Shown here: positions 1 through 64,000 of the stretch, piece after piece | Layout: every line of letters starts with the position of its first letter | Numbering within the stretch: the stretch's first letter is position 1 | Assembly: GCA_003971905.1 (NCBI GenBank) | Contig: RSEE01000060.1 | Location: 124,001-188,000, forward strand | Direction: 5' to 3' | Length of the DNA: 64,000 bases | Origin: Moniliella sp. 'wahieum' | Lineage: Eukaryota | Program-made: the position numbers and the translations under genes | Notes under the pieces: generated by a model | Seen by the model: only the letters and a program-made list of their open reading frames with translations | What the model was told of the DNA's origin: nothing | Databases searched by the model: none

Positions 1-482
1 GCACACGCACAGGGGGTGCGCGGTTGCGGCGGTCAACACGCGAGCGAACACGCACCGTCTTCGAGTGAATGGCGCAGGAAACGCAGTAGTGGACCTTGTT
101 GTACAGCTTGGGCAAGGTGTACTCGGCGTACACCGAAGCCTCGCTCATGTCACGCACAGCGGCGGCCTCCACCACGTTACGGACGGTGAAGCGCTTGATC
201 GCCTTGTCCTTAGGAACGGCGCGGGAGCAGTTCGAGCAGCGAACAAAGTTGACATGGCCACGGCCGTGCTTGTTGCGGCCACCGTTCCTGCGTTAGTCGT
301 CACTGGCAAAGGGGAAATCAATCAGTACACAGGACAAAAAACAGCCCGACACATCGTGACGGGAAGAACATTGCACTTGAAGGACGCAGCAGGCGGCGGG
401 ATACGCCCATTGCGAATAGGAGAGCATCCTCACGCGCACAGGCACACATTGTCACCCCATCAAGAGGAAGGCGGGACTCACT
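1..482 (-). CDS. RPS26: 40S ribosomal protein S26 (eS26), 3' end runs off the window
   Basis: Manual minus-strand translation from 302 gives (M)TT(K)[85 protein letters not shown], which is the eS26 signature. Putative intron 303-481 (GTGAGT...TTTGCCAG). One base appears missing in the Lys4 codon. Confidence 0.95.
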
Positions 483-844
483 CTGGGCAAAGAGGATCAA
501 CTTGCTGTTGGCGAGCTAGCAGATGGGACGAACGCGGCTGTGTAGGGCAGCGCCCTGGTTTCCGATGGACGCCTGGGGCAACAATAGGGTTGGCGCAGGG
601 TTGGCGCAATAAAATGTCCTTCGTACCAGTGTTAGGTAATCCACACTCCCCCATCGCTTCAGGGGTTGTTTTAAAAAAAAACCTCGCTCGATGACCGCAG
701 CACCTGCGAGGGGCGGAATGGAAAAGGCCAGCCATTCGCTTGCTCCACCTTCTCCATGGCGAACACGGTGTTTATGTTGCACGTAACACACACTGAGGGG
801 TAGAACAAATCAGTATCCCATATCCCAGCGTCGAAACAAAAAAA

Positions 845-941
845 TGCTTCAAAGGGGAATCGAACCCCTGTCACATCGATGTCATACGAAGGCTGGCCCC
901 GTGCTTGGCAACGATGTAGTATACCACTAACCCATTGAAGC
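845..941 (-). tRNA. tRNA-Gly(GCC) with 26-nt intron (880-905)
   Basis: Minus strand GCTTCAA-TGGGTTAGTGGTATACTA-CATCG-TT-GCC-A[intron]T-CGATG-TGAC-AGGGG-TTCGATT-CCCCT-TTGAAGC-A. Acceptor, anticodon and T stems pair, the intron sits at the canonical 37/38 position, and a T7 Pol III terminator follows (838-844). Confidence 0.93.
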
Positions 942-1575
942 TTGTGCTATTCTTTTGAACGCACCAGTTTCGCACATGCGTGCAAACGTACAAATTATCT
1001 TAGCTGCGCACTACAAAGCTCACACCCCCAAAGCCGACACTCAGTACTCAGTCTAGATCACAACGCTCAAGCTCAACCCTCTCATTCTCCGTCAAACGTG
1101 ATGATCGAGATCAGTATATGCCCCTCTGTGGTCATCCCGCCATATCTCAGCAGGGCTTACATTCGCAGTTTCTTCAATCGGCATCCACTGGCACTGCCTT
1201 TCTTGCTTTCCTCCTCCGGGTAGTCTATGTGGTTGTGTATCGTCGTTCCTCGCCTTTCGGCGGCTTCTTAATCTCCTCTGTCGCCTCTTCAATTTATAAG
1301 CCTTCTCCTCCATCGCACTTTTGCAACTCTACACAATCTCTAAAATTATCAACAATGCCACCCCCTGTTGCACCTCTCGTGTCCCATCAGCTCACGTCTT
1401 GTGCTTCTCTATGATTTCTCGTTTTCTTTAACAGAGTAAAACAACTCCATCGCGTTAGCGCACGTCATAAAGAAAAGGAGAACGATGACAAGTTCTTGAC
1501 ATTGAGTGGTCTCCTTCTTCTCACCCTTCCCCTCCTTCAATTTCACGGGCCAGGGGGGAGATAAGTCTACCACTG

Positions 1576-2112
1576 TCAGCACAAACCGGGGCTCACATCG
1601 GCGCTGAAGCGCTGAAGTCTCGTCAACACTTGAGACCCCCCGTCATCTCCGTAAGCAGAAAGCAGATGACATGCAGTGGATGCAATGAGAGAGGGGGGAG
1701 AACCGATGTGCAAATACAATAAGCACCCCGAACGTACCCAGAACGAGCACAGGATGATGTAGCGAACTACGGCACGTCTGTAACGGGGTGGCTGGCTTCC
1801 CAGGCGGAGACCTTCCCTGCCCATCGGAGAAAAGACTCACGGAGGACTGAACGCGTTTCAGATCCAAAGTCCAAGGCTCATTGGAGTGAACGTAGGAGGG
1901 TCGAGAGTGATGCTTTGCTGTGCGTCGAGCAAAGCCTGAACAGCGGTCTGCGAGCAGAGGTTGCGTGTGTAGGGGCTGGACGCGAAAGCGGGGAGCTCCG
2001 ATATGGGCGAGGGAGGGCGAGCGAGCTGATCGAAAGGTGTTCCTTCTAAAAGTGGAGTGCCTAGAAGAAGGGTGAAGGGGAAAGAATGGTCGGCGGCTTC
2101 GGCCATCATCAT
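1576..2112 (-). CDS. possible small hypothetical protein
   Basis: ATG run preceded by CTATAAAA (about 2133-2140) and a pyrimidine-rich leader. ORFs 1858..2127 and 1643..1867 join by a frameshift, and there is a GTACGT donor-like site at 1737. No family recognised. Confidence 0.25.
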
Positions 2113-4610
2113 TGGATCTAAGAACAAGCTGGTTTTATAGAAGAGAAGGGGAACAAGGGAAGACCAAGAGGTCTACAGTGTAAAAGGGGAAACGAGTCAA
2201 AGGGAAGAAAGGGGACCAAGCGCGAGAGGGACGAGGAAGAGACGAGACGAGGGTCAAGGGCAAAGTGGACCCGAGGTGAGAAACGAGACGAGAAACCGAG
2301 TGGAAAACAATTGTGTGGTGTTTTGGATTTTAGACGAGGGCGAGCGGAGAAACGATGATTGTTGTGGGTTTTGTAGATAGAAAGAGTCCGAGTCACGATA
2401 GGGAAAGAAGCCGAGAAGCCACAGCGACGATAAGGAAGCGGAGGCGGCTGTGCAAGGGAGCTCAGTCGTCGCCCCGTGACAACGTCCATCCACGGAACGT
2501 CTTTATGGGACCTCTGTCGCCGCTGCCCTATGACTCCTTTTGCTTGATGCCAATAAAAGGAGTGGGTGTTTGGAACGCAAAAAACACCATACACTACGGA
2601 CGTCCAAAACGTTCCACATTCGACATTTGGTGATTGGCCTGTTGTGTAACTCGCGTTTAGTGCATTGCATGGAAAATGTATACACGATATGGGGCGTGAC
2701 TTTCATTTCTCTAATGTTACAGAGTCGCTGTTGTCCCAGTTGTGTGTTAAGGCGAAGGTTAGACGGAAAAGATTATGCGGTTTGTAACTAGGGTCCATCA
2801 ATTACTATGTCCCACAGAAGGATTACCGCTTGGAGAGAAGTCTATGGTGTTGGAGTGTGTATATATGATCATAAAGAAGAGGGCACCGATCACAGTCCAG
2901 TCCTAGATCGGCGTCCACAAATTCTTCTCTACACTTTCTTCCCTCTGAGTGTGATTGAAGTTCCACACCCCCTCTCTCCACCACCACATTCGACCTGTTG
3001 TTGGCTATACGTTTAGTGTGTGTACACAGAAGGCTGGCCATTACCGGGAAACGCAAAAGTGTGTACTTACGTGTGCATGTGTACTGTGTGAAGAGGTTGG
3101 GAAGCATCAAACATGACACGATAATAGTGTCAAAGTCATATCTTATGCTAGGGGGCTCCCTTCGCCCGTTATAAGCCTGTGTCGGTTCAAATAACCTACT
3201 AGGAAACGAGAGTGACAGTATAAACGCAACACGGAACTGACTGTGGAGAAGCGCGAGAGAGACCTGTTTTTTATTCATATCATTTTTACACAGCTTAAGC
3301 CTGGGACAAAGAAACGCCGAGTCTATCAAGGTTCACTCACCCGGCGTGTGCTGCTTCTGTTCATTCCAACCCAATTAGGAGTCAGTGGAGAAGAGTCGCT
3401 ATAGCAGGCCGAAATCCTGTGACTGCCAATCCGGATGTATGTGTAGAGTCATGAATGCGAATGTGTGTGGTTTATATATGTGTGCGATGATCTATTATGA
3501 GGCTTGAAGTTAGATGGCTTGAGGCAGCTTCAATGAGACTCCACTATGTGAATCAAGGCTTTTCCAGCACTCAAACGTGTTCTTTTTTTGACCGTCTTGG
3601 TATGGCAGTACCCGGGCGTGGTCAGACCAGGGGGAAGAATGACTCTCCTCTTCTTGAGCGCTTTCATGTGGGTCTTCACATTCCGCTTGTTCCAACAGTA
3701 GATGCACGCAGCTCCTTCTCGCTCTGTTCCGCAGACGTTTTGCGGTTGCCTTTTGTGTATACCACCTTCCGTCGGTACGCAGCAGCCATATTATGCATGA
3801 CCTCCTTCTTTGAAACCGAATCCCTCTCAAAGCGTGTGGTCCACATTCATTCCGGATCCTCCAAACGCCCCTGGGCCCATCATGTACAACTCACAGTGGT
3901 CTTGTGCGGACGGGCACGGGCGCCCGAGTGATTCCTCCGGGTTCCGTTCCCAGTCCGGCGCGTTCCGCTTTCTCTTCTTGTCATCCATCTGTTTACACCT
4001 CTGTCTGTCTGCGCTGCACCAGCACAATTAAAGTCTATAGTACGGTCGGTATTCCGGCCTTCCTCACACGCTGCGTCTTGTCCTTTCTCCTTTCCATCTA
4101 CAGCTGCGGCACGCTGAGAACACGTGTGGGGTCCCGGACGGATCGCAGGAGCTGGAGGATATGGTCCGTCACACACTACCCTCGGGGAACGCACGAAGAA
4201 TTGGATTGAGGGGGGTGCTAATGCGATAATGCCAAGATGTGCTCAATCGATAGCATCGATAACATCAGACCACACTTGCACTTGTTGCGCGAAGAACGGC
4301 ACGGAGGGTATACGCTGGCGTACGACGGAGCTGGAGAGGCCAATCTGAATCAGTTTCCCTTGTCGGTGATGGGCTGGCTTGTGACACTTGATGGCTGCTG
4401 TGGCATTGAAGAGGGAAGCCAATAGTAGTTGAACCTATTGCCTCTCAACAACCGTATTGCGACCATCCGCCTCGTACAAACGGTTATACGTGCCGTTCTT
4501 AGGAGGCCGCCATTTAATGACAAGGTATCGGCGGTGTGGTAGCGCCTGAGGATGTCATCGATTGCCATCGTGTCTTCTGATGTCATCGTCAGACACTCTG
4601 CGTTGCAAGT

Positions 4611-7160
4611 TACATGTTACACGTCAGCGGTACACGTCACACGTCCCATCCCCAGAATGTCACACGCACTGTCTGGGTCCGGTGAGAAAGATGCATGATG
4701 TATGATGCATGATGCCATTGTATCCAACAGGCAACTGGAGTGGCTACTGCGTCGGCCGTTGACGCGTTGACGTTTGAAATTTGACGCGTGACGCCCTTGA
4801 CGCTCTGTGCCGATGGGTGTGGCTGAGGAAGCCAGGGTCGTCAGGGACACGAGTGCCGGTCTGGGCCGGCGTACCGCGACCAATGATTATCGATTATCGA
4901 TTATCAATGACCCGGGTGCCATGTGAGCATGTGAGCGCTGAGCATGTGAGCGTGCCTGTACGCAGGACTTGCCAGGAGAAACGAGCGAGCCGCGCTGAGG
5001 TGGCGCAGCGCGTTCAACCTGGGCAGCGCCCAGGCGCTCGGAGTGTTGGTTCAGTACGTTGAGCGTTGAACTTGGGCCGGCTTGAGCACGTTGAACACGT
5101 TGATGCGTTGACGCAGTTGGTGGTGCGTTGGCGTTGAACGTTGATATATGATAGCTAGTACGTGCTGGTCTGTCTTCCGACGGGATATCCGATACTCGAT
5201 CTCAACAGATCTCTACGTCAATAACGTTCAGCTCGATCTGAGATTTAGACGTTGAACCCATCCCAGATCTCAACGATCTCAATTTCTCTCTCAACCCACC
5301 GTAGCTTGAAGCTTGAAGCTTGACCGGTGACCGGCTTGACGCGTGACGCGTGACGCGCGCCGTGAGACGGCGTGACAACGTGACAGCATAACGGCGTGAT
5401 CGGGTGATCGGTCGATGACCAGTGCCGTTGGCCAGGAACGACGGGCAAGCATACCGCACACCTCGAACTGTCGCGTGTGCGCCATGTTTCGTTCTTATTT
5501 TGCCGGGCAACACGGTGAACTAGGCAAGCCAGGATGTGCCAGTGCAGGCCAGCGCCTGAGGCTTGAAGCCTCCCCAAATGTGGAATCTGGGTAGGGTGTG
5601 CGTCTGGTGCCGCATATGGTGGATGGCGTTTGGCGTTTCTCTCAGCCGCTCAGCGTCACGCGTTACCGGCTCAGCTTAGCGCTTAACCAAATTAATCAAT
5701 GGCGGATACAGGTGGTCACCGGTCAGAGGTCAAATATCGATCTATCGGCGAGAGATATTCGTTGAACGTTGAATGTGGAACGTGGAACTAATTAATTCGA
5801 TGCAGGCGCGCGTGGCCCTGTGGGGCTACGCCGTGCTACGCCCCCCGGCGCCACATGCCCAATCTGGATAGTAGCGGGTCAGCGGCTGAGCGCTGAGCCT
5901 GAGCGTGCAAGCAGAGCAGATGCAAGCGCCAAGCCGAAACAGAGCCCGGGGCGGATGCTGCGCGCTGGAATCTGGAATCGCATGTGAGTGAGATGGTGAC
6001 ATCTAAGACCAAGGTCTGACATATCACTGTGACATGTGCCGCTCTAGACGCTCCAAGCCGAACCTGCCGCCCCCATGTTCACCGGTCACCCGCTCACGCG
6101 TTCGCCTGCTCACGCTCACGCTGCTGAACAGCGACTAGCGACCAGTGCCGCATTGCATGATGCATGATGCATGATGGATGGTGCATGGTGTGATACCACG
6201 CCGTTGTATATTCCTAACTTGGGACCTGCGACAGGTAAAGCTGTAAATGTAAAGCTTGTAAAGCTTGAAGCTTGAAGGCTTGAAGCTTCACTTGAAGGGT
6301 TACCGGTTACTGGTTACCTTACCGGTTGGGCCGATGATCGAAGATCGATGACTAGGATGCCTAGCATCTAACAACTCGCATACCACAATCTCCCATGCCA
6401 CCGGCCCCACCAGGCTACCAAGGTTACCCGCGTCACACGTCACATGTCACATGTCACAGGCCGTGAAGGGTATATCACGCTCGTAGCACACTCTCGCACA
6501 CTCCCTCACTGCGTTTGAACTGGCATGGCCACCACTCTCGCGCCCTTTGCCCGGCTGGCGAATGCATTCCCAGAAGTGCGACACTGCTCTCCACCTGTCA
6601 CATGCTATGTCACACTCACACGTCATCCGTCCCATATTCCCGGTTCCCTGTATAGGTCACTGCTTAGTACTTAGTACTTAGTATTTACTAGTCACTGGGT
6701 CAGGCCGGTCTCTGGCCGCCGCCTGCTGCCGCTCGCCTCAAGCTTCAAGCTTCAAGTGCGGTCACCGGTCACCGTTTGCTTCTCAGAATCTCAGATCTCT
6801 CGGATCTGAGATTCGAGAGCACACGCTCCATCGCAGCCTGGTGGGGCAGGCTGACGCGCAGCCGAGGGCAATGCGGGTTAAGGAACGTTCCTGGCTGGCG
6901 GCTGCTGCCTGCTGCGGGCTCCCCGCCCCCGGGCAGGGTTCAGTGTTCGGCTTGCCCAGCGAGGCGGCAGGCACCAGGCAAGCATCATGCACCGCACGTC
7001 AGGTATCCGTGCATCAGCCACAGACGCACCCGGGCAGCCGAACCCATGCGCGCACTGGGCTACTGCGCCTGCCGGGCCGCCTGTGGATTGCCGGGCGCAT
7101 GTGCTTGTCCGTGCATGATGCATGATGCATGTCAGCCGCTCAGCGCTCAGGCTGAGCCTC
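4611..7160. repeat. dense cluster of short 7-nt-period palindromic arrays (TNA-flanked 6-bp palindromes)
   Basis: Examples: (ATGCATG)n 4691-4715, 6154-6176 and 7112-7131; (GATTATC)3 4885-4905; AAGCTTG/ACCGGTG/ACGCGTG chain 5303-5357; (CTTAGTA)3 6663-6683; TCAAGCTTCAAGCTTCAAG near 6738-6756; GTCACATGTCACATGTCAC near 6439-6457. Confidence 0.9.
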
Positions 7161-9135
7161 ACGCTCCCGCATCGCCGCCCGCAGTGCGCTCCAGTGCCGC
7201 TCAAGCCGCGCCCTGCCCTGCCTTTTCACCCATCCTGCCGCGCTTCCCACGGGCTCAGCCAGGCCCAGGCCCAGGCCCAGCTGCCCAGCTTAACCACCGC
7301 TGCGCCTCGCTCCCTCTTGTCGTGCCCACCGCCACCTCCCCCGCTGCTGCTGCCATGGTTGCCACCTCCCACCCCGCCCCACACGCCCTTCCCTCCGCCG
7401 CCGCCTCACCCACCCCACCTCAGCCTCAGCCTCCGCCTCCGCCTCCAGCTCCTCGGCTCGCGTGCGCAGCTCCACCACCACCGCCGCCTCCGTGCCCCTT
7501 CTGGCACCTGTCCCCCGTCGGGCCTCCTTCATCCACCGCCCCAAGGTCATGCGTTCCCATGCCGCCTCCGTTCCCTCCAGGCCCACCACCCCGTGCACCC
7601 AACTGGCTGCCTCGCTCCAGAATGTGAGCTTGCACGCCCCCCTCCCGGCTCCACCGGTCGTACGCCCATCAGCGCCCCTTCGCCCACTGCCCCCCCGCCG
7701 CCCGTCGTTGGAATCCGCTTCGCTTCCTTCGTTTTGATTGACTGCGATGGCCACGGACCTACCCCACCCCGGACGCCGAGGCATCGTTCCAGCCTGTGGT
7801 CTGCCTGTCCCCTACACTGCTTCACCCATCCCAACTCTCCGCTCTCCCGTTTTTCCCCCCCGCTCATACCTACCTGTACCATCAGCGCTTGCCTACCCCA
7901 CCGCCACGCCCCCTGCCAAGGACTCCTCCCCGCTCCCCCATTCCTCGCTCCTGCACACGAAACCCATTGGCAGCAGCCTTTTCCGCACCACGGTCCACCA
8001 CGCCTGTTCCTGGGCAAGTACTGGGCTTGGAACTGGGCTGCCCTGCCCCCTGGGCGCACCTCGACGTACGTGCTTGATGGTCTTCCCGCTTTTCCACATA
8101 CAGAAGTGATCCCAAGCCCTGGGCCGGGCCATCCTGCTCCTTACCACGTACAAACGACGGGAGGACACAAGACACAAGGACCATTCTCCTTATCCTCCTT
8201 TGCCCGTTCGTTTCTCGTTCGTCGGGGCATCTACCCCTGCTTTTTGTTTACGACTTCTTCCTCTATTCCCTTCCCCCCCCCTCCCCTTCACCTCTGTGCC
8301 CACGAGCCACCCACTGTCTGTACAACTGTTTTTTTGCCTTGGTAGTGGCCTTGACTTGGCCCTACCTGCTGTACAACTCATACCATGCGTGCCCTATCCG
8401 GCTCAATGACTGCTTTCCTAGCCTCTTCTTTCGGCTCTCAGTGCATATAGATGGCATCGACCTAGGATTGATTGGCTAACGAGGGCAGGGGAGGGGAGAG
8501 TGCGCTACGCACTATGTCCGTTATGGCGACCGATAGGCACGAGTGGTAGGTATGACAGACGGTGACCGGTGAGGCCCTAATGAGAGAAAGGAAAGAGGGC
8601 GAGGATTATGGGAGAATGATGCATTTCTGAATCGATTCGTGCACAATTAGTAGGTAGAGGGAGTTCCTGGTTGTGCCTACCAATTGGTGCATTGGCTGAG
8701 CAAGGGCGTAGTGGGGGACGAGCGCGGCTGGTGCAGCTGATGAAATGAGGAAGTCCCTTTGAGCAGGGTGCGAACCGCATGGTCCCAAGAAACGAGAGAG
8801 AGCGACAGGTGGTGCTGATTGCCGTGCGGAAGCAGTCGGCAGCGACAGAGCGGCCGTCGTAACATGACAGGGGGACGGGAGGACACCCAATGTGATGAAC
8901 CTTTCAAAGCCTAAACGGGGGTCACGTGCCGCGGGTTCTGATGCATGATGAATGAGCATGAGCGGAAGTCGCTCTTCGGCGGGGTTCCGCCGATTTTCCA
9001 TTTTAGTCGCCGAGCGCGGACGCGACGACCGGTCGCGACCAACCCCCACCACCACCACTCCCGCCACTCCCGCCACTCCCGCCACTCCCGCCATCCCGCC
9101 ACTGCCAACCACTCTTGTCGCTGTTGTTTGTCGTC

Positions 9136-10191
9136 ATGGCTACCTACCTGCCAGCATCTACGGCACGGAGCAGGACCGCGCCAACTGCTCTTTCCACCAG
9201 AAGATCGGTGCTTGCCGCCATGGGGCGCGGTGTGGGCGCAAACACATTCGTCCGCTCTTTAGCCCTACGGTGCTCATCTCCAACGCATACCGCAACCCGC
9301 GTTACGCCACCACCTTTCCCCAGGGCGGCCCGGCGAGTGGCAAAGACCTTCAGGAACGCTTCGACCAGTTCTATGCCGATTGGTATGTTGAGCTCTCCAA
9401 GTACGGACGCTTACTCGAGCTACACGTTTGCGACAATGTCGAGGACCATCTGTTGGGCAATTTGTATGCCCGTTTTGAGTGGGAAGACGAGGCGCAACAC
9501 GCTTTGGAGGCCATCAATGGTCGCTGGTACGATGGTACGTTCTATGCTTCAGACTTCTCTTTTCTGTATTCTGTGGTCTCTGTTGTGTTGTGTTCTGGTT
9601 CAGGGGTGGGAGAGCAACAGGTACTGACCGATTTTTTGCTTTGGTCGGTCTAGGTCGTCCCATCTTTGCCGAACTGCTCCGGTAACTGACTTTCGCGAGG
9701 CGTGTTGCCGGTCGTACGAGATGGGCAACTGCTCGCGCGCTCGCCAGTGCAACTTTCTTCACTTGATGCGCCCTTCGGCGGGAGTGGAACGGACGCTGCG
9801 AATGGAAGCGGCGCAAGAGGCGTACGAGCGACAGAAGGACGATGCGCGGTTGGATCAGGCGTTGCGCACGGCTGCGTCGCCGTCGCCTCGCAAGCACGAG
9901 CAAGACGCCTCTTCCGCCACAGATCGGCATTGGCATCGGCATCGGCTCCACTGGATGGAAAGAACGGATCGAACGCTTGTCTGGCCCACGGCAAGCCGAA
10001 GAACCGGACCAGCCGTTTGCCCCGTTACCCCAAGACGCACTGTGGCGCCAAGGCCCTTCTGGCGGCGACTGGCGCTTGCCGTGTCCGCGTCCGCGTCCGC
10101 GCCAGCGTCAGCGCCTACACCTGCGCCTGCGCCTGCGCCTTCTTCTGCCTCTCCACTGCCCCCTGCCCCTGTTGCTGCGTCGGTAGCATGA
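9136..10191 (+). CDS. U2AF1: splicing factor U2AF small subunit (U2AF35/U2AF23), CCCH-UHM-CCCH
   Basis: MATYL(A)[34 protein letters not shown]... then VCDNVEDHLLGNLYARFEWEDEA...NGRWYDG, intron 9535-9653 (GTACGT..CTGAC..TAG), then RPIFAEL.PVTDFREACCRSYEMGNCSRARQCNFLHL. Several frameshifts; C-terminal end approximate. Confidence 0.93.
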
Positions 10192-11193
10192 TGCGTTGGT
10201 TGTTGACATTGGATTGGGATTGAATCGTGGCGAGAGAGGCTGCTGGAACTGTGGGTGGGGAGTTGGAGCGATAGAGGGAAAGCAAGGGCGAAGCAGGAGA
10301 TTCAGGTGCAGGACGTAGTAGAACAGGTTGGAACGACTTCTGGAACAGCTGTCCAATAGCGTTTTGAGAAGCGGGCTTGGTATTCCTTGGTTAGACCTCA
10401 GTCGGACTGGTTCCCATAGTCTACCGGTTGCATGTATTGCACGACTGCTGCCCCATCGGATGTTGACCCCTCCGTCACTGGGTTTCCTGGATCCTGAAGA
10501 ATGGAATGGAATGGGCTGGTTCCGTCTGATATGATTAAGCGTTGGATTTCGACGTATGCCCTCAGGTTCTCTTCCCTAGTCTTGAATGAGAGGGGAAGGA
10601 GAGGGAGGGTAGAGCTGAGGCGAACATGAATGTTCTTGTTCGTCGATGAGAGCGTTGGGCTCCCGTCAGCTGCCTGGGTGGACCACAATCGTTGGCTTTT
10701 TTCGCATACTCAGCTTGGTTGCCTTTGGCTTAATTGTCTTAGCTCTTGGTCGAGTTCAGAGCCGGGCGAAAGGGAGGGGGGGGGGGGGACCTAAGTAGCC
10801 AAGTTTGATGGGCTTCTTATCCTCTCGCTTTATCCTGAGATGGACTGGCAGAAACGTCCACACGAGGGGGCTATATAGGTCTGTCCCTTGCGACTTCTAC
10901 AATCGTTTCTCAGCCCGCTCTCCCGCTTACCAAAATCACCACCCCAAAGACGTGTCTCGAAAACGTGTAGAAGCACTAGGATTACTAAATAGGATTAAAC
11001 ACTAGGATTGACAAAGCTTCTCTATACAGGATCTACTGTTGCGGACATACAGTGTAGACGCACATCAAGGGAGAAACGAAACGTGCGGTATACAATCGTA
11101 AGACGCCCCAGCGCTTTGGCGGGATGGGGGGGGGTGCAACAAACAAAGCACCTAGCCTCACAGCCACACAGAAGGGCGCCAGTAAGAATCCGC

Positions 11194-13149
11194 TTATTCC
11201 TTGAGGGTGCCAATGACCGTGTACGGCGCATACTTCTCAATCACCGAAGGGTCTGCAGCATCAAGAACGGCTCCGTAGCATCAGTGCCGGCATATTTCAT
11301 CACCGCCGTCGTTCCCCCCGGGTGGTCCGGAAGGAACTTGGTCACATCCAGTACCTTGCCCTGCACCACGACCCAGACATCGTCTTCCGTCTTGTGCTTG
11401 GCCACCTCGTCCAACGTGTACACAGCCGCCTTCACGGGCTGTTCGGGCGCTGGAGTCTCAGTCGCAGGAGCCGGGGTCGAAGTGGGCCCCGGAGCAGGCG
11501 CCGTTGCACTTGGCGTCGACGTTGGAGCGGCGGCCCAACCTTGCCCGTCCCAGTGGAACGACAGGCTGACCGACTTGTCCAGCGGGTTGACCTTGATGCG
11601 CGTCTCGAGCTGGTTCGCCAGCTGATCAATCCGTCCCGCTGCCACCTGGCCCTGGGACAAGCCTTCCAACAGGTACGCCGCCGCGCTGTCCCCGGCCACC
11701 CGGCCGTACACGACACAGCCCAACAGCGACGAGCCACCCAATCGGTTCGCGCCGTGCACGCCGCCGGCAATCTCTCCCGCCGCAAACAGGCCCGGAATGG
11801 GCTCGCCCGTGCCCTGGTGCAAAATCTGCGCCTCGGGACTGATTTCCACCCCGCCCATCGTGTAGTGCAAGACGGGCGACATAAGACTGCTGTAGTACGG
11901 GCCTTGGCGCATGTGGAAGTTGCGATGGAACTTTTTGCCAAAGGGATCGGCAATCTTGCCGTCCGACGAAGCAATCTTTTCGTACGCATCAAACGTGGCC
12001 AACAACTTGGTCGTGGGAATGCCCATGTCCTTGGCCAGATCGTCGTACGTCTCAAACCGCTTCATCAAACCGCGCGCCGCATAGTGCTTGCAGTGCCACT
12101 CAATCTCCGCGCTCGCCTCGCCATTGAGCACCAGCCGAATGGGGAACTTATCGTGCTTCCACATGGCCGCCGTCACCACCGCCCGCTTCTCCAGCTCATC
12201 GACGAACCGGTCGCCATCGCGGTCGAGCAGCAGGCCACCCACCCCACGCAGCGCCTCAGCTGCCAAAAACTTCACCTTGGCATCGGGCTCGGCCGGGTCA
12301 ATCAGGCCCGTCGGGTGCACCTGCACCTTCTCCATGTCAATCAACGATCCGCCAATCGCCCGCACCAATTTTGACCGTCGCCCGTGCAGTGCGCGCCATT
12401 CGTCGTGGGCAAATTCATCCACTCGGGCTTAAACTCCTTCAAGAGCGAGTCGGACGAAAAATCAGCAGCGTAGCCGCCCGTCGCCAAGACCACAGGTCCA
12501 CTAGCCCGGTGCGTCGTGCCTTCATACTCGTATTCCACCCCTACCACCGCCCCCTTCTCATACAGCAACTTGGTCACGCGCGCCTTTTTGTGAATCGTCA
12601 GTCGCTCCGGCTCGGACGCCGCAATGTCCTCCGCCTTGTCCATCAACGCCATGGTAATTTCCATCCCGGGAAACTGCGCCGCACCACGGTGCGTACGCGG
12701 TTGCGAGTGACCGCCCAACCGCGCCACGCGCGTCAAGTCCAACCCAAACTTATCTTCCAGCCAGTCCACTGCTGCCCCGGACTTGTACGTCAACACGCGG
12801 ATCAACGGGTCCCGCGCCAACTCGGCCGCCGACTTTTTCGTATCGTCAAAAAGATCTTGGGCGTGTCGTGAATGTGCTGGGCCGCCTGGGACGCCGTTCC
12901 GGCCCCATTGATGCCCGAGGTGGCCTGCGCGCAGCGAGGGATGGGTTAGTTCAGTGGTCTTGAGGGAAAGGGCGAGGGCGAGAGAACGAGGGCGAGAACG
13001 AGGGAGGGGGGTAGGCGTACCTTGGTGGAGTTGCCACCGAAAAAGGCATTCTTGTCGAGCAGAGTGACGTTGGCGCCGCGCTCGAGGAGGGAGTGGGTGG
13101 CGGACAGACCGGCGAGGCCGCCGCCAACGACGATTGCGCGAGGAGCCAT
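11194..13149 (-). CDS. soluble fumarate reductase / flavocytochrome c (Osm1/Frd1 family) with C-terminal cytochrome b5 domain
   Basis: MAPRAIVVGGGLAGLSA (FAD-binding), GGNSTK|ATSGING across intron 12925-13020, QVHPTG, LHYTMGG and GGVHGANRLGGSSL. The b5 domain follows: YTLDEVAKHKTEDDVWVVVQGKVLDVTKFLPDHPGG...FLML(H)DPSVIEKYAP...IGTLKE*. Confidence 0.92.
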
Positions 13150-13792
13150 GAGGGGGAAAGAAGAGGAGGGTGGGGGGAAAGAGCAGCGGGAAAGAGGCGA
13201 GAGGATAGGCTTTAAAAGCAGGCTGGGTCCGTCCGTTTCACATGGCGCCTGAGGCCGGTTGGCTGGCGCAGTTCGACACGTGTGGACTGAGCCTAGTTGC
13301 CTGAGCGCAGAGACCCACAGCGTACGGTCCTGGGCCACCGGCCACCCTCGGCGCACACACGGCAGAAGCCAAGGAGGAGGGAGGAGGGTACAGTGCTCCG
13401 GACTCAGCCCAGTCTGCCCCACAGCCACATGCTCCGCTGCCCCCGTGCGGCCACGCCTGCCGCCCTGGCGCCTGGTATAACATCTGCCCCGTTGGAGGGG
13501 CCCGTGCACCCCGTCCCCACCCCACTGCGCGACACTGGCGCTGCGCCCGTGCGTATTTTCTCCTGCTTTACCCCGCACTACCGCCTAAGGCTCCCGCTAA
13601 CCCCGGCTGGCGCTGACCAACGCTGACCAATCCGCCCGCCCACGTCACCCCACCTTAACCCCGCTGCGCCTCCTGCACCGGTCTGTCACGTGCCTGCGTT
13701 TGCACCGCGGCCATCACGTGTCGCCAGTTGCACCGACACTCCGCGTGCCCTCCTCTCCGCTGGACCTTCGCCTTCCCTCCCGCCGGCCACCG

Positions 13793-15443
13793 ATGGGCAC
13801 AAGCGAGGCGCACGTGTACCGCGACGTGCTGCGGGCGCTGCGGGCGGCGGCCCACTGGCGCCCCGAGCACGCCAAGTCGCTCGCCCGCCTCTTCCGCACC
13901 CACTTCCGCGCCCACCTCCACCAGCACCCCGCCCTCCCGCCCGCCTGGCACCACACCCTCCTCTTCCTCGCCAGCGCCGCCCACAGCCCCCGCGCCTCCC
14001 GCGCCGACATGGACGCCTGGCGCGCCGTCGCCCAGCCGCTCCTCGCCGCCCGCGCCGACGCCATCATCGCACGCGGCAAGTCCCAGTCCCAGCTGGCTGC
14101 CGTGCGCGACGCCCAGGCGGCCGCGCGGCGTCGCTCGCCTCCCAGGGCCAGCTCGAGCTGCAGGAACAGGCCAAGAGGCTCTTCGCCCAGGCCCAGCGCA
14201 AGGCCGGCGCTGCGGCCCTCGTCCAGATGGGCGTGCGCGATGCTGCGCGGCCCCCTCCCCGGGCGAGGTGGACAAACTGGTGCAACGCGCCATTCAACTC
14301 AATGACCGCGCCAGTGGCTTGGCTCGCTCCGCCAACCTGCGCACCCCGCACGAGCGCGCGCGTGCCCTGCGCTTGGCCCAGGCGCGCTTGGGCAACTCGG
14401 ACCCCGTTCCGTCCGAGCAGATGGTGGGCTTGGCTTCCTATGCCAGCGCCAAGCAAGCCGCCCCGGCCTGCCGGCCAACATGGACATGGACGTGGACGCG
14501 GATGCTGCGCCGCCCCCGGCGCCCGGGGTCAAAACGCTGGCTCACCAGGTCGTCGAGACCCTGTCGGCCCTTACGTACCGTTACCTATCGCAGACCACGC
14601 TCTTGTCCCGAAGGCGAGGTGGCGGGACGGACTTGACGCAAGTTCCCGTCTTTCGGTCGCACCACCTTGGCGTGATGAAAGAAGACCGCGCCGCGCTTGG
14701 CGATGGGGAGGGGGATGATCTGGAAACGTTCATTTCAGACGAGATGGGCGTGGACGAAACGATGCGACAACACTTGCCGATGCTGGTGGTACCGGCACGA
14801 ATGTACGTGGGTCCTGCGCGGGACTCGCGTGCTATTCCCACCGCACGGGGACCTCGACCGATTCGGACGTGGGACGGGCAAAAGTTGAGGGCACCCGCTC
14901 CGTTGCCTTCGCCGCGACAACTGGCCCAAGAACGCGCTAAGATCGACAGGGTGGCGCGCACGTTGGCCCAACGTGCCTTTTTGTTCCGCGAAGCCAACCA
15001 TATCGTCAAAGCGCGGGCGAACGTGGCGCGTGGCCAGCACGAAACGGCCTCCGGACTGGCATGGGACGACAAGGCAGGTCCGTTTGAGTGGGAACGACCC
15101 GAATTGGACTGGCGCGCGCTCGGGTGGGATGCCGCACGTCGGACACAAGAAGAAACCAATATTCGTTCGGAACTCTTGGCCTTATCCCCGATCCGCCTCC
15201 AACACGAACGCGACCAGTTGGAAGACGAGTATCATCAAGTGCGTCGGGTCCATAGCCGACTCGTTGGCTCGTTCCAAGGCAGGTCCTTCCTTGCTGCGGT
15301 TACCCAGGCACCCAAATCGGCTTTGCTCGGCTTGCTGCGCGATGCGGAGCGGGAGAATGGGCTGGTGTTGGGGTCCGAGCGGTTTGCGCGTGTTTGCCGA
15401 ACAACCGGTGGAGCCTTAGCTGCTTTAGCGGCCAAGGGGGTAG
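13793..15443 (+). CDS. hypothetical protein, possibly mitochondrial (N-terminus loosely LYR-like)
   Basis: ATG at 13793 (MGTSEAHVYRDVLRALRAAAHW...), continuing through frameshifts into ORF 14480.. (TLAHQVVETLSALTYRYLSQ...). Codon usage looks coding. The end is inferred at TAG 15441-15443 after a G homopolymer. Confidence 0.5.
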
Positions 15444-15628
15444 GTATAATAATAGGCCCGCCAAAATGTACTTGCCCCCCGTTCTTCTATGTTTGGCCGA
15501 CACCAACCCCTCCCCCCCTCCCCCAACTCCAAACTCTATATTCATATCCATCGACCATTTGTCCCACACACCCCTTACCAGACCCAGATACAATTACAGG
15601 CACAGCGTGGCCCTGCCCGGCCTCTTCC

Positions 15629-17828
15629 TTACTCTTTTGGCTTGGAGCGGAACGCCAACAAGCACTCGAGCTCCGATACGGGACACGCCAATTTAACAAA
15701 GTCGTGGTGCAGCAGTTGTTGGGCCGTAGCGCGGAACTTGACATTGACACAGAGGCAGACGGTCAAAAAACTTTTCAGTTCGTGCGACCAGGCTTCCGGG
15801 TGCTTGAGGGTCGGGGTGCCATTGGTAGCAATCAAGTAGAGCGCCTTGAGCGGTTCTTCGTCCAAGTACGGCGGGTTCCGATTCCAGTAGTTCGATCAGC
15901 AGAATGCCCAAACTCCATATGTCCACTTTTTCCCCATACTCCTCTTGCTTGACCACCTCGGGTGCCATCCAGTACGGCGTGCCGACCAAAGTGGCCCGCT
16001 TGGATCGTTGGTCGGTCAGTTGGGCACAGAACCCAAAGTCGGTGATTTTGACGTGGCCCCGATTGAGGAGGATGTTGTCGGACTTGATGTCGCGGTGGAT
16101 GATGGAGTGGGCATGGAGGTGTTGCAATCCTTTGCACGTCTCGCCCAAGATGGCGGCGATCTGGGGCTCGGTGAGGGTATTGTGATCAATCACTTCGGTC
16201 AAGGCACCACCTTCCATGTACTCCATAATCACCCACACCTCCGTCTCCTTTTTGACCAAGAACGAACCGAGAAAGTTGACCAGGTTCGGGTGCTGGGTCT
16301 GCTGCAGAACCAGAATCTCATTGACAAGCAACTCTTTCCGCGACTGATGCGCCAACTCCATCGTCTTGATTGCTACCCGTTCCCCCGTAGCCAACCTCCT
16401 GCCCACATACACCGACCCACTCGCTCCTTGCCCCACCTTTTTGATCTTGGAATACAGCGTCGCAGGGTCTTGCCCCGACACGACCGTCCGCAGCTTGGCA
16501 ACTAGTTGCGCGTCCGTCATGATATTCCTCCGCTTCTCCCCTGGCCTGCCCGCTTCTTTCCCAGACCTGCCCGCCGCACGCGGCTGGGGCGAAGCTGGGG
16601 CGGCAAGCTTGGGAGACGGAGCCGGACGGGGATGGGAATGGGGATCAGGATGGGGATGGGGATGAGCTTGAGGTTGCGGTTGTGGTTGAGGCTTGGACCG
16701 AGCGGGCGCCCCCCTAGCCAGCGCATATGTCGACGCAGACGCAGACCCAGACACAGACGTAGATGTAGACGCAGACGCAGATGAAGATGCAGATGCCGAC
16801 CTTGCCGCTGCCGCGGCTTGCGTCCGAACTGAAAGGGAAGCAGCGGCCTTGTTAGCCAACTGCGCATCCTGGGTCATTGCCCCTCGCGAACCAATGACGG
16901 GAGACGGCGTCCTGCTTATGGACCGGGTTAGAGGGGCAGGACGTAGTCCCTGGGTAGGCACCGGCTTGAAGGGCGTCTGGGCCGCTGGGCTTTCGTACCT
17001 GGAGCGCGTGCCTATAGCCACGGTGCTAGTGGCTGCGGGTCGGGTTGTTTGGGGCACCACGACACGGGGGTTGGGGGAGGCAGAAGCGATGGGATGGCCC
17101 AAGCGCGCCTGTTGGTCGCGGGTTTGAAGGCGAGTGTAAAACTCGAGCACGTCCAAGACGGCTGGGGGTTTTTGACATAATCTTCCTTGGTGATGGCCGA
17201 GGTGGTGAGCAGCCGGGTCCATTGTTCCGGCAGGCCAGTGAATCCGCCTGTGACCGGATCAAAGCCGACGTGCACTTGGTGCTGGAACCCCGTTGGCGCC
17301 GACACGCCCAGCTTGGGCGCCCGACTGTAAATCTCGTCCATCCAACTGTAGAGTTCGAAATCGGATTTGAATTGGACCCAGTACGATTTGCCCTTGGCCT
17401 CGAGCTCGAGGCAGTAGGGCTTGACATCGGACCGCGCCACCGAGGTTAGGTCTTGCAAAAACAACAACAGCCACGGTTGGTATGTCGTTTCTGTCTTGTG
17501 CAGCGTCAACGTCTGTTCCCGCAGCGCCATCCACCGCTTGCTCCACATCCACGACCGCAGCCCGTCCTCCTTGACGGACACGTACCCGGACCGCACCACG
17601 GCGGTCGCGTCGAGCGCGGCCGAGGCGGCGGTAGAGCTCAGTCCATACGCACCGATGCCGGCGGCAGGGGTGCCGGCAATGGGCCGCAGCGGGCCCGTGA
17701 AGGGCAAGACGGACTGAGAGGCTTTTTTGACGACGGATGAACCGGCGGCGCTGGGAGCGGGCGGGGCGGCGGCGGGAGGGAGTGAGGGAACGGGCGAAGG
17801 GGTCGGGGGGCGTCGCAACGTAGCTCAT
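15629..17828 (-). CDS. CLA4: Cla4-type p21-activated kinase (PH-CRIB-kinase)
   Basis: PH domain ([29 protein letters not shown]), CRIB ([29 protein letters not shown]), kinase motifs [23 protein letters not shown] and GTPYWMAPE, and C-terminal [20 protein letters not shown]. Frameshifted. Confidence 0.93.
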
Positions 17829-19063
17829 ACCGTCGAGGGAGACCACCCAAGGGGGGGGGGGGGGGCAGGACGAATCTATACGAGGGCTTTCACAGCAGAC
17901 GGAATAGTGTTTGTCGCGATATATAGCCAGAATCCAAAATGGATCCAAAATTCCCTCGGCCATCCCACGACGCGTTTTTTACGCGTCACGCCATCACCCA
18001 CCCATCAGCCATCTGCCCCGCCGCGCCGATTCCTTGCAATCTCTCTGACCATGCCACACGCCCCATACCACACCCGCACCGCCCGGTTGCACCCATCGCA
18101 CTTGGCTGCCCTGCTGATCGACCTGATCAGCGGTGCGATCCGGTACTACTTGCTGCCTGCGAGTGGTGCGATGGCCAGGACAGACCCCTTGCCCTCGGGC
18201 CTAACCCCCCCCACACACGCTGCCTGCGCCACTGCCTGCCACCGCAACGCAGCATCCGTAGGGCCAAACGCCTGTCACACGCCCGTCCTCGCCACCACTC
18301 CCTCCGCAGCCGGAGGCCTGAGGGTCTGAGCAGCGGCACTGCACACACGACGCCCATGTCAGCTCCGCCCGGACTGCACACACACACATAGTCCTAGTCG
18401 CACGCGTTTCTCAGATCTCAGATCTCACGCTGCTCTAGCGTGTCCACACCACCCACAACACGCAACACCAAAATCAAATCCGATCCAGCCACGTGTCCTC
18501 CTGCGCCTCCTGGACCCTCCCTCCGGCCGGCGAACGTGATGTGGATTTTCTCGTCACGGAACCGGCTCAGGCCCAGGCCCAGGATGGCTTGGCGCTTCGG
18601 CCGCTCCAGGCCCGAAACGGGGCGGAGGACGGACGGGAGCGGGATGCTGTGCCTGCGTGTCGGACGCGGGGTGGCCATCGATCATCGCGACCTGGGCCTC
18701 GTGGCTGGTCTGGATCGACGGGACGCGGCGCGGAGGTGCTGGGGGTGGCGCCAGCGGGGTGCGAGGATGGCGGAGAAGCAGGATCGAATGTTGAGCTCAA
18801 CTTAGCCCGCCAGAGTGGGATGGTGGCTGGTGGGGCGGGTGGGGCAGCGGGGGGCATTCCGCCCCAGCGCGGAACAGGGGGTTGAACATTGCAAGCGGGC
18901 GGCTGCCTGGCCCTGCGTCGCTCGCCCCACACTGGCCAGCGGCTTGGGCGCGGACACAGGCAGCTCGTCGTCTGCCTCGGCTTTGGCCGTCGTCGTCGTC
19001 GTCGTTGCCGCCGCCGCCGCCGCCGCTGCTGTCGCCGTGCTTGGGCCCGGCGAGGCCGACTCC

Positions 19064-20972
19064 ATGGCCCGCACCCGCCTCGCGCCCTCGACCCGCCCGC
19101 CATGGCCGTCCCTGCGCCGCTCGAACGGCGGGGGTCGCTGCGCCGCAACCACCTCAGCCCCAGTCTGAGCCCCAGCCCCAGCCCCAGCCCCAGCCCCAGC
19201 CCCGCCCCCAGCCCCTCTCCCCCTCCACTCCCCGCTCCTCCACCCGCATGCGCCGCCCTGGACGCCCACGCGTGCCCGCCACGCCGCCCAGAGGGGCATC
19301 GCCTTCTCCTCCCTCGACCGCCGCCATCCCAGCAGCCCCACTGTCAAGCCGCCGCCTCCGTTGCGCCCCAGCGTCACCAGTGACAGCTGGCGTGCTCGGT
19401 CCGCGCCGTCACCTGCGCCTCCCGCTCCAGCTCCCGCGCTCCCTCTGCATCTGTGTCGCTGCACATGCCCATGCTTGCTCCGCCTTCCTCTTCCCCCTCG
19501 GCTGGCATGTCCGGGCGCCGGCCGAGGCCGAGCCCACGCGCTAATTCCCGTCCCGCGCCTACGCTTCCGCTACGGCGCACCATCCTGCCCCGCCCTGGTG
19601 CTCTTGCCAACGGCGCCGCTCCCTCGCCCGACCCACTCGCCTCGTTCCTCGCGCTGGATTGTGAAATGGTAGGTGTGGGGCCGGATCGCACGAGTGCCTT
19701 GGCCCGGGTCAGTCTGGTGGACACACGGGGGAAGGTGGTGTACGATAGCTTTGTCCAGCCGCCGGGCGGGTACAGGGTGGTGACGGATTACCGTACGTGG
19801 GTGTCGGAGTGACCGAGGCCGACTTGCAGGCGGCGCCGCTGTTTGAACAGGCTCAAGCGACGGTTGCTGCGCTGATCCAGGATCGGGTGGTGGTGGGGCA
19901 TGCACTGTACAATGATTTTGCGGCGCTGCGCTTGCCCCATCCACCGCACCTGACCCGCGACACGGCATGTAACCTGTGGCTGCGACTGTTGGGCCAGATG
20001 GACACGTTTCAGCGCTTTACGCCGCCGCCGCCGCGCCCAGGCCAAGGCAGGAGCGAACCATTGCACGACCCCAAACCGACGGTAGCTCAGCCCCCCTACC
20101 CGCCCTTTGGTCCTTGGTTGCCCTTCAGCCCAGCATCGCTCAAGGTGTGGATCAAGACGGCGCACGGCAAAGTGCCCGACAGTTACCAAGCGATCCAGGT
20201 CCCGTCGCTCAAACGTCTGGCTCGCATCGTGCTTGGCAAAGCTGTCCAGACCGACGGATCCCACTCTTCCATTGACGACGCACGCGCTACCATGGACATT
20301 TTCTTAGCTACCCGCGGCCTCTGGGACGAAGACCCCACCCCTGCCAACGTCAAGTGGCACCTTGCTTGGTTCTACCCCACTCGTACCGACTCTTCGGGCC
20401 CAGGTCCGGGCCCGGGCCCTGCCTCTTCATCTTCCCCTTTCCGTCCCCGTTCCTACCCCCACTCCCGCTCCCGCTCCCGCTCCCGCTCCCGCTCCCGCTC
20501 CCGCTCCCGCCCCGCTCCCGCTCCCGCCTCCGTCCCCACCCCCGCTTCCGTTCCCGTTCCCGCAGCTGTCCCCACCGCCGCGTCCGCTTCCGCACCCGCA
20601 CCCGCACCTGCACCTGCACCTGCACCCACCGCCGCCTCTCCATCGACGCCGGCACCGACAGGACCGGCCCGTACTCTACCACAGAGTGCACCCATCACGC
20701 CAGAGCACACACACCCAGATCAAAGCGTGGGCAGCTCAACAAGCGCGCACGGTCCGTCAACGTTTCCCTCCCCGCAGTGCTGCCAAGTACAAGCATCGTC
20801 GACGCAAGATTCACAAGGTGCTTGTGCTCGTGGACCGGGTGGCACAAACGTTGTTGTTGGAACTTGCCAACGCTACCGCCGACTCTACCGCGAACGCGAA
20901 CGCGAACGCGAATGTGAACGCGTCCTACGGCGGGGTGCAGCAGGAGTGGCAAACGGTGGTGCGCATGTTTGA
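19064..20972 (+). CDS. Rex4-like DEDDh 3'-5' RNA exonuclease with low-complexity flanks
   Basis: Exo[12 protein letters not shown]...LARVSLV...[10 protein letters not shown], Exo[17 protein letters not shown], Exo[14 protein letters not shown]. Core is about 19640-20310; start and end are uncertain. Confidence 0.8.
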
Positions 20973-21726
20973 GGAAGTGGGCGGCTCGGCTTCCGGGTTG
21001 GTCCCCCCACCTGGCCTTGACGTACCCCTCCCCCTCGGAATTCTACCGTGCCTTCCTCTCCGCGCTAGCATCGTCTTCTTCCCGTACCATCGCTTTCCCT
21101 TCGGCCCAGCCTTCGGTTTCTGTCGCCGTCTCGGCTTCGGCTTCGGCTTCGGCTTCGGCTTCGGCTTCGGACCCCCTGCCCTCTGACTCTGTGCCCTCCG
21201 AAGATGCTGCGCCTTCTGATGCTGCTCCATCCGATACTGCGTCGTCCGATGCTGCACCTTCCGACCCCCTCTCTGTGCTACTCTCGGACTTTCTTACCAC
21301 CTCCGACACCCCTTCCAATTTGCCCTGGCCTTCTTCGCAGCGGCGGAGAAGAGAGTCGATGCCTTGCTTGGCTTCCCCGCTTCTCACCCCGCGCCTGCGC
21401 GAGAGACGACACCCATTCGGGTCCGGTGCATTGCACCGAGGGGCCGCTTCTGACTGCCGCGTCCCTTTGGTTGCCCTATGACGCCAATCCAGGTCGACCT
21501 GGTACGCAGCACGACCGGCACCCTTTTTCGCCCCCATCCTCCCAGCTGGGGAGGTGGAACGAACGAGATAATTGCGTTCGTATCTATTTCATAACCTCCT
21601 CACTCTCGGGGGGAAGAGCTATCACATCGGATTCCAATCTTGGTCGGTAGTGCTCGTGCTAGGTAGACTAGGCAGGCAAAGTGGGCTAGAAACGCATGAT
21701 ACCAACCAGTACCTCCACCCACAGGC

Positions 21727-22713
21727 TTATTGAGTTTGGGGTCCGTACCCCCTCAAGCCCTCGGCAAAGCCCCACTCAGTCTCGTTCGACTTGGGCACCT
21801 CGTCAATCTCGACGCCTTCCTTGGTGGCCTTGGCAAAGATGAACCGGTTGATTGAGCGGGCATCGCGGTAAAACAGGATCCGGAGACAATCTTGCAGGAT
21901 CTGTTTCGCCTCGGCTTCGGTCAATTCGGTTTCACGTCCTACCACGCTCTTGCGCAACAAGGGGATGGCAATGTGCAATCCAAACCCAGTCGCAATCACC
22001 GACGAGGTGTACGTCGTGCCGAGCAAATCAACAAACCCAAGGAACGACTCTCCTGTCGTTTGGTCCACCCCACCCAAGACATAGGCGTTCCAGAGCGGGT
22101 TCATCTTGGACCGTCGTTGGTACATCACCCGGGATAGGTAGGCGTACACTTGGTCTGGCGACAACGGCTGGTCGTCCTCATTCGACTCTTTGATCCTACA
22201 ATGCGAACAAGGGGAAGGGGAGGAAAGAGGAGAGGAGAGCAGAGGAGAGGGAGGAGAGGAGAGGAGAGGAGAGGAGAGGAGAGGAGAGGAGAGGAGAGGA
22301 GAGAGAGATAAGAGAGGTCAGTACGTTGCAACTCCACTTCTCCCTTGACAACCAAAGGAGGAGAAAAGGGGACGGGACGTACATGAGCTTCTCAGCATGG
22401 TTGGGTGTATGAAAGTCGGACATGTCCCCGCTCGCACCGAGGATGGTGTTGGCGCCCACATTGACAATCCGGCGAATGTCCATGAACCGAGCCAGGGAGC
22501 CATACGAAGCAAGGGGTGTCGGCCGCAAGCAAAACGCCGTCCTTGTACTTGATGCCAAGCACCGACGTGCCCGTCACGATCGGTTGTGAGTATGCTGCAC
22601 GCTTCGGCAAAGCTGTCCTTGGCACCGGCGCGCGCATAGTCAGGACCAGCGACGGTGCGGGGGGTGGAGGACCAGGCCTGGCCAGGGAAGTGCGAGGGGG
22701 TGGTGAACTGCAT
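21727..22713 (-). CDS. PRE4: 20S proteasome subunit beta-7 (PSMB4/Pre4)
   Basis: QPIVTGTSVLGIKYKDGVLLAADT.ASYGSLARF, YLSRVMYQRRSKMNPLWN, VDLLGTTY, ATGFG, LFYRDARSIN, and C-terminal WGFAEGLRGYGPQTQ*. Intron 22196-22382. Confidence 0.95.
22227..22305. repeat. (GAGGA)n / (TCCTC)n pentanucleotide microsatellite inside the PRE4 intron
   Basis: Ten perfect GAGGA units at 22251-22300 with degenerate units on the left. Confidence 0.95.
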
Positions 22714-23453
22714 GTGGTGGCAGTGGCGAGTGGTGGTGGGGCTGGGCCTGAACACTTGGCCGCACTTGGCCCAACAGCCACACGCGTCGTCACCAGCCGA
22801 GCGGAATTAAGTCGGCTAGGGCGGGGCCACCCACACAGGTCACATGACCTGAGCGATGCGACTGGCCAATGAAATCATTAATCATCGATCTCATCGACCA
22901 TCCCGCCCAGCTGCAATTTCAGTTGAACGTTGAACGTTGATGCGTATTTCAACGGCTGGAGATCAGGTCCAGGCAAGGGCAGGGGCTAACGGCAAAACCA
23001 GCAACGCACACGTCCCTTTCCCCACCGTGTGGGCGCAGCCGCTCGTCACCGCCAATAGCCGTCCAGTGAAGGCATCTGGGCGGCCATGCTGGCCTCCAGG
23101 CACGCCTCCTCGCTCCGCGCTCCCATCCATGGCCCACACCGCAGACGGCAGTTGTGGTGGACGTAGGACACACACCCCGAGAGCCGACGGAGTATTTGAT
23201 GTGCATACTTAACCCACGTCAGCCGACATGCGCCCACCGCGCCTCCCTGCTGGCGGTGCGAGCGAAAGCGGCCTGACATGCATGAGGGTCTCGCTCAACA
23301 CCACGCCCGTTGGCATCTCTCCCGGTATGTATCCCCCCCACTGGTATATAACATCGGCGCTGCTCCCTCTCGCTTCTGTCGCACAATTGCTCCCCTCCTA
23401 GCTCCAACCCTGTGTGTGGTCTTCCGCTGTTCCATCGACCCTCCGCTCGCCAA

Positions 23454-24860
23454 ATGACCCCGATGGCGTTGTACTTTACCGTGCAAGCGAGCGTGCTTTT
23501 CGTCGCAGCAGGTGCGCCTCGCTCTGCGACATGTGCCCTTGCTCCGTCCCAGCGTAGCCGTGACGCCCCGGACCGTTGTGCGCGCTCCGTCCCGACCAAG
23601 CACTTTTGCTCCTATTCCACCGCACCTTCTTCCCCGATTCCCCGATTCCTCCCTCGCCCCACTCGGCAGGCATGCCTTACCCCCTCGTCTCTTGGCTCGT
23701 TTGCCACGCAGGCCATAGCCTACCTGATCCGCGGGAAAAGGACCTTGCCATCCCCAGGACGGCAGTCAAGGCCGTCTTTGACAAGAAGGGCGGGCCGTGT
23801 CGCATGGGACCTACGACCCCCCCAGACCAACTCAACCGGCCAAGTCTTGGTCCACATCACCTACACCGGGTCTGCCACACGTGCGTTTTCCTTCTCGTCC
23901 TTCGAAAACAGATAAGTATTGAGTACCTATAAAAAACAGGGACTTGCACGCATGTTGGGCGATGGCCGCTGCCACCAAAGTGGAGGAGACGACAGGCGAG
24001 CCACTGGTGGGGGGCCACGAAGGCGCAGGGGTGGTGGTCAAGATAGCTGAGGGCGCGGACGCACATGTCGCGCTGGGTGACGGGTGGGGATCAAGTGGGT
24101 GGCAAGTGCGTGTTGAACTGCGACGAGTGCCGTGTGGGCCACGAATCGACCTGCACCGAGATCCAAAACTCGGGGTACCATGTCGATGGTACCTTCCAAC
24201 AGTACGTGTTGCCCCAGCCAACTATGTGACGCCCATCCCGGATGCATTGCGCTTGCAGGACGCTGCGCCCATCCTCTGTGCTGGCGTGACGATTTACCGT
24301 GCGCTGCTCGAAGCTCAGCTGCAGCCAGGCCAGTGGGTCGTCCTTCCCGGGGCAGGTGGTGGACTGGGGCATTGGGGGTGCAGTATGCCACTGCGTTTGG
24401 GTACCGTGTTCTTGCCATTGACACGGGCGAAGAGAAGAGGCGCTCATCAAGCAGCTCGGGGCAGAAGCATGGATCGACTTTAACCAGTCCAAGGACCTTG
24501 TGCCGACGTGAAGGCTATCACGGGCGGGGCAGGCGCCCATGCGTCCGTGGTGGCTGCCGCTTCGCCTCAGCGTATGAACAAGCTTTGGCTTACCTCCGTC
24601 CCATGGCACCCTTGTTTCGGTAGGTATGCCCCCTGACACCACATCCAGGCCGACGTGTTTGACACCACTGTCAGCGCAAAGCGGATCGTTGGTTCGATTG
24701 TGGGCAATCGACAAGACGCGATTGAGGCTCTGCGTATTGCCGCACTGGGAAAAGTGAAGGTCATTTACCACACCAGGGGTCTAACCGAACTGAATCAAGT
24801 CTATAAGGCCATGCAAGAGGGAAAGTTGGCCGGTCGCATCGTTCTCGACGTCGACAATAA
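23454..24860 (+). CDS. zinc-dependent alcohol dehydrogenase (fungal Adh1/Adh3-like)
   Basis: YTGVCHT|DLH across intron 23881-23939, GGHEGAGVVV, AAPILCAGVTIY, PGQWVVLPGAGGGLGH, IVGSIVGNRQD, GKLAGRIVLD. TATATAA at about 23345. Start codon uncertain (23454, 23463 or 23672); many frameshifts. Confidence 0.9.
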
Positions 24861-26195
24861 AGTTATATCTTGCACACAAAAAAACGCGCTGCACCTATTT
24901 CTGTTTTTCTTGTTTTGGTCTGAGAAAGACCTCTCACCTTCTCTTCTGCACACTTTATCCACAGGACCTGCTATCCCACGATTCGAGAAATGACTAACGA
25001 TTAACCAATCCAGAGTCCCAGGGCGTGTTGACTTTGTCAGGTGTTCTGAAGTAGAGGGGGGGCGGATAAGTGCGACCGTCAGAGGACCACACGTTTCGAC
25101 CTTTGTTTGACTGGGGATGACATGGTTGATGAGCCCCACGACACAAACCACAAAAAAGCGAGGTTGTATCTGCATCGTGTGCTGGTTAGTGTTACGATCC
25201 CTCCTGTGCCGTAGTATGATCACCAGTCCCGCAGTCGGTTCATTTTGGTACATTTGAAGCGCAGGAAAAGGCTGCCGCTGCTCGCAAAGTGGCTGAGTTG
25301 GACCAAACCAAAGCAGGCCTGGCCAGTCGAATTCGCATCGCCAAAAGTTGAGCAAACTCTTAACCAGCTTCTCTTGTCACCTGACAAAATATTCCTGCCG
25401 AGGACCACGACATTCGTTCGAAACATAAGTCGACCGTCAAGCTGATTCTACAGCTTCAAGAACGAGTTGGTATTGCGTGTGGGCCCAGGCCCAGGGCGTG
25501 GACATAATCCTTAGCATGTAAGGGCTGTACATATGAGCGTGCTTTTCTCTTTTCTGCTTCCAAAGACACAAACTCGTACCTTTACGTTCCGTCATGTAGC
25601 TCCAATGTTACTGCTGTTCTTCTTTCAGTCTTGAGACCTTCCACAATTGACGTTGGATGTCTCAACCCCTCATCGCTAAATATGCATTGGGGAACTATGA
25701 TCGACTGTTGGATACTTTGGCCGCGCTGGTGCTGACGACGGAGGCGACGGCTGCGCCTCAAAAAACGCGTTGCTGGCCAAAACATCTTTTTGCTTCAACC
25801 CGTTGCTCTTGCCGGCTGTGGAGGATTATGGGGGTTGCACACACACCAACCTTTTGGCGATCGAGTGCCCAGTTCATTCATCTCAGCCGTGTTCTCGCCC
25901 CCTCTGCGCTTTCATTGTGTTACCTCTCTTCTGCGTCCCCTCTGTCTCACTCTGCCACGCTCCAAAAAAAAACAAGCGTTGCCCACATCGCGTCTATATG
26001 TACATGACATCAGGTCACAAGGAAGAAGTGGATATAAGCAGGGCCACGGATTCACGGTGCCGTCCGATACACAGCATGCGCGCTGGCAAGCGAACAATAA
26101 CTATCGCACAAAAGGCAAGAAGCAAACACGCCAAGAACAAAACACAGCAAACAAGTGCATGGGAGTGATAGGGGGCTAGAAAGGATGACAAGGCC

Positions 26196-28394
26196 TTAGG
26201 CGGCCACGGCCGCAGGAGCGACCTGCTCGAACAGATGAGGCTCCGCTGCCGCAGCTCCTCCAGCCTCTGTTCCCACTTGGGGACGAGCAACAGCTCATGC
26301 TCCAGCCCGCTGCTTCTCTTCCTGCAGCGCCAAGCGACGCTCGGCATCCAGCTCCGTGAAGACATAGTGTCCCTGTCCGTCAAACTGGAGGACGACCTTG
26401 TGGTACTTCCACAACGAGGGGCGGTGCGAGACAGTCATCATGGTGATGCCCAACTGCGTCGCATACTCGTACATGGCCCGTTCCACGTCAAACGACACTG
26501 CCGATGTGCACTCCAGGATGGCGTACTTGGGTGCATGGTAGAACAGACGCGCCATGGCAATCCGCTGCTTGTCCCCGCCCGACAGACCGGCGTTCCAGTC
26601 CTGCAAACTGTCCACACCCACCCTCGCGTCAACGAGGTGGTCCACATCCACCACCTTGAGTGCCGTGCGCAGGTCGTCGTCGGTCACCCCCTTCTTGCGC
26701 ATCCTCAGCCTCCGTGTCCGGGTAGATGACTTGGTCGCGCAGCGTACCGTGACAGAGGTAGGGGCGTTGGGGAATGTAGGTAAACTCGGAGCTGGGCGGC
26801 TTGGAAACTGTGCCACCATAGACGGGCCAAAGGCCACCCAAGATACGGAAGAGGGAGGACTTACCGCACCCGTTGGGCCCGACAATGAGCAAGTGCTGAC
26901 CTGGCTGCACCTCGAATGACAGCTTGGACAACCAACACGTCACCATTGGGTGACACGATGGGCACATCGGTGAACTTGACCGACTCGCCCAACGTGATCG
27001 TGCCGCGCTGGGAGAGAATCTTGCGGTGGTCTTCCAATGCGCCGTGGTCGGAGGAGACGAGGGCCTTGACATAATGTCCCTTGCGTACATCCTCCACCAC
27101 ATCCAGCAAGTCGGATACCCGCGCCGTGTACCCAGCCAGCTCCGAAAGGTTTTTGTACGACTGCATAAACCGGCCAAACGCATCCGAGTTGCTCAGCAGC
27201 AGACGGCGGTTGGTCACAAACGATTCGGTCCGATCTCCCAGGTTGGCCTTCTACTGCCCCATACCCGGCAGGGGGATCTTGGCAAACACAGGTATGCGCA
27301 TACCACCAACCCGATCGAACCCCAGAGCCATTTGATGATACCTTCTTCCACCATGCCTGGCCTACGCGAACGCGGTAGATGCGGTTGACGTGCTTGATCA
27401 GTGCAAAGTACGCCCGCTCAATCACGTTCTTCTCGGCAAACTCGCCCCGGAGCAAAGCAATCTCTTCGGCGTTGTCGATGATGCGCGCATGGGCAAATCG
27501 GAAGTCGCCTTCCAGAGCTTGCTCTTCCGCTGCATACGCACCAAAGGGGGGCGTAAGCTTGCGCAGGAGGAACGCCGAGCGGTTGACGAGGAAGGTCATT
27601 GCCACCAAGGCCTCACCTCCGACCGTATGGGAGAGCTGGTACGAGTAGAGGCACACATCCAGCACTGGCTTGGCCACGTTTCCCCACATCTCGGCCAAGC
27701 TCGCGAGAACTTGGCAATGTCGACGGTGATGAGCTGATCAGCGTTGCGCACACGGTCGTCCAGGTTGCCAAGCTGGTAGAAAGCACGGGTCTTGTCGTCC
27801 AGATAGGCCTCTTGCACCTTGGTGGTCAGCGCCGTGCGGTAGGCCAAGGCCAAGCTCGACTGGAGATAGTCGATCATCGAGTTGGTGTACGTTGCCGGCA
27901 CAGCGACCGCAAGCCAGGCGGCAATGCCCATGAGGAACTGTTTGGGCTTGCGCCGCACCAGCGCCGCCACGATACGGCCGTCAAGCTCGGCGACATAGAG
28001 ACTGAGCATGGTGCGGAACACAAGGAAGGCCGAGTGGAGCATGAGCAGGATGGCCGCGCGCGACTTGAGGCCGGGGAGCACAATGCGCAGAATGCGGCCG
28101 AGACGCTCAAAGAAGACATCGTCCACGGCCACGCGGGGGCGCGGGAGGGCGTAGCGGGCTTGGCAGGGGGGCAGCGACGTCGGACGAGGCGGCGCGGCGG
28201 GACGCTTGCGGCGGGCCTTGGGGGGCTTGAAGGTGAAGTAGGTGCCGATGAGGATGAAGGCGATGTAGCCGCCCCCCAGCGCGGCGGATGGCGGTCTGGT
28301 GGGTGGCGTACCACATGCCAAAGCGCAGGGCGCGGGACAGGGCGCGGTCCCGGGCGCCGGCGCCCCAGGCAGCGAGCGTGCTCTGGACAGCCAT
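26196..28394 (-). CDS. peroxisomal ABCD half-transporter (Pxa1/Pxa2 family)
   Basis: MAVQSTL..., [45 protein letters not shown]-region [19 protein letters not shown], Walker [10 protein letters not shown], signature [35 protein letters not shown]. Confidence 0.93.
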
Positions 28395-28649
28395 CGGGGG
28401 AGAACGCCAGCAAAAAGCGACGAGGGGAGGTGTGGGTGGCCGCGCTAAGCGCTGACCATCCACGGCCCACACCGGCCCGGCTGCATTCACGCTGGCAGCC
28501 GGGCGTGCAACTTTCAACTCCCGCCTTCCCCCGGTCACGTGCCCCCGCGGCGCCCTTCCGCTTCCGCCCTGGCCTTCGCATTTTTCCAGCCACGCCCAGC
28601 GGGCTGCCCTCTGGTCCACTAGTAGAACCCCCCCCCCCCCCGCCGCACA

Positions 28650-30350
28650 ATGTCCCGCGCCCGCCCCGCCAAGGCCGCCGCCCCGGACGACGGCCTGAGC
28701 GACCAGGAGCGGCAGGTGTACGACACCATCGCCGCCCGCCCCGGCGGCGCCATCACCTCCGCCGAGCTCGCCCCGTCTTCAGCTCGCTCAAGGGCGAGGA
28801 GCGCGTGCAGCTGATCAACAAGCTCTCCCGCAAACATCTGCTCACCGCCGAACGGCTCCAGTCCGGCGTGCGCTGGACGGTGGTCGACAAGAACGAGGCT
28901 CTGCTCGTTGGCTCTCTCTCGGCCGACGAGCGGATGATTTTCTCCGTCATCCGCGACGCTGGCAACGAGGGCATCTGGTCCCGCCATGTCAAGGACCGCA
29001 CAGGCCTCCACACCACCATCGTGACCAAAGTGCTGAAGAACTTGGAGAACCAGCGCTATGTCAAGATTGTCAAATCGGTCAAATTTCCCACCAGAAAGAT
29101 CTACATGCTGGCGTCTCTGCAGCCGTCGGCCGAGTTGTCGGGGGGGACCGTGGTACTCCGACACGGAGCTGGACGTTGAGTTCATCACCACCCTCTCCAA
29201 GTTGTGTGAGGGCTTTATTGCCTCGTGCACCTTCCCTCCGCCCTCTTCCGATGGCCAGCTGTTCCCCGCCGGATGGATGGAGAAGAAGCTGCCCACCGCG
29301 GAGGAAATCCACCAACACATCAAACAATCCCGTGTGGTCAATACCCAGATTGGGGTGGAGCACATTACCCAAATCCTCAACACACTGGTGTACGATGGCA
29401 AGGTCGAACGTTTCCCCTCGATGTTTGGCCGGCCTACGCGTTCCGGATCGAGGAACGATGAGAGTGAGTATGAGTCCGAGTCTGAATCTGGGTCCGGGTC
29501 TGGGTCCGGGTCCGAGTCGACCTCCCACTCTGAATCTGAAACTGCCTCCGAATCACACTCAAGCTCCGAGACGGAAGGACGGAAGCGCAAGCGCACCAGT
29601 AACAAGTTGCGCGCCCGCAGCAGCAGGAGTAGGAGTCGAAGTAAATCCCGCTCGAAGCGACACAGGTCGTCCCGCTCTCGCTCCAAGCGGAAAGATGCGG
29701 ACGAGTCGGGATCCGAGGCAAGCTCTGCGTCCGAATCCGAGTCGGACAGCAACCGTCGTGCTCGCTCCCGCTCCCGGTCCTCGTCCAAGTCGAAAAAGTC
29801 TAGTTCCAAACGAAAAGCCCGCCCGATTTCGGACGACTCGGAGGAGGAAGTGGAGGCGCAACCGCCCCCCGGGGCTGACTTGTACGTCTACCGCACTCTG
29901 CGGCAGTGGAAAGGATCCGCGTCCTCCACGGTGCTACAAGAAGGAACCGGGTACGCGCTTTATACACTGGGGCTTGGCCTAGAGGAGGAAGTGGTGGATG
30001 AGCTGGAGACCGAGGTTAAGGCTTCCCTGGCCCAGCCCGACTCGACTGGTTTGGCTGTCAGCCAGATTCCTTGTGGTTCCTCTTCTGCTGGGGAGTTTTG
30101 CTCCCAGGGTGGAACCACGACCGCGGAGGAGTGTCCCCACTTTGCCTCCTGGCTGGAAGCGGGGTGGAAAGCACGGGTGTCACGGATTTCCAAGGCCAAG
30201 GCAACGGTGCGGGAACGGACAATGCCGACCAGTGTGGTGCCAGAAGAAAATGGCGATGGCGACGCCGATGCGGAGGCCGAGGGCCTCGAGGATGGGGGGG
30301 AGCAGGAGCAGGAGGACTACGAGATGCAGGAGGATGCGGGGTACGAGTGA
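28650..30350 (+). CDS. RPC34: RNA polymerase III subunit Rpc34 (C34/RPC6)
   Basis: IRDAGNEGIWSRHVKDRTGLHTTIVTKVLKNLENQRYVKIVKSVKFPTRKIYML.SLQPSAELSGG.WYSDTELDVEFI, then ILNTLVYDGKVE, and a C-terminal PCG...C...C motif. Confidence 0.92.
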
Positions 30351-30801
30351 GTCGAGCAAAAGAATGTGATACCAGACTTGGGATGTAGGCACAAACGGGA
30401 GGGGTAGCCTGCGCTGGGGCTGAACGTTGATTGATGGGTAGGGCTGCTGCTACACGGGGCGGATCGGCACGTGGTGTGGGACCCAGAATGTTCAAAAAGG
30501 GGTGGCGCACCAGACACCCCCGAGGGTTCGAACACCCGCACACTGGCGCTGCGCCTGCGCCCATCTCGCATAGGCACAGCCGATGGGCGCTCTCTGACAC
30601 ACCGCACTGGCCCAGTGTGCGCTGGGCGCCTGCAACCCTATGCCGATCAGAGGCAGTGCACAGCACTCGGTCGTCAGATCTCAGATGCTCTGTTTCGGCC
30701 CCCCCACCTCGCCGATCGCGGCCCCCAAGAGAGGCGGACCACCACCACCACCGCCCCTTCTTCGCCTTTGCCCCCGTCCCTGCGCCAGCCATCGCCCAAC
30801 G

Positions 30802-31866
30802 ATGCGCATCCCTCCCTCCCTCCTCTCGTCCCTTGGCGTCGCCTTGGCCTTCGTGCTGCAGGTGCATGCCAGTGCCGCATCCCAAGCAACCCCACCCGAC
30901 ACCACCCCTGCGTTTTGCTCCGTATCCAACAACCGTCTGTCCGCCGACCAGAACGCCTTTGTGTCGGCCTGCGACAACCTCCACTACTGTGGCACCGACA
31001 ACAAGTGTCATCCGAATGGGTGCAGGAAAGACGAGTATCCGTTTGGCTATGCGCGCAAATCCGACTGGCCTCCCCTCTGCCCTTCCAACACCTTCTGTCC
31101 CGACGAGCTCGACTCGTGCAAGCCCCTCGTTCCTCTCGGCGGTAGCTGCCAGCTGAACCGGGATGACGAGTGTCAGCCCCTCCTGAATCGCTTGCCGCGC
31201 AGGGCGTCAAGTCCATCTGTCTCGAGTTCAAGTGCCAGTACCAGAACCACACTGGAGGCGACAAGTGCACCAATGAGAACACAGTCTACACGGTCTATGA
31301 AACGCCTACCCTCACCTACGGCGACATTATTTCGCGCGACAACTGCCATCCTCGGTTCTACTGCGACGCCCCAACCTTGACCTGCATGCTCAAGAAGAAC
31401 CTGGGGCAACATTGTGCGGCCGACAAGGAATGTCGCTCCTTCCACTGCGTCGACCACTCGGGTGCGTCCGGATCGCAGCTGTACAACAACGACGCGACGG
31501 GCGTGTGCAAGGAGCCACCCAACATCCCGTCCAAAACGGGAGCTTGGGTGTATGTGCTGGTAGCACTGGGCCTTGTGGCAGGTGGGATTGTACTCTGTTT
31601 GGCCCTGCTCTACTTGCACACCAACTCGCGCCGGACCCGCAACCGGGAAATCAAGTCTTACTACCAACTCCAGACCCAACTGGGACGACATCCAAGAGAT
31701 GTATGAGGCAGCTAAGCAAACGGTGGCCCAACACACAGCGCCCAACTCACGTGTCCAGAGCCAGTACCACCTCCGCTCCCCCGCCGGCAGCGCCGCCAAC
31801 TTGCCCGCCCGTTCGTCCCAGATTGGTCTGACGGGACCCACGTCGCCTCCTGTGCGACGGTACTAA
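30802..31866 (+). CDS. Cys-rich single-pass membrane protein with signal peptide, function unknown
   Basis: Hydrophobic N-terminus MRIPPSLLSSLGVALAFVLQVHASA, Cys-rich ectodomain (GCRKDEYPFGY, CPSNTFCPDE, SCQLNRDDEC, ISRDNC), TM segment WVYVLVALGLVAGGIVLCLALLYL, then a basic cytosolic tail. Confidence 0.8.
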
Positions 31867-33025
31867 CGCAAGCCGTCCATCATCCACTTTTTCTTCTTAT
31901 TAGCTAGTCCTCCTCCCCTCCCCTCCCCTCCCCTCTCTGGATGCCTCTCCTTCCTTTTCCCCCCTGTCCTCTCGCTTCTCGCATCAGCATGTTTTGCACC
32001 CGTTTATTCCCCTCGGGTCGTCATGGTCGTTGTCCTTGTGCGAAACATGTGTCCCTGTTGGTCTCGCTCTCTCAAAGGCGCTCTCTATACGTGGAAAATG
32101 GGAAGGATGTATAGGCGGGACGCGGCCGATAGGTTCTGGCTGGCGGGCACGGCCATGGACCGTAGGATTGTCCCCATTAGGCTCGGGGCCCCACCCAGTG
32201 GTCAACCTGATAGAAAACCAACTGCCACACGTGCTGCTGACGCCATCCATCCTCGCTAACCGCATGTGGCTTTGTTGATCTTAGTATCGGATGCATAGTT
32301 GGACTTCAAGGGGAGGACGTTACCGAATAGCGAGGGACCCAGTAACCAAGAAAGGTGCACCGAGGCGTGAACCTTGCTGATAACCTCCGCCTTCAATTCG
32401 TTAACCGGTGTGTTGATACGAGGCGAAGGACCACAGTTTGCCACAACTGAAGAGGTTGAGGAGGGAAGGACGGAACACAGAGGGGTCATTAGGAGTTATA
32501 AGACGTTTCTCTTCCCCGCAGGCCACAAGTGCATGTGGGCGTCAATGACCCGTAGCATTTTGGATGGGGTCGAGCCTGACGGCCAATGATGAGGCGAAAT
32601 TGCTCAAAAGACGGGCAACGTTTTGTTTTGGACGAGGTGAGCTGGAATGAGAACCTACTAGTCAAAAGAAGTCGAACAACGCGTTTGTTGCCAACACCAG
32701 GATCCGTTACGGGGGTCGCGAGCGGGGTGACAGGCGGCGCCAACTGAGGGTGGGCTCGGCTGGCTGATGCTGCACGCAGCATGGCGAGTGAAGTCCTTGC
32801 TAGATCGCTGGGTCCCACCGATCCCACAGTGGCCTTGCCGTGCAATCGATACTCGATATCTAAGTGATAATCGTGCTCTGGCCTCCCAGGCAAGGCAGCT
32901 GGGCGAGTTGGGCGAGTCTATCTGGTTACGTCAGCGGCCGCAGCCCCCCCTGCCAGCCGCTGCCACCTCCGCCACCGCCGCCCCGCCACCGCTCCCCCGC
33001 CGCTGCCCCCCCGCCGTCGGCCGCC

Positions 33026-34105
33026 ATGTCCACCGGCAGCGCTGAGCGCGCCGCGCGCTTCTCCTCGCTGCACGCCGCCACGCTCCAACTTGTGCAAGAG
33101 CGCCAGCGTGCGCGCGGCCTCAACCTACCCGTTGCCGCCGTGGCGCCGACCGAGGCTTTGATCGAGACCAACTTGGTCCAGCTCGTCGACGCCGCCCAGG
33201 GCATGGCCGAGGAGTTGCGCGACACGGACCAGGCCGCTCGTAATGGACGCGTGGCGCTGGCCGAGGTGCGACAGGCAGAAGACGATTTGGCGGAAGCCAA
33301 GTCCAACCTCACCTCCTTGCTTACCATGCTTGGCACCGACCCTTGGGCCACCGCGTTGCGCACCACTACCAAGGCTTCGTACGTTTCCCCCTCTGCTTTC
33401 CTCTTGCCTTGCTGAAGATGCGAGTGGGCTGACCAAGGTGTAGATCTGCCCTGCTCAACCCGCCTCCTACCGAGCCCGCTGCGCTTCCCGTGGAAGGCAC
33501 ACCCTCCACCCCCACGTCAAGCGGGCCGACGCAGGCCAAAGCGCAACGACCAGACTACTACCATGACGACATTGAGGATGACGTGGAGGCCAGTGCAGCG
33601 TTGCTCCAAAGCCAACAACTGCAGATGGACACTCAAGATGCCCACCTGGACTTGCTTGGACAGAGCATTCAACGGCAACAGCACCTCAGCCTGCAGATGA
33701 ACGAGGAATTGGGCCGACAGTACGTCCCCCCCCCCCTTCCCTGCTCTCTGCTCCCTCCTCCTCGGTACGATGACGATGGGATGCTAACATTCTAACGTTT
33801 CCTCCCCCCCGCGCCCCCATTAGCTCGGAACTGTTGGACAGCTTGGACAGCGCAGTGGACAATACCGCCTCAGGGTTGAGTTCGGCCCACCGGAGGTTAG
33901 ATACGTTCCGCCGCGCTTCGCGAGAACATGGTACGTCCTCTCCTCTTCCCTTTCCCTTCTCTTCCCTTGCCTGCCTTTCCTTTCCCTTGCCATGGGCCGC
34001 TGGCTGGGGTGCGACGAGGAAACTGATTGTGTCGGACCAGGAACAAGTTTTACGATTGTTGGGCTGATTATTCTGCTCATTTTGATAATTGCACTGGTCA
34101 AGTGA
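33026..34105 (+). CDS. Qc-SNARE, syntaxin-8/Syn8-like
   Basis: Three GTACGT..YAG introns (33379-33443, 33720-33823, 33931-34040) splice in frame. SNARE motif QQLQMDTQDAHLDLLGQSIQRQQHLSLQMNEELGRHSELLDSLDSAVD, ending in a C-terminal TM anchor SFTIVGLIILLILIIALVK*. Confidence 0.88.
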
Positions 34106-34434
34106 GGGAGGGAGAGGGGGTTCCAACGGTTTGTCGATCTGTACGATGTCCCGGTACCATTCCCCCCCGCGCCCTTCTTTGGGGGGTTGAGGGGGGGGGG
34201 TATTGTGATGAATCCAAAGCGTGTTTAGAATACATTTTTGCCTTGCCAAGTCTAGGACACGGTGTGTCCACCAAGAGAGGAGAGGGTGGGTGAGAGAGAC
34301 AGGGTGGGTAGGGGGCATCGAAGCGAGGGTGAGATGTGGTGGTAAGGAGGGGAGAGGAACGGGAAGGAGGGGAGAGGACGGAAAGGAGAGGATGGGAAGG
34401 GTAGGGTAGGGAAGGGCAGATGAAAAACGCGAGT

Positions 34435-37400
34435 TCAAGTGGTGCGCGAAGCCACATCGAGCGTCAAGGGGCGCAGGGCCAACTTGCGCGAGGACTGGGC
34501 CTGATGATTGGGTAGACTGGTGGTAGCGGTGGGAGTGGGAGTGGTCTCGGTAGGTTCTTGCGAGGGGGGCGTTAGGCCATCGGTTTCGACCGAGATGGAG
34601 GTAGGGGCACTGTGTTCGCATGAGGAAGACGGGTCGCGGGGTGGGGTGGAAGAAGTGGAGCCGGGTAACTTGAGCCCACTCAAATCGGCCTTGGTGGTGG
34701 TATGCATCTCATTGTACGCTTCGCTCAACGCTTCTTGCAACGCACGAATTTGCGATTGCGCCTGCCGCTTCTCCGCTTCCAACGTCACCACCGTATCGTC
34801 CAGATCGCGTACTCGCAACGACAGTTGCCGGCCATCCATTCCCAGCGTCATGGTCCGCAACGACGAGGGCTTGCTCCGGTGTCCCAGCGCGGGCTGCGAC
34901 CGCGTACTGGCCTGCGATGAGGGACGAGAGAGACTGGGTGCATGGCCGGCAGTAAGCCCAGTAGGCAACGAAGGTACCGGTGGCACATCCCCGGCTTCCG
35001 ACGACGGTGGCTCAAAGATTCGCGCAACGGGCGGCACGGGCTGCAACTTGAACGATTTCCGTCCGCCCGACCGTTGTCGGTCTGCCCGACTCGCCGCCCT
35101 GGATTGCGAAAAGGATGCAGAAGAGCTAGAGGGCACCCGGTTGGGAATGCGGTGTGGGGTCCAAGTATGCGTCCGGGCCGCCGCTGAGGGCGCCGAGGTG
35201 GACGATAGCGACGGCGAAGGAATTTCCCGCGCATGTACGCGCGCAAGCGCCTCGTCCAGCATGGCACCCGGCGCACTGGTCATTGGGAGTCTGGTATAAC
35301 GGGAGGGGGGGAAGTTAGAATGTACTCTAAGAAACGAGGAAGCAAGGAAGAGAGGGAGGGAGGAAAGAAACAAAGTAAAAGGGAGGGAAGGAAGGACATA
35401 CCCAAGCTCGCTATGGGCAGGCGTGTTGACTGTCGACACTGCCTCGATCGACTTGTCCAGCAAGCCGCGCATACCAGTAAGGAACCGCTCCAAACGTGCC
35501 TTCTCCTGGTGGCTCGCCATGACTTGCGTCCGGAGGGCGTGGATCAAGCTCCGCATCTCCTTGACCTCACCCACCACCCTTGTCCAATCCAACGGGGCCT
35601 GCTTGCCCGTCGAAGCGAGGCCGAGCGTGGGCGGGGTGGAACCGGCGCGGCTGATGGGCGTGACGGGCGTCGGAAGCGACATGGCCAAGTGACCGGGAGT
35701 ACTTTGCGGCGTTCCACGCTCCAAGACGGGCGAGGAGGGATTGGTACTGCGCTGCTCAAAGCGCGAACGCAGACTGCTCACGTCCACCTTGCCCGAACCG
35801 AACCGGAGGAGGTGGTAGAACGGTGACACCGGGACTGCGAGAGCGGATGACAGGCGAAGGCCACGTCCCAGCCAACCGGTTCTTGGGCAGAGGAGGAACT
35901 TCGTCGGTGCCCATGCTGGCCGTGACGCTGGGCGTCGTGCCTCCCCCCAAGGAAGCCTGGGGGAAGAGCGAAACAAGCTCGGCCAACTCGGTTGCAGAAG
36001 GACCCGGCTGGGTCGAGGAGGAAGCAAGCAGTGGTTTGGCCCCGATCGCCTTTGCCCGTGCCGAATCGAGCTCGACCCGCATCGCTGCCGCATCCCGCGC
36101 CAGTTGCTCGTTCTCGGCTCGCAAATGGTCATACTGCTCATGCAGCGCAGCGAATTGGACGCGCAGACGAGCATGTTCCTCGCCCAAGCGGCGTGACGAG
36201 CCAAGTGCGACCGATCCTCCTCGCTCCGGGGGGAAGAGGAGGGGGACATGGGCGCGAGCGTACGGAGTGAGACGCCGGCATCGCCTTCATCGTCGGCAAT
36301 GTCCGTGTGAGCATCGGTGTACTCGCTGGAGGGAATGGGCGACGAAGGTTCCACTTCCCTTATCACCACGGGCACAGGCGCGAGCATCTCCATCTCATCC
36401 GGCTCGGAGCTGAGGATTTCCGACGTGATGGGCGGCGCCAACGATCGCGCGCCACCGAAGGGTAGGGAGGCTGGTACAGCAGGGGCGTGGGATACGGCCT
36501 CGAGCTCTTTTGCAAGACGCGCACGCTCAGCTTCCAATCGCTGGCACTCGGTCCGCAGCACCGTCGTCTCGGCGGTCAATTCGGCCGTGGCATGCTGTGC
36601 TTCCAACGCGGCCCGCTCTGCCATGTCCAAACGTCCAGCCAGACCAGGCAACTCGGGGTGGTCCAAAGAAGACACGGACCCCGTCTTGTCCGCCCGCAGG
36701 GCCGAAACCAACCGCGTTTCCAGCTCGGCGACACGGGTGCGCGAAGCGGCCAACTCGGGCTCCAGCGATGCGACGGTGCGCTGGAGAGCACGTGTCTTGG
36801 CCTCCAACGCGGCTAGCTTGGTGCCATCGACCACAGGCTGGTCCTGCTTGGCTGCCATCGCACTGCTATGCGCCTTGGCCAGTTCTTCCTCCAACAACGT
36901 CACCTGCACCGCCTTGTCTTGGGTCTGCTGCCGTGCCTCATCCAGCGCCTTGCGCGCCCTGCCACAGTTTGCTCCAATGCAGACCGGTCCACCTCCACCG
37001 ACTGCAGCTTGACTTCAGCGTCCCGGGTCAGCTTGGTCTGCTCGGTCAGCTCCAGCTCGTAGCGTGATACGGTGCTGAGCATTTCCTCCAGCTGCCGCGC
37101 CAGCCCGCCGTTTCGCCCGAGTGGGAACGACGAGCAAGATCAGCACTGCGGGGACCGCCATCTCTCGTGGCTTCCGTCCCGATCGCCCGCTCCGTCTCCG
37201 TCTCTGTCTCCGTCTCTGTCCCTTCGTCCTCCGTCTCCAACCCCAGGGTTCGGGACTCGTTCGGACGCCGGTGCACCCGCCCGCCGCGCCGTTCCAGCTC
37301 ATCAAACGCGTCGGTAATGTGTTCCGAGATGGACGAGATGAGGGAATCAATGTTCTGACCTGCCGTTTCACGTTGCCGAGGCACCGAGACGCCCTTGATT

Positions 37401-40400
37401 TGCAACAAGAGGTTGTCCATCTCTTCCCGTCCATCCACCTTGCCCAACATCTCAGCACACCTCCGATCCTCTTCGCGCAACCTTGCTTCGGCCGACTCGA
37501 GGCGGCGCTCAAATGCGGAAAAGAGGCCTTCGCGCTCGGCCAAAATCCTTCGTTCGGCCGCAACAGCCAACTCGAGCTGCCGCAGCCCTCGCTCCGCCTC
37601 GTCTGCCCGTCGTACAGCCTCGTCCCGTTCGTCCCGCTGCTCCTGGACCAGCCGATCGGCATGCGTCCGGAACGCACGCAACTCGCCAACATGCTTTTCT
37701 TGCTCTGCCATCTCTTGCTCCCGTTGGGCCAAGGCGGCCTCCAACTCGGTTCGGACCGCTTCGTGCTGCGCCGTAGCCAAGGCCAGGTCCTCCCTTGCCT
37801 CCTCGGCCGCCCGCTGCGCCGCACGTAGATCCGCCTCGACCTCTGCAAGCCGATGCAACGAACCCACGTCCGACGCTGCTTGCTCTTGCGCAGCCACAAG
37901 CGCCTGATGAGCTTTTTGCTCCGCTTGGCGCGCCGCGACCAACGCCCTGCTCGTCTCGAGCGACTCGGCACGCAACGCATGGTGCGTATCGAGTAACTCG
38001 CGATGCGCATGACGCAGTTCGTCCAATTTGCCCTCGGCCAACTGCGCACGGAGGTGCGCCGGCGCGCCCGCCGTACCGTCGTTCGACCCATCTTGCCCAG
38101 AAGCCGAGCCGGGCACCAAAGGTGGCGAAACCATCTGCCACTCCCCCTGGGTCCCCGTCGACTCGCTGTGCACCGGTCCGACCTCGCGCGTCAAAGGTCG
38201 AGATGGGTCGGAGGAGTCGGAGGGGGCGGAGGGGTCGGCAGTAGACAGGCCGCGGAGCGTAGCCCCATGTTCCGCTTGCCCGTCTAGCACCGATTGCCTC
38301 CACCGCTCGGCCTCGGCTTTGGCGTGGGCCGCCTCGGCCCGAGCTGCCTCCAGTTCCTCCGTGAGCGAGGCGAGCGTCGTGGCAGTCGTGGCAGTCGTGC
38401 CCGTGGGCGCAGCAGGAGAAGGGGGACGGACCGCACGGGAAGCTGGACAACCGCCTCCAACCGGTTCGCGAGCGAATTGAGCTGGTCCTCAGCCTGGTCG
38501 GCAGCGCGTTGCAGCGTGTCTCGCATCTGCCTCTCGGCCTTCTCGGCTGCTTCGGCACGGGCTGTGGCTTGAGCCAGCGCAGCGGCGTCTCCGGCGTCTT
38601 CCGCGTCCAAGGTGGAACGAGAAAGAGAACGGGTGGGAGAAGGAGGATTGGGAGAGGCGGCAAGCTGCTGTTGCAATGCCTCTTTGGTAGATACGAGTTG
38701 GTCCCGCTCTTGCTCCCATGCCAAAGCACGTTGGGCCAGCTGAGCATGGTCCGCTTTGTCCTGGTCCCACGAAGCTTGCCCTTCCTCCCTTTTGCGCTCG
38801 GCCTCTGCTACTGCCTCCTCCAGCTCCTGCACGCGACGGCGTAACGTCTCCCTCTCGGCGGACAGGTCGGACTGGGCGGCTTGCAGAGTAGCATGGGTGG
38901 AAAGTAGATCGGTATGTTGCTGTGCCATCTCCTCGTGGGTGTCCGTGAGCGCACGGTGGGACTGTTCCAGGTCCTGGTGTTGCTCCAGCAGCGCTGCATG
39001 CATCTCCTTGGCCACGTCCCGTTCGCCTTGGAGATGCGTCTGGGTCTCGAGGAGAGTCTGGTGAGCCTGCGTCAGCTCCTCGTGCTTCGTGCGCCAGGCA
39101 TCTCGTTCCTCTACGACCGAAGCATGCTCGGCTTGCAACTGATCCCGCGCGTGCGTGAGTTGGGCCAGGTCGCGTGCCAGCGCGTCAACTTGGGCTTGAG
39201 CTTGGTCCTGCGCCTCCCGCAACGCCTGTGTCCACCGCTGTTCCTCTTGCTCAGCACGAAGCAGGTGCTGTCGATTTGCCTCGGCATGGTCTGCGTCGCG
39301 TTGAGCCAGCTCCGTCTGGTGTGCCTTCTGCGCCCGTTCGTTCGCCTCCACTTGGGCAGCGTGCTCGGCTTGCCAGTGCGCCACTTGCTGTTCGAACGCC
39401 GTGCGTTCGGCCAAATGCTGCGCGACCAACGTCGCATTTTCGGTCGCCGCCTTGCGCGCTCGGTCCAGCTCGCTCTCCATGCTCCCAGCACGCAACGCAA
39501 TGATCTGCATCGCCTTGGCGAACGAAATGGACTCCGAATCACTCGAACTGGGCGGCGAAGCCAACGCCGCAGCCGTAGCGGCAGCCATCAACGTGTCGGC
39601 CCCTGCGTCCGTACCTGCCGTGGCCAAAGTCGAACATGCCTCGGGCTCTGCCTTGGACGGTACCTGGGGCACGATCTCAGGCTGCAAGGAACTGGGCATG
39701 TCGGGCCCGTTGGCCCCGCCTGCCTCGCCGGCAGGACCAGGAGAAAGGGAGGAGGGCAAGCGTGCCAGTTGGCGGGAGCGGGCAGCTGAGTGGTGTGCGA
39801 CCAACGCTTTGCGCAGCCCGGCAGCCTTGTCCGTCAAGGCCGCAGCTTGGTCGGTAGCTTGGGCAGCCTGAGCCGCGGCCAACTTAGTTTGGGCATCGGC
39901 CAATTCGGCGCGCAACAGCGCCATCCGACTTTCTGTCCGATCCGCCCCGGGCGAGGTACTGCTGCAGCTCGACCTGGGACGGGCAGCAGGCAAAGAAAGG
40001 GAGAGAGAGCCCGTGGAAGCGTACCCGGCCGACGGCGAGGCCGACGAGAAGGAGTGATCGGGTTCGGCCTCCTCTGGGTCCGTAAGCTCTTCCACATGGT
40101 CCGGGTCGGCTGGTAAGGCCAAGGTGGACCCGGGAGGGACGAGAGCCAGCGGGGGAGGCGGAGCGCGCGCAATCGGGCAAGGTACCTTGGCGAACAAGGG
40201 GTGTAGCACCCGGGGTGGTGCCGGGGGACAAGCCTTCGGTTGAAGGGACCGGCGGCGGTGGACCAGGGGTGGGACCGGCACGCAGACTGGGCAAGGGCGC
40301 CATGCCAAATGGATCGTCAAGTACGTCCAGGTGCATGGGCAGGAGCGGATGCAAGCCCCTTGGTCCCTCTTCGGCTTCGGGGCCATCGTCGGTATCGGTC

Positions 40401-41237
40401 GGGTGGGCTTCGCTGTCGCTCTCCTGGAGTGGGTGCTGCCACCAGCCTGGTTCGGCTGAGCTGGAACGCGAAGCGGGGGCGGACGAGGCAGAGGGGCTGT
40501 CGACGTCGGCGTCCCCGTCGGCGTCGGCATCGGCAGGGTGGGAGTAGATGTCGAGCGCAGCGTCCAGCAGCGACGCACGCGACGGTCGCCAGGGAGATGG
40601 GGCGGAGAGGGGGGGGGAAGGGGTGGTACTGCTGGCGCCGATGGCCGAGCCGGCCAGCACGTCAAGGGCCGTGTAGTGGGCGGGGGGGACGCAGCCCGTC
40701 GGACGCACTGAAGCTCGAGGGGCGCACGGTGGGTGTGGAGAGGGACCCGGTGCGTTGCTCTGTTGCCTGGGTCGGGCTCACCTGGCTCAGGCTCAGGCCC
40801 AGGCCCAGGCCGAGACCGAGGCCCACGGGGGCGGGCTGGGGTCAGCGTCGAGGGCGAGGGCGGGCGCAAGCGCGGGCAGGGGCGGCAGGTCGAGGGGCCC
40901 GCGGGGCAGAGGCGGTGGGTCCGAGTCGCGTGCACGCGCCTGGAGTTCGTGGAAGCTGAGCAGACGTGCGCGGGAGGGGCGGGCTATGCGGGACTGTCGG
41001 ACGGCGTGGACGATGGCGTGGGCGTGCTCGTCGTCGTCGTCGATCGTCGTCGTCGTCGTCGTCGTCGTCGTTGCCGCTGGCGTCGTCGGGGGTGGGGGAG
41101 GAGTGGCGGTCGGGGGAGGGGGTGTGCTGCAGGGGCTCGTCGGCAGCGCGGGGGATGGGGCTGATGGAGGAGGAGGAGGAGGGGGACGAGCGTGGCGGGA
41201 AGACAAAGGTGGCCATGGAGTCCAGCGCGCGTGCCAT
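34435..41237 (-). CDS. large coiled-coil protein (about 2200 aa), possibly Uds1/septation-related
   Basis: Consecutive minus-strand ORFs (40842.., 39884.., 38284.., 37046.., 34435..) joined by frameshifts give long A/E/Q/L/R heptad segments with Ser/Pro-rich linkers. Intron 35291-35401 (GTATGT..CAG). The Uds1 resemblance (LRKALVAHHSAA) is weak inference. Confidence 0.7.
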
Positions 41238-41965
41238 GTTGCAGCGGGGGGGGGGGGGGGGGCGCACACGACCAGGGCCAAGGGAGCGGACGCGGCGGAG
41301 GGGATGGAGGGGGGTGGGGTGGAGGTGGTGGGGGTGCCGGCGCGACGGGAAGGGACGGACGCAGGGCGTGCGTGCTGGAGCGAGGCGCAGTGGCTGGTGA
41401 CTGGGAGTGCATGTTAGCTGGGTGCGGGATGCATGAATGCGGTGCGCTGTGCCTGCCTGGGCGCATGCCACGTGCCAGCCGCAGGAAGCGCCCGCACAGC
41501 GCCAGTGTGCCGCGTGCGATCGGCAGCCCGGCCGGTGGGCCTGCGGTGGACACGCGTAGGGTTGCGGCGCGCACACTGCCCGCCTGCCGCCGCCCGCGCC
41601 GCGGCGCCGCGGTGGAGCACGCCGGAGCACACACGCCCGCTTGTGCGCCCTGGTGCGCACGACGCGCCGGGTGGGTGCTGCGGGTGTGCGCTGCGCCCCC
41701 TGGCCCGCGCCTCTGCAACAGCGGGCTCGTGTGGCCAGGGTCCGCTGCGTGTCTGCTGTGGCTCGGCCTGCTGGCTGCACTGCACGCCGCCCACACGCTG
41801 GCTCAGCACTGCTCCTCAGCCCCCCCATCCGCCCTCCGGCTTCTCCCGCCTCCACTCTCCATCCCCACCCGCTCCCACTCCCATCCCTCCATGGTGCCCA
41901 CCCTCCCCATCCACCTTCCCCAGTATGCAGTGCCTCCTTTTCTCTGTGTCCGCTCGCCATCCGTC

Positions 41966-44900
41966 GTTTAGCGTTCAGCCTGAACGTGAGTCAGCCTTGA
42001 AGCTTCACGTTCAACTTGAACGTCAACGTCAACGTCATGTCGTCAACGCGTCACGCGTCAACCCGCAACGGGAACGTCACGGCTAGTCATTACTGTACTC
42101 ATAATCATTAAGCTTCGCCCCCCCTTTTCTGATAGCGGCGTAACGCGTATTACGCGTAAACGCATAAGCGAGATAAGCGCACCGCGTTTAGCCCAAATGC
42201 GCTACGCGTTACGCGTTCCAACGCCCCCACTTGCCACTGGCCACTGGCCAAGCATCATGCATCATGCCACTAAGCACATCAGCGCATCCCCCTGCACTCT
42301 CCTCGTCCTAATCCACACCTGGCAAATTCGCATCTCTCGGCTGCCATCGCCACCCCATCTACCCCACACGCGTCTTCATAACGTCGTCCAACCTTACCGG
42401 TTACCGGTTAGGCCGTCGATCATCGCCGCCAGCGTCACCTGCATTGCAGACGAACACCCCCCTTCCGTCCGATCCCCACACAGGTCATCATCAGCTCGAG
42501 CGGCCGAAACCTACTCTGATCTACATGTGCCGACATCACATCACGAATGATGTGATGTGATGCCACCAAGAATCCGAGAGTCCTGCTGGAATCTCTGTTG
42601 AGAGTTGCCGTACATGCCACATGCACTGTGTGCAAAAGCACAATCCTTAATCCTCTCTCTGTAAGGTTACCCACCCCTCCTCTTCCTATCTCCCTTTTCC
42701 ATGCATCCTCGATGGTCCAACGGCTATGATGTGACGCTCTCACTGCACTTGCAGCAACCGTCAAGACCCGGGTTCGACTCCCGGTCGGGGAATCTTTTTC
42801 ATGGAACGCCTCAGTCTTCGTTTGTGAGCGGTCACGGCATAGACCATCCACAAAGCTCTCATCGCCTTTGGCCAAGCCGTCATTCATATTTTTTCAATGA
42901 CGAAAAGTGACACTGCACTCCAAAAAAGCACCATTGGAAAACGAAGCAGCTGGCGTAAACGAAACATCTGCCTTTGATCTGTGGTATCCGTATCGTCCGA
43001 CCTCTCTGGAGGTGCGAAGATGAGAACGGAGAACTGGGGAGAAACGATAGACGAAAAGTACGCTGTGTGGTGCCCCACAGAATACACATGATATACTACC
43101 TCTTTCGATGCCATCCACTCAATTGCCTTGGGAGAGACTTTCATCGGCTCCCACTTCGGAGAAACACGCCTACATACTGGCCTTAGGCTAAGCGCTGCTG
43201 AGGGCTGAGGCGATGAGGAGGGATTGAGAGGACGTTGGCCAAATCATTAATCACAGAAGCCACCCACGGTGGCTCAGCGCTGCTCAGCCTGAGCGCTGAG
43301 GCTCAGCGCTAAACGCTCAACGCTCTCTCAACGTTCACCTAAGCCTCAGCGAACAACTTTGAGGCTCAGCACCCCCCTCCATCATATTGCACTTGTTCGG
43401 CACATCCTCCCCTCCTCCCCCACACACACTAAGCCATAAGCGATCTATCTACCGCCCTTGCACCTTGCCCTCTCGTTGTAAGTACAACTCACGCGTTGCT
43501 GAAAAAAAGAGTACATCATGCCATGGTCCACCTCTCCCGCGTTTCCTCTATTGTTCTTTTTCCACAGACGGCTCTCAAGAGATCTGAGAGCATGGGCGTC
43601 CCAGATAGAGAACCCACACATTGAAGCTTTTGGATCGGTTCCCGCACGGCCTTGTGCAACGCGCGCACCACCCGCTCGGATCGGTTTTTGGGTGTCGGAT
43701 AATCCAAATGCCAAACCACACCACACACGAAGAATTCCAAGATGTAAGATGTGGCCTCAATCGCATAATATCGCAAACTGTATATATACTGGGCCCAGGA
43801 GTCAAAGATGGCAGTTGCACGACTTGGAGGCAGGAATGAAGATAAGGTTGTAATCCCTGGAGATCTGAAAAGAGTATAGCAGGCAACCTGTCATAGTTAG
43901 GCTGATCGATCTGAGATCTGAGATCTGAGATCTGATCTCGCTCTCAGCATTTCCAATTTCTTCGTCCCGAACGTCTCTCGCACTTTCTCTGTCTTTCCTC
44001 CGCTTCGCACCATGTCCTCTGCTCTTGCCTCTTCCCCCCACGAACGATTGCTACATACCTGCACCTGGTCTTGACTATGGTCTCATTCGCCCTTAGCGCC
44101 GACTTGTGGCAACCAAAGCCCTTCTTCGTCATTCTCTGCATCTTGCCGTTGTCGCAGCATCATGTAGTCGTTGCGGCCAGTGCCAGTGATGGCCACGTAA
44201 AAAGGGTTTTCAACGATTAAGCGTAAGGTTGAACTTCAACGTTCAAATTTCAAACGAACAGCGGATGCGTGTGTGGGGCATCTCTGAGATCTGCAGCCCT
44301 GCACGGCCAGCACCCAGTCAGAAAATTACGCCACGACGGTACGTGTGGCCACTACGGCGTACGGAGAAGACAGAGTGTGCGGTGGTGAGCAACAGCACGA
44401 GTAACTGAGTACTGGGTACTGATGTGGCATACCTTCTACCGAGTGCTACTGGGGCTGATGCACTGGCGCATGATGGTATTGTGGTTCGCTGCTGTAGTGA
44501 TGCTAGTGATGGGGGTGGATGGATATTGTGGGTGCTCATGGCGCTCATGCACTCATGGTGCATGACTAACACAACTCATCGTTTTGAATGTGTTTCGCGT
44601 TGCCGCGCAGGTGTTGGACAATGTTGACGCGTTGACGACGTTTGCCACAGTTTGCCACAATAAGGCCATTGAACGTTGAACGTTGAGTTGAATGTTGACC
44701 CACAACGGTTACCGGGTACCGGTTATCAGCTTGAAGCTTGAAGCTTTCCTATTACTTGCGGTTACCGCGGTTATAATATACCCTCAGCCAGGGGTCGTTA
44801 TCATGCAGATCATGTGAATCAACCCAAGTTAAGTACTACTCCGGCATAACAACTACTACCGTTGCATCCGGGTAGAACTGAAGCTCAGGCCTGACACAGT

Positions 44901-45271
44901 GGCAGCTTGACTAATAGAACAGATTCACGATGCAATGGTCTCCTGGGAACTTGAAGCTCTCTCCTGAGAGCGCCTGTGCCATGTACCATGGGATATGGAC
45001 CTCGTGCCCATGTCATGCCGCCGGCCACAGAGAATTGCGCCCTAATACTACTACTACATCATCATATAGGCGCAGCCACAACAGCAGCGCCGCACCCGAA
45101 GAGAAGAGAGCGCCCAACCCCCCGTGAGGCCGTGAGGCCTCAGCCTGAAGCCTGAGGCACAGCAGGGGCAAAACAGCGAGTCGCACAGCAGCACACACGC
45201 CTTCTGCCTATAACCCACGAGGATCGGGTGGGAAAACTGAGTACTGAAGCTTGAAGCTTGAAGCTTGAAGC
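41966..45271. repeat. second cluster of 7-nt-period palindromic arrays flanking tRNA-Glu
   Basis: ACGCGTCACGCGTCA near 42046, TTACCGGTTACCGGTTA 42394-42410, GCATCATGCATCATGC near 42252, (GATCTGA)4 43908-43935, TTGAACGTTGAACGTTGA near 44669, AGTACTG(AAGCTTG)3 45240-45267. Confidence 0.88.
42706..42792 (+). tRNA. tRNA-Glu(CTC) with 15-nt intron (42743-42757)
   Basis: TCCTCGA-TGGTCCAACGGCTATGATG-TGACG-CT-CTC-A[CTGCACTTGCAGCAA]C-CGTCA-AGAC-CCGGG-TTCGACT-CCCGG-TCGGGGA-A. Stems pair, and a TTTTT terminator lies at 42795-42799. Confidence 0.93.
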
Positions 45272-45421
45272 GCGATTAAGCTAACCCACAACACGCCCTG
45301 CCGCAGCAGCTGGAAGCACACAAGTAAATAGACAAACTACACTGTGTGCTCTTCGGCTCTCTGTGGTGCTGGTAGCACAGCTATACCACTATTAGGATCA
45401 CTTTCATTCTCGCGGTCCCAC

Positions 45422-46370
45422 ATGTCACAGCTCCATAACCCCTCTTTTTCACCAATTCCATCTCCCGCCGCCCCCCCTCCTCTCCCTCCTCTCCTCCCTC
45501 CTCATCTCTTGTTGCCATCAATAGTTGTCCTGCTCCCTGTTGTTGGCTCAGTGTCTCGCCCATCGGCGCTCACGACACTCCCCTCACCGGCTTCACCCAT
45601 CCATCCTCGCCCTCTCCGTCTGCAATACCACCAGTGGCTTATGCAGTTGAGCACACGTCTCTCTCCCCCACTACTCTCTTCGCCGCCCGTGCTCCGCCAT
45701 ATGCCTGACGCCCAACTGCGCCTACTCCCCCCCTAAGTTGCTATCCTGCCCTCTCCCCGACACCGAATCGAGCCCCGAAAACCTGTCCGTCTCCACACCC
45801 CATACCGACGTGTACCGGGCGGGCTCCGAGGGCAAAAACCACTGCTGGCAGCATTGCTGGCATTCCACCCCGTTCTCCATTCCTTCCTGCTCGCCATGCG
45901 CGCTTGACAAACTGGAAGCTCTTCTCGATCGAATGGAGCACATGCCCTCTCCGCTTCTCCCGCCCTATTTTTGCCTTGCACCTTCCCCCACACGCCCCCG
46001 CTCGAGTTCGCGGGAACCAAACGAGGGCCATCAGGGCTCCCTGGGGCGACCTTGGTACTTTCGTCCCGTCGACGGAACAGATCGAGATCCACGCTCAAAT
46101 TGGAACGGGCAAGTCCACCCGCCGGCTCGGCGTCGCAACTCTCGCCAGCTTTGTGCTGGGCCCCCACTCACCTCTCTCCACCCCGCCATTCCCTTGCCCC
46201 TCGATCCGGGCACGGCACCGTCGTTCGCCTTCTCGTGCCGCACCCCATGATGGAAACCAAGACCAATCCCAATGCCACGACCAATCCAATCCCAATCCCA
46301 AGATGTTCTTCATTCTCCAATGGCGTACGGACGTCTTCCTCAGCACTTCCCGATGCGGCGCCTCCTAACT
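45422..46370 (+). CDS. possible Pro/Ser-rich hypothetical protein
   Basis: Overlapping plus-strand ORFs (45344.., 45738.., 45904..) lie downstream of a palindrome-array cluster and a TATAA at about 45209. No family recognised. Confidence 0.2.
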
Positions 46371-49300
46371 ATAACATTGGCCCTCTCTCCTAATAGCTTA
46401 TGCTCTGACTTTGCTGTTGCTCTCTATAAGTTTTTGTGTTGCCCTGTGCATTTGCATCCTGTGAATATACCCATATCACGTTATCTACACGTCCCTTCTG
46501 TTATGTACCTTTTCTTCCGTCTCTTCTCGCCCTTCGTTTCATCCCACATGCTCATATTCCACTGAGTTGCACGGGATATAGTACAATCTGTCTTTCATTT
46601 CCAGCACAGCGGTCCCTATTCCCAAACGGTGACAACCATATGTATGCGCATGCCTTATGCCTCTTCTCTATCCCTCTCCCTTCTCTCTTTTTATTATACG
46701 CGAGGAGACACCGGGCTAGGCGGGCCGGTCAGCTGGGGATTCGCCCCAGCTTGGTGCTGCTCACCACCGTCGCACCGCACACCACATCGCCACCGTCACC
46801 ACCATCGCCACCGTAGCCACCGTCGCCACCGTTCCCCCGAGATAATGTCACGAACGCTGGTGTAGGTGCGCAAAAAGGGATTGCAGCATATATGCCGGGG
46901 GATGTTCATGATGGACGCCGGGATGATGTATTGAGTGATTGACCCAGGGTAGTTGGGCCATTTGAGGCTTGGGCTTCGGGATCCATGAGCCAGAGCTGCG
47001 CATAGCGAGGTCCATTCCAGTGTTGTTCCGGCGGTGCGGGTCCGGGTTGCGGTCATGGTACGTGGCAGGATAAATTAAGGGTCCAACTGCAGTATAAGTG
47101 GTGCCATGAAGGACCAAAGAATACACTCTCCAACAGTGTTTGCCAAGGGATGTCGTATTTGGCAATCCATGAGGTGAGAAGGCCATCAACGTTCCATTGT
47201 ACATACGTTTTTGGACAACTCTTCTGTGGCTCGACGGAAGCCGTAACGGATGCGTCCAAAAAGTTTGGACAGGGGCGGGCATGGCTTAGGATTGGGAATG
47301 TTCACCTTGCCTACATGCTGAGCGTTAGAAGAGCAGGGCAGAAAAGAGGAAGATGAACACACCTTGGCTGCAGCGTAGAAAGAACGGGGATTTGATTGGG
47401 ACGAATTATAAACACGTTCTTCTGCAAACATGTAAGCGTTGGAGTAACGGCATATATGATCTTCCCAATGACAATTTGAGCGTGTTGGAAGTTCTCACCC
47501 ACAATAGGAATAACGCATCGGCCTCGATCCACAGGCTGGATAATTGACGGCCACACCGAAAGGCATGACGGCCCAGGGCACAACCCAATGCATGGCCATT
47601 GGAGACACAATTGGGATAGTGTCTCCCTCAGAGAGAGACCTGGACCCTGGTCCTCACGAGCCAGCCTGCCCTTTGGTGCTTCCCAAAGAGCGAGATACTT
47701 GCGCACAAGCTTCGTTAGTCAACGTACTGCCGAGCTGTTAGTCAATGTACCGACCAGCCTGCTCTCTGGTGCTTCCCTCAGAGAGACTCTTGCAGCCTTT
47801 CCTCATGCGTGGTTTGAACGAGTCGCTTTTTTAGGCGTAGCTTTTCCCTGTCCCAGCCTTAAGCTCTGTGAATGATATGGATGCAGTATGGAGATGTAGC
47901 TGTATTGATACAAACGCCTTGAGGATAATTCAATCCCATCTTTCCCCTTTGCCAAATGAATCCATCTGGCATACTATACCGGTCTGTTCAACAACAGGGT
48001 TTGATTCTTGCCTTCCTTTTTCTCCTTGGATCGATGAGGGAAAACAGGTCAGAAGAGGGGGGAGAATGATCCAAACATACATAGAGCGCGATGAGTCAAT
48101 GACAGAGGGTGGTGCGGATGGTGCACGGTAGGACTGATGCTCGATCAAGTACCCTGCCGACTGACGTGGCGCAACAGCGGGTGACGCCATCAGCAAACCG
48201 TATCCAACGGCGAAGGGAGCTGCACATGGGGCAATGAGACCGTCACCGCCCCCGGCCTTGGCCGCGGTTCAGGTCCTGGTCCTGTTCCTGGTTCTGGCTC
48301 CGTCCCGGCTCCCCCACAGTAGTACCTAACAAGAGGCCGTCCCCCCGCGACTCACCCACTCACCCACCTCGCCACCACCTCATTCGCCCCCATCTTCACC
48401 GCGCCCCAGGCAGCTTGGGCTTTGAGTCCTTCCCCCCCCCCGGCTGGAAAGAGTTGAGGTCAATGAGATACGCCTGTAGCTACCAGAAAGTCAACAGCGG
48501 GGTCCAACGAAAGTACCGTGACCGACATGATGCAAGAGCCCTTGACCGTGCTTCCGAATGGGACGACACGAACGCACTTGCTTTCTTCGCCCCGCCTTCT
48601 TCACCTGGAGATGTCCCTCTGGCGCGGTAATACTACACTCACAACATCATCATATGCCAGTGGATGAGGCCGAGGGCGGAACGTGGGATGAGGGTGGGCG
48701 TCCAAGTAGATGCACGGTACCTTTTGGTACAAGAACCCATAGTACTCATGCGAAAGCGACCGAAACTACTCCAAGCAGGGGCGACTCTGTACCCGGGTAT
48801 GCGCCAACGACTTGGTGGGAGGCAGTAAGAAAAGCGGTGTAAGCGCCGGGTATGACGCATAACGCGTCCTGAGATTCAACGGAATAGACAGTTCAATGCA
48901 ATGCATTCTGTTGCCACGTTACCCACCGGTGCCTTGCCTGATTCGTAGATGTGAAAGCTAGACCTTAGAGTTGCAGCGCACAGACCAGCAGGCCACGTGT
49001 TCACTCCTGTCCCACTGCTCGTTCTGTCCTCTTCGCCATCACTCTCCTTCCCCCCCTTCCCCTTCTAGTTCTTGCTCACCTCGTTACTTGATTATTACTC
49101 GCTGATCGTCTGTGGTTTAGAGACTAGGTGTCTCCAGTCAGAGCCTTCACGCGTCCCTACAATTCCCTGGTATATTTCAGTCACTAGTCGCAGCCGCCTG
49201 TTTTGGCCTTGGAGCCAGCCAGTACCGTTGAGCCAACATGAGCTCACCCGCTGTACCACTTACTCCTGACTCTGTGACGCCTGAAGACCTGATTAATGGG

Positions 49301-49437
49301 ATTCCAATCGCTAGCCGTGGTCTACCTTGGGCTCCACCGCCGCTACTTTCCTCGTGTTAGAGCCAACGCACAGTTTGGTTGTCTCCCCGTTCCCTCCCCC
49401 AAGTCATTATATTGTCGGCATAGCAACGCGCGCCTGC

Positions 49438-50617
49438 TCAAAAGTTCTTGATGACCGCGTCGGTGAATTGCTGCGTGGTGGCTGTGCCGCCCATGTCGGG
49501 CGTGCCAATGCGGTTCTCCGAGATGACCTTGTACAGCGAGTTGGCAATCGAGTTGGCCTGGGCGTTGAGACCAAGGTGGCGCAGCATCATCGTCGACGAA
49601 AGCAGCATCGCCGTCGGGTTGGCCTTGCCTGTGCCCTCAATGTCCTTGGCCACGTGCCGGCAGCCCGGCTCGTATAGCGCGTATTCCCGCCCAATGTTGG
49701 CGCCTGGGATCACACCGGGCCCGCCTACCAGCGCAGCACCAATGTTGGAAACAATGTTGCCGTACAAGTTGGGGGTGACGACCACGTCAAACTGCTGCGG
49801 GTTGCTGACCAGCTGCATGGACGTGTTGTCGACAATCATCGCGTTGTGCGTAATGCCAGCGTGGGTGTACTCCTTGGCCACGTCGTTAAAGGTACGAGGA
49901 AGAGACCGTCACCGAGCTTCATAATGTTGGCCTTGTGCACGCACGTCACCTTTTTGCGGCCGTTGCGCACAGCAAAGTCAAATGCGAAGCGGGCATCCGC
50001 TCAGCCTTGGCGCGCGTCGAGACCTTGAGCGACTCGACGACACCAGGGTAGGACTGGTGCTCAAGCCCCGAGTACTCGCCCTCGGTGTTCTCGCGAATAA
50101 TGACAAAGTCCACGTTGGGTGGCGCGTGGGGTGGCCGGGCAGGTCTTGCAAATGACCATGGAGGCGTAAATGTCGAGCTGCTGGCGCAAGGCCACGTTCC
50201 ACGAGTTGTGGCTGCCGGCCTCGATGGGGGTGTAGAAGATGCCTGGGGATGGGGTTAGTACGGCAGGGGCAGGCGCTGCAGTGCAGGGGGGAGGCGTACC
50301 CTTGAGGCCGACCTTGTTGCGCTGGAGCGACTGCATGGCATCCTGGAACAGGGCCTCGCTGCCGTGGGTCTCGCCCGAGACGTCGAACTCCTCCCACTCG
50401 ACGGGGACGTTGATGGACTCGAAGACCTGCTTGACAGAGTGGGTGACCTCCTTGCCAATGCCGTCGCCGGGCAGAGGGTGACGACGGACGCCGCCGTACT
50501 TCTTGGGAGGGCGGCGACGTCGTCGAGGCTGAGGGTGGACATGGCGCGGGCCGCGAGGCGCGGGGCGGGGGCGGCGCGGAGGGCGCGGGCAAGACCGAGG
50601 CTGCGCGGGAGGGCCAT
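49438..50617 (-). CDS. IDH1: mitochondrial NAD-dependent isocitrate dehydrogenase, regulatory subunit 1
   Basis: Presequence [16 protein letters not shown]..., [16 protein letters not shown] across intron 50243-50299, [65 protein letters not shown], and EPGCRHV (regulatory-subunit type). Confidence 0.94.
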
Positions 50618-51144
50618 GGCGGGGGGGGGGGGGTGGAGGGAGGGGAAGGAGAAGCGCAGTGCGGGTGTGTTTTGATTTGTTTTTGGGATTGGATTTGGCC
50701 AGGCGTCGTCGGGGGGGCTGCTGGCTCTGCTGGCTGGGCTGCCGTCGTCGGGCTGGGCCGGGAAGACGGGGGGGACGCCTGCATCGAACTCAGTGCGTGC
50801 CAGCGCAGCAGGCAGCGCGCCAGTGTTGCCTGGTCTGCCAGGAGGCAACCCTAGCGCTGTGCTGCATGCTGGCGGTGCGCCCCGCTTGGATGGCAGCGCT
50901 GGCGCCGTGCGAGCGTTGGGGTCAGTGCAGCGGTGCATCTGGGCAGTATGCCTGCCTTCTGCTGGCCAGCTGTCCTTCGTTTCTAACCCCCCGACAGCAA
51001 CCCATTTTAACCCAGCCCAGGCAGCCCAGGCCAGTCACCACCCGCTGCCCAAGGCCACAGCCCCAGCCCCACTCTGCCCTCTTTCCGGCCTGCCGCGCCT
51101 CTCTCTTCCTGTCCTGCTGCCCCACCACCCCCTGCTCTAGCCCC
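50618..51144. promoter_or_regulatory. putative bidirectional promoter between IDH1 and IDH2
   Basis: 527 bp between two divergent ATGs, with C-rich leaders on each outward-facing strand. Confidence 0.6.
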
Positions 51145-52289
51145 ATGCTTGCCCTCCCCGCCCTCCGCACGGGCCTCGGCGCCGCCTCCCTCCGCCCTGC
51201 CCTCGCCCGCGCCGCCGCCCCCACCCTCGCCCGTGGCCTGCAAACCCCCGCCGGCGGCGTCACCACCGCGTACGCCAAGCAGCCCGAGGCCGACGGCAAG
51301 TACCTCGTCACCCTTGTTCCTGGCGACGGCATTGGCCCGAGGTCGCCGACGCCGTCAAGAACATCTACCACGCCGCCGACGTGCCCATCAAGTGGGAGGA
51401 GGGAGGTGACGCCCTACATCAACGAGCACGGCAAGTCCACCATCCCTGCCGACGCTGTCAAGAGCATTCGTCAAAACACCGTCGCCCTCAAGGGCCCGCT
51501 CGCCACGCCCATCGGCAAGGGCCACGTCTCGCTCAACCTGACGCTGCGCCGGACGTTCAAGTTGTATGCCAATGTGCGTCCGTGCCGCTCGATCGAGGGC
51601 TTCAAGACGGCCTACGACAATGTCAACACGGTTCTCATTCGGGAAAAACCGAGGGCGAGTACTCGGGCATTGAGCACGAGATTGTGGATGGGGTGGTGCA
51701 GTCCATCAAGCTGATCACACTCGAGGCGTCGGAACGTGTGGCCGGTACGCGTTCCACCATGCGCAGCAGAGCGGGCGGAAGCGGGTGACGGCAGTGCACA
51801 AGGCCAACATTATGCGCATGTCGACGGCATGTTCCTCCACGCCTGCCGCTCCGTCGCCAAGGAGTACCCAGACATTGCGTACGACGAGGACCTGCTGGAC
51901 CGCGCCTGCTTGCGGATCGTGCAGGACCCGGCACCCTACTCGGACCGCGTGATGGTGATGCCCAACCTGTACGGTGACATTTTGTCCGACATGTGCGCCG
52001 GTCTGATTGGTGGCCTGGGGCTCACGCCCTCGGGCAACATTGGGTACGATGCCAGCATCTTTGAAGCGGTGCATGGCTCGGCCCCGGACATCCAGGGCAT
52101 GGACAGGCCAACCCGACGGCGCTGCTGCTGTCGTCGATTATGATGCTGCGTCACATGAGCCTCTTCGACAAGGCCGACAAGATCGAGGCCGCTGTCTTCA
52201 AGGCCATTGCCGAGGGCCAACGCACCGGCGACTTGGGCGGCAAGCTTGGCACGCGTGCCTTTACCGACGAGATCATCAAGCGCCTCTAA
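51145..52289 (+). CDS. IDH2: mitochondrial NAD-dependent isocitrate dehydrogenase, catalytic subunit 2
   Basis: [10 protein letters not shown] presequence, [75 protein letters not shown], and [11 protein letters not shown] (catalytic type). Confidence 0.95.
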
Positions 52290-53006
52290 GAGGACAGTCT
52301 CGTGATTCTGTGCTTTGTAGACCAAGCGGAACGCTATGAAAACGATTCGATCGGCAAGCCGGCTGGTATGCTATCTATCCCACGTCCCTTCCCTGGTGGC
52401 TAAAAGTGTGATAGATATAATTAGGGCATGAAGCCATGAAAAGATGCCGGGATGTGGTTTGGTGGTAGTAGCGGAGACGACGGAGGGAGCTATGATGGTT
52501 CTGGCCACGGACCTGACACATTTCTCTGTTTGGTTGCGTAGTTGCAGATGGTGTGTCGCAGTCATTCAGCCTCCCTGGGGCGTCCAACGTGGTGACGGGT
52601 GGGCCAACGACGTTGTTCTGCTCAAGCTCGTGGTTGGAGAGCAAGCGACGCGAGGTGGTCGCTGGGGAGGCGTCCGAGGCAGTGGCAGCGCATCAACCAT
52701 CGGTGGATCTGCCTCAGCCGGGCTGGCCTGCCTGCCTTCTACTACTATACACAGAGCAGGCAGGACGCATTCAGCATCATTGTCATGCATGTTCCTCCGG
52801 GGCCGCACGGGGACTGTCCTGCCGTCCCCCACGTCGGAGCGGACACTGCCCCCGGCGTGCATGCTAGCACACGATCATCCATCAGTCCTCCGTAACACTC
52901 AATCCTAGGCGCGGGGGTCTACTTTGCGTCCCTATAACGAACACCTGAGCTACGCCTCGCCCTCCTGCCACCCGCCTCGCCTCCTGCACCCCCGCCATCC
53001 CCGCCC

Positions 53007-56000
53007 ATGTCCACCCCCAAGGGGAAGCTGTATGCACAACAACTCAACCAGGCGCGGATGCGCGGAGATGGGTATTATGACGCCGACCAAGACCGCTCCA
53101 GCACCCCTCTACCCCCCTCATCCGCGCCTGCCTCGTCCGATCAAGGCAACGGCTGGTGGGTCGAAAGAGGACCGGTTGGGCCGCTTCGCCAGCGGGACAG
53201 TTCCTGAGCTGGTACGCAAGTACGCCAAGCACAATCCCTGCGACACTGTTGTGGCGCAAGTGGCGGTGGCCGAGTACGAGCTACGGAGTTTCCTACGTGT
53301 CTACTGGGCCAGCCAGCATGGGATGGCCCACAGCCACGCAGGGATGGTGGCTGACGGTGCGCGTACCGACGGTCGTACACCTACCCCTGCTGTTTCTCTC
53401 CCACTGTGCCCCCCACGGGATCGGGGCTCGGGTGGGACGCGAAGCAGTACGCATGTATCGTAACCAACCTCGAGTGGTTGCACAAGAGGACCGTGGGTAC
53501 GACGCAGCACTACCCACCACAGCGCTGTTGGCCTATGCGTATCTGAATGCCGGTCGGGACGAGGCGGTGGTGAGGGTGGTGCACGATGCACAGCTGATCG
53601 AGGCAGCGGAGTTGACGGACCCGTCTTATACGCGGTCCATGCCGAAGAAGATTACGATGTGGTGCTTCTCCTGTTTGGCTTTGTAGTCTATGGCCAAGCC
53701 AACGAACGCATGCACCTCCGTCACCCCTCGGTGGGATACCGTCCATTCTGCTTGGCTGGGTACACAAGGCGATTGAGTTGTACACCCGTGTGCGTCGTAC
53801 CGACTGTCATCGAGCCCGGTGGACGAGTTGGACCGGTGGGCCGAGGTGGCGCTGTACCGGACCGCGCTCCTGACCGTGGCGAAGCACCGACGACGGAGGA
53901 CGTGCAACTGGGGCTCAATGCACTGCGAGCTTACCAGGCCAAAGCGACCTCTTGGCCCATCACTTTCCGTCCCACCCAGCGCGCCATCATCTACCGCACC
54001 TACCTCGACGTTCTTAATCGTACCGTCGTGCAGCACTCTTATCTCTCGCCCCCCCTGCCCCCGGAACCTGGACAACACGACCCCCGCTCACTACTCTACC
54101 AGATCAACGTGATCCACACCCTTGCGGCAAGCGTACCGTTGCGGGCGAACAGCGCAGCCAGCAGTTACGGCCGGGATGAGGCACCAACGCTCTCGCTTGG
54201 TTGTATGGGACCAACTGCTCATACCGTGGTCAGTCGCACCGTTTCGACTCGCAGGCCCCACCCCTACCGCACCCTACGTCCTGCCCTGCCCGTGTGGACT
54301 GAAGAGATCTACGCAGTGATCCATGTTCTTCCTCTCGTCCTTGAGCATGTCAAGAGCTTCCCATTGGCGGGGGAGACCAACGTGCTTGCTCTTGAGCTGG
54401 CCAAAGCGATGATGGTCTCGTGGAAGCTCAGTGGACAAAAAGGTGACGCGGTAGCAGACACTGTGGTAAAGGTACCGTACTATCACCCCCCCCGCCACAT
54501 ACACAGCTGAAATCACAAAGACTTCGTACTGATCCGTGGTGTCTAGGCCCTCTATGCCTTGACGTGCCTCACATTTGGCTCGCACTTGGTCGCCCGCAGT
54601 CTGGTTGAGGCCTTGATGGTAGCAGAGCAATACGAAGAGGCAGAGCGAGCGTTGCGCTTGTACGTCGAGCTGGTGGACAAGGCTCGGGAACAGGTCAAGG
54701 CCGAAACCAAAGATGGCATGGCGGCAAGAAGGAGATTGGGCAATATGTGGAACCCCAGGAGAGCCCACTGAGGGAGCGACATGCATTGTCGACGATCGGG
54801 ATGACAGCGCGACGTATGCCCGTATGCTGATCTACGGCGCGCGGCTGCTGGGAAGTATCGGCGCAAGCACCGCGATGCAGACCAGTTGGCGCGTCGAGCT
54901 GTAGAAGTAGTACTCGTACCGTCCGATGATGGGATGATGATACCTGCGTTTCCCAACCGAGTGAAACGGAGGAGGTGCAGCTGAGCTGTGCCCAGCTCGT
55001 GGGTTTGGTCAAGCGTGGAGCCGGAATTGCCCGGCTGGCTCTCGCCACCACACTTGCCCAGCCCTCTGGGCGTGAAAGGCTGCAACAGGAAGCATTGGTG
55101 TTGCTCCTGGAATCGAGCCAAGCCGACCCACAAGCTGCCGAGACGTTCTACCATCTGGCATGGCTACAAACTCAATTGCACGACGTTCCTCGTGCCACAG
55201 CCTCGGTGCGCAAGGCAATCGAGTTGGAGCCGGCGTCAATAGAGTCTTGGCACCTTCTCGTGCTTCTGCTCTCCAGCACGAAGAACTATAAGGATGCTCT
55301 TCGGATCGCCATGGGTGCGCTGAAAGAGGCGGAAAAGGACGCGGAGCATGATCGGGAAGTGGCCCCTCGTCGTGGTGACCCGGGCTCTTCCTGGTGCTGA
55401 AGCGAACCTGGAAGAGGCGTACAACTACAACTACGGTCCGGAAGAAGTGGTGGAACTGCGTACCGAATTGTTGTCCTACGACTTCCCCCCTACCCGTCGG
55501 GACCATTCCGAATCCATGGTTCAACTGCACATCACCTGCAACGTCCTGCAAGAGCTTGTGGCGGGACCAGCAGCAGCGTTGGAAGGGCAAAAGGCGATGT
55601 TTGGTACTTCGGTACCCATGTATCCAGCCATGCCACTGATCAGCCGATGAAGGAGAGGGGCCACAACGGCCTCCCGCCGGCCAATACCCAGACCAATGTT
55701 TCCCCCCAATTGATTCCACCGCCCATCCATCTCTTGGGCACGTTCCTCCTGGTTCACACTTTCTTCGCTTCTCCATGGCAGAGTTGGCTTGGAAGCGGGT
55801 CCGTACCGTACCCGAACTGGTCTGGGACTGAGCGGAGTAAACATTGCTGCTCCCACGAGCGCCAGACTTGGACTTGCAAGGATTGGGAAGGAGATTGCCG
55901 CTGTTGCATCATCTCCCCCCCCTCCACCGGCTACTATTGTTAAGATGAAACGGACAAGGTAGCACAACAGGCCGAGAGCTGGCTCCCCCACGCAGGTGGC

Positions 56001-56737
56001 TCAGCTTGGGCTACAGTTCGTCGAACCCAGTATGCACAATGGGAATCTGGACTGCTGGCGCGTCTCTGGCTCCGGAGCGCAGTGACCTTCCGTCGGCCGG
56101 GCAGCTTGCCGAGTGTCGTGCGGCGATTCAGGAAGCCGAACGGGCCATGCCGGACTTGGCAGCGGTCTGGATCGAGTTGGGACTGTACCATGTAATGCAG
56201 AACAATCAGTGCACTCCAGCGATCCAATGTTTGTACAAGGCTTTAGCGTGTGACCGTGACTCGGTACCAGCCCGCGTCCATCTAGCTCGCTTGCACCTTT
56301 CTTTTCCCGAGGACAATGCCCCAAGCACGGCGGCAGATGCAACGCTCAAAGACTGGAAAGCGACTGTACCAGTCCGTTCCCTTGGGTCTTCGCTGCAAGA
56401 ACAGCAAGAACCCGTGCGGGGAGAGACGAGGAAAAGGTGATGAAACACGAGTCGACCATGCCAACCCTGCTGTCAGGCCCGAGTGTAGTAGGTTCTGTTT
56501 CGACCGAGAAAGAGAATCCGGGGTACACAACGTCGCTTTCGGTAGCTGAGGGCCTGCTCACGTGCACCACTGACGGGATGGGATGGGACGTACCCGAAGC
56601 CTGGCTTTACCTTGGCCATGTGGCCCGCCAAACCCGTCGTTCCGAACGTGCTGTCCAGTACCTCCAATATGCACTGTGGCTCGAACAGAGTACGCCTGTG
56701 CGCTGCCTGAACGAGCGGTGCCTTGTTCTCCATTTGA
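53007..56737 (+). CDS. Ypp1/TTC7-like TPR protein (PI4-kinase Stt4 complex scaffold family)
   Basis: MSTPKGKLYAQQLNQARMRG..., EAERALRLYVELVDKARE, TPR-like FYHLAWLQTQLHDVPRATASVRKAIELEPASIESWHLLVLLLSS, and C-terminal GWDVPEAWLYLG...YALWLEQSTPVR. Many frameshifts. Confidence 0.75.
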
Positions 56738-57393
56738 TCGCGCTTTCTCTCTGCTATACGCGTATCTCTCGACACACAATCAGCGTGTACAATGGATCTC
56801 ACCTTAGAATGCTTGCCCTTATAATTACTGCCCCCTACTGGTTCACCGTGTCAATCGCTCGCACGATGCCATTTCCATGCGCACTCCCCTCGCTGTCCGC
56901 TTTTTTACCTGCGTCTATAGCCGACTACGGCTGACCTGTCTTTCTCTTCAAGCTTCAAGCAATGGAATTCTTTGTAGTAGAGACACTATGACAACCGCGG
57001 GGCGGGAAGAACCTGTCTGCAGTGCTCAAAACGTCTGTCACCTGCAAATTAAGCGTGGCATCTTACTCTGTATGTGGAGAGGGAGAAAAGACCATTCGGG
57101 CCTCAAGGAAGATAGCCTACAATCATAGACTTCCTTGGAGCCTTCCTTCGATTGTGCTCCCGCGATTGGGGGATGAGGGGGACGAAAGTGCTCAACACGA
57201 CTATAGTATACCTCAGTGTCTTCCAGAGTATCCTATCTCGTTTTCTCTAAGCCCGGCGATAGACGTATTCTGCTGCATATGCAGCTTCTAATAGCTATAT
57301 CCTTCCTCTTTCCCCTTCCCTGCCTGCAAACTGGCGGTACCCGTGGAACACGCATAGATTCAAGGGACACGTATCCGAGGACGAGCGGTAGCG

Positions 57394-58889
57394 TTAGCGG
57401 TCCACCTCGCCGAACACCAAGTCCATGGTGCCAATGATGGCGACCATGTCTGCCACATCGTGGTGGCGGGCGATCATGTCGGCGCCGGCGAGATGGAGGA
57501 ATCCTGGGGCACGGATGCGGCACCGGTACGGCCGGTTGGTGCCGTCCGAGACAAGGTAGACACCCATCTCGCCCTTGGGCGCCTCGATCGCCGCATACGT
57601 TTCACCGGGCGGGACATTGAAGTTTTGGGAAAAGAACTTAAAGTGGTGGATCAGGCTCTCCATGCTTTCCTTCATGTTGGCCCGGGGGGGCGCGGTGAGC
57701 TTGTGGTCGTCGACCTTGACTTGGCCAGGTGGCATTTTGTTGATGCACTGTTCGATGATCCGCAGCGACTGCCGCATCTCCTCCACCCGGCACAGTATCG
57801 GTCAAAGCAATCGCCATTCTTCCCCACCGGCACCTCGAATTCCACCTCGCCAAACTTTTCGTATGGCTGGCTCTTGCGCAAGTCCCATGGGATCCCACTT
57901 CCGCGTAACATCGGTCCGCTAAAGCCATAGTTCAGTGCCTGGTCCGCGGTTACCCGACCAATGCCCACCGTCCGCAGCTGCCAGATCCGGTTGCCCGTCA
58001 CCACTTCTTCCACCTCGTCCAGGCGCGAGCTAAACTGGGACGCCCAGACATGAATGTCATCCAGCAAGCCGACCGGAAGGTCAAGGCGACGCCGCCTGGG
58101 CGGAAGTAAGCGGCGTGCAAGCGCGCGCCACAGACGCGCTCATAGAATTCCATGAGCTTCTCGCGTTCCTCAAACCCCACAAGAAGGGCGTGAGACCACC
58201 AACGTCCATCACATGGGACAGGACCGCCATCAAGTGATTGTTGAGGCGGGAAATTTCCGAGTAAGGGTCCGGATCCACTGCGCCCGCTCTGGCACCTCAA
58301 TGTTCAGTAGCTTCTCCACCGCCCGGACGTAGCACAGCTCATTGGTCATGGCCGAGGAGTAATCCAGACGATCAAAGTAAGGCATGGCTTGAGTATAGTT
58401 CTTGTACTCGATCAACTTCTCCGTGCCGCGGTGCAAGAGCCCAACGTGCGGGTCGGCACGCAGGATCTCCTCGCCATTGAGTTCGAGGATGAGACGCAAT
58501 ACGCCATGCGCAGCCGGGTGTTGAGGACCAAAGTTGATGGTAAAGTGGCGCATGTTGGCTTCCTTGCGCGAACTGGCCTCCTTGTAGATCGCGTTCGACA
58601 TTTCGATCGAGGCACGGAGAACAATGCGGTCGCCATATGGGTCATGGTCCACAGTGGTCGGGGTGGTGATGACAGGAATACGTTTATCGAAAAACCCATG
58701 CTCCAGACGATGCGGGTTGGCGCTCCCGGGCGGCACCTCGTATTTCGGCAGGGCTTCTTCGTCATTGGCCGCCCGGGCGGACGACGCGAGGCGGCGGACA
58801 GGAACGGCAGCGCGCCGCACCACGCTCGACCACGAAGGCGACGCGCACGCATGTGCACGCAGTGCGCTGGAGAAGAGCGAAGAGCGCAT
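57394..58889 (-). CDS. NDUFS2: NADH:ubiquinone oxidoreductase 49 kDa subunit, nuclear-encoded
   Basis: Presequence, then [59 protein letters not shown], and C-terminal [12 protein letters not shown]. Confidence 0.96.
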
Positions 58890-59574
58890 GGTCAGCAGCG
58901 GGGAACAGGAGACGCTGCAGAGACCGCTGGGCTCGGCGTCGCCGTCGTCGTCGTGGAGGAGAGCGGCGACGGGATGGGATGGGCGAGGAGGATGGACAGG
59001 TGAAATGTGCACTGCTCAGGCTGAGCGCTGACCGATCGATGATCCTCCCCGGCGCCTTCTGGCTTATTAATTCGGCCTGGGCCAGACAGGCCGCATGGCG
59101 CCAGTGCGGTGACGTGTGGGGTATATTGCTCCCCATCGACCATCCGTCGGCTGTGCGCACGTATATGGATTTAGGAGCGGTGGTATATAGTGTCTGCCCA
59201 TGATACACACGGCCAGCGGAGGCGTACTCGCTCGCATGTTGCCTGCACCCATGCTCTCATCTACCGGAGAACGATCCACGTCACACACGCGACTGCCGCA
59301 AGGCCGCATTCAAATTCAGAGGATATCCCATGATGTGCAAAGCGAGTCTAAAACATACAGGTTGGGCTAGGACCTTGTGTCAGCAGGCCTCTGCCAAAGA
59401 GTCCGTACAATAGCTGCCCGAGGTATACGCCAGAAGTTGGCAGGAGCAGCATGGAAAAGGCTATGGGAGCAGGTGAACCGCCAGGCTTGCCTCTCCCATC
59501 GCATCGGGCGCTAGAGGCGCGTTGGCCCACGTGCTTGATCGGGCGAGAAAAGGGTGTGTGTGTGTGCGGGGAGG

Positions 59575-62353
59575 TTACCTCGGACTGGGAGGAGGCAGCC
59601 AAGGAGAAGGGGATAGCGGACCAGCCGGGATGGGGGAAGGGACCAAGGGAGAAGGAGGAATGGGCGAGGCGGATGTCCTTCTTCCTCTCAGACTGGGTGG
59701 AGCTGAATCCGCATATCCATAAGCATCCACCACCCCTTCTTCGGCATAGACACATTCATCCCCCTCCAGGGGCGTAAGGGGGGTCCGGGGGGGATTGACT
59801 CCCCCATTGGGGGGGCGCTGTTCCGGCTCATCAGGCCAATCGAAGGGGGTGGGACGAGGGAGAGGGCACTTGCCCTGGGCGGCGAGGAGGCTCCGCTGGC
59901 GTACCTACCCGATGGGGTTCGGGTAAACGATGAGGGGGCCAGTGCCAGGCCAACACTACCCTCCGACCCACCGGAAGGCCAGGCCTCGTCATAGTAGAAT
60001 GCGGGCAGAGCAGTGTCGCGGTACGATGCATTCGGCTGTTCGCCCGTGTCATTTTCCCAAGGGGGCTCAGCGCCCCGAGCAGCCACGCTCACCTTGTCAT
60101 CAGCCGGTTCGGGAGCGGGGAAACGCTTGGAATCAGGATCCAACTCTTCCTTGTCATCCAAGCCTTCCTCCTTGTCCCCCTCCTGACCTGCCGAGTTCCA
60201 CCCCTTGTCGGGATGGGACGTGGTGGGTTGCAACAACATGAGCGAAGTCACCGAGTTTTGACCCGGGACATGGGTGTGGTATCCGTACCCCCAATCGTCA
60301 CTAACGTCCCCCTTATTTGATCTTCCATCTCCTTGTCCACCACGGGAGGCTGGGAACGTCGTGAATTCGCTCCAGAACGAAGTCTAGGGGAGAGAAGGGT
60401 TCTCCAACTGGGACGGCCAGCGTCTCCAGAATTGTCGACCGAAGTATCGGACGATTCTCCGGGAAGGCTAAAGCTTCCTGCTCGGGCCGCGTGGAGCGGC
60501 CAGAGGGGGCACGGTAAACTTGAGGGGAATCAGAGGGCTTCTCGCTGAGTGGGTCATCGGACGCAGCAGCACCGCGATAAAAGCTGCCTGCGGAAGCTGT
60601 GGTTGACCGAGCTGAGTTTTTGCGGTTTGTACCTGCAGCAGCAGTCGACTGAGCCGAAAGAGAGTGCTCCAGTGCTGCACGGCTGAAGGTGACTCTGCGT
60701 TCAGGTCCTTCGGAAGAGGTCTGGGACCGAGAGGAAGGGAACCCAGCCGTGCCGGGAACTGTGAGGTGGGTCCCTGACGGTGGAGGGGCCACTTCATCTT
60801 CCTGTACACTGGCCAAAATGGGATGAACCCGGACCGGGTCGTCATACAGCTGATATCGAGCACATCCATCCGGCCCTGGCATGGCCGTCAGAGCGTCGGT
60901 GCTCCGGTCCCCGGGGAACGCATTGGAATGTCCGCTAGAAGAGGAGCGATGCGAGGTCCGCCGACTGCGTGCCACGCTGCGCGCACGAATGATGCTTCCC
61001 ACTATACCAAGTCCCCCGCGTACGGTCTCTGGACCAGGGTCAAGGGCCGCATCGTCGTCGTCCTCTTGGTTGCCTCGCTCCACGTCGGAAAGGTAGGATG
61101 GATCGGGGGGTGGACTGCCAGGCCGGACCATTGCCTTTTCCTCCTCCCGATCACGGCGAACGTAGGACCGGCTGGCACGGAGTAGAAGGGTGGTCCTCCG
61201 GTCCACACCAGGCTGCTTGGCTAAGTCCTTGGGGTCCAACTTGCTCAGCTGGAGAATGGTGATCCCAATGCAGATGGTGAGGAAGGCACAGACAATACTT
61301 GCAATTCCTGAAGCGGGTGCGCCCAGACCCTTGTCCAGGATGATGGTGCTGACCAAGCTGCTAAACGTAAAAAGAACATAATAGGTCGCTGTTGGCATGG
61401 TCAGTGTTAGAATCCAAAAAAGGAAGAAGGACGTACGAGTGACCATGGCGGTATTGAACAGTTCCAGCGCCTTGTTCAGGAAGATGACCTCGGTGACAAG
61501 GGTAACCGCGACAAAGACAAGGAGGAAGTAAACAAACCAATGTTTCATCTGGTTGTGTCCTTGGATGGAGAGAAGAAGAGCGCCCCCCAAACCAGTTGTG
61601 ACGCTGACGCTTAGACCGCCAATGATGGAGCAAATGGAGATGTGGACCAGCATGTGGTCTTGCCCCACCGGGGTACAGCAAAGATGATAAGCAAGATGGT
61701 AGCCACCACACTGAGCCCAACCCAAACCAGAAACCCAGGGGCAATGAACTGGTGCATGAACTCCTCGATCCGGCCTGCTGGTGTGGGAAGGGGCGTTGAG
61801 AGCGATGGTGGTAGAGCCAAGGATGCAGAGTGCACAGCCCAGCCAGCCAAAGAGGGAAAGCTTTTCCTTCAAGATGAGAGAAGACAGGATGGCGCTGATC
61901 ACGACGCTCAGTGCGCCCATGGGGGTAACAATCACCGCGTCTGCAAACGAGTACGCTCCCAGATTACACAGCTCGCCCAGGATCATCAATGTCATTCCGC
62001 ACCACCATCGGGCCGACTTGAGATAGGACATGCCTTCGCCCGGGGTGGTCTGGTACTTTTTCTGTGCGGCGAGCAGCCGAGTTTTTTGATAACAAACGAG
62101 AAGCCAATGAGCACGCCACTTGAGATGGCCAGCACCAGGCCGACATACTGGAACCAGGAGGGGTTGGCGGCGCCATTCGAGTTGGCAGGCTGGCCCTGGG
62201 CGACGTTGGTCGCGACGCGCTGGGCGGAGGACAAGGCGCTGCTGGCGGAGCGCATGGCTGACGAGGCGGAGAGCTGGGCGGCGCTGGCGGAGGACAGGGC
62301 GCTGGCCGAGGAGGCCGAGAGCTCGGCGGCGCTGCTGGCGGCGCGGGCGACAT
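59575..62353 (-). CDS. NIPA-family Mg2+ transporter with long disordered C-terminus
   Basis: VGLVLAISSGVLIGFSFVIKK, YLKSARWWCGMTLMILGELCNLGAYSFADAVIVTPMGALSVV, ISICSIIGGLSVS, FLNKALELFNTAMVT|PTYYV across intron 61389-61436. Both ends approximate. Confidence 0.88.
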
Positions 62354-63013
62354 GCTGCCGGGCATGGCTTGCCGCCGTGGCGAGGGGGTGCTAGGGGGCA
62401 GAGGCAAGGGCAAGACGGCCATCGCACCCGCAGGTCCATGCAGCACCAGCGTGGGGGGGTGGGGGTGGGGGCGAGGGGGGCGAGGGGGCGAGGTGGGGGC
62501 GAGGGCGTGGCGGAGGGGGGGGTGCTGGAGTGGGTGCTGGCTGGGCCATGCCATCGTGCTGGGCACGCGGCGAGCAGGAGGGCGTGGGTGTCTCGGGCGC
62601 TGGGCGGGACACTGCGCTGGTGCGCTTGTTGCACCACCTTCCACATAGAGCGCTGGGCCAGCACTGCCCCCGTGCGGCAGCGGCCCACGCCGGCAGTTTT
62701 GCGGTTGTGTTTTGCTGTGCTCTCGGGCGAGGCATCACGCGGACATCACATGTCACACATCACCCGCTGCTCACGCTTGCACCGATCGCCAGCACCGCCC
62801 ATCGATATGTCGCTCCCGCCCTGTCCGTGGACGCACCAGGCGAAGGCACCGCCACTCCTCTCCCTTCGATGTCGGCAGCAGGCCAGACGGCACCCTTGCC
62901 TACCACACCTTTCCTACCACCATCCTTACCACCATCGTTACCATCTTCCCTACCACCTTCCCCCTCCCACCGTCCTTGCGCCAGCCTCACACATGCATCC
63001 CATTCACTCCACA

Positions 63014-64000
63014 CTACAACAGCGCCTGCAGCTCGTGCCGGCCATAGTCGTTCCGCTCGTCCGACAGCTCCTGCATGTTGGGGTAAAACGGCACCAGTGC
63101 CGCCTGGGCGCCGAGGTAGTTGGTGTTGTAGGTGCGGACATAGATGCTGCGCACCTTGCGTGCCGGATGGAACAGGCCCTGGAGCGTGTAGTTGAGCAGC
63201 ACCCCGGGTCCCAGTGCCACCCGCATCGCCTCGACCGCTTCCATCACCGCCCCAATCACATGCGGCGACAGTTCAAAGATGTTGGGCCAGACGAGGTTGA
63301 GCAGATGCTGCATCGAGTCCTCTTGCCCTAGCCCAGCCACGCCCAAGGCCAAGTGCTTGACAATCGACGCTGCCGTCTGGCGGTGCACGTGGTCCCGGTC
63401 CGTCAACGCATCCTCCAACGCACCCAGCACCGAGTAGACATAGTCCTTGCCCATCTCCCCAATGTACTCAAACACGAACGACAGCGCCTTCAGCACCCCG
63501 GTCCGGACGTTCAGCTCCGGTTGACGGTACTCGTTGAGCAGGTACGGAATCGTGATAAACGGTCCTGTCGTCTCGGCTACAATCGCAATCGCCACCGTTG
63601 AGCACACGCGCGACTGACGTTCCTGAACCCGCAAGTTGGTAAGCAACACTTGTAGTACGTCTTGCGGGCCGATCGCCTTGGCAATGTACCCAAAACTGTT
63701 GACCGCCGCCCGACGAATGGCTTGTTTGTGGGCCTTGAGCAGATCCAGCAGCTCAAAGCAAATCCGCATCCATTCCCGCGCCGCCACGTACTCTGCACCC
63801 CGATCCGCAATCCGACCAATCAACTGGATCGAGGCCTCCTGCACCTTTTCGTGTCGATTGCGCAGAATCGGGGTCATACTTGGCAACAGATCCTTGATTG
63901 GCGGCTTCATCTCCGTCATGCCCAACACATTGGAGATAGCAGTAATGGCAGTGATGATCGACGCGAGCGCTTCGGGGAACTCTTCTCCAATCTCCTCAAA
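63014..64000 (-). CDS. SF3B1: U2 snRNP splicing factor SF3B1/Hsh155 C-terminal HEAT repeats (5' part outside window)
   Basis: [18 protein letters not shown] motif, [77 protein letters not shown]. Confidence 0.96.

Follow-up and report, generated by a model that had tools for sequence, protein, structure and literature searches.

The window analysed here, a 64-kb stretch of DNA, comes from a basidiomycete of the Ustilaginomycotina, so that the guess of an Ustilago-like lineage in an earlier note on this sequence was a close one. Besides PAK-type kinase ORFs, a NIPA transporter ORF and a tRNA gene, it contains numerous short heptamer arrays, 41 of whose 53 loci fall in two stretches without recognisable genes, the remainder lying mostly between ORFs, i.e. 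where insertions of +7 to +9 would be tolerated. The first stretch had been called gene-free, which holds insofar as none of its overlapping ORFs of at least 100 aa has a Pfam match, but a lineage-specific gene may still be present.

4611..7160, zone A, saturated with putative footprints and without a recognisable gene; 25 strict loci, with 351 of 2550 bases (13.8%) inside them
15696-17978, minus strand, PAK-type kinase ORFs
41990..45300, zone B, second stretch rich in putative footprints; 16 loci, with 225 of 3311 bases (6.8%) inside them
42706-42792, tRNA gene within zone B
60316-62745, minus strand, NIPA transporter ORF

Enrichment of TNA-flanked palindromes and of period 7

The 10-mer pattern TNA-[4-nt palindrome]-TNA has 76 matches in the 64-kb window, grouped in 53 clusters, compared to 6.3 (sd 2.5) expected from 100 dinucleotide-preserving shuffles of the window (z = 27.8); 34 of the matches are found between 4 and 7 kb and another 23 between 42 and 46 kb. 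TNA flanks around a non-palindromic 4-mer are depleted (61 observed vs 93.8 expected), and TNA pairs with the same N and a non-palindromic 4-nt gap occur at expectation (27 vs 28.7). The remaining 15 XNY flank classes show no enrichment in the same shuffles (palindromic-inner counts at most 1.43 times expectation), and ANT-flanked palindromes are found 8 times vs 7.1 expected. The pattern described in the earlier note is thereby borne out against a shuffled background; the excess is restricted to A....T palindromes, those of the C..G, G..C and T..A types not being enriched in the shuffle comparison. All 15 hexamers that the note had cited lie exactly where it placed them, each in a TN[A....T]NA context; AATATT, which it had not seen in this context, has indeed 0 matches, against 0.14 expected.

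In 4611-7160 there are 21 exact tandem duplications with a period of 7 (0.13 expected, ~160-fold over shuffles) and in 42000-45300 there are 13 (0.16 expected, ~80-fold), while periods 2-5 are at expectation in both zones. Of the window's 47 exact period-7 tandems, 27 consist of a TNA plus a palindromic 4-mer, a composition shown by 1.9% of random 7-mers. The arrays are 10-31 nt long, of many differing sequences, and set in unique sequence; they are genuine and far above chance. A dispersed repeat family or MITE can be dismissed, as the two zones have no repeat of at least 24 nt in common except the arrays themselves. In the full-text literature, covered largely without subscription journals, we found no description of arrays of this kind in fungi; within that coverage, their density (~14% of the zone 4611-7160) and their build-up appear to be undescribed, although the footprint mechanism discussed below is itself of a known kind.

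Structure of the repeated unit

The unit had been described as a 6-bp palindrome plus one spacer base. The symmetry and the period of 7 stand, but nnTNAnn, a 7-bp direct repeat centred on T-N-A (abTNAxy), is the better description of the unit, the copies of which are joined via a short palindromic filler copied from the neighbouring flank. The N of the two flanks is identical in 64 of the 76 matches and complementary in 5, which argues for a direct rather than an inverted repeat; in the AGGCCT and ACTAGT cases N differs between the two sides. The palindrome corresponds to xy+y'x' or b'a'+ab in 60 of the 64 same-N junctions, leaving 4 unexplained by the flank dinucleotide; in shuffles, 1.8 same-N palindromic junctions would be expected in all, whatever their kind. 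Of the 45 period-7 direct repeats of TNAxy on the plus strand, 41 have y'x' as their 2-nt filler (form R, 0.17 expected), as do 42 of the 49 on the minus strand (form L, 0.15 expected). The strictly defined loci use 13 of the 16 palindromic 4-mers, T.A being the sole constant bases.

The +7 class carries a 5-nt repeat, TNAxy. The full 7-mer nnTNAnn is found repeated around 1 flank-complementary base at seven sites (+8) and around 2 such bases at three (+9), with about 0.03-0.06 expected for either class, as well as around 3 (+10) and 5 (+12) such bases at one site each. Filler of this P type is present in 7 of the 10 period-8 repeats of TNA-centred 7-mers (non-P in the other 3) and in all 3 period-9 repeats. 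The palindromes are even-centred and 2-10 nt long, the last flank base being kept and its complement added (xy|y'x'); P-additions on the T side are seen only where they coincide with those of the xy side, in TGCA arrays. Among the 36 single-match runs, the extension is one-sided and of exactly 2 in 11 and absent in 2, and the period-7 run is below 7 nt in 23; isolated matches are mostly 12-mers, i.e. shorter than two heptamers. Whole-unit ends (l+r = 4) are seen in five multi-unit arrays.

Two other readings of the unit were rejected: a 5-bp asymmetric target-site duplication (TSD; TNAxy) with 2 P-nucleotides is ruled out by the +8, +9, +10 and +12 forms, which repeat all 7 bases, and exact duplication of an existing palindromic 7-bp target does not serve as the main route, most isolated matches having a period-7 run of 5-6 nt. 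Neither TNATNA (+3) forms (38 vs 29.5) nor period-5 forms (3 vs 2) are enriched. Separately, 11 sites fit period-6 '-1' footprints, the two classes of which are together enriched (8 vs 0.55 and 7 vs 0.62); these were left out of the counts, because several lie in coding hexamer repeats.

The loci are as follows, those outside the two zones included:

1041..1050, putative +7 footprint, ACTCAGT x2 (TCA, GTAC)
1605..1615, putative +8 footprint, GCTGAAG-C-GCTGAAG, 7-bp repeat with 1 P-nucleotide
4610..4619, putative +7 footprint, form R (TTA, CATG)
4703..4712, putative +7 footprint, form R (TGA, TGCA), within a decayed GATGCAT array (4690-4715)
4760..4770, putative +8 footprint, GTTGACG-C-GTTGACG
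4775..4791, two adjoining putative +7 footprints with a common TGA (AATT, then CGCG)
4887..4903, +7 array, TTA-TCGA x2
4924..4941, putative +8 footprint, TGTGAGC-A-TGTGAGC, then putative +7 footprint (GCGC)
5135..5151, two adjoining putative +7 footprints (ACGT, TATA)
5307..5330, +7 array, TGA-AGCT x2, adjoining TGA-CCGG
5337..5353, +7 array, TGA-CGCG x2
5676..5685, putative +7 footprint, form L (TTA, GCGC)
5716..5725, putative +7 footprint, form L (TCA, CCGG)
5763..5772, putative +7 footprint, form L (TGA, ACGT); decayed copies continue to 5788
5887..5896, putative +7 footprint, GCTGAGC x2
6079..6088, putative +7 footprint, form R (TCA, CCGG)
6158..6174, +7 array, TGA-TGCA x2
6250..6261, putative +9 footprint, TGTAAAG-CT-TGTAAAG, full 7-bp repeat with 2 P-nucleotides
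6266..6295, compound locus with target CTTGAAG: +7, then +8 (filler G), then +12 (filler CTTCA, 5 P-nucleotides)
6300..6309, putative +7 footprint, form L (TTA, CCGG); decayed copies continue to 6327
6440..6456, +7 array, TCA-CATG x2
6664..6680, +7 array, TTA-GTAC x2
6738..6754, +7 array, TCA-AGCT x2, of the shape (TNAxy y'x')n TNAxy
6762..6771, putative +7 footprint, GGTCACC x2
6783..6793, putative +8 footprint, TCTCAGA-A-TCTCAGA
7116..7125, putative +7 footprint, CATGATG x2
7140..7149, putative +7 footprint, form L (TCA, GCGC)
8563..8572, putative +7 footprint, form L (TGA, CCGG)
8939..8948, putative +7 footprint, form R (TGA, TGCA)
18411..18427, +7 array, TCA-GATC x2, just past the upstream end of the PAK-type kinase ORFs
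22875..22884, putative +7 footprint, form L (TCA, TTAA)
22924..22940, +7 array, TGA-ACGT x2
30421..30430, TGA-ACGT-TGA without flank support, one of 4 'palindrome only' junctions
30674..30683, putative +7 footprint, form R (TCA, GATC)
42051..42060, putative +7 footprint, form L (TCA, CGCG)
42255..42264, putative +7 footprint, CATCATG x2
42394..42410, TTA-CCGG x2, readable as one form R and one form L event
43244..43253, putative +7 footprint, form L (TCA, TTAA)
43274..43286, putative +10 footprint, GCTCAGC-GCT-GCTCAGC, 3 P-nucleotides
43290..43299, TGA-GCGC-TGA, palindrome only, one-base extension on each side
43328..43337, TCA-ACGT-TCA, palindrome only, without flank support
43912..43935, +7 array, TGA-GATC x3 (4.0 copies)
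44236..44252, TCA-ACGT (palindrome only) adjoining a putative +7 form R footprint (AATT)
44498..44509, putative +9 footprint, AGTGATG-CT-AGTGATG
44536..44547, putative +9 footprint, GCTCATG-GC-GCTCATG
44625..44635, putative +8 footprint, GTTGACG-C-GTTGACG; 15-mer identical to that at 4758
44670..44686, +7 array, TGA-ACGT x2
44732..44741, putative +7 footprint, CTTGAAG x2
45125..45135, putative +8 footprint, CGTGAGG-C-CGTGAGG
45238..45268, TGA-GTAC adjoining a TGA-AGCT x3 array
56948..56957, putative +7 footprint, CTTCAAG x2
59022..59031, putative +7 footprint, form L (TGA, GCGC)
62746..62755, putative +7 footprint, form R (TCA, CATG), at the upstream end of the NIPA transporter ORF

Proposed origin and rival explanations

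The arrays are probably footprints left on excision by a cut-and-paste DNA transposon, which is itself absent from the window. The enrichment of TNA flanks alone points to a sequence-specific agent, the confinement of the excess to period 7 to a fixed stagger rather than slippage, and the prevalence of y'x' filler, together with the flank-explained junctions, to a palindrome copied from the flank; the +8, +9, +10 and +12 forms indicate that the direct repeat, if no bases are lost, measures 7 bp. From these rules and statistics, which are read directly off the sequence, we infer a transposon, a hairpin intermediate and an order of events as follows. The element would integrate through a cut staggered by 7 bp, with T-N-A at its centre (target abTNAxy; in most cases N is G or C), so that 7 bp are duplicated on both sides. 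On its exit, the transposase would seal each flank as a hairpin with the tip exactly at the border between flank and element, and a host nuclease would open each hairpin a few bases beside the tip, most often 2, leaving a self-complementary overhang (xy y'x' or b'a' ab). If end joining then retains one overhang and loses the other, the product would be abTNAxy-y'x'-TNAxy or abTNA-b'a'-abTNAxy, with a net gain of 7 bp and a 4-nt palindrome of arbitrary sequence between two identical TNA; less often the whole second copy would be retained, to give +8, +9, +10 or +12. Each +7 scar would make a perfect odd palindrome y'x'TNAxy, and since the two 4-nt overhangs of a second event at such a scar would be identical and cohesive, re-joining would add exactly one further heptamer, whereas insertion at the edge of an array would place a new palindrome beside an older one. 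Replication slippage may later add or remove units; for arrays of 3-4 units, growth by repeated insertion and excision and growth by slippage would look alike in a single sequence, and the whole-unit ends of five multi-unit arrays fit slippage equally. The earlier note had suspected a recurrent process of hairpin opening and fill-in at TNA sites, and the flank-derived filler in 60 of 64 junctions supports it; the presence of the longer variants with a constant 7-bp direct repeat, as predicted by a P-nucleotide or transposon-excision reading, likewise speaks in its favour.

No transposon with terminal inverted repeats and a 7-bp TNA-centred TSD was found in the 64 kb. A first scan for a 7-bp TSD with inverted termini gave 7 candidates vs 1-3 in controls, none of them convincing, and 5 of the 6 candidates from a second scan were arrays matching themselves. 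Searches of 224 ORF translations of the window (8 + 68 + 148) against Pfam revealed no transposase domain. As 25 loci in 2.5 kb are very dense for footprints, strong regional targeting or local hopping would be required, which we assume.

Template switching by replication errors, or a transposon-free staggered nuclease acting at TNA sites with fill-in or a short polymerase turn-around, appears unlikely. A direct repeat around a short inverted copy does resemble the small inverted triplications attributed to replication errors (in the accessible part of PMC13334657), and no transposon is seen within the window. However, the direct repeat is constantly 7 bp and always T-N-A-centred and the inverted part is 1-5 nt, as expected of a fixed stagger and a variable hairpin nick, and a replication error has no reason to keep either constant. 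We know of no nuclease with a 7-nt stagger outside transposases and integrases. Replication slippage, in which chance palindromic heptamers would expand via lagging-strand hairpins as in a microsatellite, is very improbable, even though the arrays are short tandem repeats, five of them end on whole units, and one of five has a better fold than any of 200 shuffles (z = -2.89). The other four fold no better than shuffles; a microsatellite would spread over short periods, its unit would be free of the TNA-palindrome rule that 27 of the 47 period-7 tandems obey, and it would not be limited to A....T palindromes; 23 of the 36 isolated matches have a period-7 run below one unit; and full 7-mers around flank-complementary filler are not slippage products. 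The earlier note's judgement that ordinary slippage does not explain the arrays thus agrees with the excess at period 7 alone.

A transposon with a 3-bp TNA TSD that leaves 2 nt of each inverted terminus would account for the arithmetic (3 + 2 + 2 = 7), its inverted-repeat termini would make the 4-mer palindromic, and the PIF/Harbinger target is TNA or TWA. We nevertheless regard this origin, whether of PIF/Harbinger or CACTA type, as extremely unlikely, because at least 13 palindromic 4-mers would require equally many families with differing termini, the flank dinucleotide predicts the 4-mer in 60 of 64 junctions, unlike element-derived bases, and the variants repeat 7 bp rather than 3; the CACTA footprints named in the earlier note fail on this same 7-bp repeat. 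It is also very doubtful that the arrays are selected, be it as binding-site arrays (e.g. for a TGA-recognising bZIP or homeodomain protein), as DNA-shape elements or as cruciform-forming promoter elements. The loci are intergenic, some of them just upstream of genes (18411, 22924, 62746), and bZIP and TALE-homeodomain factors commonly use TGA/TCA as a half-site. Yet the internal 4-mer is nearly free (13 types) and set by the flank, no longer conserved motif is common to the loci, and the +8 to +12 forms are not what selection would predict. A structure-based function was rejected, single-strand DNA folding of five arrays being unremarkable (z = -1.57, +0.20, -1.15, -2.89 and +0.46); nor is the 'grammar' or DNA-shape element of the earlier note supported, since there is no conserved sequence either. 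Some scars may have been secondarily co-opted as binding sites. An assembly or sequencing artefact has next to no probability, since the arrays, at most 31 nt long, are far under read length and lie in unique sequence, and their many different sequences obey a flank-dependent rule that no assembler makes.

Footprints are usually treated as rare single events. If the excision reading is right, a few kb of fungal intergenic DNA would carry dozens of legible traces, each left by a single transposition cycle, sequence alone would yield the target (nnTSAnn), the stagger (7 bp), the excision geometry (an even-tipped flank hairpin) and the hairpin-opening preference (mostly +2), and excision scars could accumulate into tandem arrays that take up a measurable share of non-coding DNA (~14% of one zone). 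We tentatively raise the possibility of an unrecognised hairpin-forming transposon family, with a 7-bp TSD centred on T-S-A and probably still active in a lineage of the Ustilaginomycotina, whose scars regenerate a perfect palindromic copy of the target, seed further insertions and grow into heptamer arrays. If true, it would be a transposon-driven generator of microsatellite-like DNA that lengthens and rewrites intergenic regions genome-wide and records the hairpin-opening preference of the host site by site. Regulatory variation could plausibly arise from the arrays, as they introduce short palindromes and TGA/TCA motifs in front of genes, and the footprint rule would offer a simple genome-wide scan for past transposon activity where the element is rare or lost.

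Comparison with known systems

In topoisomerase II or other staggered-break fill-in, the length of a tandem duplication equals the stagger of a protein-made break; unlike the arrays, such duplications are 2-4 bp long, with neither palindromic filler nor a TNA requirement. The target consensus of Galileo is palindromic and odd-centred, which is a likeness to the arrays, but this is an insect element, and P-type excision leaves element-derived overhangs, not flank hairpins. Galileo (P superfamily) of Drosophila has a 7-bp TSD, according to the accessible part of PMC3573991. Within the phylum of the host, 7-bp TSD groups are hAT7, from Pucciniales, and Kyakuja, from Agaricomycotina (in the part of PMC12730594 that was available); the likeness is in TSD length, and that source reports the two from Pucciniomycotina and Agaricomycotina, whereas the host here belongs to Ustilaginomycotina. 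No homologue of either was found in the window.

The canonical hAT TSD (Ac/Hermes type) is 8 bp, nTnnnnAn, with T at position 2 and A at position 7, whereas the direct repeat described here has 7 bp, T and A being its third and fifth bases. Ac footprints are moreover centred on the complement of the base beside the element and hence odd-centred (available text of PMC5873905), in contrast to the even-centred arrays, which tells against the earlier note's suggestion of hAT excision, as far as the Ac type is concerned. The same portion of that source documents palindromic P-nucleotide footprints after excision in fungi for Ac/Ds, and shows that in plants, yeast and Candida albicans a few types of footprint predominate in each host. 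Hairpins on the flanks have been described for hAT, Transib and one Mutator-like element (PMC5499845, in the part accessible).

Hairpin-type excision footprints and V(D)J joints share with the arrays a retained TSD and flank-copied palindromic additions, but the putative scars here are stacked in tandem, over ~14% of a 2.5-kb stretch, with no element in the window. Transib/RAG transposition makes a 5-bp TSD, whereas the direct repeat here is 7 bp, as seen in the +8, +9, +10 and +12 forms. The even-centred palindromes with the tip at the border are common to the RAG/Transib type and the arrays. V(D)J hairpins are opened 1-4 nt 3' of the tip, mainly at +2, with a dominant 4-nt overhang (according to the accessible part of PMC2175297), and coding joints of the RAG-Transib kind thus resemble the arrays, in which the palindromic bases number 1-5, with 2 dominant.

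Heptamer arrays and their genomic setting

Short head-to-tail arrays crowd positions 4611-7160 (zone A) on direct reading of the sequence, e.g. AGCTTGA x3, TGACGCG x3, TGCATGA x3.3, CTTAGTA x3 and GATTATC x3. The window holds 76 matches to a palindromic 4-mer between two TNA trinucleotides (T-any base-A), grouped into 53 clusters, versus 6.3±2.5 in 100 dinucleotide-preserving shuffles (z = 27.8); 34 of them fall within 4-7 kb and 23 within 42-46 kb. The same count was run for all 16 X-N-Y flanks, and none of the remaining 15 classes exceeded 1.43 times expectation in the 64-kb window; non-palindromic 4-mers between TNA are depleted (61 observed, 93.8 expected). Exact period-7 tandem duplications number 21 in 4611-7160 (0.13 expected) and 13 in 42000-45300 (0.16 expected), with periods 2-5 at expectation in both; window-wide, 27 of 47 such period-7 tandems consist of TNA plus a palindromic 4-mer, versus 1.9% of random heptamers. 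On these flank-class and period counts, the arrays described in an earlier note are therefore real and specific to T.A flanks and period 7. The 15 hexamer positions listed there are all exact, every one within TN[A....T]NA, and AATATT is indeed missing from that context throughout the window (0.14 expected). The sole odd-palindromic heptamer array centred on A-N-T instead of T-N-A (42233-42250, CCACTGG x2.6, ACT-GGCC) breaks the rule.

A repeat scan found no repeat of at least 24 nt linking zone A to the other array-rich stretch, 41990-45300 (zone B), other than the arrays themselves; the arrays therefore arose in place rather than as copies of a dispersed element. The following features lie in the window:

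845-941, minus strand: intron-containing tRNA-Ala(AGC) gene
34438-37014, minus strand: open frame of 859 aa
38287-40983, minus strand: open frame of 899 aa
42706-42792, plus strand: tRNA gene (42.4 bits), within zone B
49441-50789, minus strand, and 50533-52140, plus strand: two isocitrate/isopropylmalate dehydrogenase genes, head to head
60316-62745, minus strand: exon of a NIPA-type magnesium transporter

The nearest proteins to the NIPA exon come from Ustilaginomycotina (best matches 79% identity overall; 60% for the best named one, Tilletiaria anomala), and the window therefore derives from an Ustilaginomycotina basidiomycete. Besides NIPA and the dehydrogenases, its ordinary genes encode a fumarate-reductase-like flavoprotein with cytochrome b5, a PAK-type kinase, a proteasome subunit, an ABCD transporter, Rpc34, the complex I 49-kDa subunit and a PP2A-A HEAT protein. 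ORFs at ~0.7-8.9 kb and 42-49.4 kb have no Pfam match. The two very long frames, neither of which matches a Pfam family at E ≤ 1e-4 and one of which has a sub-threshold DUF4407 match (E = 2.2e-4, 21 bits versus a cut-off of 31.3), probably encode lineage-specific or low-complexity proteins. The dehydrogenase pair is an inverted gene duplication, with inverted repeats at 49516-49625 versus 52105-52214 (110 nt, 73% complementary) and 50054-50089 versus 51645-51680 (89% complementary). Homopolymer runs were noted at 17851-17865 (G15), 41246-41262 (G17) and 28628-28641 (C14), the latter two pairing as an inverted repeat in the repeat scan.

Each of the two array-rich neighborhoods contains a pol III gene, which could be a coincidence or a targeting cue. 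The putative footprints at 1041 and 1605 are 100 bp and about 660 bp away from tRNA-Ala(AGC). The tRNA gene in zone B, which by eye resembles tRNA-Glu, carries a 17-nt insertion at the anticodon loop and was detected by a local scan only, being missed by ARAGORN and by the whole-window Rfam gathering scan.

Anatomy of the junctions

The N of both TNA is identical in 64 of the 76 matches and complementary in only 5, hence TNA is a direct repeat. Among the 36 single-hit runs, the period-7 match run is shorter than 7 nt in 23, i.e. isolated matches are not two full heptamers; most commonly the match extends by exactly two bases, on one side only (11 at (2,0) or (0,2)), and 2 runs lack any extension. 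At its smallest, the structure is a 12-mer that reads TNAxy-y'x'-TNAxy or, in mirror image, y'x'TNA-xy-y'x'TNA (y'x' being the reverse complement of xy): a direct repeat of 5 nt plus two bases that reverse-complement the neighboring two. Counts of the two forms are 41 and 42 (0.17 and 0.15 expected), and the filler between TNAxy pairs at period 7 is y'x' in 41/45 cases on the plus and 42/49 on the minus strand, arrays disregarded. Where the 4-nt gap between same-N TNA is not palindromic, the pairs show no excess (27, 28.7 expected). The flank dinucleotide accounts for 60 of the 64 junctions with a net gain of 7 bp (+7), and 4 are palindrome-only; shuffles expect 1.8 same-N palindromic junctions of any kind.

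Strictly defined footprint loci number 53: zone A has 25, covering 351/2550 bases (13.8%), zone B has 16, covering 225/3311 (6.8%), and the sequence outside the zones has 12, covering 136/58139. By locus, N is G or C (S) at 46 and T or A (W) at 7; background TNA in the zones outside footprints comprise 188 S and 78 W. Of the 16 palindromic 4-mers 13 are used, though not equally: ACGT and CCGG each appear at 7 loci, GCGC and AGCT each at 6. The inner sequence is thus almost free, but not completely so. The same 15-mer GTTGACG-C-GTTGACG is present in both zones (4758-4772 and 44623-44637), and CTTGAAG, GTTGAAC, CATGATG, GCTGAGC and GGTCACC also recur; recurring targets suggest a preference beyond T.A. 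The central base shows strand asymmetry window-wide, with TTA..TTA found 9 times and TAA..TAA 0 times (by locus, T 6 versus A 1; TTA loci at 4610, 4887, 5676, 6300, 6664 and 42394). Within zone A, TGA prevails as far as about 6.3 kb, and TCA takes over at about 6.4 kb.

In a further group of sites the full 7-mer is repeated around a filler:

1605, 4760, 4924, 6273, 6783, 44625, 45125: 1-base filler (7 sites, about 0.03 expected per form)
6248: 2-base filler, TGTAAAG-CT-TGTAAAG
44496: 2-base filler, AGTGATG-CT-AGTGATG
44534: 2-base filler, GCTCATG-GC-GCTCATG
43272: 3-base filler, GCTCAGC-GCT-GCTCAGC (1 site)
6279: 5-base filler, CTTGAAG-CTTCA-CTTGAAG (1 site)

The filler consists of flank-complementary (P-type) bases in 7/10 TNA-centred 7-mers repeated at period 8 and in 3/3 at period 9 (about 0.03 expected), compared with 9/105 for other 7-mers at period 9. 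The five complementary-N matches (e.g. TGAGGCCTCA) are the products expected if a hairpin is opened 4 nt or more from its tip. TNA-centred period-6 repeats (42011-42037, e.g. TCAACG x4.5; also 1067, 5894, 6110 and 6244) fit two 7-bp copies minus one base; this class is enriched (8 versus 0.55 and 7 versus 0.62), yet mixed with coding hexamer repeats.

A putative excision mechanism and its alternatives

We consider it rather probable, judging from these junctions, that the arrays are excision footprints of a hairpin-forming cut-and-paste transposon; the +7 events are inferred from a single sequence. Insertion would duplicate a 7-bp target abTNAxy, excision would leave both flanks as hairpins with the tip exactly at the border, and opening 2 nt from the tip would leave each flank with a self-complementary 4-nt overhang, one being xyy'x' and the other b'a'ab (b'a' being the reverse complement of ab). 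Retention of one overhang and loss of the other would give exactly the two observed +7 forms. If, more rarely, the second copy stayed untrimmed, the whole 7-mer would be repeated around 1, 2, 3 or more flank-complementary bases, and such predicted products were found. A +7 scar would also make the second TNA a perfect odd palindrome, y'x'TNAxy; on its reuse both overhangs would be the same palindrome and cohesive, so that re-joining would add an exact heptamer. If the outer TNA were used instead, with its unrelated outer flank, a different palindrome would arise beside the first, which matches abutting, TNA-sharing arrays such as AGCT-TGA-CCGG (5307-5330) and GTAC-TGA-AGCT (45238-45268). Arrays would thus grow by repeated use of a site, and several (6738, 18409, 22922) conform to the prediction, being built as (TNAxy y'x')n TNAxy with l+r = 2.

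Five other arrays end on whole units, so replication slippage probably acts as well; as the explanation of the arrays it fails, being contradicted by the period specificity, the flank specificity and the 12-mers shorter than two units. The earlier note had also proposed a symmetry "grammar" or selected DNA-shape elements; selected structure or binding sites predict none of the array rules, and the folding of five arrays is unremarkable (z from +0.46 to -2.89); the grammar and DNA-shape readings are not supported. Its first suggestion, footprints of hairpin opening and fill-in at TNA sites, is supported and sharpened by the flank-derived filler and the variant scars. A staggered nuclease acting without a transposon, or template switching, seems improbable to us; neither explains why the TNA-centred repeat stays at 7 bp while the inverted part varies. 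A 3-bp target-site duplication (TSD) with element-derived bases is contradicted by the 7-bp repeats and flank-derived fillers.

Three points count against transposon excision. Two scans of the window for a 7-bp TSD with inverted termini returned only arrays matching themselves, and no transposase domain was found among 224 ORF translations from the window. The footprint density would also presuppose strong regional targeting or local hopping.

Comparison with known systems

The canonical TSD is 8 bp in hAT and 5 bp in Transib elements, and the 7-bp TSD of the window scars is unlike either. The scars have an even centre, as in RAG/Transib.

Donor sites left by Ac/Ds in plants, in budding yeast and in Candida albicans are reported to carry palindromic P-nucleotide insertions and short deletions after excision, with a few predominant footprint types per host; Ac footprints have an odd centre, on the complement of the flanking base, unlike the even centre of the window scars (PMC5873905). 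Flank hairpins have been described in hAT and Transib/RAG as well as in a Mutator-like element (PMC5499845). V(D)J hairpins are described as opening on the 3' side of the tip at a distance of 1-4 nt, with +2 the main position, yielding mostly 4-nt inverted-repeat overhangs (PMC2175297). The spectrum of palindromic bases in the window scars has the same shape. Among Basidiomycota, hAT7 of Pucciniales and Kyakuja of Agaricomycotina are reported to make 7-bp TSDs (PMC12730594), as is Galileo in Drosophila (PMC3573991).

The mechanism class is already known. Three features are new as far as the full-text literature searched shows, subscription journals being sparse in it: scars stacked up as heptamer arrays, the fraction of intergenic DNA that they occupy, and the kind of element inferred (7-bp TSD centred on T-S-A, even hairpin). 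Given the mixed likenesses, we would file the arrays as hairpin-type excision footprints generally, under no single superfamily.
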